From NCBI GenBank assembly GCA_964016885.1, contig CAXHJY010000928.1, positions 124,001-188,000 on the forward strand: a stretch of DNA of 64,000 nt. Direction: 5' to 3'. Below are positions 1 through 64,000 of the stretch, piece by piece. Positions within the stretch are counted from its first letter, which is position 1. Every line of letters starts with the position of its first letter. A model generated the notes under the pieces. The model made no database searches and was not told where the DNA came from. It saw only the letters and a program-made list of their open reading frames with translations. Origin of the DNA: Eledone cirrhosa. Lineage: Eukaryota. A program made the position numbers and the translations under genes.

Positions 1-1080
1 CTGGGTTCTGTTTTCTCGTCTACTTATAAGGACCTTAGTCTTTGTCATGTTGACTTTGAGGCCCTTTCTCTCTAGTCCCTGCTTCCAGGTTTGGAATTTA
101 TTCTCTAGTTCTACCATAGATTCAGCTATGAGTGCGAGGTCATCAGCATACAGGAGTTCCCATGGGCATCCGGTCTTAAACTCCTCCGTTATTGCCTGCA
201 GGACTATGATGAACAGGAGAGGGCTAAGAACAGAGCCCTGGTGGACCCCAACCTGTACGCTAAATTCCTCGCTATACTCATTGCCAATCCTAACTTTGCT
301 GACTGCTCCCCTATACATGGCTTGTACCGCTTTCACAAGCCATTCATCTACTCCTAGTTTTCTAAGAGCCCACCAGATTACTGCACGTGGAACTCTGTCA
401 AAGGCTTTCTCAAGGTCGACAAATGCCAAGTAGAGTGGCTTACTTTTAGCTAGGTACTTTTCCTGTAATTGCCTCACAAGGAAGAGCGCATCAGTGGTGC
501 CTTTCCCTGGAACAAACCCAAATTGCATCTCGTCTATATTCACCCGGTCCCTAATCAGCTGTGCTATAACTCTTTCTGTTACTTTCATGACCTGGTCCAT
601 CAACTTTATACCTCTATAGTTTCCTCTATCTAGTGCATCGCCTTTACCTTTGTAGCAGTTGACAATGATGCTACTGCACCAATCTTTTGGTATGGCCCCC
701 TCTAGTATTACCTGGTTAACGATACGTGTGGTTATAGTGTGACCTACAGACCCAGATGCCTTCAGCATCTCGGCAGCTATACCCGATGGACCGGTTGCCT
801 TCCCTATCTTCATATCTCTGATTGCCTTACTTACTACGCTGCCGCTGACTTGTACTGCTGGTCCCTCTATAGGGTCTACGTGGGGTAGGGTCTCTTCTTC
901 CCATGCATTCTCCTCATTTAGTAATCTATCATAATGACTCTTCCATGCATCTTTCTTCTCAGCACTTGTGAGGGCAAGCTCACCTTTATCATTCCGGATA
1001 CACTTCTCTCCAATGACATCACAACTATCTCTGACACACTGCCTCGCAATCTTGAATACCTCCTGTTTCTGGTCCTCACG
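1..1080 (-). mobile_element. RTE-clade LINE, reverse transcriptase region (runs off window start; 5' side ends at the microsatellite)
   Basis: Manual minus-strand translation gives [16 protein letters not shown]...[15 protein letters not shown]...[24 protein letters not shown]...[17 protein letters not shown]...[14 protein letters not shown]...[13 protein letters not shown]...[12 protein letters not shown] (YADD at 139-150)...[12 protein letters not shown], all typical RTE RT motifs. A probable frameshift lies near 1030. Confidence 0.93.
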
Positions 1081-1447
1081 TTGTATGTATGTATATATAT
1101 ATGTATGTATGTATATATATATGTATATATATATGTATATATATATGTATATATATATGTATATATGTATGTATATATGTATATATGTATGTATATATGT
1201 ATGTATGTATATATGTATGTATATATGTATGTATATATGTATGTATATATGTATGTATATATATATGTATATATGTATGTATATATGTATGTATATATGT
1301 ATGTATATATGTATGTATATATGTATATATATATCTATGTATATATGTACATGTATGTATATATGTATATATATATATGTATATATATATGTACATGTAT
1401 GTATATATGTATATATATATATGTATATATATATGTACATGTATATA

Positions 1448-1482
<35 letters not shown>

Positions 1483-1682
1483 ATATATGTATATATATAT
1501 GTATATGTATATATATATGTATATATATATGTATATATATATGTATATATATATGTATATGTATATGTATATATATATGTATATGTATATATATATACAT
1601 GTATATATATGTATATATATATGTATATGTATATATATATACATATATATATATGTATATATATGTATATATATATATATGT
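1081..1682. repeat. Compound (TA)n/(TATG)n microsatellite, ~600 bp, with 12-14 bp sub-periods such as GTATATATGTAT
   Basis: Directly visible alternating purine/pyrimidine tract; it produces the Y/I/M/V/C ORFs in the track. Confidence 0.98.
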
Positions 1683-1688
1683 ATCCAC

Positions 1689-2023
1689 TTGGCTTAGTGT
1701 TTAGAGCATTGGCCTTGCAATCGAAAGGTTGTGTGTTCAATTCTCAGACCGAGTGATGTGTTGTTTCCTTGAGCAAGACACTTTATTTCACTTTGCTCCA
1801 GTTTACTCAGCTGTAGAAATGAGATGGTAGGGACTGGGGTCCCTATCATTCCACTGCAAAGTGGTCGTGGAGGTGCCACGGCAAAAAAGCACCCAGCACT
1901 CACTGTAAATGAGGTTGGTGTTAGGAAGGGCATCCAGCTGTAGAAATCGAGCCAGAATCAGTTCCCATCCCACCCTTGAAAGCAGGGAAAAAGCGGATGT
2001 AAAATGAAATGATGATGATGATG
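1689..2023 (+). mobile_element. tRNA-derived SINE (CORE-like central segment) with RTE-type 3' tail and (ATG)n end
   Basis: Pol III A-box-like TGGCTTAGTGTTTAGAGC and B-box-like GTGTTCAATTC; CORE-like GTTGTTTCCTTGAGCAAGACACTT; 3' end CCCACCCTTGAAAGCAGGGAAAAAGCGGATGTAAAATG..(ATG)n. A second copy lies inverted at 5781-6127. Confidence 0.85.
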
Positions 2024-2034
2024 TATATATATGT

Positions 2035-4590
2035 ATCATCATCATCATTTTACGTCCGCTTTTCCCTGCTTGCAAGGGTGGGAAGGGTCCTATTCAGCAC
2101 AGCATCTCTCCACTTGTTACGGTCCTTCGTCATCTCCGCCGTGAGCTTCAGCAATCTAATGTCTGTTCTCACCACCTCGCCCATGTTTTTCGTGGTCTAC
2201 CTCTACCACGTCTTCCTTCAACTGGCATTTCCTGGCACTTCTTCACCCATCGGTCATCCTCTATGCGCATCACATGTCCATACTACCGCAGTCTCCTCTC
2301 TCGCACACTACATTCTTTCCCTCTCAGACAGTTTCTCTCTCAACACATCCATGCTGGGTCGTTCATGCACATTGACATTGCACATCCAACGGAGCATGCT
2401 TGCCTCATTTCTCTCCAGCCGTCGCATATCCTCTGCATTTGCTGCCCATGTTTTACAACCATGCAGCATCGCGCTCCTCACACAGGCATCATATAACCGG
2501 CCTTTCGTACGCAGGGAGAAACCCTTCTTCGTCAACAGAGAAAGCAGCTCCCTAAACTTCTTCCAACCCGCCCTTATTCTAGATACTATGGCCTCGGAAC
2601 ACCCTCCTCCCATGCTAATCTGATCTCCTAGATATCGGAAGCTATCAGCCACTTCTATAGCGCCCGCCTGCATTTGAAAAATGTCTCTATCAATGCGACT
2701 TCTACTGTCTAATTTCCCTGTACATCTACTGCATACGTATTACTCCCTACCTGTTAGTTTGCCTGCTATCCCACTACATCTCTTGTGTACCTAGGATCTG
2801 CATTGTGTGCATTTTATAGAATTTATGCCAGTTCCTTTTCTGCATATCGAACATGGCCATTTCCCTGACAGAATCAGAGTTTTGTCCTCTTTTCTACTCA
2901 TCAACACTTTTGTCTTAGCTAGGTTCACTCTCAGTCCTCTTGCTTCCAACTGCTGTTTCCATAGCCAGAATTTATTCTCTAGCTCCTCTACTGATTCTGC
3001 TATAAGAACCAGATCGTCAGCGCAGAGAAGTTCCCATGAACAGCCAGTCTTGGAGGACTATAATGAACAAGAGTGGGCTGAAGACCGAACCTGATGTACT
3101 CCTACTTGTATCTGGAATTCCTCACAAAACTCCATTCCTACTCTCACTTTACTGACAGTACCCCTGTACAAAGTTTGCACTGTCCTCACAAGCCATTCCT
3201 CAACACCTAGTTTCCTTAGGGACCACCAGATGACAGATCGGGGTACCCTATCAAAGGCCTTCTCTAGGTCATCAAAGGCTATTCTTCTCTAAGAACCTCT
3301 CTTGTAATTGTCTCACCAAGAAGAGGGCATCTGTTGTACTTTTCCCAGGCACAAAACCAAACTGCATCTCATCTAGTTTGACCCTTTATCTAATTAGTTG
3401 TGCTAATATCCTTTCTGCCACTTTCATAACCTGATCCATCAGTTTTATACCCCTATAATTGCTCCTCTCCAGAGCATCCCCTTTACCTTTGTAGCAATTT
3501 ATGAGGATACTGCTGCACCAGTCTTTGGGTATGACACCGCCATATATAGCTTGATTGATGATGCGTGCAACCAGTTTAGTGCCTACGTCCACTGATGCCT
3601 TCAGCATCTCAGCAACTATCCCCAACGGTCCAGCAGCCTTACCATTTTTCATTTCCTTAATCGCCTCTTGGTCCCTATATTCGTCAATCTCAATAGCTGG
3701 TCCCTCTGTTTGATCTACCAAGGGTAATTTCTCTCTCTCCCATTCGTGGTCCACATTCATCAGTCTCTCATAATGACATTTCCAGGCCTCCTTTTTCTGA
3801 TCACTTGTGACACTAAGTACATTGGCATCATTTATCTCCAACAACATCCTGATTTGCATTGACAGACTACCTTGCAATGTGGAACACCGCACGCTCTGAT
3901 CTTCCCGTCGCAGAACATTGGCAAATCTCCTACTCTCAGCCTCCCTGTGTGCTAAGTACACCTGACGTCTAGCTTCTCTCTTAGCGGCTGTATATCCTTC
4001 TCTACTCCCACCCTTTTTCCAAGCCTTCCATGCTAGTCTTTTGTCTCTAATGGCCTTATCTACTGTGCTGTTCCACCACCAGGTCACTCTCTGTCTGGTT
4101 GGAGCTCTGCTCCAGCCACAGGTTTTTTCAGTAGCCTGCAGTAAGTTGTCACGTAAGAAATCCCAGTTATTATCTGTCATATGACTCTAAATCGTCTTCT
4201 TTTTGTCATACACATCTTGAAGGGCTTTCCTAAATTTGTATTTTAGTGAAAGGTCTTTTAGCTTCCAGACCTTTCTTCTCCACACCTTCCTGTATGTCTC
4301 ATTCCATCTCTTGCTTACTGAGATATCACTAATGACTAACCTATGCTGTGGGGTACATTCTTCCCCAGGGTATGCCTTGGTATTTGATACCATCTGCATG
4401 GCCCGCTGCCGAACTAGTAAGAAGTCAATCTGGCTTATGTGCTCGCCTGATTTGTAGGTTATTAGGTGGTTGGCAGGTGTCTGGAAGTTAGTGTTACAAA
4501 TAGTCAGTGTACTTGCATCACAAAATTCAAGAACACTCACTTCTTCTTCATTTCTTCAGCCCTATCCATGCCCACCATGTCCCATCCTGG
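2035..4590 (-). mobile_element. RTE-clade LINE, decayed, 5'-truncated within the endonuclease; EN C-half, linker, RT, Zn finger, C-terminus and 3' tail
   Basis: ORF 4187-4540 has APE motifs (ICNTNF..HLITYKSG..SQIDFLL..QHRLV). ORF 3386-4180 has TWWWN and [23 protein letters not shown]. The RT catalytic motif reads LLCADDLV (~3010-3030). ORF 2308-2673 has FRYLGD..SRIRAGWKKFREL..CVRSAMLHG. The 3' tail is AAGCGGACGTAAAATGATGATGAT. Multiple stops and frameshifts. Confidence 0.93.
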
Positions 4591-5139
4591 AGCCGTGCAA
4601 CAGCTTACTCTTGTCTTCACCATGCTGGCCAGTATGACTGTCTCTACGAAGTCATCTATTCCCTTCGAAATCCTAACATTTCGTCTTGTCTAATATAGCT
4701 ACTTGTATCAGGTTTATTTGGCCGAAATCCCCAGAGATGCTATAGGCCATGATGGCTACCTGCCTCACAATTTCCCTCCTGCCAACCCCCTCACACCACC
4801 ATAGCCTATTCGACCAATCAAACCTCAGCATGTCCCCCCCCCATTACCAACCCCAACAAACTCTGCAATTACTACTACTACTACTACCTCTCTCCTCACC
4901 CGTCCCAGCCCCAACACCCTGCCATTATTACCACCACCACTGTTCTTCTAGCCCAGAATTCTCCTACCGTTATGTATGGATGAGCTGAGAATAAATGGAG
5001 CAACCCCGAATTAATAAATCAAAATGAATATGAATCCGCGAGCTACCAAACACCCATACGAACCTTCAATTCAGAGACAGGAAGCATATACACACACCTG
5101 CAAAAAATTTACCCTTTCCCACGAATGTTGACAAATACC

Positions 5140-6958
5140 CAAAACTCCGAGTTGGAACCATCAACGTAAGCACAATGAAAGGAAGAGCACGAGAAATCGT
5201 TGTAGAGATGTTAGAGCGAAATTGATGTATGTTGTGTGCAAGAAACTAGATGGAGAGGAGAGTCCGCTAGAGTGCTTGTAGGCAAAAATCAGTGCTACAA
5301 ATTTTTCTGGGTGGGAAATTACGAGATGGGTGGTGTAGGTATACTATTAGTTGACAAATGGATAGATAAGGTAATCTTAGTGAACAGGGTGAACGCAAGA
5401 ATCATTAAACTCTTGAATAAAACAATTGCCACAATAATATCAGCTTATGCACCCCAATCGGGGTTGCCAGACGAACTTAAGGATAGGTTTTACGAGTCCC
5501 TAATGCACACTACTGCCCTAACAAACAACAGTGACTTCCTAATCATTGCAAGTGACTTTAACAGACACGTAGGTAAACTCCATGACATCTTCTATAGAGT
5601 CCATGGAGGCACAAGAAATGAAGAAGGCTTCAGGCATCTAGAGTTCTGTGACACCAATGACATGTTGATATGTAACACAAACTTCAAAAATCCTGACAAT
5701 CATCTACTCAACTATAGATCAGGGGAGCATTCTAGTCAGATAGATTTTATCCTCATCAGAGGATGTGACAGGTGGTTGGTTCATCATCATCATCATCATT
5801 TCATTTTACGTCCGCTTTTTCCCTGCTTGCAAGAGTGGGACGGGAACTGATTTTGGCTTGATTTCTACAGCTGGATGCCCTTCCTAACACCAACCTCATT
5901 TACAGTGAGTGCTGCGTGCTTTTTTGCCGTGGCACCTCCACGACCACTTTGCAGTAGAATGATATGGACCCCAGTCCCTATCATCTCATTTCTACAGCTG
6001 AGTAAACTGGAGCAATGTGAAATAAAGTGTCTTGCTCAAGGAAACAACACATCATCCGGTCTGAGAATTGAACTCACAACCTTTCGATTGCAAGGCCAAT
6101 GCTCTAACCACTAAGCCATGTGCCTCCATTGTAAACACAAAAGCCTTCCCTAGTGAGGAATGTACCTCCCAACATAACTTAGTTGTCAGCGACCTCATTG
6201 TCAGAACTAGACGAACTTGGAATAGGGGGCAACCTGGAGAAGAAAGATCTGGAAGCTGAAAGACCCCTCAGCCAGTAACAGATTTAAAGATATTTTACTC
6301 AACGACTATGACAGTAAAGAAGAACAGATAGAGACATTCAATGTAGAAGAGCACTGGGAGTTCCTAAAAAATAACTTACTAGAGGCGACGGATGAGATCT
6401 GTGGTTGGAGCAAGACCACAGGGAGGAGGAGAGTGACTTGGTGGTGGAACAATAAGATAGATGAGGCAGTTAAGGCCAAGAGACAGGCATGGAAAGAATG
6501 GAAGAATGGGGGAAGCAGGGTACATTACATAGAGACCAGGAGGGAAGCTAGGCGACAAGTATACTTAGCTAGGAGAGAAGCAGAGGATAGAAAATTCAAG
6601 CATGTTTTGTAGCATGAGGACCAGAAACAGGAGGCATTCAAGATTGCGAAGCAGTGTGTTAGAGAAAATTGTGATGTCATTGGAGAGAAGTGTGTCCTGA
6701 ATGATAAAGGTGAGCTTGCCCTCACAAGTGCTGAGAAGAAAGATTACTAAATGAGGAGAATGTATGGGAGAAAGAGACCCTACCCCAAGTGGACCCAATA
6801 GAGGGCCTAGCAATACAAGTCAGCAGCAGCATAGTAAGGCAATCAAAGATATGAAGACTGGGAAGGCAACTGGTCCATTGGGTATAGCTGAAGGCATCTG
6901 GGTCGGTAGGTCACACCATAACCACACGTATTGTTACCCAGGTAATACTAGAGGGTTA
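5140..6958 (+). mobile_element. RTE-clade LINE, endonuclease through start of RT, decayed, interrupted by a SINE; same family as 1-1080
   Basis: KLRVGTINVSTMKGR..VQETRW..GGVGILL..IISAYAPQ..ASDFNRHVG..ICNTNFK..SQIDFIL (APE endonuclease). It resumes after the SINE as IVNTKAFPSEECTSQHNLVVSD..VTWWWN. 6612-6958 matches the reverse complement of ~700-1080 with small deletions. Confidence 0.9.
5781..6127 (-). mobile_element. tRNA-derived SINE, apparently full length, inserted antisense into the RTE endonuclease
   Basis: The reverse complement begins GGAGGCACATGGCTTAGTGGTTAGAGCATTGGCCTTGCAATCGAAAGGTTGTGAGTTCAATTCTCAG (A and B boxes), is highly similar to 1689-2023 and ends in (ATG)n. Confidence 0.87.
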
Positions 6959-7391
6959 CTTTAACTAATTAGATCATGGAAAAGTTATTTTATCAATTTA
7001 AAAACACACAAAAGCTGTTAATTTTGCTTTACATTTATCATTTATTTGTTGGTGTCAAATAAATATATTTGCTTTAGTTTCGACACATGGTCACAGATCA
7101 AGTTACTTGCCAGACAAGTACAACAGCTTTATCAATTTCTTTGCTAACAATTACTAATTTTTCTCACTCCATTGTTGCTACCTACCCATGTTCTACCTGT
7201 GTTCATTGGCTGAGTGATCATGAACACTAGGGTGGTTGTCATGTCTTTAGCAGAGGTAAAGAGTTCTCCAATTATTATATCTATGTGAATGAGTGTGTAT
7301 TTTGAACAATAAAAATGAAACAAAAGTCAGATGTAGGTTGTTAATAGTACTTCATTGTTTTATGATCATTTCAGAGGTCTGATTGATCATG

Positions 7392-7538
7392 GAACACTAA
7401 GTAGTGGTTATGTCACCACATATTTTAAAGTTAAATCATTCCGTCTTCCTCAGAAACAATCTTCTGATGGAGATGGAGTATTTGAATTTGAATACTGGCA
7501 CTAAAAATATGTGGTGATGTAACCACTACCTAGTGTTC
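7392..7538. repeat. 35-bp imperfect inverted repeat with ~77-bp spacer (possible MITE/DNA transposon relic)
   Basis: GAACACTAAGTAGTGGTTATGTCACCACATATTTT (7392-7426) versus the reverse complement of 7504-7538, GAACACTAGGTAGTGGTTACATCACCACATATTTT; 3 mismatches. Confidence 0.75.
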
Positions 7539-8215
7539 AATCATTTGATTTACCATGATCACAAAATATGTCACTTATCAAGCAATGCCTGTGCTTGAAG
7601 CTTTTTTAAGTGAGGAAAGGCTTTGCAAGGGACCAATCGCAGTCAGATATTTTCCAACGCTATTGTAAATGAAAACATGATATTTATGTTGAAACCATTG
7701 AATGTAAATATTTATATAATGTGTGTGTTTGTGGTTTATTGGGATTATAACTGAGACCACAATGAACAGAATATTCAATGAAGGAAATATTTCAGATTTG
7801 ATTAAATGTAATTTTTTTTAAAGCTGTTAATGAATTTTACACAAAGTCCTTTTCATTACTATATTTCTAATAAAAAACCTATGGTTTACAGATAAGTTTT
7901 TAGATAGTAAAAAATTTAGGGGATTTATATATTTTTTCTCTTTAAACTGGTGTCTGGAACATGATTCAACAAAGGTTCTTTACATAAAATTAAAATGGGA
8001 AGTTTTTAGATAAATATAAACACTTTAAAATAAATAGTTCCTCTGCACTATAGAACCAAAGACAGTTTCAGGTAGATTGATATAAAAGGAGTAAAACACC
8101 ACCCAAGTATCAGTTCCTAAGAAAGGCATACTTTATTAATTTTACAAAAAGATTGAAAATGTAGTTTTCCAAGGTTTTATTTTATGTTAATAGACACAAT
8201 AATATTTTTAAAGAG

Positions 8216-8550
8216 ATCATCATCATCATCATCATCACCGTTTTACGTCCGTTCTTCCACGCTAGCATGGGTTAGACGGGTTGTCCTGTTGTGGGCAGTG
8301 TCTGGTCGGCTGACCATGCCTTGCTCATACAGGAACTGATTTGGCTTGATTTCTACAGCTGGATGCCCTTCCTAACACCAACCTCATTTACAGTGAGTGC
8401 TGGGTGCTTTTTCGTGGTGCCTACACGTCCACTTTACAGTGTGGGCTGGGTGCTTTTTTTGCTGTGGCACCTCCACGACCAACTTGCGGTGGGGGGTGTG
8501 GGGGCATATTGTCTATATGCTTCAGCTTGTACCCATGGGAGGTCGGGTAC
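8216..8550 (-). mobile_element. 5'-truncated RTE 3' UTR copy ending in (ATG)n; near-identical to 27706-28031
   Basis: (CAT)n-CCGTTTTACGTCCGTTCTTCCACGCTAGCATGGGTTAGACGGG...CCCATGGGAGGTC recurs at 27706-28031, where it is attached to an RTE ORF C-terminus. Confidence 0.8.
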
Positions 8551-8587
8551 TCTGGATAAAATATCTCTCTCTCATATATATTAGTAC

Positions 8588-8790
8588 TGTGGATTAGCAG
8601 TATTGGTAGAGGGTAAGACGCCATGCTTTGCAGCATATAGTTGTGTCCCTTTATGGTCTGAGTTCAAATCCCGCCAAGGTTAACTTTGCCTTTCATCCTT
8701 ACAGGATCGATAAAATAAAGCACCAGTAATACACTCGGATAATTGCTGGCCTAGTGCCAAAAGTATAAACAATTATTTTTATTATTATAT
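8588..8790 (+). mobile_element. Degenerate SINE with Nin/Deu-type core and (ATT)n tail
   Basis: B-box-like GAGTTCAAATCCC followed by TTTGCCTTTCATCCTT..GATCGATAAAATAA..ACCAG (resembles the Nin/Deu SINE domain); ends TTGCTGGCCTAGTGCCAAAA..ATTATT. A related copy lies at ~31280-31495. Confidence 0.65.
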
Positions 8791-8861
8791 ATACTGCATA
8801 GCACAATATTTACTTACCTTATGCACCAAATTTATTCACAGTAATTCTTTTTGAAGACATC

Positions 8862-9334
8862 CTTCTTGAAGACATCACCCGGATCACTGATGGTGGCTCA
8901 TGGGTGGATGTTGTTTATCTTGACTTTGCTAAAGCTTTTAATTCTGTATCACAAGATTTATGGCAAAACTCTTTGCAATGGGTGTGAGAGATGATCTGTT
9001 CTTGGCCCCCTTTTGTTTGTTGCATATATTAATGACATAGATGCCAACTTAGAGAATGCCACAGTACTGAAATATGCAGATGACATCAAGCTGTACCTTG
9101 AGATAAAAAGGACAGATCCTGAACACTATAGATCTTGCCTGCAATCTGACCTGGACACAATGAAACAATGGATCAAGGATTGGCAACTCAAGCTGGCTGT
9201 GGACAAGTGTACCACCATGCATTTTGGGAGTAAAAATCCAGCATCCACATACTCCCTCCACAACACTAATATCAAGAAGTCTTTTTGTGAACGTGACCTG
9301 GGTATTACGGTCAGCAGCGATTTGCATTGGACGA
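8862..9334 (+). mobile_element. CR1-group LINE ORF2 reverse transcriptase fragment, internally deleted
   Basis: LEDITRITDGGSWVDVVYLDFAKAFNSV, then LGP.LFVAYINDI..KYADDIKLY..LQSDLD..W..WQLKLAVDKC..MHFG..ERDLGITVSSDLHW; these are CR1-type RT and thumb motifs. Confidence 0.9.
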
Positions 9335-9445
9335 AGTAACGCAATCAAAGATATGAAGATGAGGAAAGCAACCGGTCCATTGGGTATAGCTGCTGAGATG
9401 CTGAAGGCAGGTCACACTATAACCACACGTATTGTTAACCAGGTA
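9335..9445 (+). mobile_element. ~110-bp RTE fragment spliced between the CR1 RT and the CR1-derived satellite
   Basis: Encodes [35 protein letters not shown] and matches ~6833-6945 and the reverse complement of ~712-831. Confidence 0.85.
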
Positions 9446-9448
9446 GTT

Positions 9449-12400
9449 TGGAACAAACTATCTGCATCAGTTGTTAGCTGTCGAGACACTGCATCCTTTA
9501 AAACCTCCATAGAACAAACTACCTGCATCAGTTGTTAGCTGTCCAGACACTGCATCCTTTAAAACCTCCATGGAACAAACTACCTGCATCAGTTGTTAAC
9601 TGTCGCGACACTGCATCCTTTAAAACCTCCATGGAACAAACTGACTGCATCAGTTGTTAGCTGTCGAGACACTGCATCCTTTAAAACCTCCATAGAACAA
9701 ACTACCAGCATCAGTTGTTAGCTGTGAAGACACTGCATCCTTTAAAACCTCCATAGAACAAACTACCAGCATCAGTTGTTAGCTGTCAAGACACTACATC
9801 CTTTAAAACTTCCATGGAACAAACTACCTGCATCAGTTGTTAGCTGTCAAGACACTGTATCCTTTAAAAATTCCATGGAACAAACTACCAGCATCAGTTG
9901 TTAGCTGTCAAGACACTACATCCTTTAAAACCTCCATGGAACAAACTACCTGCATCAGTTGTTAGCTGTCAAGACACTGCATCCTTTAAAACCTCCATGG
10001 AACAAACTCCCTGCATCAGTTGTTAGCTGTCAAGACACTACATCCTTCAAAACCTCCATGGAACAAATTCCCTGCATCAGTTGTTAGCTGTCAAGACACT
10101 GCATACTTTAAAACCTCCATGGAACAAACTACCTACATCAGTTGTTAGCTGCTGAGACACTGCATCCTTTAAAACCTCCATGGAACAAACTACCTGCATC
10201 AGTTGTTAACTGTCGAGACAGTGCATCCTTTAAAACCTCCATAGAACAAACTACCTACATCAGTTGTTAGCTGTCGAGACACTGCATCCTTTAAAACCTC
10301 CATGGAACAAACTACCTGCATCAGTTGTTAGCTGTCAAGACACCGCATCCTTTGAAACCTTCATTTACAAACTACCTGCATCAGTTGTTAGCTGTGAAGA
10401 CACTGCATCCTTTAAAACCTCCATAGAACAAACTAACAGCATCAGTTGTTAGCTGTCAAGACACTACATCCTTTAAAACTTCCATGGAACAAACTACCTG
10501 CATCAGTTGTTAGCTGTCAAGACACTGCATCCTTTTAAACCTCCATAGAACAAACTGCCTGCATCAGTTGTTAGCTGTCGAGACACTGCATCCTTTAAAA
10601 CCTCCATAGAACAAACTACCAGCATCAGTTGTTAGCTGTGAAGACACTGCATCCTTTAAAACCTCCATAGAACAAACTAACAGCATCAGTTGTTAGCTGT
10701 CAAGACACTACATCCTTTAAAACTTCCATGGAACAAACTACCTGCATCAGTTGTTAGCTGTCAAGACACTGTATCCTTTAAAAACTCCATGGAACAAACT
10801 ACCAGCATCAGTTGTTAGCTGTCAAGACACTACATCCTTTAAAACCTCCATGGAACAAACTACCTGCATCAGTTGTTAGCTGTCAAGACACTGCATCCTT
10901 TAAAACCTCCATGGAACAAACTCCCTGCATCAGTTGTTAGCTGTCAAGACACTACATCCTTCAAAACCTCCATGGAACAAATTCCCTGCATCAGTTGTTA
11001 GCTGTCAAGACATTGCATAATTTAAAACCTCCATGGAACAAACTACCTACATCAGTTGTTAGCTGCTGAGACACTGCATCCTTTAAAACCTCCATGGAAC
11101 AAACTACCTGCATCAGTTGTTAACTGTCAATACACTGCATCCTTTAAAACCTCCATGGAACAAATTACCTACATCAGTTGTTAGCTGCTGAGACACTGCA
11201 TCCTTTAAAACCTCCATGGAACAAACTACCTGCATCAGTTGTTAACTGTCGAGACAGTGCATCCTTTAAAACCTCCATAGAACAAACTACCTACATCAGT
11301 TGTTAGCTGTCGAGACACTGCATCCTTTAAAACCTCCATGGAACAAACTACCTGCATCAGTTGTTAGCTGTCAAGACACCGCATCCTTTAAAACCTTCAT
11401 TTACAAACTACCTGCATCAGTTGTTAGCTGTGAAGACACTGCATCCTTTAAAAACTCCATGGAACAACCTACCTGCATCAGTTGTTAGCTGTCGAGACAC
11501 TGTATCCTTTAAAACCTCAATGGTACGAACTACCTGCATCAGTTGTTAGCTGTCGAGACACTGCATCCTTTAAAACCTCGATGGAACAAACTATCTGCAT
11601 CAGTTGTTAGCTGTCGAGACACTGCATCCTTTAAAACCTCCATAGAACAAACTACCTGCATCAGTTGTTAGCTGTCCAGACACTGCATCCTTTAAAACCT
11701 CCATGGAACAAACTACCTGCATCAGTTGTTAACTGTCGCGACACTGCATCCTTAAAAACCTCCATGGAACAGACTACCTGCATCAGTTGTTAGCTGCTGA
11801 GACACTGCATCCTTTAAAACCTCCATGGAACAAACTACCTGCATCAGTTGTTAACTGTCGGGATACTGCATCCTTTAAAACCTCCATGGAACAAACTACC
11901 TGCATCAGTTGTTAGCTGCTGAGACACTGCATCCTTTAAAACCTCCATGGAACAAACTACCTGCATCAGTTAACTGTCGAGACACTGCATCCTTTAAAAC
12001 CTCCATGGAATAAACTACCTGCATCAGTTGTTAACTGTCGAGACACTGTATCCTTTAAAACCTCCATGGAACAAACTGACTGCATCAGTTGTTAGCTGTC
12101 GAGACACTGCATCCTTTAAAACCTCCATATAACAAACTACCTGCATCAGTTGTTAGCTGTCAAGACACTGCATCCTTTAAAACCTCCATGGAACAAACTA
12201 CCAGCATCAGTTGTTAGCTGTCAAGACACTGCATCCTTTAAAACCTCCATGGAACAAACTACCTACATCAGTTGATAGCTGCTGAGACACTGCATCCTTT
12301 AAAACCTCCATGGAACAAACTACCTGCATCAGTTGTTAACTGTCGGGACACTGCATCCTTTAAAACCTCCATGGAACAAACTACCTGCATCAGTTGTTAA

Positions 12401-15400
12401 CTGTCGAGACACTGCATACTTTAAAACCTCCATAGAACAAACTACCTGCATCAGTTGTTAGCTGTCAAGACACTGCATCCTTTTAAACCTCCATAGAACA
12501 AACTGCCTGCATCAGTTGTTAGCTGTCGAGACACTGCATCCTTTAAAACCTCCATAGAACAAACTACCAGCATCAGTTGTTAGCTGTGAAGACACTGCAT
12601 CCTTTAAAACCTCCATAGAACAAACTACCAGCATCAGTTGTTAGCTGTCAAGACACTACATCCTTTAAAACTTCCATGGAACAAACTACCTGCATCAGTT
12701 GTTAGCTGTCAAGACACTGTATCCTTTAAAAATTCCATGGAACAAACTACCAGCATCAGTTGTTAGCTGTCAAGACACTACATCCTTTAAAACCTCCATG
12801 GAACAAACTACCTGCATCAGTTGTTAGCTGTCAAGACACTGCATCCTTTAAAACCTCCATGGAACAAACTCCCTGCATCAGTTGTTAGCTGTCAAGACAC
12901 TACATCCTTCAAAACCTCCATGGAACAAATTCCCTGCATCAGTTGTTAGCTGTCAAGACACTGCATACTTTAAAACCTCCATGGAACAAACTACCTACAT
13001 CAGTTGTTAGCTGCTGAGACACTGCATCCTTTAAAACCTCCATGGAACAAACTACCTGCATCAGTTGTTAACTGTCAATACACTGCATCCTTTAAAACCT
13101 CCATGGAACAAACTACCTACATCAGTTGTTAGCTGCTGAGACACTGCATCCTTTAAAACCTCCATGGAACAAACTACCTGCATCAGTTGTTAACTGTCGA
13201 GACAGTGCATCCTTTAAAACCTCCATAGAACAAACTACCTACATCAGTTGTTAGCTGTCGAGACACTGCATCCTTTAAAACCTCCATGGAACAAACTACC
13301 TGCAGCAGTTGTTAGCTGTCAAGACACTGCATCCTTTGAAACCTTCATTTACAAACTACCTGCATCAGTTGTTAGCTGTGAAGACACTGCATCCTATAAA
13401 AACTCCATGGAACAACCTACCTGCATCAGTTGTTAACTGTCGAGGCACTGCATCCTTTAAAACCTCCATGGAACAAACTTCCTGCATCAGTTGTTAGCTG
13501 TCGAAACACTGCATCCTTTAAAACCTCCATAGAACAAACTACCTGCATCAGTTGTTAGCTGTCAAGACACTGCATCCTTTAAAACCTCCATGGAACAAAC
13601 TACCAGCATCAGTTGTTAGCTGTCAAGACACTGCATCCTTTTAAACCTCCATAGAACAAACTGCCTGCATCAGTTGTTAGCTGTCGAGACACTGCATCCT
13701 TTAAAACCTCCATAGAACAAACTACCAGCATCAGTTGTTAGCTGTGAAGACACTGCATCCTTTGAAACCTCCATAGAACAAACTACCAGCATCAGTTGTT
13801 AGCTGTCAAGACACTACATCCTTTAAAACTTCCATGGAACAAACTACCTGCATCAGTTGTTAGCTGTCAAGACACTGTATCCTTTAAAAACTCCATGGAA
13901 CAAACTACCAGCATCAGTTGTTAGCTGTCAAGACACTACATCCTTTAAAACCTCCATGGAACAAACTACCTGCATCAGTTGTTAGCTGTCAAGACACTGC
14001 ATCCTTTAAAACCTCCATGGAACAAACTCCCTGCATCAGTTGTTAGCTGTCAAGACACTACATCCTTCAAAACCTCCATGGAACAAATTCCCTGCATCAG
14101 TTGTTAGCTGTCAAGACATTGCATACTTTAAAACCTCCATGGAACAAACTACCTACATCAGTTGTTAGCTGCTGAGACACTGCATCCTTTAAAACCTCCA
14201 TGGAACAAACTACCTGCATCAGTTGTTAACTGTCAATACACTGCATCCTTTAAAACCTCCATGGAACAAATTACCTACATCAGTTGTTAGCTGCTGAGAC
14301 ACTGCATCCTTTAAAACCTCCATGGAACAAACTACCTGCATCAGTTGTGAACTGTCGAGACAGTGCATCCTTTAAAACCTCCATAGAACAAACTACCTAC
14401 ATCAGTTGTTAGCTGTCGAGACACTGCATCCTTTAAAACCTCCATGGAACAAACTACCTGCATCAGTTGTTAGCTGTCAAGACACCGCATCCTTTAAAAC
14501 CTTCATTTACAAACTACCTGCATCAGTTGTTAGCTGTGAAGACACTGCATCCTTTAAAAATTCCATGGAACAACCTACCTGCATCAGTTGTTAACTGTCA
14601 ATACACTGCATCCTTTAAAACCTCCATGGAACAAATTACCTACATCAGTTGTTAGCTGCTGAGACACTGCATCCTTTAAAACCTCCATGGAACAAACTAC
14701 CTGCATCAGTTGTTAACTGTCGAGACACTGCATCCTTTAAAACCTACATGGAACAAACTTCCTGCATCAGTTGTTAGCTGTCAAGACACTGCATCCTTTA
14801 AAACCTCCATAGAACAAACTACCAGCATCAGTTGTTAGCTGTCAAGACACTGCATCCTTTAAAACCTCCATGGAACAAACTCCCTGCATCAGTTGTTAGC
14901 TGTCAAGACACTACATCCTATAAAACCTCCATGGAAGAAACTACCTACATCAGTTGTTAACTGCTGAGACACTGCATCCTTTAAAAACTCCATGGAACAA
15001 CCTACCTGCATCAGTTGTTAACTGTCAATACACTGCATCCTTTAAAACCTCCATGGAACAAATTACCTACATCAGTTGTTAGCTGTCGAAACACTGCATC
15101 CTTTAAAACCTCCATAGAACAAACTGCCTGCATCAGTTGTTAGCTGTCGAGACACTGCATCCTTTAAAACCTCCATAGAACAAACTAGCAGCCTCAGTTG
15201 TTAGCTGTCAAGACACTGCATCCTTTAAAACCTCCATAGAACAAACTACCAGCATCAGTTGTTAGCTGTCAAGACACTGCATCCTTTAAAACCTCCATGG
15301 AACAAACTCCCTGCATCAGTTGTTAGCTGTCACGACACTACATCCTATAAAACCTCCATGGAAGAAACTACCTACATCAGTTGTTAACTGCTGAGACACT

Positions 15401-18400
15401 GCATCCTTTAAAACCTCCATGGAACAAACTACCTGCATCAGTTGTTAGCTGTCAAGACACTGCATCCTTTAAAAACTCCATGGAACAAACTACCAGCATC
15501 AGTTGTTAGCTGTCAAGACACTGTATCCTTTAAAAACTCCATGGAACAAACTACCAGCATCAGTTGTTAGCTGTCAAGTCACTGCATCCTTTAAAACCAA
15601 CCATGGAACAAACTACCAGCATCAGTTGTTAGTTGTCAAGTCACTGCATCCTTTAAAACCTCCATGGAACAAACTACCTGCATCAGTTGTTAACTGTCAA
15701 GACACTGCATCCTTTAAAACCTTCATTTACAAACTACCTGCATCAGTTGTTAGCTGTGAAGACACTGCATCCTTTAAAAACTCCATGGAACAAACTACCT
15801 GCATCAGTTGTTTACTGTCGAGACACTGCATCCTTTAAAACGTCCATGGAACAAACTGCCTCCATCAGTTGTTAACTGTCAAGACACTGTATCCTTTAAA
15901 AACTCCATGGAACAAACTACCAGCATCAGTTGTTAACTGTCGAGACACTGCATCCTTTAAAACCTCCATAGAACAAACTACCAGCATCAGTTGTTAGCTA
16001 TCAAGACACTGCATCCTTTAAAACCTCCATGGAACAAACTACCTGCATCAGTTGTTAGCTGTCAAGACACTGTATCCTTTAAAAACTCCATGGAACAAAC
16101 TACCAGCATCAGTTGTTAGCTGTCAAGACACTGCATCCTTTAAAACCTCCATAGAACAAACTACCAGCATCAGTTGTTAGCTGTCAAGACACTGCATCCT
16201 TTAACACCTCCATGGAACAAACTCCCTGCATCAGTTGTTAGCTGTCAAGACACTACATCCTTTAAAACCTCCATGGAACAAACTACCTACATCAGTTGTT
16301 AGCTGCTGAGACACTGCATCCTTTAAAACCTCCATGGAACAAACTACCTGCATCAGTTGTTAGCTGTCAAGACACTCTATCCTTTAAAACCTCCATGGAA
16401 CAAACTACCAGCATCAGTTGTTAGCTGCTGAGACACTACATCCTATAAAACCTCCATGGAACAAACTACCTACATCAGTTGTTAGCTGTCGAGACACTGC
16501 ATCCTTTAAAACCTCCATGGAACAAACTACCTACATCAGTTGTTAGCTGCTGAGACACTGCATCCTTTAAAACATCCATGGAACAAACTACCTGCATCAG
16601 TTGTTAACTGTCGAGACACTGCATCCTTTAAAACCTCCATAGAACAAACTACCTACATCAGTTGTTAGCTGTCGAGACACTGCATCCTTTAAAACCTCCA
16701 TAAAACAAACTACCAGCATCAGTCGTTAGCTGTCAAGACACTGCATCCTTTAAAACCTCCATGGAACAAACTACCTGCATCAGTTGTTAGCTGTCAAGAC
16801 ACTCTATCCTTTAAAAACTCCATGGAACAAACTCCCTGCATCAGTTGTTAGCTGTCGAGAGACTGCATCCTTTAAAACCTCCATGGAACAAACTACCTAC
16901 ATCAGTTGTTAGCTGCTGAGACACTGCATCCTTTAAAACATCCATGGAACAAACTACCTGCATCAGTTGTTAACTGTCGAGACACTGCATCCTTTAAAAC
17001 CTCCATAGAACAAACTACCTACATCAGTTGTTAGCTGTCGGGACACTGCATCCTTTAAAACCTCCATGGAACAAACTACCTGCATCAGTTGTTAACTGTC
17101 GAGACACTGCATCCTTGAAAACCTCCATGGAACAAACTACCTGCATCAGTTGTTAGCTATCAAGACACTGCATCCTTTAAAAACTCCATGGAACAAACTA
17201 CCAGCATCAGTTGTTAGCTATCAAGTCACTGCATCCTTTAAAACCTCCATGGAACAAACTACCTGCATCAGTTGTTAGCTGTCGAGACACTGCAACCTTT
17301 AAAACCTCCATGGAACAAACTACCTGCATCAGTTGTTAGCTGTCAAGACACTGCATCCTTTAAAACCTTCATTTACAAACTACCTGCATCAGTCGTTAGC
17401 TGTCAAGACACCGCACCCTTTAAAACCTTCATTTACAAACTACCTGCATCAGTTGTTAGCTGTGAAGACACTGCATCCTTTAAAAACTCCATGGAACAAC
17501 CTACCTGCATCAGTTGTTAACTGTCGAGACACTGCATCCTTTAAAACCTCCATGGAACAAACTTCCTGCATCAGTTGTTAGCTGTCGAAACACTGCATCC
17601 TTTAAAACCTCCATAGAACAAACTACCTGCATCAGTTGTTAGCTGTCAAGACACTGCATCCTTTAAAACCTCCATAGAACAAACTAGCAGCATCAGTTGT
17701 TAGCTGTCAAGACACTGCATCCTTTAAAACCTCCATGGAACAAACTCCCTGCATCAGTTGTTAGCTGTCAAGACACTACATCCTATAAAACCTCCATGGA
17801 ACAAACTACCTACATCAGTTGTAAGCTGCTGAGACACTGCATCCTTTAAAACCTCCATGGAACAAACTACCTGCATCAGTTGTTAGCTGTCAAGACACTG
17901 TATCCTTTCAAACCTTCATTTACAAACTACCTGCATCAGTTGTTAGCTGTGAAGACACTGCATCCTTTAAAAACTCCATGGAACAAACTACCTGCATCAG
18001 TTGTTAACTGTCGAGACACTGCATCCTTTAAAACCTCCATAGAACAAACTGCCTGCATCAGTTGTTAGCTGTCGAGACACTGCATCCTTTAAAACCTCCA
18101 TAAAACAAACTACCAGCATCAGTCGTTAGCTGTCAAGACCCTGCATCCTTTAAAACCTCCATGGAACAAACTACCTGCATCAGTTGTTAGCTGTCAAGAC
18201 ACTCTATCCTTTAAAAACTCCATGGAACAAACTCCCTGCATCAGTTGTTAGCTGTCGAGTCACTGCATCCTTTAAAACCTCCATGGAACAAACTACCTAC
18301 ATCAGTTGTTAGCTGCTGAGACACTGCATCCTTTAAAACATCCATGGAACAAACTACCTGCATCAGTTGTTAACTGTCGAGACACTGCATCCTTTATAAC

Positions 18401-21400
18401 CTCCATAGAACAAACTACCTACATCAGATGTTAGCTGTCGGGACACTGCATCCTTTAAAACCTCCATGGAACAAACTACTTGCATCAGTTGTTAACTGTC
18501 GAGACACTGCATCCTTTAAAACCTCCATAGAACAAACTACCTGCATCAGTTGTTAACTGTCGAGACACTGCATCCTTTATAACCTCCATAGAACACACTA
18601 CCTACATCAGTTGTTAGCTCTCGAGACACTGCATCCTTTAAAACCTCCATGGAACAAACTGCCTGCATCAGTTGTTAGCTGTCGAAACACTGCTTCCTTT
18701 AAAACCTCCATAGAACAAACTACCTGGATCAGTTGTTAGCTGTCAAGACACTGCATCCTTTAAAACCTCCATGGAACAAACTACCAGCATCAGTTGTTAG
18801 CTGTCAAGACACTGCATCCTTTAAAACCTCCATAGAACAAACTGCCTGCATCAGTTGTTAGCTGTCGAGACACTGCATCCTTTAAAACCTCCATAGAACA
18901 AACTACCAGCATCAGTTGTTAGCTGTCAAGACACTGCATCCTTTAAAACCTCCATAGAACAAACTACCATCATCAGTTGTTAGCTGTCAAGACACTCCAT
19001 CCTTTAAAACCTCCATGGAACAAACTACCTGCATCAGTTGTTAGCTGTCAAGACACTACATCCTTTAAAACCTCCATGGAACAAACTACCTGCATCAGTT
19101 GTTAGCTGTCAAGACACTGCATCCTTTAAAACCTCCATGGAACAAACTACCAGCATCAGTTGTTAGCTGTCAAGACACTACATCCTATAAAACCTCCATG
19201 GAACAAACTACCTACATCAGTTGTTAGCTGTCGAGACACTGCATCCTTTAAAACCTCCATGGAACAAACTACCTGCATCAGTTGTTAGCTGTCAAGACAC
19301 TGCATCCTTTCAAACCTTCATTTACAAACTACCTGCATCAGTTGTTAGCTGTGAAGACACTGGATCCTTTAAAAACTCCATGGAACAAACTACCTGCATC
19401 AGTTGTTAGCTGTCGAGACACTGCATCCTTTAAAACCTCCATAGAACAAACTACCTACATCAGTTGTTAGCTGCTGAGACACTGCATCCTTTAAAACCTC
19501 CATGGAACAAACTACCTGCATCAGTTGTTAACTGTCGAGACACTGCATCCTTTAAAACCTCCATAGAACAAACTACCTACATCAGTTGTTAGCTGTCGAG
19601 ACACTGCATCCTTTTAAACCTCCATGGAACAAACTACCAGCATCAGTTGTTAGCTGTGAAGACACTGCATCCTTTAAAAACTCCATGGAACAAACTACCT
19701 GCATCAGTTGTTAGCTGTGAAGACACTGCATCCTTTAAAAACTCCATGGAACAAACTACCTGCATCAGTTGTTAACTGTCGAGACACTCCATCCTTTAAA
19801 ACCTCCATAGAACAAACTGCCTACATCAGTTGTTAGCTGTCGAGACACTGCATCCTTTAAAACCTCCATAGAACAAACTACCAGCATAAGTTGTTAGCTG
19901 TCAAGACACTGCATCCTTTAAAACCTCCATGGAACAAACTCCCTGCATCAGTTGTTAGCTGTCAAGACACTACATCCTTTAAAACCTCCATGGAACAAAC
20001 TACCTACATCAGTTGTTACCTGCTGAGACACTGCATCCTTTAAAACCTCCATGGAACAAACTACCTGCATCAGTTGTTAGCTGTCAAGACACTGCATCCT
20101 TTAAAACCTCCATGGAACAAACTACCAGCATCAGTTGTTAGCTGTCAAGACACTACATCCTATAAAACCTCCATGGAACAAACTACCTACATCAGTTGTT
20201 AGCTGTCGAGACACTGCATCCTTTAAAACCTCCATGGAACAAACTACCTGCATCAGTTGTTAGCTGTCAAGACACTGCATCCTTTCAAACCTTCATTTAC
20301 AAACTACCTGCATCAGTTGTTAGCTGTGAAGACACTGCATCCTTTAAAAACTCCATGGAACAAACTACCTGCATCAGTTGTTAACTGTCGAGACACTGCA
20401 TCCTTTAAAACCTCCATAGAACAAACTGCCTGCATCAGTTGTTAGCTGTCGAGACACTGCATCCTTTAAAACCTCCATAAAACAAACTACCTGCATCAGT
20501 CGTTAGCTGTCAAGACCCTGCATCCTTTAAAACCTCCATGGAACAAACTACCTACATCAGTTGTTAGCAGCTGAGACACTGCATCCTTTAAAACATCCAT
20601 GGAACAAACTACCTGCATCAGTTGTTAACTGTCGAGACACTGCATCCTTTATAACCTCCATAGAACAAACTACCTACATCAGTTGTTAGCTGTCAAGACA
20701 CTCTATCCTTTAAAAACTCCATGGTACAAACTCCCTGCATCAGTTGTTAGCTGTCGAGACACTGCATCCTTTAAAACCTCCATGGAACAAACTACCTACA
20801 TCAGTTGTTAGCTGCTGAGACACTGCATCCTTTAAAACCTCCATAGAACAAACTACCTGCATCAGTTGTTAACTGTCGAGACACCGCATCCTTTATAACC
20901 TCCATAGAACACACTACCTACATCAGTTGTTAGCTCTCGAGACACTGCATCCTTTAAAACCTCCATGGAACAAACTGCCTGCATCAGTTGTTAGCTGTCG
21001 AAACACTGCTTCCTTTAAAACCTCCATAGAACAAACTACATGCATCAGTTGTTAGCTGTCAAGACACTGCATCCTTTAAAACCTCCATGGAACAAACTAC
21101 CAGCATCAGTTGTTAGCTGTCAAGACACTGCATCCTTTAAAACCTCCATAGAACAAACTGCCTGCATCAGTTGTTAGCTGTCGAGACACTGCATCCTTTA
21201 AAACCTCCATAGAACAAACTACCAGCATCAGTTGTTAGCTGTCAAGACACTGCATCCTTTAAAACCTCCATAGAACAAACTACCATCATCAGTTGTTAGC
21301 TGTCAAGACACTGCATCCTTTAAAACCTCCATGGAACAAACTCCCTGCATCAGTTGTTAGCTGTCAAGACACTACATCCTTTAAAACCTCCATGGAACAA

Positions 21401-24400
21401 ACTACCTACATCAGTTGTTAGCTGCTGAGACACTGCATCCTTTAAAACCTCCATGGAACAAACTACCTGCATCAGTTGTTAGCTGTCAAGACACTGCATC
21501 CTTTAAAACCTCCATGGAACAAACTACCAGCATCAGTTGTTAGCTGTCAAGACACTACATCCTATAAAACCTCCATGGAACAAACTACCTACATCAGTTG
21601 TTAGCTGTCGAGACACTGCATCCTTTAAAACCTCCATGGAACAAACTACCTGCATCAGTTGTTAGCTGTCAAGACACTGCATCCTTTCAAACCTTCATTT
21701 ACAAACTACCTGCATCAGTTGTTAGCTGTGAAGACACTGGATCCTTTAAAAACTCCATGGAACAAACTACCTGCATCAGTTGTTAGCTGTCGAGACACTG
21801 CATCCTTTAAAACCTCCATAGAACAAACTACCTACATCAGTTGTTAGCTGCTGAGACACTGCATCCTTTAAAACATCCATGGAACAAACTACCTGCATCA
21901 GTTGTTAACTGTCGAGCACTGCATCCTTTATAACCTCCATAGAACAAACTACCTACATCAGTTGTTAGCTGTCGGGACACTGCATCCTTTAAAACCTCCA
22001 TGGAACAAACTACCTGCATCAGTTGTTAACTGTCGAGACACTGCATCCTTTAAAACCTCCATAGAACAAACTACCTACATCAGTTGTTAGCTGTCGAGAC
22101 ACTGCATCCTTTTAAACCTCCATGGAACAAACTACCAGCATCAGTTGTTAGCTGTGAAGACACTGCATCCTTTAAAAACTCCATGGAACAAACTACCTGC
22201 ATCAGTTGTTAGCTGTGAAGACACTGCATCCTTTAAAAACTCCATGGAACAAACTACCTGCATCAGTTGTTAACTGTCGAGACACTCCATCCTTTAAAAC
22301 CTCCATAGAACAAACTGCCTGCATCAGTTGTTAGCTGTCGAGACACTGCATCCTTTAAAACCTCCATAGAACAAACTACCAGCATCAGTTGTTAGCTGTC
22401 AATACATTGCACCATTTATAACCTTCATAGAACACACTACCTGCATCAGTTGTTAGCTGTCAATACATTGCACCATTTATAACCTTCATAGAACACACTA
22501 CCTGCATCAGTTGTTAGCTGTCAAGACACTACATCCTTTAAAACCTCCATGGAACAAACTCCCTGCATCAGTTGTTAGCTGTCAAGACACTACATCCTTT
22601 AAAACCTCCATGGAACAAACTACCTACATCAGTTGTTAGCTCCTGAGACACTGCATCCTTTAAAACCTCCATGGAACAAACTACCTGCATCAGTTGTTAG
22701 CTGTCAAGACACTGCATCCTTTAAAACCTCCATGGAACAAACTACCAGCATCAGTTGTTAGCTGTCAAGACACTACATCCTATAAAACCTCCATGGAACA
22801 AACTACCTACATCAGTTGTTAGCTGTCGAGACACTGCATCCTTTAAAACATCCATGGAACAAACTACCTGCATCAGTTGTTAGCTGTCAAGACACTGCAT
22901 CCTTTCAAACCTTCATTTACAAACTACCTGCATCAGTTGTTAGCTGTGAAGACACTGGATCCTTTAAAAACTCCATGGAACAAACTACCTGCATCAGTTG
23001 TTAGCTGTCGAGACACTGCATCCTTTAAAACCTCCATGGAACAAACTACCTACATCAGTTGTTAGCTGCTGAGACACTGCATCCTTTAAAACATCCATGG
23101 AACAAACTACCTGCATCAGTTGTTAACTGTCGAGACACTGCATCCTTTATAACCTCCATAGAACAAACTACCTACATCAGTTGTTAGCTGTCGGGACACT
23201 GCATCCTTTAAAACCTCCATGGAACAAACTACCTGCATCAGTTGTTAACTGTCGAGACACTGCATCCTTTAAAACCTCCATAGAACAAACTACCTAGATC
23301 AGTTGTTAGCTCTCGAGACACTGCATCCTTTTAAACCTCCATGGATCAAACTACCAGCATCAGTTGTTAGCTGTCAAGACACTGCATCCTTTAAAAACTC
23401 CATGGAACAAACTACCTGCATCAGTTGTTAGCTGTGAAGACACTGCATCCTTTAAAAACTCCATGGAACAAACTACCTGCATCAGTTGTTAACTGTCGAG
23501 ACACTCCATCCTTTAAAACCTCCATAGAACAAACTGCCTGCATCAGTTGTTAGCTGTCGAGACACTGCATCCTTTAAAACCTCCATAGAACAAACTACCA
23601 GCATAAGTTGTTAGCTGTCAAGACACTGCATCCTTTAAAACCTCCATAGAACAAACTACCAGCATCAGTTGTTAGCTGTCAAGACACTGCATCCTTTAAA
23701 ACCTCCATGGAACAAACTACCTGCATCAGTTGTTAGCTGTCAATACATTGCACCATTTATAACCTTCATAGAACACACTACCTGCATCAGTTGTTAGCTG
23801 TCAAGACACTGCATCCTTTAAAACCTCCATGCAACAAACTCCCTGCATCAGTTGTTAGCTGTCAAGACACTACATCCTTTAAAACCTCCATGGAACAAAC
23901 TACCTACATCAGTTGTTAGCTGCTGAGACACTGCATCCTTTAAAACCTCCATGGAACAAACTACCTGCATCAGTTGTTAACTGTCGAGACACTGCATCCT
24001 TTAAAATCTCCATAGAACAAACTACCTATATCAGTTGTTAGCTGTCGAGACACTGCATCCTTTAAAACCTCCATAGAACAAACTGCCTGCATCAGTTGTT
24101 AGCTGTCAAGACACTGTATCCTTTAAAAACTCCATGGAACAAACTACCATCATCAGTTGTTAGCTGTCAAGACACTGCATCCTTTAAAACCCCCATGGAA
24201 CAAACTATCTGCATCAGTTGTTAGCTGTCAAGATACTGCATCCTTTAAAACCTCCATGGAACAAACTCCCTGCATCAGTTGTTAGCTGTCAAGACACTAC
24301 ATCCTTTAAAACCTCCATGGAACAAACTACCTACATCAGTTGTTAGCTGCTGAGACACTGCATCCTTTAAAACCTCCATGGAACAAACTACCTGCATCAG

Positions 24401-27370
24401 TTGTTAACTGTCGAGACACAGCATCCTTTAAAACCTCCATAGAACAAACTACCTACATCAGTTGTTAGCTGTCGGGACACTGCATCTTTCAAAACCTCCA
24501 TGGAACAAACTACCTGCATCAGTTGTTAACTGTCGAGACACTGCATCCTTTAAAACCTCCATAGAACAAACTACCTACATCAGTTGTTAGCTGTCGAGAC
24601 AGTGCATCCTTTAAAACCTCCATGGAACAAACTACCTGCATCAGTTGTTAGCTGTCAAGACACTGCATCCTTTAAAAACTCCATGGAACCAACTACCAGC
24701 ATCAGTTGTTAGCTGTCAAGTCACTGCATCCTTTAAAACCTCCATGGAACAAACTACCTGCATCAGTTGTTAGCTGTCGAGACACTGCATCCTTTAAAAC
24801 CTCCATGGAACAAACTACCTGCATCAGTTGTTAGCTGTCAAGACACTGCATCCTTTAAAAACTCCATGGAACAAACTACCTGCATCAGTTGTTAACTGTC
24901 GAGACACTGCATCCTTTAAAACCTCCATAGAACAAACTGCCTGTATCAGTTGTTAGCCGTCGAGACACTGCATCCTTTAAAACCTCCATAGAACAAACTA
25001 CCTGCATCAGTTGTTAGCTGTCAAGACACTGCATCCTTTAAAACCTCCATAGAACAAACTACTAGCATCAGTTGTTAGCTGTCAAGACACTGCATCCTTT
25101 AAAACCTCCATGGAACAAACTACCTGCATCAGTTGTTAGCTGTCAAGACACTGTATCCTTTAAAAACTCCATGGAACAAACTACCAGCATCAGTTGTTAG
25201 CTGTCAAGACACTGCATCCTTTAAAACCTACATGGAACAAACTACCTGCATCAGTTGTTAGCTGTCAAGACACTGCATCCTTTAAAAACCTCCATGGAAC
25301 AAACTCCCTGCATCAGTTGTTAGCTGTCAAGATACTACATCCTTTAAAACCTCCATGAAACAAACTACCTACATCAGTTGTTAGCTGCTGAGACACTGCA
25401 TCCTTTAAAACCTCCATGGAACAAACTACCTGCATCAGTTGTTAGCTGTCAAGACACTGTATCCTTTAAAAACTCCATGGAACAAACTACCATCATCAGT
25501 TGTTAGCTGTCAAGACACTGCATCCTTTAAAACCCCCATGGAACAAACTATCTGCATCAGTTGTTAGCTGTCAAGATACTGCATCCTTTAAAACCTCCAT
25601 GGAACAAACTCCCTGCATCAGTTGTTAGCTGTCAAGACACTACATCCTTTAAAACCTCCATGGAACAAACTACCTACATCAGTTGTTAGCTGCTGAGACA
25701 CTGCATCCTTTAAAACCTCCATGTAACAAACTACCTGCATCAGTTGTTAACTGTCGAGACACAGCATCCTTTAAAACCTCCATAGAACAAACTACCTACA
25801 TCAGTTGTTAGCTGTCGGGACACTGCATCCTTCAAAACCTCCATGGAACAAACTACCTGCATCAGTTGTTAACTGTCGAGACACTGCATCCTTTAAAACC
25901 TCCATAGAACAAACTACCTACATCAGTTGTTAGCTGTCGAGACAGTGCATCCTTTAAAACCTCCATGGAACAAACTACCTGCATAAGTTGTTAGCTGTCA
26001 AGACACTGCATCCTTTAAAAACTCCATGGAACAAACTACCAGCATCAGTTGTTAGCTGTCAAGTCACTGCATCCTTTAAAACCTCCATAGAACAAACTAC
26101 TAGCATCAGTTGTTAGCTGTCAAGACACTGCATCCTTTAAAACCTCCATGGAACAAACTACCTGCATCAGTTGTTAGCTGTCAAGACACTGTATCCTTTA
26201 AAAACTCCATGGAACAAACTACCAGCATCAGTTGTTAGCTGTCAAGACACTGCATCCTTTAAAACCTCCATGGAACAAACTACCTGCATCAGTTGTTAGC
26301 TGTCAAGACACTGCATCCTTTAAAAACCTCCATGGAACAAACTCCCTGCATCAGTTGTTAGCTGTCAAGATACTACATCCTTTAAAACCTCCATGAAACA
26401 AACTACCTACATCAGTTGTTAGCTGCTGAGACACTGCATCCTTTAAAACCTCCATAGAACAAACTACCTACATCAGTTGTTAGCTGTCGGGACACTGCAT
26501 CCTTTAAAACCTCCATGGAACAAACTACCTGCATCAGTTGTTAACTGTCGAGACACTGCATCCTTTAAAACCTCCATAGAACAAACTACCTACATCAGTT
26601 GTTAGCCGTCGAGACACTGCATCCTTTAAAACCTTCATTTACAAACTACCTGCATCAGTTGTTAGCTGTGAAGACACTGCATCCTTTTAAAACTCCATGG
26701 AACAAACTACCTGCATCAGTTGTTAACTGTCGAGACACTGCACACTTAAAACCCTCCATGGAACAAACTGCCTGCATCAGTTGTTAGCCGTCGAGACACT
26801 GCATCCTTTAAAACCTCCATAGAACAAACTACCTACATCAGTTGTTAGCTGTCAAGACACTGCATCCTTTAAAACCTCCATGGAACAAACTACCAGCATC
26901 AGTTGTTAGCTGTCAAGACACTGCATCCTTTAAAACCTCCATGGAACAAACTACCAGCATCAGTTGTTAGCTGTCAAGACACTGTATCCTTTAAAAACTC
27001 CATGGAACAAACTACCAGCATCAGTTGTTAGCTGTCAAGACACTGCATCCTTTAAAACCTCCATGGAACAAACTACCTGCATCAGTTGTTAGCTGTCAAG
27101 ACACTGCATCCTTTAAAACCTCCATGGAACAAACTACCAGCATCAGTTGTTAGCTGTCAAGACACTGCATCCTTTAAAACCTCCATGGAACAAACTCCCT
27201 GCATCAGTTGTTAGCTGTCAAGACACTGCATCCTTTAAAACCTCCATGGAACAAATTCCCTGCATCAGTTGTTAGTTGTCGAGACACTGCATCCTTTAAA
27301 ACCTCCATGGAACAAACTCCCTGCATTAGTTATTAGCTGTCTAGACACTGCATCCTTTAAAAACTCCATG
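9449..27370 (+). repeat. 61-bp satellite, ~294 copies, derived from the CR1 ORF2 C-terminus
   Basis: Consensus TGGAACAAACTACCTGCATCAGTTGTTAGCTGTC(A/G)AGACACTGCATCCTTTAAAACCTCCA, head-to-tail over ~17.9 kb; one frame reads WNKLPASVVSCRDTASFKTS. Confidence 0.97.
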
Positions 27371-27558
27371 CTTCCTGAGATTCGCCAACACTACACCTGA
27401 TATTCCCCCTCCACACACACACACACACACACACGTATATCAGACTCATACAATATTCACTTCCCTGACATTTGTACATTATTCTATGTACTATACATGC
27501 ACCTTTGATGAGTTGCAGTGCTCCTGAGCACTGTATACAATAATTTCATTATTATTTT
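27371..27558 (+). mobile_element. CR1-group LINE ORF2 end, 3' UTR and (ATT)n tail
   Basis: The last monomer continues in frame FKNSMLPEIRQHYT* (TGA 27398-27400), followed by (CA)n, a stem-loop CAGTGCTC-CT-GAGCACTG (27516-27533) and AATAATTTCATTATTATT. Confidence 0.75.
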
Positions 27559-27576
27559 ATAAACTAGTTATCAATT

Positions 27577-27705
27577 ATATGTATATCTGTGTGTATGTCT
27601 GTTTGTTTATATATGTGAGTGAGTGTCAGTAAGTGTATATATGTATATATATCTGGGTGTGTCTGTGCATATGTATCTGTGTGTGTCTGTATATATATAT
27701 ATATA
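27577..27705. repeat. Degenerate (TG/TA)n low-complexity tract
   Basis: Visible GTGT/ATAT mosaic. Confidence 0.8.
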
Positions 27706-28183
27706 TCATCATCATCATCACCGTTTTACGTCCGTTCTTCCACGCTAGCATGGGTTAGACGGGTTGTTCTGTTGTGGGCAGTGTCTGGTCGGCTGACCAT
27801 GCCTTGCTCATACAGGAACTGATCTGGCTTGATTTCTACAGCTGGATGCCCTTCCTAACACCAACCTCATTTACAGTGAGTGCTGGGTGCTTTTTCGTGG
27901 CGCCTACACGTCCACTTTACAGTGTGGGCTGGGTGCTTTTTTGCCGTTGCACCTCCACAACCACCTTGCGGTAGGGGAAGTGGGGGCATATTGTTTATAT
28001 GCTTCAGCATGTACCCATGGGAGGTCAGGTACCCTGTATTACTGCGTGACGCCAGAAGTCACGGTCGTGTGTCATTGACTTTGAGAGGTGTAGTTGGGTA
28101 AGGTCGGCTTTTATCACCTCATCCCAAGTCATCTTGGGTCTCCCCACTCCGCGGTTTCCATCAACTTCTAGTGCTCTGCACCT
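27706..28183 (-). mobile_element. RTE-clade LINE 3' end (ORF C-terminus plus ~320-bp 3' UTR plus (ATG)n)
   Basis: The minus frame of ORF 28025-28249 reads RCRALEVDGNRGVGRPKMTWDEVIKADL..MTHDRDFWRHAV, the typical RTE C-terminal GRP..W..DR..W motif. Its UTR matches 8216-8550. Confidence 0.85.
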
Positions 28184-28185
28184 TT

Positions 28186-28305
28186 TTATATATATATGTT
28201 TGTGTCTCTCATCATCATTGTTTTTACATTCGCGTTTCCACCCTTGCATGTATGTGTGTTTGTATATACATGTGTGTGTGTGTGTGTGTATATATGTGTG
28301 TATGG
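28186..28305. repeat. (TA)/(TG)n microsatellite mosaic
   Basis: Visible dinucleotide tracts. Confidence 0.75.
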
Positions 28306-28357
28306 GCTGTGTAGCCAGTATGCATTGTTGGTGTCAATGTTTATTTTCAATTTTAAT

Positions 28358-29038
28358 TTTGAGGTTTGTCCTAACAGTAAGTTAGTGAGTTTTGTGTGTA
28401 GGACATGGTAACACAGAACCTCGTTGATGTATATAAGCTTGTTGGTTATCACCTTCACTGCACCTACTTTAACATGATCAATTGAGTCAATCATGAGTTA
28501 TGGCTGTTTATGTACATATGTGTCTATAATTTCTGTTAAGTTTGTGATACAGTAAAATATCAAACAATGGTACATAATGGAATTTTGTGTGGAACTCAAC
28601 AAATCTACCATTGAAACATGTAATTCTTTAATACAAGCTTACAGACATGCCTTTCTATCGAGAAGTAAGTTTTTTAAGTTGCACACAGCTTTGAAAGAGG
28701 ACCAAGAAAATGTTGAAGATGAACTTTGTTCTGAAAGTTCAATCTTGTCAACAAATGAACATGTGGAAGTGGTGTGAGCACTAGTGGCGAAAGATCTCTC
28801 ATTAAATGTTAGGATGATTTCAGAAGAAATGGGCTTAAAATTGCAGTCTACAGAATTTTAACAGACCATTTGCACATGGGAAAAATTTGTGCGCGACACT
28901 TGACTGTGGAGCAAAAGGTGAACCACTGAGTGTCTTCCCAAGGGTTGTATTTTGAAGGTGATAATTTGTAATTTCGTGTACATCTAATATATATTTAAAT
29001 AAAACATCAGTACCCTTATTTTGGGGACAAACCTCATA
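28358..29038 (+). mobile_element. Internally deleted mariner (Tc1/mariner) transposon with both TIRs
   Basis: Left TIR TGAGGTTTGTCCTAACAGTAAG (28360-) and right TIR CTTATTTTGGGGACAAACCTCATA (-29038). N-terminal HTH MEFCVELNKSTIET..AY..LSRSKFFKLHTALKEDQENVEDE..S..STNEHVEVV..RMISEE..RILTDHLHMGKICA jumps to the C-terminal SQGLYFEGDNL*, so the DDD catalytic domain is missing. Confidence 0.85.
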
Positions 29039-29419
29039 TGTCTTTTAACCTATAAACAACTTCCAATTTCCTGTATCTGTTTCAACTTTTCCCTATCATT
29101 TTCTTTAATTGTTCACTTGTTATTGTCTTCTCTACAAACATATCCATTTCATTGGCTCATTTCAACTTTTTCTTCTGTCATGCCACAGTCACAATAACAA
29201 TAGTATATTGTTTAAATTAAGTTTGTTATTTGTAAATAATCATTCGAGTATCAGGTGAGTTTAGAAAATCTAAAAAATCTCAAGCCCTGATCTCTCTCTA
29301 TAATTGAGCTAACAACATTTCTGCAGTCTACCAAGTTCCTTTCATTGCGGTACTGGCACATAGGAGGTTGTCATGTCCTTGACATAGCTGAAGAATAAAC
29401 TTCACCTTTTGTTTAGTAG

Positions 29420-29480
29420 GTTTTCTACAGCTGGATCCTCTTCTTATAATCAACTACTTTACAGAGTGTACTGGGTGCAT
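29420..29480 (-). mobile_element. Old relic of the SINE/RTE-UTR shared segment
   Basis: TTTCTACAGCTGGATCCTCTTCTTATAATCAACTACTTTACAGAGTGTACTGGGTGC resembles TTTCTACAGCTGGATGCCCTTCCTAACACCAACCTCATTTACAGTGAGTGCTGGGTGC at 5862, 8351 and 27833. Confidence 0.6.
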
Positions 29481-29606
29481 GTATCATGTATATCACAAGC
29501 AGTAGAGATATTGTCATATCTATGACCCAAGAAGAAAACAGAAACAGGGGAAGACCAGACAATGTGTTGTATTCTAGAGCTAAACACTCCATTTTAGAAT
29601 GCTTTT

Positions 29607-30382
29607 CATGATAGAACCAGGGTCCCTATTATTAAAACACCCAAGAAACCTCCTATGAGATACAACCTTGTAGGAGACCAACTAAACCTTCATAGATGTG
29701 AGATGTAACATGATAGGACTGGGGTCCCTATCATTAAAACAGCCAAGAAACCTCCTATGAGATACAACCTTGTAGGAGACCAGCTAAACCTACATAAGTG
29801 TGAGCTGTAACAACATGATAGGACTGGAGTCCCTATCATTAAAACAGCCAAGAAACTTCCTATGAGATACAACCTTGTAGGAGACCAGCTAAACCTACAT
29901 AGGTGTGAGATGTAACATGATAGGACTGGGGTCCCTATTATTAAAACAGCCAAGAAACCTCCTATGATATACAACCTTGTAGGAGACCAACTAAACCTAC
30001 ATAGGTGTGAGATGTAACATGATAGGACTGGGGTCCCTATCATTATAACAGCCAAGAAACTTCCTATGAGATACAACCTTGTAGGAGACCAGCTAAACCT
30101 ACATAGGTGTGAGATGTAACATGATAGGACTGGGGTCCCTATCATTAAAACAGCCAAGAAACCTCCTATGAGATACAACCTTGTAGGAGACCAGCTAAAC
30201 CTATGTAGGTGTGAGATGTAACATGATAGGACTGGGGTCCCTAATATTAAAACAGCCAAGAAACCTCCTATGATATACAACCTTGTAGGAGACCAGCTAA
30301 ACCTACATAAGTGTGAGCTGTAACATGATAGGACTGGGGTCCCTATTATTAGAACACCCAATAAACCCTATGAGATACAATC
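29607..30382. repeat. 102-bp minisatellite, ~7.6 copies
   Basis: CATGATAG recurs at 29607, 29709, 29814 (+3 insertion), 29916, 30018, 30120, 30222 and 30324; unit CATGATAGGACTGGGGTCCCTATCATTAAAACAGCCAAGAAACCTCCTATGAGATACAACCTTGTAGGAGACCAGCTAAACCTACATAGGTGTGAGATGTAA. Confidence 0.96.
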
Positions 30383-30544
30383 TAAAGAGCCAGTTTTCAG
30401 CAGTTGCATAGTACTTAAAATTTTTTGTTGGTTTGTATTTTAAATCATTAAAAAGGTAACCAATGAAAGTGCATGGCTCATTGGTTAGGGTGTTTGGTAC
30501 TGTTCCTAAGTGACAGAGGTTCAACAATAAAATATGACATTGTC

Positions 30545-30800
30545 AACACACTGAAGCAGCTGGAAAAGTTCAAGTATCTCAGGACCGTGTTCATGGGTGA
30601 TGGAAAGCATGAGGCTGAATTAAGTACAAGAATTGTAGGAGCTGGTGCAGTAATGTGACAGCTTCGGCCTTTGGTCATTAGAAGACGGGAGGTAACTGTA
30701 AAAGCCAAACTCACTAACTTCTATTTGGTGTTCATGCCAACCTTTATGTCTAGTCATGAACTTTGGGTAATGACTGAAACAATATGATCACGAATACAAG
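30545..30800 (+). mobile_element. Old RTE fragment (post-RT region), Rex3/Expander-like subgroup
   Basis: LKQLEKFKYLRTVFMGDGKHEAELSTRIVGAGAVM*QL..RREVTVKAKL..VFMPTFMSSHELWVMTETI*SRIQ resembles the FKYLG..RIGAA.AVM..KAKLSIY..PTLTYGHELWVMTE..SRIQ pattern of Rex3/Expander RTEs. Confidence 0.75.
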
Positions 30801-30852
30801 TTTTTACATAAAGGCAATGACTGGACAGGCACATACTCACATGTGTCTCTCT

Positions 30853-30942
30853 GGTGGGCTTCTAAAAGTTTCCCTAAATCAAAATACACTCACCAGGTAT
30901 TGGTAAAACCATGGCTATAATAGAAGACACTTACCTAAGGGG
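30853..30942 (-). mobile_element. Possible degenerate CORE-like SINE relic
   Basis: Ends in GCTATAATAGAAGACACTTACCTAAGG, whose reverse complement resembles the CCTTGGGCAAGTGTCTT CORE-type motif; heavily diverged. Confidence 0.35.
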
Positions 30943-31279
30943 CTTGAAGACTCTGCTTCCACGACCCTCACAGGAATAAAGGAGAGAAGAAGAAAAGGAA
31001 GGAGGAGATGGAGAAAAAGAAGACATTGTTTACAGACAAGATAGCTGACAATGGAAACAGCTAAAACTAATTTCTTGGAATGACATAATTAGCCAAACAT
31101 TCATTAGTTATGACAAAATATTACCAACAATACTCTGCTATTATGTATTGTTGCAACATTATTTATGTTTGTCTACTTTTTTTATGTAGCATTTGTTTTG
31201 TTATTGTTGTTTTTACTTGCTACTAATAATTACTATTGCTTTCATTATTTTAACTTGTACTTTTATTACTATAATAAAA

Positions 31280-31495
31280 CTATGGCAGTGTATTGCTATT
31301 GTCAGTAAATGTTTTGTGCTATTTTGTTACATCTATGTTGGAATTTAAATCGTGTCAAGGTTAATTTTGCCATTCCTTCTTCCAAGCTTGATAAAATAGC
31401 AGTTAAGTACTGGGTAGTGAGGCCAGTACAATCAACTTTTACTCTTCCCCAAAATGCTGGGCTTATGCCAAAATTACAAACCAATATTATTATCA
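31280..31495 (+). mobile_element. Degenerate Nin/Deu-type SINE, same family as 8588-8790
   Basis: AAAT..CAAGGTTAATTTTGCCATTC..GATAAAATAG..CCCCAAAATGCTGGGCTTATGCCAAAATTACAAACCAATATTATTAT parallels 8666-8790. Confidence 0.55.
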
Positions 31496-31513
31496 CATCA
31501 CTGAAGACTATGC

Positions 31514-31752
31514 TTTTGGATTAACATGTATTGCATTCCTGACAATATCTCTTAATTCCCCTCCTGGGTCTTCATCTAACTATAGTTAGCTCTAACATTA
31601 CTGTTATATATATTATTACTGTCATACCACTAACTACTGTGTTTTTGGATTAAAATGTACCACGTTCCTGACAATAACATCTGTTAATTGCCCTCCTGGG
31701 TCTTCAACTAACTATAGTTTGGCTCTATCATTACTGTTAGTATTACTGTCAT
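31514..31752. repeat. Diverged tandem duplication, 2 copies, ~128-bp period
   Basis: TTTTGGATTAA.ATGTA..TTCCTGACAATA..TTAATT.CCCTCCTGGGTCTTCA.CTAACTATAGTT..GCTCTA.CATTACTGTTA occurs at ~31514 and ~31642. Confidence 0.85.
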
Positions 31753-31820
31753 TGGGACAAGCTATATACTCTTGTAAGGTCCTTCCTGGCATTAACTCTT
31801 TTAGTCATCTCTTATAATAT

Positions 31821-34800
31821 ACAGTATACCTATTATAAATAAGATATACACAAGGATACAGTGTACCTATTGTATACTGGATATACACATGGAGACAGTG
31901 TACCTATTGTATACTAGATATACACAGGAAGACAGTGTACCTATTGTATACTAGATATACACAGGGATACAGTGTACCTATTGTATACTAGATATACACA
32001 GATATGCAGTGTACCTATTGTATACTAGATATACACTGGAAGACAGTGTACCTATTGTATACTAGATATACACAGGGATACAGTGTACCTATTGTATACT
32101 GGATATACACAGGGATACAGTGTACCTATTGTATACTAGATATACACAGGGATACAGTGTACCTATTGTATACTAGATATACACATGGAGACAGTGTACC
32201 TATTGTATACTAGATATACACAGGACGACAGTGTACCTATTGTATACTAGATATACACAGGACGACAGTGTACCTATTGTATACTAGATATACACAGGGA
32301 TACAGTGTACCTATTGTATACTGGATATACCCAGGGATACAGTGTACCTATTGTATACTAGATATACCCAGGGATACAGTGTACCTATTGTATACTAGAT
32401 ATACACAGGGATACAGTGTACCTATTGGATATACACAGGGATACAGTGTACCTATTGTATACTAGATATACACAAGAAGACAGTGTACCTATTGTATACT
32501 AGATATACACAAGAAGACAGTGTACCTATTGTATACTAGATATATACAAGAAGACAGTGTACCTATTGTATAATAGATATACACAAGAAGACAGTGTACC
32601 TATTGTATACTAGATATACACAGGGATACAGTGTACCTATTGTATACTGGATATACACAGGGAGACAGTGTACCTATTGTATACTGGATATACACAGGGA
32701 GACAGTGTACCTATTGTATACTGGATATACACAGGGAGACAGTGTACCTATTGTATACTGGATATACACAGGGAGACAGTGTACCTATTGTATACTAGAT
32801 ATACACAGGGAGACAGTGTACCTATTGTATACTAGATATACACAGAGATACAGTGTACCTATTGTATACTAGATATACACAGGGATACAGTGTACCTATT
32901 GTATGCTAGATATACACAGGGATACAGTGTACCTATTGTATACTAGATATACACAGGGAGACAATGTACCTATTGTATACTGGATATACACAGGGAGACA
33001 ATGTACCTATTGTATACTGGATATACTCAGGGAGACAGTGTACCTATTGTATACTAGGTATACACAGGGATACAGTGTACCTATTGTATACTAGATATAC
33101 ACAGGAAGACAGTGTACCTATTGTATACTAGATATACACAGGGATACAGTGTACCTATTGTATACTAGATATACACAGGAAGACAGTGTACCTATTGTAT
33201 ACTAGATATACACAGGAAGACAGAGTACCTATTGTATACTAGATATACACAGGAAGACAGTGTACCTATTGTATACTAGATATACACAGGAAGACAGTGT
33301 ACCTATTGTATACTAGATATACACAGGGATACAGTGTACCTATTGTATACTAGATATACACAGGAAGACAGTGTACCTATCGTATACTAGATATACACAG
33401 GAAGACAGTGTACCTATTGTATACTGGATATACACAGGAATACAGTGTACCTATTGTATACTAGATATACACAAGACAGTGTACCTATTGTATACGAGAT
33501 ATACACAAGACAGTGTACCTATTGTATACGAGATATACACAGGGAGACGGTGTACCTATTGTATACTGGATATACACAGGGATACAGTGTACCTATTGTA
33601 TACTAGATAAACACAGGGATACAGTGTACCTATTGTATACTAGATATACACAAGAAGACAGTGTACCTATTGTATACGAGATATACACAAGACAGTGTAC
33701 CTATTGTATACGAGATATACACAGGGAGACAGTGTACCTATTGTATATAGATATACACAGGAAGACAGTGTACCTATTGTATACTAGATATACACAGGGA
33801 TACAGTGTACCTATTGTATACTAGATATACACAGGAAGACAGTGTACCTATTGTATACTGGATATACACAGGAAGACAGTGTACCTATTGTATACTAGAT
33901 ATACACAGGAAGACAGTGTACCTATTGTATATAGATATACACAGGAAGACAGTGTACCTATTGTATACTAGATATACACAGGAAGACAGTGTACCTATTG
34001 TATACTGGATATACACAGGAAGACAGTGTACCTATCGTATACTAGATATACACAGGAAGACAGTGTACCTGTCGTATACTAGATATACACAGGCAGACAG
34101 TGTACCTATTGTATACTAGATATACACAGGAAGACAGTGTACCTATTGTATACTAGATATACACAGGGAGACAGTGTACCTATTGTATACGAGATATACA
34201 CAGGGAGACAGTGTACCTATTGTATACGAGATATACACAGGAAGACAGTGTACCTATTGTATACTAGATATACACAGGGATACAGTGTATCTATTGTATA
34301 CTAGATATACACAAGAAGACAGTGTACCTATTGTATACTAGATATACACAGGGATAGAGTGTACCTATTGTATACTAGATATACACAGGGATACAGTGTA
34401 CCTATTGTATACTGGATATACACAGGAAGACAGTGTACCTATTGTATACTAGATATACACAGGGATACAGTGTACCTATTGTATACTAGATATACACAGG
34501 AAGACAGTGTACCTATTGTATACTAGATATACACAGGGAGACAGTGTACCTATTGTATACTAGATATACACAGGGATACAGTGTACCTATTGTATACTAG
34601 ATATACACAGGAAGACAGTGTACCTATTGTATACTAGATATACACGGGAATACAATGTACCTATTGTATACTAGATATACACGGGGATACAGTGTACCTA
34701 TTGTATACTAGATATACACGGGGATACAGTGTACCTATTGTATACTAGATATACACGGGGATACAGTGTACCTATTGTATACTAGATATACACAGGGAGA

Positions 34801-37800
34801 TAGTGTACCTATTGTATACTGGATAGACACAGGAAGACAGTGTACCTATTGTATACTAGATATACACAGGGATACAGTGTACCTATTGTATACTGGATAT
34901 ACACAGGGATACAGTGTACCTATTGTATACTGGATATACACAGAAAGACAGTGTACCTATTGTATACTAGATATACACAGGGATACAGTGTACCTATTGT
35001 ATACTAGATATACACAGGGATACAGTGTAACTATTGTATACTAGATATACACAGGAAGAGAGTGTACCTATTGTATACTGGATATACACAGGGAGACAGT
35101 GTACCTATTGTATACTAGATATACACAGGAAGAGAGTGTACCTATTGTATACTGGATATACACAGGGAGACAGTGTACCTATTGTATGGTAGATATACAC
35201 AGGGATACAGTGTACCTATTGTATACTAGATATACACAGGGAGACAATGTACCTATTGTATACTGGATATACTCAGGGAGACAGTGTACCTATTGTATAC
35301 TAGATATACACAGGGATACAGTGTACCTATTGTATACTAGATATACACAGGGATACAGTGTACCTATTATATACTGGATATACACAGGAAGACAGTGTAC
35401 CTATTATATACTGGATATACACAGGAAGACAGTGTACCTATTGTATACTGGGTATACACAGGAATACAGTGTACCTATTGTATACTAGATATACACAGGG
35501 ATACAGTGTACCTATTGTATACTAGATATACACAGGAATACAGTGTACCTATTGTATACTAGATATACACAGGAAGACAGTGTACCTATTGTATACTAGA
35601 TATACACAGGAAGACAGTGTACCTATTGTATACTAGATATACACAGGGATACAGTGTACCTATTGTATACTAGATATACACAGGGAGACAGTATACCTAT
35701 TGTATACTAGATATACACAGGGATACAGTGTACCTATTGTATACTAGATATACAGAGGGATACAGTGTACCTATTGTATACTAGATATACACAGGGATAC
35801 AGTGTACCTATTGTATACTAGATATACACAGGGAGACAGTGTATCTATTGTATACTAGATATACACAGGGATACAGTGTACCTATCGTATACTAGATATA
35901 CACAGGGATACAGTGTACCTATTGTATACTGGATATACACAGGAAGACAGTGTACCTATTGTATACTAGATATACACAGGGATACAGTGTACCTATTGTA
36001 TACTAGATATACACAGGGAGACAGTGTACCTATTGTATACTGGATATACACAGGGAGACAGTGTACCTATTGTATACTAGATATACACAGGGATACACTG
36101 TACCTATTGTATACTAGATATAGACAGGGATACACTGTACCTATTGTATACTAGATATACACAGGGATACAGTGTACCTATTGTATACTAGATATATACA
36201 GGGAGACAGTGTACCTATTGTATACTAGATATACACAGGAAGACAGTGTACCTATTGTATACTAGATATACACAGGGAGACAGTGTACATATTGTATACT
36301 AGACATACACAGGGATACAGTGTACCTATTGTATACTAGATATACACAGGGATACAGTGTACCTATTGTATACTAGATATACACAGGAAGACAGTGTACC
36401 TATTGTATACTAGATATACACAGGAAGACAGTGTACCTATTGTATACTAGATATACACAGGGAGACAGTGTACCTATTGTATACTAGATATACACAGGGA
36501 GACAGTGTACCTATTGTATACTAGATATACACAGGGAGACAGTGTACCTATTGTATACTAGATATACACAGGGATACAGTGTACCTATTGTATACTAGAT
36601 ATACACAGGGAGACAGTGTACCTATTGTATACTAGATATACACAGGAAGACAGTGTACCTATTGTATACTAGATATACACAGGAAGACAGTGTACCTATT
36701 GTATACTAGATATACACAGGAAGACAGTGTACCTATTGTATACTAGATATACACAGGAAGACAGTGTACCTATTGTATACTAGATATACACTGGGATACA
36801 GAGTACCTATTGTATATAGATATACACGGATACAGTGTACCTATTGTATACTAGATATACAGAGGAAGACAGTGTACCTATTGTATACTTGATATACACA
36901 GGAAGACAGTGTACCTATTGTATACTAGATATACACAGGAATACAGTGTACCTATTGTATACTAGATATACACAGGGATACAGTGTACCTATTGTATACT
37001 AGATATACACAGGTATACAGTGTACCTATCGTATACTAGATATACACAGGGATACAGTGTACCTATCGTATACTAGATATACACAGGTATACAGTGTACC
37101 TATCGTATACTAGATATACACAGGAATACAGTGTACCTATTGTATACTAGATATACACAGGGATACAGTGTACCTATCGTATACTAGATATACACAGGGA
37201 TACAGTGTACCTTTTGTATACTAGATATACACAGGAAGACAGTGTACCTATTGTATACTAGATATACACAGGGAGACAGTGTACCTATTGTATACTAGAT
37301 ATACACAGGAATACAGTGTACCTATTGTATACTAGATATACACAGGAAGACAGTGTAGCTATTGTATACTAGATATACACAGGGATACAGTGTACCTATT
37401 GTATACTAGATATACACAGGGAGACAGTATACCTATTGTATACTAGATATACACAGGGATACAGTGTACCTATTGTATACTAGATATACACAGGGATACA
37501 GTGTACCTATTGTATACTGGATATACACAGGGATACAGTGTACCTATTGTATACTGGATATACACAGGGAGACAGTGTACCTATTGTATACTAGATATAC
37601 ACAGGGATACAGTGTACCTATTGTATACTAGATATACACAGGAAGAGAGTGTACCTATTGTATACTAGATATACACAGGAAGACAGTGTACCTATTGTAT
37701 ACTAGATATACACAGGAAGACAGTGTACCTATTGTATACTAGATATACACAGGAAGACAGTGTACCTATTGTATACTAGATATACACAGGAAGACAGTGT

Positions 37801-40800
37801 ACCTATTGTATACTGGATATACACAGGAATACAGTGTACCTATTGTATACTAGATATACACAAGACAGTGTACCTATTGTATACGAGATATACACAGGGA
37901 TACAGTGTACCTATTGTATACTGGATATACACAGGGATACAGTGTACCTATTGTATACTAGATATACACAGGGATACAGTGTACCTATTGTATACTAGAT
38001 ATACACAGGGATACAGTGTACCTATTGTATACTAGATATACACAGGGATACAGTGTACCTATTGTATACTAGATATACACAAGACAGTGTACCTATTGTA
38101 TACTAGATATACACAGGGATACAGTGTACCTATTGTATACTGGATATACACAGGGATACAGTGTACCTATTGTATACTGGATATACACAGGGATACAGTG
38201 TACCTATTGTATACTAGATATACACAGGGATACAGTGTACCTATTGTATACTAGATATACACAGGGATACAGTGTACCTATTGTATACTGGATATACACA
38301 GGGATACAGTGTACCTATTGTATACTAGATATACACAGGGATACAGTGTACCTATTGTATACTAGATATACACAGGAAGACAGTGTACCTATTGTATACT
38401 AGATATACACAGGGAGACAGTGTACCTATTGTATACTAGATATACACAGGGAGACAGTGTACCTATTGTATACTAGATATACACAGGGATACAGTGTACC
38501 TATCGTATACTAGATATACACAGGGATACAGTGTTCCTATCGTATACTGGATATACACAGGAAGACAGTGTACCTATTGTATACTAGATATACACAGGGA
38601 TACAGTGTACCTATTGTATACTAGATATACACAGGGAGACAGTGTACCTATTGTATACTAGATATACACAGGGATACAGTGTACCTATTGTATACTAGAT
38701 ATACACAGGGATACAGTGTACCTATCGTATACTAGATATACACAGGAATACAGTGTACCTATTGTATACTAGATATACACAGGAATACAGTGTACCTATT
38801 GTATACTAGATATACACAGGGATACAGTGTACATTGTATACTAGATATACACAGGGAGACAGTGTACCTATTGTATACTAGATATACACAGGGATACAGT
38901 GTACCTATTGTATACTAGATATACACAGGGAGACAGTGTACCTATTGTATACTAGATATACACAGGAAGACAGTGTACCTATTGTATACTAGATATACAC
39001 AGGAAGACAGTGTACCTATTGTATACTAGATATACACATGAAGACAGTGTACCTATTGTATACTAGATATACACAGGAAGACAGTGTACCTATTGTATAC
39101 TAGATATACACAGGGATACAGTGTACCTATTGTATATAGATATACACAGGGATACAGTGTACCTATTGTATACTAGATATACACAGGAAGACAGTGTACC
39201 TATTGTATACTAGATATATACAGGAAGACAGTGTACCTATTGTATACTAGATATACACAGGAATACAGTGTACCTATTGTATACTAGATATACACAGGGA
39301 TACAGTGTACCTATTGTATACTAGATATACACAGGTATACAGTGTACCTATCGTATACTAGATATACACAGGGATACAGTGTACCTATCGTATACTAGAT
39401 ATACACAGGTATACAGTGTACCTATCGTATACTAGATATACACAGGAATACAGTGTACCTATTGTATACTAGATATACACAGGGATACAGTGTACCTATT
39501 GTATACTAGATATACACAGGGATACAGTGTACCTATTGTATACTGGATATACACAGGGATACAGTGTACCTATTGTATACTAGATATACACAGGGATACA
39601 GTGTACCTATTGTATACTAGATATACACAGGGAGACAGTGTACCTATTGTATACTAGATATACACAGGGAGACAGTATACCTATTGTATACTAGATATAC
39701 ACAGGGATACAGTGTACCTATAGTATACTAGATATATACAGGGAGACAGTGTACCTATTGTATACTAGATATACACAGGAAGACAGTGTACCTATTGTAT
39801 ACTAGATATACACAGGGAGACAGTGTACCTATTGTATACTGGATATACACAGGGAGACAGTGTACCTATTGTATACTAGATATACACAGGGATACAGTGT
39901 ACCTATTGTATACTAGATATACACAGGTATACCGTGTACCTATTGTATACTAGATATACACAGGGATACAGTGTACCTATTGTATACTAGATATACACAG
40001 GGATACAGTGTACCTATCGTATACTAGATATACACAGGGATACAGTGTACCTATCGTATACTAGATATACACAGGAATACAGTGTACCTATTGTATACTA
40101 GATATACACAGGAATACAGTGTACCTATTGTATACTAGATATACACAGGGATACAGTGTATTTATCGTATACTAGATATACACAGGGATACAGTGTACCT
40201 ATCGTATACTAGATATACACAGGAAGACAGTGTACCTATTGTATACTAGATATACACAGGAATACAGTGTACCTATTGTATACTAGATATACACAGGAAT
40301 ACAGTGTACCTATTGTATACTAGATATACACAGGAATACAGTGTACCTATTGTATACTAGATATACACAGGGATACAGTGTACCTATTGTATACTAGATA
40401 TACACAGGAAGACAGTGTACCTATTGTATACTAGATATACACAGGGATACAGTGTACCTATCGTATACTAGATATACACAGGGATACAGTGTACCTATCG
40501 TATACTAGATATACAGAGGAAGACAGTGTACCTATTGTATACTAGATATACACAGGAATACAGTGTACCTATTGTATACTAGATATACACAGGAATACAG
40601 TGTACCTATTGTATACTAGATATACACAGGGATACAGTGTACCTATTGTATACTAGATATACACAGGGATACAGTGTACCTATTGTATACTAGATATACA
40701 CAGGGAGACAGTGTACCTATTGTATACTAGATATACACAGGGAGACAGTGTACCTATTGTATACTAGATATACACAGGGATACAGTGTACCTATTGTATA

Positions 40801-43800
40801 CTAGATATACACAGGGATACAGTGTACCTATCGTATACTGGATATACACAGGAAGACAGTGTACCTATTGTATACTAGATATACACAGGGATACAGTGTA
40901 CCTATTGTATACTAGATATACACAGGGAGACAGTGTACCTATTGTATACTGGATATACACAGGGAGACAGTGTACCTATTGTATACTAGATATACACAGG
41001 GATACAGTGTACCTATTGTATACTAGATATACACAGGTATACAGTGTACCTATTGTATACTAGATATACACAGGTATACAGTGTACCTATTGTATACTAG
41101 ATATACACAGAGATACAGTGTACCTATTGTATACTAGATATACACAGGTATACAGTGTACCTATTGTATACTAGATATACACAGGGAGACAGTGTACCTA
41201 TTGTATACTAGATATACACAGGGAGACAGTGTACCTATTGTATACTAGATATACACAGGAATACAGTGTACCTATTGTATACTAGATATACACAGGAATA
41301 CAGTGTACCTATTGTATACTAGATATACACAGGGATACAGTGTACCTATTGTATACTAGATATACACAGGGAGACAGTGTACCTATTGTATACTAGATAT
41401 ACACAGGGAGACAGTATACCTATTGTATACTAGATATACACAGGGATACAGTGTACCTATTGTATACTAGATATACACAGGGAGACAGTGTACCTATAGT
41501 ATACTAGATATATACAGGGAGACAGTGTACCTATTGTATACTAGATATACACAGGAAGACAGTGTACCTATTGTATACTAGATATACACAGGGAGACAGT
41601 GTACCTATTGTATACTGGATATACACAGGAAGACAGTGTACCTATTGTATACTAGATATACACAGGGATACAGTGTACCTATTGTATACTAGATATACAC
41701 AGGTATACCGTGTACCTATTGTATACTAGATATACACAGGGATACAGTGTACCTATTGTATACTAGATATACACAGTTATACAGTGTACCTATCGTATAC
41801 TAGATATACACAGGGATACAGTGTACCTATCGTATACTAGATATACACAGGAATACAGTGTACCTATTGTATACTAGATATACACAGGAATACAGTGTAC
41901 CTATTGTATACTAGATATACACAGGAAGACAGTGTACCTATTGTATACTAGATATACACAGGAATACAGTGTACCTATTGTATACTAGATATACACAGGA
42001 ATACAGTGTACCTATTGTATACTAGATATACACAGGAATACAGTGTACCTATTGTATACTAGATATACACAGGGATACAGTGTACCTATTGTATACTAGA
42101 TATACACAGGGATACAGTGTACCTATTGTATACTAGATATACACAGGAAGACAGTGTACCTATTGTATACTAGATATACACAGGGATACAGTGTACCTAT
42201 CGTATACTAGATATACACAGGGATACAGTGTACCTATTGTATACTAGATATACAGAGGAAGACAGTGTACCTATTGTATACTAGATATACACAGGAATAC
42301 AGTGTACCTATTGTATACTAGATATACACAGGAATACAGTGTACCTATTGTATACTAGATATACACAGGGATACAGTGTACCTATTGTATACTAGATATA
42401 CACAGGGATACAGTGTACCTATTGTATACTAGATATACACAGGGAGACAGTGTACCTATTGTATACTAGATATACACAGGGAGACAGTGTACCTATTGTA
42501 TACTAGATATACACAGGGATACAGTGTACCTATTGTATACTAGATATACACAGGGATACAGTGTACCTATCGTATACTGGATATACACAGGAAGACAGTG
42601 TACCTATTGTATACTAGATATACACAGGGATACAGTGTACCTATTGTATACTAGATATACACAGGGAGACAGTGTACCTATTGTATACTGGATATACACA
42701 GGGAGACAGTGTACCTATTGTATACTAGATATACACAGGAATACAGTGTACCTATTGTATACTAGATATACACAGGAATACAGTGTACCTATTGTATACT
42801 AGATATACACAGGAATACAGTGTACCTATTGTATACTAGATATACACAGGGATACAGTGTACCTATTGTATACTAGATATACACAGGAATACAGTGTACC
42901 TATTGTATACTAGATATACACAGGAATACAGTGTACCTATTGTATACTAGATATACACAGGGATACAGTGTACCTATTGTATACTAGATATACACAGGGA
43001 TACAGTGTACCTATTGTATACTAGATATACACAGTAAGACAGTGTACCTATTGTATACTAGATATACACAGGGATACAGTGTACCTATCGTATACTAGAT
43101 ATACACAGGGATACAGTGTACCTATTGTATACTAGATATACAGAGGAAGACAGTGTACCTATTGTATACTAGATATACACAGGAATACAGTGTACCTATT
43201 GTATACTAGATATACACAGGAATACAGTGTACCTATTGTATACTAGATATACACAGGGATACAGTGTACCTATTGTATACTAGATATACACAGGGATACA
43301 GTGTACCTATTGTATACTAGATATACACAGGGAGACAGTGTACCTATTGTATACTAGATATACACAGGGAGACAGTGTACCTATTGTATACTAGATATAC
43401 ACAGGGATACAGTGTACCTATTGTATACTAGATATACACAGGGATACAGTGTACCTATCGTATACTGGATATACACAGGAAGACAGTGTACCTATTGTAT
43501 ACTAGATATACACAGGGATACAGTGTACCTATTGTATACTAGATATACACAGGGAGACAGTGTACCTATTGTATACTGGATATACACAGGGAGACAGTGT
43601 ACCTATTGTATACTAGATATACACAGGGATACAGTTAACCTATTGTATACTAGATATACACAGGTATACAGTGTACCTATTGTATACTAGATATACACAG
43701 GGATACAGTGTACCTATTGTATACTAGATATACACAGAGATACAGTGTACCTATTGTATACTAGATATACACAGGTATACAGTGTACCTATTGTATACTA

Positions 43801-46800
43801 GATATACACAGGGAGACAGTGTACCTATTGTATACTAGATATACACAGGGAGACAGTGTACCTATTGTATACTAGATATACACAGGAATACAGTGTACCT
43901 ATTGTATACTAGATATACACAGGAATACAGTGTACCTATTGTATACTAGATATACACAGGGATACAGTGTACCTATTGTATACTAGATATACACAGGGAT
44001 ACAGTGTACCTATTGTATACTGGATATACACAGGGATACAGTGTACCTATTGTATACTGGATATACACAGGGATACAGTGTACCTATTGTATACTAGATA
44101 TACACAGGAAGACAGTGTACCTATTGTATACTAGATATACACAGGAAGACAGTGTACCTATTGTATACTAGATATACACAGGGATACAGTGTACCTATCG
44201 TATACTAGATATACACAGGGATACAGTGTACCTATTGTATACTAGATATACAGAGGAAGACAGTGTACCTATTGTATACTAGATATACACAGGGAGACAG
44301 AGTACCTATTGTATACTAGATATACACAGGAATACAGTGTACCTATTGTATACTAGATATACACAGGAATAAAGTGTACCTATTGTATACTAGATATACA
44401 CAGGGATACAGTGTACCTATTGTATACTAGATATACACAGGGATACAGTGTACCTATTGTATACTAGATATACACAGGGATACAGTGTACCTATTGTATA
44501 CTAGATATACACAGGGAGACAGTATACCTATTGTATACTAGATATACACAGGGATACAGTGTACCTATTGTATACTAGATATACACAGGGATACAGTGTA
44601 CCTATTGTATACTAGATATACACAGGGATACAGTGTACCTATTGTATACTGGATATACACAGGGATACAGTGTACCTATTGTATACTAGATATACACAGG
44701 GATACAGTGTACCTATTGTATACTAGATATACACAGGGAGACAGTGTACCTATTGTATACTAGATATACACAGGGAGACAGTATACCTATTGTATACTAG
44801 ATATACACAGGGATACAGTGTACCTATTGTATACTAGATATACACAGGGAGACAGTGTACCTATTGTATACTAGATATATACAGGGAGACAGTGTACCTA
44901 TTGTATACTAGATATACACAGGAAGACAGTGTACCTATTGTATACTAGATATACACAGGGAGACAGTGTACCTATTGTATACTGGATATACACAGGGAGA
45001 CAGTGTACCTATTGTATACTGGATATACACAGGAAGACAGTGTACCTATTGTATACTAGATATACACAGGGATACAGTGTACCTATTGTATACTAGATAT
45101 ACACAGGTATACAGTGTACCTATTGTATACTAGATATACACAGGGATACAGTGTACCTATTGTATACTAGATATACACAGGGATACAGTGTACCTATCGT
45201 ATACTAGATATACACAGGGATACAGTGTACCTATCGTATACTAGATATACACAGGGATACAGTGTACCTATCGTATACTAGATATACACAGGAATACAGT
45301 GTACCTATTGTATACTAGATATACACAGGGATACAGTGTACCTATCGTATACTAGATATACACAGGGATACAGTGTACCTATCGTATACTAGATATACAC
45401 AGGAAGACAGTGTACCTATCGTATACTAGATATACACAGGAATACAGTGTACCTATTGTATACTAGATATACACAGGAATACAGTGTACCTATTGTATAC
45501 TAGATATACACAGGAATACAGTGTACCTATTGTATACTAGATATACACAGGGATACAGTGTACCTATTGTATACTAGATATACACAGGGATACAGTGTAC
45601 CTATTGTATGCTGGATATACACAGGGATACAGTGTACCTATTGTATACTAGATATACACAGGGATACAGTGTACCTATTGTATACTAGATATACACAGGG
45701 ATACAGTGTACCTATTGTATACTAGATATACACAGGAAGACAGTGTACCTATTGTATACTAGATATACACAGGGATACAGTGTACCTATCGTATACTAGA
45801 TATACACAGGGATACAGTGTACCTATTGTATACTAGATATACAGAGGAAGACAGTGTACCTATTGTATACTAGATATACACAGGAATACAGTGTACCTAT
45901 TGTATACTAGATATACACAGGAATACAGTGTACCTATTGTATACTAGATATACACAGGGATACAGTGTACCTATTGTATACTAGATATACACAGGGATAC
46001 AGTGTACCTATTGTATACTAGATATACACAGGGAGACAGTGTACCTATTGTATACTAGATATACACAGGGAGACAGTGTACCTATTGTATACTAGATATA
46101 CACAGGGATACAGTGTACCTATTGTATACTAGATATACACAGGGATACAGTGTACCTATCGTATACTGGATATACACAGGAAGACAGTGTACCTATCGTA
46201 TACTAGATATACACAGGGATACAGTGTACCTATTGTATACTAGATATACACAGGGAGACAGTGTACCTATTGTATACTGGATATACACAGGGAGACAGTG
46301 TACCTATTGTATACTAGATATACACAGGGATACAGTGTACCTATTGTATACTAGATATACACAGGTATACAGTGTACCTATTGTATACTAGATATACACA
46401 GGGATACAGTGTACCTATTGTATACTAGATATACACAGAGATACAGTGTACCTATTGTATACTAGATATACACAGGTATACAGTGTACCTATTGTATACT
46501 AGATATACACAGGGAGACAGTGTACCTATTGTATACTAGATATACACAGGGAGACAGTGTACCTATTGTATACTAGATATACACAGGAATACAGTGTACC
46601 TATTGTATACTAGATATACACAGGAATACAGTGTACCTATTGTATACTAGATATACACAGGGATACAGTGTACCTATTGTATACTAGATATACACAGGGA
46701 TACAGTGTACCTATTGTATACTGGATATACACAGGGATACAGTGTACCTATTGTATACTGGATATACACAGGGATACAGTGTACCTATTGTATACAGATA

Positions 46801-49800
46801 TACACAGGAAGACAGTGTACCTATTGTATACTAGATATACACAGGAAGACAGTGTACCTATTGTATACTAGATATACACAGGGATACAGTGTACCTATCG
46901 TATACTAGATATACACAGGGATACAGTGTACCTATTGTATACTAGATATACAGAGGAAGACAGTGTACCTATTGTATACTAGATATACACAGGGAGACAG
47001 AGTACCTATTGTATACTAGATATACACAGGAATGCAGTGTACCTATTGTATACTAGATATACACAGGAATAAAGTGTACCTATTGTATACTAGATATACA
47101 CAGGGATACAGTGTACCTATTGTATACTAGATATACACAGGGATACAGTGTACCTATTGTATACTAGATATACACAGGGATACAGTGTACCTATTGTATA
47201 CTAGATATACACAGGGATACAGTGTACCTATTGTATACTAGATATACACAGGGAGACAGTGTACCTATTGTATACTAGATATACACAGGGAGACAGTATA
47301 CCTATTGTATACTAGATATACACAGGGATACAGTGTACCTATTGTATACTAGATATACACAGGGAGACAGTGTACCTATTGTATACTAGATATATACAGG
47401 GAGACAGTGTACCTATTGTATACTAGATATACACAGGAAGACAGTGTACCTATTGTATACTAGATATACACAGGGAGACAGTGTACCTATTGTATACTGG
47501 ATATACACAGGGAGACAGTGTACCTATTGTATACTGGATATACACAGGAAGACAGTGTACCTATTGTATACTAGATATACACAGGGATACAGTGTACCTA
47601 TTGTATACTAGATATACACAGGTATACAGTGTACCTATTGTATACTAGATATACACAGGGATACAGTGTACCTATTGTATACTAGATATACACAGGGATA
47701 CAGTGTACCTATCGTATACTAGATATACACAGGGGATACAGTGTACCTATCGTATACTAGATATACACAGGGATACAGTGTACCTATCGTATACTAGATA
47801 TACACAGGAATACAGTGTACCTATTGTATACTAGATATACACAGGGATACAGTGTACCTATCGTATACTAGATATACACAGGGATACAGTGTACCTATCG
47901 TATACTAGATATACACAGGAAGACTTGTACCTATCGTATACTAGATATACACAGGAATACAGTGTACCTATTGTATACTAGATATACACAGGAATACAGT
48001 GTACCTATTGTATACTAGATATACACAGGAATACAGTGTACCTATTGTATACTAGATATACACAGGGATACAGTGTACCTATTGTATACTAGATATACAC
48101 AGGGATACAGTGTACCTATTGTATACTGGATATACACAGGGATACAGTGTACCTATTGTATACTAGATATACACAGGGATACAGTGTACCTATTGTATAC
48201 TAGATATACACAGGGATACAGTGTACCTATTGTATACTAGATATACACAGGAAGACAGTGTACCTATTGTATACTAGATATACACAGGGATACAGTGTAC
48301 CTATCGTATACTAGATATACACAGGGATACAGTGTACCTATTGTATACTAGATATACAGAGGAAGACAGTGTACCTATTGTATACTAGATATACACAGGA
48401 ATACAGTGTACCTATTGTATACTAGATATACACAGGAATACAGTGTACCTATTGTATACTAGATATACACAGGGATACAGTGTACCTATTGTATACTAGA
48501 TATACACAGGGATACAGTGTACCTATTGTATACTAGATATACACAGGGAGACAGTGTACCTATTGTATACTAGATATACACAGGGAGACAGTGTACCTAT
48601 TGTATACTAGATATACAGAGGGATACAGTGTACCTATTGTATACTAGATATACACAGGGATACAGTGTACCTATCGTATACTGGATATACACAGGAAGAC
48701 AGTGTACCTATCGTATACTAGATATACACAGGGATACAGTGTACCTATTGTATACTAGATATACACAGGGAGACAGTGTACCTATTGTATACTGGATATA
48801 CACAGGGAGACAGTGTACCTATTGTATACTAGATATACACAGGGATACAGTGTACCTATTGTATACTAGATATACACAGGTATACAGTGTACCTATTGTA
48901 TACTAGATATACACAGGGATACAGTGTACCTATTGTATACTAGATATACACAGAGATACAGTGTACCTATTGTATACTAGATATACACAGGTATACAGTG
49001 TACCTATTGTATACTAGATATACACAGGGAGACAGTGTACCTATTGTATACTAGATATACACAGGGAGACAGTGTACCTATTGTATACTAGATATACACA
49101 GGGAGACAGTGTACCTATTGTATACTAGATATACACAGGAATACAGTGTACCTATTGTATACTAGATATACACAGGAATACAGTGTACCTATTGTATACT
49201 AGATATACACAGGGATACAGTGTACCTATTGTATACTAGATATACACAGGGATACAGTGTACCTATTGTATACTGGATATACACAGGGATACAGTGTACC
49301 TATTGTATACTGGATATACACAGGGATACAGTGTACCTATTGTATACTAGATATACACAGGAAGACAGTGTACCTATTGTATACTAGATATACACAGGAA
49401 GACAGTGTACCTATTGTATACTAGATATACACAGGGATACAGTGTACCTATCGTATACTAGATATACACAGGGATACAGTGTACCTATTGTATACTAGAT
49501 ATACAGAGGAAGACAGTGTACCTATTGTATACTAGATATACACAGGGAGACAGAGTACCTATTGTATACTAGATATACACAGGAATACAGTGTACCTATT
49601 GTATACTAGATATACACAGGAATAAAGTGTACCTATTGTATACTAGATATACACAGGGATACAGTGTACCTATTGTATACTAGATATACACAGGGATACA
49701 GTGTACCTATTGTATACTAGATATACACAGGGATACAGTGTACCTATTGTATACTAGATATACACAGGGAGACAGTATACCTATTGTATACTAGATATAC

Positions 49801-52800
49801 ACAGGGATACAGTGTACCTATTGTATACTAGATATACACAGGGATACAGTGTACCTATTGTATACTAGATATACACAGGGATACAGTGTACCTATTGTAT
49901 ACTGGATATACACAGGGATACAGTGTACCTATTGTATACTAGATATACACAGGGATACAGTGTACCTATTGTATACTAGATATACACAGGGAGACAGTGT
50001 ACCTATTGTATACTAGATATACACAGGGAGACAGTATACCTATTGTATACTAGATATACACAGGGATACAGTGTACCTATTGTATACTAGATATACACAG
50101 GGAGACAGTGTACCTATTGTATACTAGATATATACAGGGAGACAGTGTACCTATTGTATACTAGATATACACAGGAAGACAGTGTACCTATTGTATACTA
50201 GATATACACAGGGAGACAGTGTACCTATTGTATACTGGATATACACAGGGAGACAGTGTACCTATTGTATACTGGATATACACAGGAAGACAGTGTACCT
50301 ATTGTATACTAGATATACACAGGGATACAGTGTACCTATTGTATACTAGATATACACAGGTATACAGTGTACCTATTGTATACTAGATATACACAGGGAT
50401 ACAGTGTACCTATTGTATACTAGATATACACAGGGATACAGTGTACCTATCGTATACTAGATATACACAGGGATACAGTGTACCTATCGTATACTAGATA
50501 TACACAGGAATACAGTGTACCTATTGTATACTAGATATACACAGGAATACAGTGTACCTATTGTATACTAGATATACACAGGGATACAGTGTGCCTATCG
50601 TATACTAGATATACACAGGGATACAGTGTACCTATCGTATACTAGATATACACAGGAAGACAGTGTACCTATTGTATACTAGATATACACAGGAATACAG
50701 TGTACCTATTTTATACTAGATATACACAGGAATACAGTGTACCTATTGTATACTAGATATACACAGGGATACAGTGTACCTATTGTATACTAGATATACA
50801 CAGGGATACAGTGTACCTATTGTATACTAGATATACACAGGGATACAGTGTACCTATTGTATACTGGATATACACAGGGATACAGTGTACCTATTGTATA
50901 CTAGATATACACAGGGATACAGTGTACCTATTGTATACTAGATATACACAGGGATACAGTGTACCTATTGTATACTAGATATACACAGGAAGACAGTGTA
51001 CCTATTGTATACTAGATATACACAGGGATACAGTGTACCTATCGTATACTAGATATACACAGGGATACAGTGTACCTATTGTATACTAGATATACAGAGG
51101 AAGACAGTGTACCTATTGTATACTAGATATACACAGGAATACAGTGTACCTATTGTATACTAGATATACACAGGAATACAGTGTACCTATTGTATACTAG
51201 ATATACACAGGGATACAGTGTACCTATTGTATACTAGATATACACAGGGATACAGTGTACCTATTGTATACTAGATATACACAGGGAGACAGTGTACCTA
51301 TTGTATACTAGATATACACAGGGATACAGTGTACCTATCGTATACTAGATATACACAGGGATACAGTGTTCCTATCGTATACTGGATATACACAGGAAGA
51401 CAGTGTACCTATTGTATACTAGATATACACAGGGATACAGTGTACCTATTGTATACTAGATATACACAGGGAGACAGTGTACCTATTGTATACTGGATAT
51501 ACACAGGAAGACAGTGTACCTATTGTATACTAGATATACACAGGGATACAGTGTACCTATTGTATACTAGATATACACAGGTATACAGTGTACCTATTGT
51601 ATACTAGATATACACAGGGATACAGTGTACCTATTGTATACTAGATATACACAGGGATACAGTGTACCTATTGTATACTAGATATACACAGGTATATAGT
51701 GTACCTATTGTATACTGGATATACACAGGGAGACAGTGTACCTATTGTATGGTAGATATACACAGGGATACAGTGTACCTATTGTATGCTAGATATACAC
51801 AGGGATACAGTGTACCTATTGTATACTAGATATACACAGGGAGACAATGTACCTATTGTATACTGGATATACTCAGGGAGACAGTGTACCTATTGTATAC
51901 TAGATATACACAGGGATACAGTGTACCTATTGTATACTAGATATACACAGGGATACAGTGTACCTATTATATACTGGATATACACAGGAAGACAGTGTAC
52001 CTATTATATACTGGATATACACAGGAAGACAGTGTACCTATTGTATACTGGGTATACACAGGAATACAGTGTACCTATTGTATACTAGATATACACAGGG
52101 ATACAGTGTACCTATTGTATACTAGATATACACAGGGATACAGTGTACCTATTGTATACTAGATATACACAGGAATACAGTGTACCTATTGTATACTAGA
52201 TATACACAGGAAGACAGTGTACCTATTGTATACTAGATATACACAGGAAGACAGTGTACCTATTGTATACTAGATATACACAGGGATACAGTGTACCTAT
52301 TGTATACTAGATATACACAGGGAGACAGTATACCTATTGTATACTAGATATACACAGGGATACAGTGTACCTATTGTATACTAGATATACAGAGGGATAC
52401 AGTGTACCTATTGTATACTAGATATACACAGGGATACAGTGTACCTATTGTATACTAGATATACACAGGGAGACAGTGTATCTATTGTATACTAGATATA
52501 CACAGGGATACAGTGTACCTATCGTATACTAGATATACACAGGGATACAGTGTACCTATTGTATACTGGATATACACAGGAAGACAGTGTACCTATTGTA
52601 TACTAGATATACACAGGGATACAGTGTACCTATTGTATACTAGATATACACAGGGAGACAGTGTACCTATTGTATACTGGATATACACAGGGAGACAGTG
52701 TACCTATTGTATACTAGATATACACAGGGATACACTGTACCTATTGTATACTAGATATAGACAGGGATACACTGTACCTATTGTATACTAGATATACACA

Positions 52801-55800
52801 GGGATACAGTGTACCTATTGTATACTAGATATATACAGGGAGACAGTGTACCTATTGTATACTAGATATACACAGGAAGACAGTGTACCTATTGTATACT
52901 AGATATACACAGGGAGACAGTGTACCTATTGTATACTAGACATACACAGGGAGACAGTGTACCTATTGTATACTAGATATACACAGGGATACAGTGTACC
53001 TATTGTATACTAGATATACACAGGGATACAGTGTACCTATTGTATACTAGATATACACAGGAAGACAGTGTACCTATTGTATACTAGATATACACAGGGA
53101 GACAGTGTACCTATTGTATACTAGATATACACAGGGAGACAGTGTACCTATTGTATACTAGATATACACAGGGATACAGTGTACCTATTGTATACTAGAT
53201 ATACACAGGGAGACAGTGTACCTATTGTATACTAGATATACACAGGAAGACAGTGTACCTATTGTATACTAGATATACACAGGAAGACAGTGTACCTATT
53301 GTATACTAGATATACACAGGAAGACAGTGTACCTATTGTATACTAGATATACACAGGAAGACAGTGTACCTATTGTATACTAGATATACACTGGGATACA
53401 GTGTACCTATTGTATATAGATATACACAGGGATACAGTGTACCTATTGTATACTAGATATACACAGGGATACAGTGTACCTATCGTATACTAGATATACA
53501 CAGGGATACAGTGTACCTATCGTATACTAGATATACACAGGGATACAGTGTACCTATCGTATACTAGATATACACAGGAATACAGTGTACCTATTGTATA
53601 CTAGATATACACAGGAATACAGTGTACCTATTGTATACTAGATATACACAGGGATACAGTGTGCCTATCGTATACTAGATATACACAGGGATACAGTGTA
53701 CCTATCGTATACTAGATATACACAGGAAGACAGTGTACCTATTGTATACTAGATATACACAGGAATACAGTGTACCTATTGTATACTAGATATACACAGG
53801 AATACAGTGTACCTATTGTATACTAGATATACACAGGGATACAGTGTACCTATTGTATACTAGATATACACAGGGATACAGTGTACCTATTGTATACTAG
53901 ATATACACAGGGATACAGTGTACCTATTGTATACTGGATATACACAGGGATACAGTGTACCTATTGTATACTAGATATACACAGGGATACAGTGTACCTA
54001 TTGTATACTAGATATACACAGGGATACAGTGTACCTATTGTATACTAGATATACACAGGAAGACAGTGTACCTATTGTATACTAGATATACACAGGGATA
54101 CAGTGTACCTATCGTATACTAGATATACACAGGGATACAGTGTACCTATTGTATACTAGATATACAGAGGAAGACAGTGTACCTATTGTATACTAGATAT
54201 ACACAGGGATACAGTGTACCTATTGTATACTGGATATACACAGGGAGACAGTGTACCTATTGTATGGTAGATATACACAGGGATACAGTGTACCTATTGT
54301 ATGCTAGATATACACAGGGATACAGTGTACCTATTGTATACTAGATATACACAGGGAGACAATGTACCTATTGTATACTGGATATACTCAGGGAGACAGT
54401 GTACCTATTGTATACTAGATATACACAGGGATACAGTGTACCTATTGTATACTAGATATACACAGGGATACAGTGTACCTATTATATACTGGATATACAC
54501 AGGAAGACAGTGTACCTATTATATACTGGATATACACAGGAAGACAGTGTACCTATTGTATACTGGGTATACACAGGAATACAGTGTACCTATTGTATAC
54601 TAGATATACACAGGGATACAGTGTACCTATTGTATACTAGATATACACAGGGATACAGTGTACCTATTGTATACTAGATATACACAGGAATACAGTGTAC
54701 CTATTGTATACTAGATATACACAGGAAGACAGTGTACCTATTGTATACTAGATATACACAGGAAGACAGTGTACCTATTGTATACTAGATATACACAGGG
54801 ATACAGTGTACCTATTGTATACTAGATATACACAGGGAGACAGTATACCTATTGTATACTAGATATACACAGGGATACAGTGTACCTATTGTATACTAGA
54901 TATACAGAGGGATACAGTGTACCTATTGTATACTAGATATACACAGGGATACAGTGTACCTATTGTATACTAGATATACACAGGGAGACAGTGTATCTAT
55001 TGTATACTAGATATACACAGGGATACAGTGTACCTATCGTATACTAGATATACACAGGGATACAGTGTACCTATTGTATACTGGATATACACAGGAAGAC
55101 AGTGTACCTATTGTATACTAGATATACACAGGGATACAGTGTACCTATTGTATACTAGATATACACAGGGAGACAGTGTACCTATTGTATACTGGATATA
55201 CACAGGGAGACAGTGTACCTATTGTATACTAGATATACACAGGGATACACTGTACCTATTGTATACTAGATATAGACAGGGATACACTGTACCTATTGTA
55301 TACTAGATATACACAGGGATACAGTGTACCTATTGTATACTAGATATATACAGGGAGACAGTGTACCTATTGTATACTAGATATACACAGGAAGACAGTG
55401 TACCTATTGTATACTAGATATACACAGGGAGACAGTGTACCTATTGTATACTAGACATACACAGGGAGACAGTGTACCTATTGTATACTAGATATACACA
55501 GGGATACAGTGTACCTATTGTATACTAGATATACACAGGGATACAGTGTACCTATTGTATACTAGATATACACAGGAAGACAGTGTACCTATTGTATACT
55601 AGATATACACAGGGAGACAGTGTACCTATTGTATACTAGATATACACAGGGAGACAGTGTACCTATTGTATACTAGATATACACAGGGATACAGTGTACC
55701 TATTGTATACTAGATATACACAGGGAGACAGTGTACCTATTGTATACTAGATATACACAGGAAGACAGTGTACCTATTGTATACTAGATATACACAGGAA

Positions 55801-58800
55801 GACAGTGTACCTATTGTATACTAGATATACACAGGAAGACAGTGTACCTATTGTATACTAGATATACACAGGAAGACAGTGTACCTATTGTATACTAGAT
55901 ATACACTGGGATACAGTGTACCTATTGTATATAGATATACACAGGGATACAGTGTACCTATTGTATACTAGATATACACAGGGATACAGTGTACCTATCG
56001 TATACTAGATATACACAGGGATACAGTGTACCTATCGTATACTAGATATACACAGGGATACAGTGTACCTATCGTATACTAGATATACACAGGGATACAG
56101 TGTACCTATCGTATACTAGATATACACAGGAATACAGTGTACCTATTGTATACTAGATATACACAGGAATACAGTGTACCTATTGTATACTAGATATACA
56201 CAGGGATACAGTGTGCCTATCGTATACTAGATATACACAGGGATACAGTGTACCTATCGTATACTAGATATACACAGGAAGACAGTGTACCTATTGTATA
56301 CTAGATATACACAGGAATACAGTGTACCTATTGTATACTAGATATACACAGGAATACAGTGTACCTATTGTATACTAGATATACACAGGGATACAGTGTA
56401 CCTATTGTATACTAGATATACACAGGGATACAGTGTACCTATTGTATACTAGATATACACAGGGATACAGTGTACCTATTGTATACTGGATATACACAGG
56501 GATACAGTGTACCTATTGTATACTAGATATACACAGGGATACAGTGTACCTATTGTATACTAGATATACACAGGAAGACAGTGTACCTATTGTATACTAG
56601 ATATACACAGGGATACAGTGTACCTATCGTATACTAGATATACACAGGGATACAGTGTACCTATTGTATACTAGATATACAGAGGAAGACAGTGTACCTA
56701 TTGTATACTAGATATACACAGGAATACAGTGTACCTATTGTATACTAGATATACACAGGAATACAGTGTACCTATTGTATACTAGATATACACAGGGATA
56801 CAGTGTACCTATTGTATACTAGATATACACAGGGATACAGTGTACCTATTGTATACTAGATATACACAGGGAGACAGTGTACCTATTGTATACTAGATAT
56901 ACACAGGGATACAGTGTACCTATCGTATACTAGATATACACAGGGATACAGTGTTCCTATCGTATACTGGATATACACAGGAAGACAGTGTACCTATTGT
57001 ATACTAGATATACACAGGGATACAGTGTACCTATTGTATACTAGATATACACAGGGAGACAGTGTACCTATTGTATACTGGATATACACAGGAAGACAGT
57101 GTACCTATTGTATACTAGATATACACAGGGATACAGTGTACCTATTGTATACTAGATATACACAGGTATACAGTGTACCTATTGTATACTAGATATACAC
57201 AGGGATACAGTGTACCTATTGTATACTAGATATACACAGGGATACAGTGTACCTATTGTATACTAGATATACACAGGTATATAGTGTACCTATTGTATAC
57301 TGGATATACACAGGGAGACAGTGTACCTATTGTATGGTAGATATACACAGGGATACAGTGTACCTATTGTATGCTAGATATACACAGGGATACAGTGTAC
57401 CTATTGTATACTAGATATACACAGGGAGACAATGTACCTATTGTATACTGGATATACTCAGGGAGACAGTGTACCTATTGTATACTAGATATACACAGGG
57501 ATACAGTGTACCTATTGTATACTAGATATACACAGGGATACAGTGTACCTATTATATACTGGATATACACAGGAAGACAGTGTACCTATTATATACTGGA
57601 TATACACAGGAAGACAGTGTACCTATTGTATACTGGGTATACACAGGAATACAGTGTACCTATTGTATACTAGATATACACAGGGATACAGTGTACCTAT
57701 CGTATACTAGATATACACAGGGATACAGTGTACCTATCGTATACTAGATATACACAGGAATACAGTGTACCTATTGTATACTAGATATACACAGGAATAC
57801 AGTGTACCTATTGTATACTAGATATACACAGGGATACAGTGTGCCTATCGTATACTAGATATACACAGGGATACAGTGTACCTATCGTATACTAGATATA
57901 CACAGGAAGACAGTGTACCTATTGTATACTAGATATACACAGGAATACAGTGTACCTATTGTATACTAGATATACACAGGAATACAGTGTACCTATTGTA
58001 TACTAGATATACACAGGGATACAGTGTACCTATTGTATACTAGATATACACAGGGATACAGTGTACCTATTGTATACTAGATATACACAGGGATACAGTG
58101 TACCTATTGTATACTGGATATACACAGGGATACAGTGTACCTATTGTATACTAGATATACACAGGGATACAGTGTACCTATTGTATACTAGATATACACA
58201 GGGATACAGTGTACCTATTGTATACTAGATATACACAGGAAGACAGTGTACCTATTGTATACTAGATATACACAGGGATACAGTGTACCTATCGTATACT
58301 AGATATACACAGGGATACAGTGTACCTATTGTATACTAGATATACAGAGGAAGACAGTGTACCTATTGTATACTAGATATACACAGGGATACAGTGTACC
58401 TATTGTATACTGGATATACACAGGGAGACAGTGTACCTATTGTATGGTAGATATACACAGGGATACAGTGTACCTATTGTATGCTAGATATACACAGGGA
58501 TACAGTGTACCTATTGTATACTAGATATACACAGGGAGACAATGTACCTATTGTATACTGGATATACTCAGGGAGACAGTGTACCTATTGTATACTAGAT
58601 ATACACAGGGATACAGTGTACCTATTGTATACTAGATATACACAGGGATACAGTGTACCTATTATATACTGGATATACACAGGAAGACAGTGTACCTATT
58701 ATATACTGGATATACACAGGAAGACAGTGTACCTATTGTATACTGGGTATACACAGGAATACAGTGTACCTATTGTATACTAGATATACACAGGGATACA

Positions 58801-61800
58801 GTGTACCTATTGTATACTAGATATACACAGGGATACAGTGTACCTATTGTATACTAGATATACACAGGAATACAGTGTACCTATTGTATACTAGATATAC
58901 ACAGGAAGACAGTGTACCTATTGTATACTAGATATACACAGGAAGACAGTGTACCTATTGTATACTAGATATACACAGGGATACAGTGTACCTATTGTAT
59001 ACTAGATATACACAGGGAGACAGTATACCTATTGTATACTAGATATACACAGGGATACAGTGTACCTATTGTATACTAGATATACAGAGGGATACAGTGT
59101 ACCTATTGTATACTAGATATACACAGGGATACAGTGTACCTATTGTATACTAGATATACACAGGGAGACAGTGTATCTATTGTATACTAGATATACACAG
59201 GGATACAGTGTACCTATCGTATACTAGATATACACAGGGATACAGTGTACCTATTGTATACTGGATATACACAGGAAGACAGTGTACCTATTGTATACTA
59301 GATATACACAGGGATACAGTGTACCTATTGTATACTAGATATACACAGGGAGACAGTGTACCTATTGTATACTGGATATACACAGGGAGACAGTGTACCT
59401 ATTGTATACTAGATATACACAGGGATACACTGTACCTATTGTATACTAGATATAGACAGGGATACACTGTACCTATTGTATACTAGATATACACAGGGAT
59501 ACAGTGTACCTATTGTATACTAGATATATACAGGGAGACAGTGTACCTATTGTATACTAGATATACACAGGAAGACAGTGTACCTATTGTATACTAGATA
59601 TACACAGGGAGACAGTGTACCTATTGTATACTAGACATACACAGGGAGACAGTGTACCTATTGTATACTAGATATACACAGGGATACAGTGTACCTATTG
59701 TATACTAGATATACACAGGGATACAGTGTACCTATTGTATACTAGATATACACAGGAAGATAGTGTACCTATTGTATACTAGATATACACAGGGAGACAG
59801 TGTACCTATTGTATACTAGATATACACAGGGAGACAGTGTACCTATTGTATACTAGATATACACAGGGATACAGTGTACCTATTGTATACTAGATATACA
59901 CAGGGAGACAGTGTACCTATTGTATACTAGATATACACAGGAAGACAGTGTACCTATTGTATACTAGATATACACAGGAAGACAGTGTACCTATTGTATA
60001 CTAGATATACACAGGAAGACAGTGTACCTATTGTATACTAGATATACACAGGAAGACAGTGTACCTATTGTATACTAGATATACACTAGGATACAGTGTA
60101 CCTATTGTATATAGATATACACAGGGATACAGTGTACCTATTGTATACTAGATATACACAGGGATACAGTGTACCTATCGTATACTAGATATACACAGGG
60201 ATACAGTGTACCTATCGTATACTAGATATACACAGGGATACAGTGTACCTATCGTATACTAGATATACACAGGAATACAGTGTACCTATTGTATACTAGA
60301 TATACACAGGAATACAGTGTACCTATTGTATACTAGATATACACAGGGATACAGTGTGCCTATCGTATACTAGATATACACAGGGATACAGTGTACCTAT
60401 CGTATACTAGATATACACAGGAAGACAGTGTACCTATTGTATACTAGATATACACAGGAATACAGTGTACCTATTGTATACTAGATATACACAGGAATAC
60501 AGTGTACCTATTGTATACTAGATATACACAGGGATACAGTGTACCTATTGTATACTAGATATACACAGGGATACAGTGTACCTATTGTATACTAGATATA
60601 CACAGGGATACAGTGTACCTATTGTATACTGGATATACACAGGGATACAGTGTACCTATTGTATACTAGATATACACAGGGATACAGTGTACCTATTGTA
60701 TACTAGATATACACAGGAAGACAGTGTACCTATTGTATACTAGATATACACAGGGATACAGTGTACCTATCGTATACTAGATATACACAGGGATACAGTG
60801 TACCTATTGTATACTAGATATACAGAGGAAGACAGTGTACCTATTGTATACTAGATATACACAGGAATACAGTGTACCTATTGTATACTAGATATACACA
60901 GGAATACAGTGTACCTATTGTATACTAGATATACACAGGGATACAGTGTACCTATTGTATACTAGATATACACAGGGATACAGTGTACCTATTGTATACT
61001 AGATATACACAGGGAGACAGTGTACCTATTGTATACTAGATATACACAGGGATACAGTGTACCTATCGTATACTAGATATACACAGGGATACAGTGTTCC
61101 TATCGTATACTGGATATACACAGGAAGACAGTGTACCTATTGTATACTAGATATACACAGGGATACAGTGTACCTATTGTATACTAGATATACACAGGGA
61201 GACAGTGTACCTATTGTATACTGGATATACACAGGAAGACAGTGTACCTATTGTATACTAGATATACACAGGGATACAGTGTACCTATTGTATACTAGAT
61301 ATACACAGGTATACAGTGTACCTATTGTATACTAGATATACACAGGGATACAGTGTACCTATTGTATACTAGATATACACAGGGATACAGTGTACCTATT
61401 GTATACTAGATATACACAGGTATATAGTGTACCTATTGTATACTGGATATACACAGGGAGACAGTGTACCTATTGTATGGTAGATATACACAGGGATACA
61501 GTGTACCTATTGTATGCTAGATATACACAGGGATACAGTGTACCTATTGTATACTAGATATACACAGGGAGACAATGTACCTATTGTATACTGGATATAC
61601 TCAGGGAGACAGTGTACCTATTGTATACTAGATATACACAGGGATACAGTGTACCTATTGTATACTAGATATACACAGGGATACAGTGTACCTATTATAT
61701 ACTGGATATACACAGGAAGACAGTGTACCTATTATATACTGGATATACACAGGAAGACAGTGTACCTATTGTATACTGGGTATACACAGGAATACAGTGT

Positions 61801-64000
61801 ACCTATTGTATACTAGATATACACAGGGATACAGTGTACCTATTGTATACTAGATATACACAGGGATACAGTGTACCTATTGTATACTAGATATACACAG
61901 GAATACAGTGTACCTATTGTATACTAGATATACACAGGAAGACAGTGTACCTATTGTATACTAGATATACACAGGAAGACAGTGTACCTATTGTATACTA
62001 GATATACACAGGGATACAGTGTACCTATTGTATACTAGATATACACAGGGAGACAGTATACCTATTGTATACTAGATATACACAGGGATACAGTGTACCT
62101 ATTGTATACTAGATATACAGAGGGATACAGTGTACCTATTGTATACTAGATATACACAGGGATACAGTGTACCTATTGTATACTAGATATACACAGGGAG
62201 ACAGTGTATCTATTGTATACTAGATATACACAGGGATACAGTGTACCTATCGTATACTAGATATACACAGGGATACAGTGTACCTATTGTATACTGGATA
62301 TACACAGGAAGACAGTGTACCTATTGTATACTAGATATACACAGGGATACAGTGTACCTATTGTATACTAGATATACACAGGGAGACAGTGTACCTATTG
62401 TATACTGGATATACACAGGGAGACAGTGTACCTATTGTATACTAGATATACACAGGGATACACTGTACCTATTGTATACTAGATATAGACAGGGATACAC
62501 TGTACCTATTGTATACTAGATATACACAGGGATACAGTGTACCTATTGTATACTAGATATATACAGGGAGACAGTGTACCTATTGTATACTAGATATACA
62601 CAGGAAGACAGTGTACCTATTGTATACTAGATATACACAGGGAGACAGTGTACCTATTGTATACTAGACATACACAGGGAGACAGTGTACCTATTGTATA
62701 CTAGATATACACAGGGATACAGTGTACCTATTGTATACTAGATATACACAGGGATACAGTGTACCTATTGTATACTAGATATACACAGGAAGACAGTGTA
62801 CCTATTGTATACTAGATATACACAGGGAGACAGTGTACCTATTGTATACTAGATATACACAGGGAGACAGTGTACCTATTGTATACTAGATATACACAGG
62901 GATACAGTGTACCTATTGTATACTAGATATACACAGGGAGACAGTGTACCTATTGTATACTAGATATACACAGGAAGACAGTGTACCTATTGTATACTAG
63001 ATATACACAGGAAGACAGTGTACCTATTGTATACTAGATATACACAGGAAGACAGTGTACCTATTGTATACTAGATATACACAGGAAGACAGTGTACCTA
63101 TTGTATACTAGATATACACTGGGATACAGTGTACCTATTGTATATAGATATACACAGGGATACAGTGTACCTATTGTATACTAGATATACAGAGGAAGAC
63201 AGTGTACCTATTGTATACTAGATATACACAGGAAGACAGTGTACCTATTGTATACTAGATATACACAGGAAGACAGTGTACCTATTGTATACTAGATATA
63301 CACAGGAATACAGTGTACCTATTGTATACTAGATATACACAGGGATACAGTGTACCTATTGTATACTAGATATACACAGGTATACAGTGTACCTATCGTA
63401 TACTAGATATACACAGGGATACAGTGTACCTATCGTATACTAGATATACACAGGTATACAGTGTACCTATCGTATACTAGATATACACAGGAATACAGTG
63501 TACCTATTGTATACTAGATATACACAGGGATACAGTGTACCTATCGTATACTAGATATACACAGGGATACAGTGTACCTTTTGTATACTAGATATACACA
63601 GGAAGACAGTGTACCTATTGTATACTAGATATACACAGGGAGACAGTGTACCTATTGTATACTAGATATACACAGGAATACAGTGTACCTATTGTATACT
63701 AGATATACACAGGAAGACAGTGTAGCTATTGTATACTAGATATACACAGGGATACAGTGTACCTATTGTATACTAGATATACACAGGGAGACAGTATACC
63801 TATTGTATACTAGATATACACAGGGATACAGTGTACCTATTGTATACTAGATATACACAGGGATACAGTGTACCTATTGTATACTAGATATACACAGGGA
63901 TACAGTGTACCTATTGTATACTGGATATACACAGGGAGACAGTGTACCTATTGTATACTAGATATACACAGGGATACAGTGTACCTATTGTATACTAGAT
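31821..64000. repeat. 37-bp satellite, ~870 copies, continuing past the window end
   Basis: Consensus ACAGTGTACCTATTGTATACTAGATATACACAGGGAT head-to-tail for >32 kb; the first monomer (31821-31857) is degenerate. Confidence 0.99.

What the first reader, a model, noticed from the sequence alone, without database searches (positions are those of the whole stretch)
8862..27558. An 18-kb satellite born inside a LINE: the last 20 codons of CR1 ORF2 amplified ~294 times in situ
Seen: CR1 RT (YADD) upstream on the + strand; a 61-bp monomer translating WNKLPASVVSCRDTASFKTSM; and an exit from the final monomer in frame into LPEIRQHYT*, 3' UTR, stem-loop and (ATT)n tail. Established: WNxLPxxVVxxxxxxxFK is the conserved C-terminal motif of CR1/L2 ORF2. 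Inference: the parent element still brackets its own satellite, which makes this an unusually complete record of satellite genesis from LINE coding sequence. The monomer junction CCATG|GAAC versus the exit CCATG|CTTCC suggests CATG microhomology seeded the first duplication, by slippage or by repeated re-priming during target-primed reverse transcription near the 3' end. If copies elsewhere also carry multiplied units before the UTR, the array could be a retro-mobile satellite, because it retains the 3' recognition end.
Basis: partly seen in the sequence, partly recalled or inferred. Interest (0 to 1): 0.8.

Follow-up and report, generated by a model that had tools for sequence, protein, structure and literature searches.

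The report
Octopus satellite from a LINE end
An 18-kb run of 294 head-to-tail 61-base repeats is a piece of a retrotransposon's coding end that related copies carry only once, between two CATG words; it likely began as a small slip at those words and likely grew by ordinary DNA block-copying, a known route to satellite DNA, and its left edge joins a fragment of a different retrotransposon rather than an intact parent.

Summary
The array is real: 294 units of 61 bp at 9449-27370, exiting in frame into the ORF2 end, 3' UTR, stem-loop and ATT tail. An intact relative (P0151) holds both the upstream RT (86% identical) and one copy of the unit.

Three claims fail or stay open. (1) The parent does not bracket the array intact: 152 codons are missing on the left, replaced by 110 bp of an unrelated RTE-type LINE. 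(2) Re-priming during reverse transcription did not build the array: no adjacent units are identical, and blocks of 5-16 units were copied at DNA level. (3) Birth at this site is likely but unproven, because the same 61-bp tandem junction occurs in runs of three species labels.

Unchecked scan notes report a 61-bp array over 50 kb and several other LINE-coding satellites elsewhere in this genome. Retrotransposon-derived satellites with a parent-like terminal unit are published. Verdict: a well-documented new member of a known kind. Retro-mobility is untested.

The parts
8847..8876 (+). 15-bp tandem duplication at the 5' edge of the LINE piece
   Evidence: TRF, 2.0 copies, 93%
8865..9001 (+). 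CR1-like ORF2 RT piece 1 (P0151 residues 35-81), with one frameshift near 8954
   Evidence: tblastn 93% and 75%
8995..9336 (+). CR1-like ORF2 RT piece 2 (P0151 residues 115-228), YADD at 9073-9084; joined to piece 1 across a deletion of about 33 codons, with 7 nt fitting both sides
   Evidence: Pfam RVT_1; 98 of 114 identical to P0151; overlap of tblastn hits; one X4 contig has 96 letters where the window has 5 (record 19)
9335..9445 (+). 110-bp fragment of a different LINE family (RTE-type; label recalled), itself lacking 12 bp, in place of 152 missing codons
   Evidence: blastn 83.9% to 709-832 and 84.1% to 6833-6944; alignment
9446..9448 (+). three bases of unclear origin at the RTE-to-array junction
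9449..27370 (+). tandem array, 294 units of 61 bp (276 of 294 exactly 61), 158 distinct sequences, mean pairwise difference 8.8%, built of duplicated multi-unit blocks
27306..27309 (+). CATG at the start of the last unit; dispersed family copies join their native upstream sequence exactly here
   Evidence: loose ends before 27306 in 11,242 (X7) and 11,678 (X8) reads, agreement 0.94
27367..27370 (+). CATG at the exit of the array
   Evidence: sequence; no other letter at 27367-27370 among the 40 rows shown (30 not shown)
27371..27400 (+). remaining ORF2 codons (LPEIRQHYT) and stop
27401..27545 (+). 3' UTR with a (CA)n run at about 27412-27434 and a stem-loop at 27515-27534
   Evidence: family depth about 12,000 at 27464-27499 in X7; fold
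27546..27556 (+). short (ATT)n tail, end of the element
   Evidence: X7 depth falls from about 6,700 (27536-27547) to 17 (27560-27571); loose ends of other copies continue in ATT repeats

Best explanation
The array is a satellite made of one 61-bp segment of a CR1-like LINE's coding end; it likely started when that segment was duplicated across its two flanking CATG words in this dead copy, at or soon after insertion, and then likely grew in place by repeated DNA-level copying of multi-unit blocks. Shown: the unit's origin, its single-copy state in the family, CATG on both sides, the in-frame exit and the block structure. Inferred: the first duplication was a microhomology-guided slip; growth was by unequal exchange or conversion between array copies; the left flank was rearranged (456 nt lost, an RTE-type piece gained) either by template jumps during insertion or by later repair. 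The array has no reading frame and no function is proposed.
For: P0151 is one ORF with the RT (86%) and one copy of the unit; none of 152 fetched proteins has the motif twice (71 once, 81 none). 15,715 X7 reads join the unit's start to native upstream sequence reading HFFTLRVAEA, against 1,193 reads with the 61-bp go-back joint; that upstream sequence ends in GAAG before CATG. Blocks of 5-16 units recur at 0-1% divergence at lags of 15-66 units; identical pairs lie closer than in 1000 shuffles (median lag 61, shuffle minimum 66), and identity is twice as common within the left or right part as between them (0.013 vs 0.006), as expected for local growth. No derived change is fixed in the array against the unit that matches the read majority, and units differ from it by 5.4% on average, close to the UTR's 6 of 114 majority differences (rows shown, counted), so array and tail look equally old. 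The last unit shares two derived states with 26 and 39 units. The short-repeat start model is published (PMC6947457, passages).
Against: The native upstream flank, which would prove birth here, is absent. The same 61-bp junction is in X4 (16 contigs), X1 (7) and X2 (3), three species labels, and one tandem junction variant seen in X7 and X8 (37 and 48 reads) does not occur in this array, so tandem forms exist at other loci or alleles. The array's left edge falls within 2 nt of the family's unit boundary, about an 8% chance for a random later break (my arithmetic, 5/61), which fits a jump site during reverse transcription better than a later deletion. CATG is only 4 bp, below the 5-10 bp of the published model. 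No target-site duplication was found.
Confidence: 0.55

Rival explanations
1. Retro-mobile seed: a source copy already carrying two or a few units was reverse-transcribed with its 3' recognition end; the RT jumped at the CATG site to an RTE RNA and back to the CR1 RNA, producing the mosaic in one insertion, and the short array then expanded at DNA level.
For: The 3' end is complete; the left edge coincides with the unit boundary; the left flank is an ordered patchwork with short overlaps and a 15-bp duplication at its 5' edge, and extra bases or microhomology at LINE 5' junctions are published (PMC4245944, passages); tandem joints begin at 60 places in X7 although this array has no GCATGC site (the digest is my inference from read starts); two unchecked notes describe other arrays that run into a LINE tail.
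Against: Single-unit copies outnumber tandem joints about 13 to 1 in X7 (reduced-representation data, biased); none of the 25 piece rows shown bridges the RT-RTE or RTE-array junction (188,263 rows not shown); organism A's best-supported tandem junction carries organism A's own family variants, which suits repeated local births.
Confidence: 0.2
2. Import by recombination: an existing 61-bp satellite from another locus was copied into a resident LINE 3' end through unit homology (gene conversion, break-induced copying or circle reintegration). This reading was taken from an earlier scan note.
For: Native left flank missing; tandem units exist elsewhere; an unchecked note reports a 61-base array over 50 kb on another piece of this genome.
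Against: Array root equals the family majority unit and its depth matches the tail's age; identical units cluster locally; an import need not start at the unit boundary.
Confidence: 0.18
3. The whole array was written in one insertion by repeated re-priming of the reverse transcriptase.
For: Unit boundaries are exact and the root unit equals the family unit.
Against: Derived variants are shared by 32-143 units, blocks of up to 16 units are near-identical copies, and 0 of 293 adjacent pairs are identical (2.6 expected by shuffle). This needs hierarchical DNA copying after divergence.
Confidence: 0.03
4. Assembly artefact: the array length or its junctions are wrong.
For: No read or contig shown spans the junctions; all four runs have zero depth at 8817-8847; long reads were not available.
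Against: 158 distinct units, no exact repeat of 700 bp or more, and the tandem junction is present in independent runs.
Confidence: 0.04

Closest known systems
SINE-derived satellites (sSat1-3) of squamate reptiles, PMC10702118 (read: abstract and Discussion)
   Same: Internal piece of an abundant retroelement amplified to as many as 1000 units; a longer terminal unit runs on into the parent's end; independent origins in different species; some primary duplications favoured.
   Different: Parent here is LINE ORF2 coding sequence, not a SINE; the start microhomology is identified; the far edge joins a foreign LINE fragment.
Satellites containing LINE ORF2 or 3' sequence: chicken HinfI/SCR1 (CR1 3' UTR plus partial ORF2), Phodopus PROsat and seal Pvc20 (L1 ORF2), cetacean common satellite (L1 3' part); seen as passages and table rows in PMC9659126 and PMC6947457, primary papers not read
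   Same: Tandem repeat related to LINE coding or 3' sequence, including the CR1 group.
   Different: The reviews describe partial similarity or embedded pieces; here the whole 61-bp unit is parent sequence and one parent junction is in frame.
Minisatellite birth between short flanking repeats (Haber and Louis 1998, as summarised in PMC6947457; passages read)
   Same: Unit bounded by a short direct repeat in the single-copy ancestor; first duplication by slippage or unequal exchange, then amplification by slippage, conversion or unequal crossing-over.
   Different: The repeat here is 4 bp rather than 5-10 bp, and the array reached 18 kb.
Maize CRM1TR and CRM4TR, PMC3648361 (abstract read)
   Same: Tandem repeats wholly derived from a retrotransposon, born more than once from similar regions, with locus-specific variants.
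   Different: LTR-element LTR/UTR origin at centromeres rather than a non-LTR coding end.

Membership tests
CR1-clade LINE (parent) | ORF2 with endonuclease plus RT domain (PMC6609765, passage) | tested here: inconclusive
   RT shown in the window; endonuclease shown only in the more distant relative P0002 (59% to the RT piece); window copy and P0151 begin downstream of it
CR1-clade LINE (parent) | Conserved C-terminal region after the RT domain | tested here: met
   65 of 120 relatives have WN.LP; where YADD was also found it lies 237-253 residues upstream; P0151 has it at 381 with YADD at 141. That this motif marks the published CTCR is recalled.
CR1-clade LINE (parent) | RT phylogeny inside CR1 rather than L2 or sister clades | not testable with these tools
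   No clade-labelled references were held; the tree places the RT with P0151 and three of the proteins (P0125 named in full as Octopus bimaculoides) at 99/97 (27 of 152 fetched proteins used)
CR1-clade LINE (parent) | 3' UTR stem-loop and short tandem-repeat tail (feature list recalled) | tested here: met
   Stem-loop 27515-27534; the read-majority letters leave a 7-bp stem by inspection; ATT tail in many copies
CR1-clade LINE (parent) | 5' truncation; short or absent target-site duplication (recalled) | tested here: inconclusive
   Truncated at P0151 residue 35; no duplication found beyond AT-rich chance matches
Retroelement-derived satellite (sSat-like) | Long head-to-tail array | tested here: met
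   294 units, 17.9 kb
Retroelement-derived satellite (sSat-like) | Unit equals a segment that dispersed parents carry once | tested here: met
Retroelement-derived satellite (sSat-like) | Terminal unit continues into the parent on at least one side | tested here: met
   3' side yes; 5' side no
Retroelement-derived satellite (sSat-like) | Several loci and homogenisation between them | tested here: inconclusive
   Tandem joints in four runs and one variant foreign to this array; loci could not be counted
Retro-mobile satellite (array carried by LINE RNA) | Multi-unit copies with tail at many loci, sharing variants, with insertion hallmarks | not testable with these tools
   No genome held; contigs and 150-base reads do not resolve loci
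Retro-mobile satellite (array carried by LINE RNA) | Transcript with two or more units plus tail | not tested

The most novel reading that the evidence does not exclude
The CATG pair in this LINE family is a reverse-transcriptase jump site: the enzyme slips back 61 nt there to write short tandem seeds that keep the 3' recognition end and move as RNA, and jumps there to foreign RNAs to make chimeras. The LINE would then be a standing factory of satellite seeds that fires independently in several octopus lineages.
Probability: 0.2. Interest if true: 0.6.

Novelty: new member of a known kind. Interest (0 to 1): 0.32.

Why it matters
Satellite birth from retroelements is known, but the start site is rarely pinned down. 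Here the single-copy ancestor, the 4-bp start microhomology, the in-frame exit and tandem forms under three species labels are all visible, so one family offers a countable series from one unit to hundreds. That makes a standing question testable: whether first duplications arise during reverse transcription or afterwards in DNA. The locus itself is a poorer record than claimed because its left flank is rearranged, and unchecked scan notes suggest such arrays are common in this genome.

Tried and rejected
Two metagenome pattern scans found 0 loci each. Rfam on 1-32500 gave 0 matches. Scan look-ups by sequence found no look-alike stretch and none near this place. The first homolog search (longer proteins) reached only 61% identity; the close relatives came. 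Depth sums of contigs were not used as copy numbers. Whether organism D is the window's species is not established. Four paper searches listed no paper describing this octopus satellite; PMC13282606 (part 1 of 3 read, plus a term search: 'satellite' 0 at word start, 'tandem' 2) does not discuss it in the text seen, but its supplementary repeat library was not opened and may list it. PMC4758252 (passages) added nothing.

Full report
Observation. Tandem Repeats Finder gives 294.0 copies of a 61-bp unit at 9449-27370. Cutting the array gave 294 units, 276 of them 61 bp long, in 158 distinct sequences, with a mean pairwise difference of 8.8%. The unit reads WNKLPASVVSCRDTASFKTS. The last unit runs in frame into MLPEIRQHYT and a stop at 27398-27400, so the unit is codons 30 to 11 from the end, not the last 20. 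Because 61 is not divisible by 3 the array has no long frame (longest 121 codons). Downstream lie a UTR, a stem-loop at 27515-27534 (z -2.73 for 27440-27560) and a short ATT tail.

Parent family. The piece at 8995-9336 is an RT (Pfam RVT_1). Its closest named relatives are octopus proteins at 74-86% identity (P0125 is named in full as Octopus bimaculoides). P0151, reached through the C-terminal peptide, is one 410-residue ORF that is 98 of 114 identical to the RT piece and 20 of 30 identical to the exit peptide, with one copy of the unit's motif. None of the 152 fetched proteins has the motif twice (71 once, 81 none). A tree groups the window RT with P0151 and three of the proteins at 99/97, but no clade-labelled references were available, so CR1 versus L2 membership rests on motifs and on recall.

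The left side is not an intact parent. In relatives YADD and WN.LP are 237-253 residues apart. The window lacks P0151 residues 229-380, 152 codons. In their place is 9335-9445, which matches two copies of a different LINE in the same window at 84%; I call it RTE-type from recall. It lacks 12 bp of its own, and three unassigned bases join it to the first unit. A second deletion removes about 33 codons between the two RT pieces, with 7 nt fitting both sides; one X4 contig holds 96 letters where the window has 5. The 5' edge carries a 15-bp duplication, and no target-site duplication was found. The native sequence upstream of the unit occurs 0 times in the window.

The microhomology prediction passed. 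No genome was held, so I laid public runs on the two edges. In raw run X7, 15,715 reads join the unit's start to one upstream sequence (agreement 0.93) that translates HFFTLRVAEA, close to the residues before the motif in P0147, P0149 and P0150. On the right edge the same loose end sits exactly before 27306 in 11,242 (X7) and 11,678 (X8) reads, and 27306-27309 is CATG. The exit has CATG at 27367-27370. Dispersed copies thus carry one unit between two CATG words 61 bp apart. The family is abundant: depth in X7 is about 24,000 on the unit, 12,000 on the UTR and 250-870 on RT piece 2. These are reduced-representation data and give no copy number.

Tandem forms exist elsewhere. The 61-bp go-back joint appears in 1,193 X7 reads from 60 start places, in 16 X4 contigs, 7 X1 contigs and 3 X2 contigs, under three species labels (308 joint rows not shown). 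One junction variant with 37 reads in X7 and 48 in X8 is absent from this array. In organism A the family mostly has C and T at unit positions 58 and 59 (58% and 84% of contig depth; about 3% in X7), and its best-supported listed junction with changed letters carries those letters (table 5c; 12 rows shown, 284 not), whereas this array has T and C in 274 and 271 of 276 units. That suggests repeated birth at the same site in each lineage; it is suggestive only. Read starts point to a digest at GCATGC and AATT (my inference); this array has 0 GCATGC sites, so X7's tandem reads likely come from other loci or alleles.

How the array grew. 0 of 293 adjacent pairs are identical (2.6 expected by shuffle), and the nearest relative of a unit lies a median of 20 units away. 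Blocks of 5-16 units recur at 0-1% divergence with lags of 15-66. Derived variants are shared by 32-143 units. Identical pairs are closer than in any of 1000 shuffles and twice as common within the left or right part as between them. This is hierarchical DNA copying in place, not repeated re-priming on one RNA. It also argues against an artefact: no exact repeat reaches 700 bp. No derived change is fixed against the unit that matches the read majority, and units differ from it by 5.4%, like the UTR's 6 of 114 (from the rows shown), so the first duplication likely came at or soon after insertion.

Mechanism. Most likely (0.55): a slip across the CATG pair made the first duplication in this copy, and block copying did the rest; the left flank was rearranged at insertion or later. 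Against this, the array's left edge lies within 2 nt of the family's unit boundary (about 8% by chance), and none of my data show the native left junction. A short multi-unit seed carried by RNA with template jumps (0.2) and import from another array by recombination (0.18) stay open. None of the 25 piece rows shown bridges the mosaic junctions, but 188,263 rows were not shown.

Comparison with what is known. Squamate SINE-derived satellites show the same anatomy: up to 1000 units, a terminal unit that runs into the parent's end, independent origins (PMC10702118, abstract and Discussion read). Reviews list satellites related to CR1 and L1 ORF2 or 3' ends (PMC9659126 and PMC6947457, passages) and the short-flanking-repeat start model. 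Maize CRM-derived repeats arose more than once from similar regions (PMC3648361, abstract). Extra bases and microhomology at LINE 5' junctions are described in PMC4245944 (passages). Searches listed no paper on this octopus repeat; the O. vulgaris repeat paper (PMC13282606, part 1 of 3 and a term search) does not discuss it in the text seen, and its supplements were not opened. Earlier scan notes, unchecked, report a 61-base array over 50 kb and a 45-copy array running into a LINE tail on other pieces of this genome, and several satellites from other LINE coding pieces.

Verdict. Real, well explained, and a new member of a known kind. Interest 0.32. The most novel reading not excluded is a reverse-transcriptase jump site that seeds mobile short arrays in several lineages (probability 0.2, interest 0.6).

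Noticed in passing
window 31819-64000+: Second satellite, 37-bp unit, at least 870 copies, 95% matches, running off the window's end; no match to the non-array parts of the window in a short blast.
   Followed up: partly
window 29607-30380: 102-bp minisatellite, 7.6 copies; its unit starts at a CATG and holds a 20-bp stretch also found at 1831-1850 and 5958-5977.
   Followed up: partly
window 1686-2023 and 5785-6122: Two 338-bp composite repeats, 95% identical, in inverted orientation around 3.7 kb of decayed LINE sequence.
   Followed up: no
window 8222-8557 and 27705-28039: Two 95% identical copies of a repeat that starts in a (CAT)n run, in the same orientation on either side of the finding.
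   Followed up: partly
window 1-1083, minus strand: RTE-type ORF piece open for 360 codons with YADD, cut by a 600-bp TA-rich microsatellite at 1084-1684; a young copy of the family that donated 9335-9445.
   Followed up: partly
window 9395-9409: Inside the RTE-type piece, 15 bases resemble the family's native sequence just upstream of the first CATG (13 of 15 by eye, against the loose end), and the 12-bp deletion falls right behind them. Unexplained; may be chance.
   Followed up: no
window 9449-27370: A variant junction that destroys CATG (13 of 293 junctions) and a G-to-A change in it (73 of 293) spread with the blocks, so growth no longer needs the microhomology.
   Followed up: partly
window 8817-8847: Zero depth in all four runs just left of the LINE piece; could be an insertion polymorphism, a species difference or a filter effect.
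   Followed up: no
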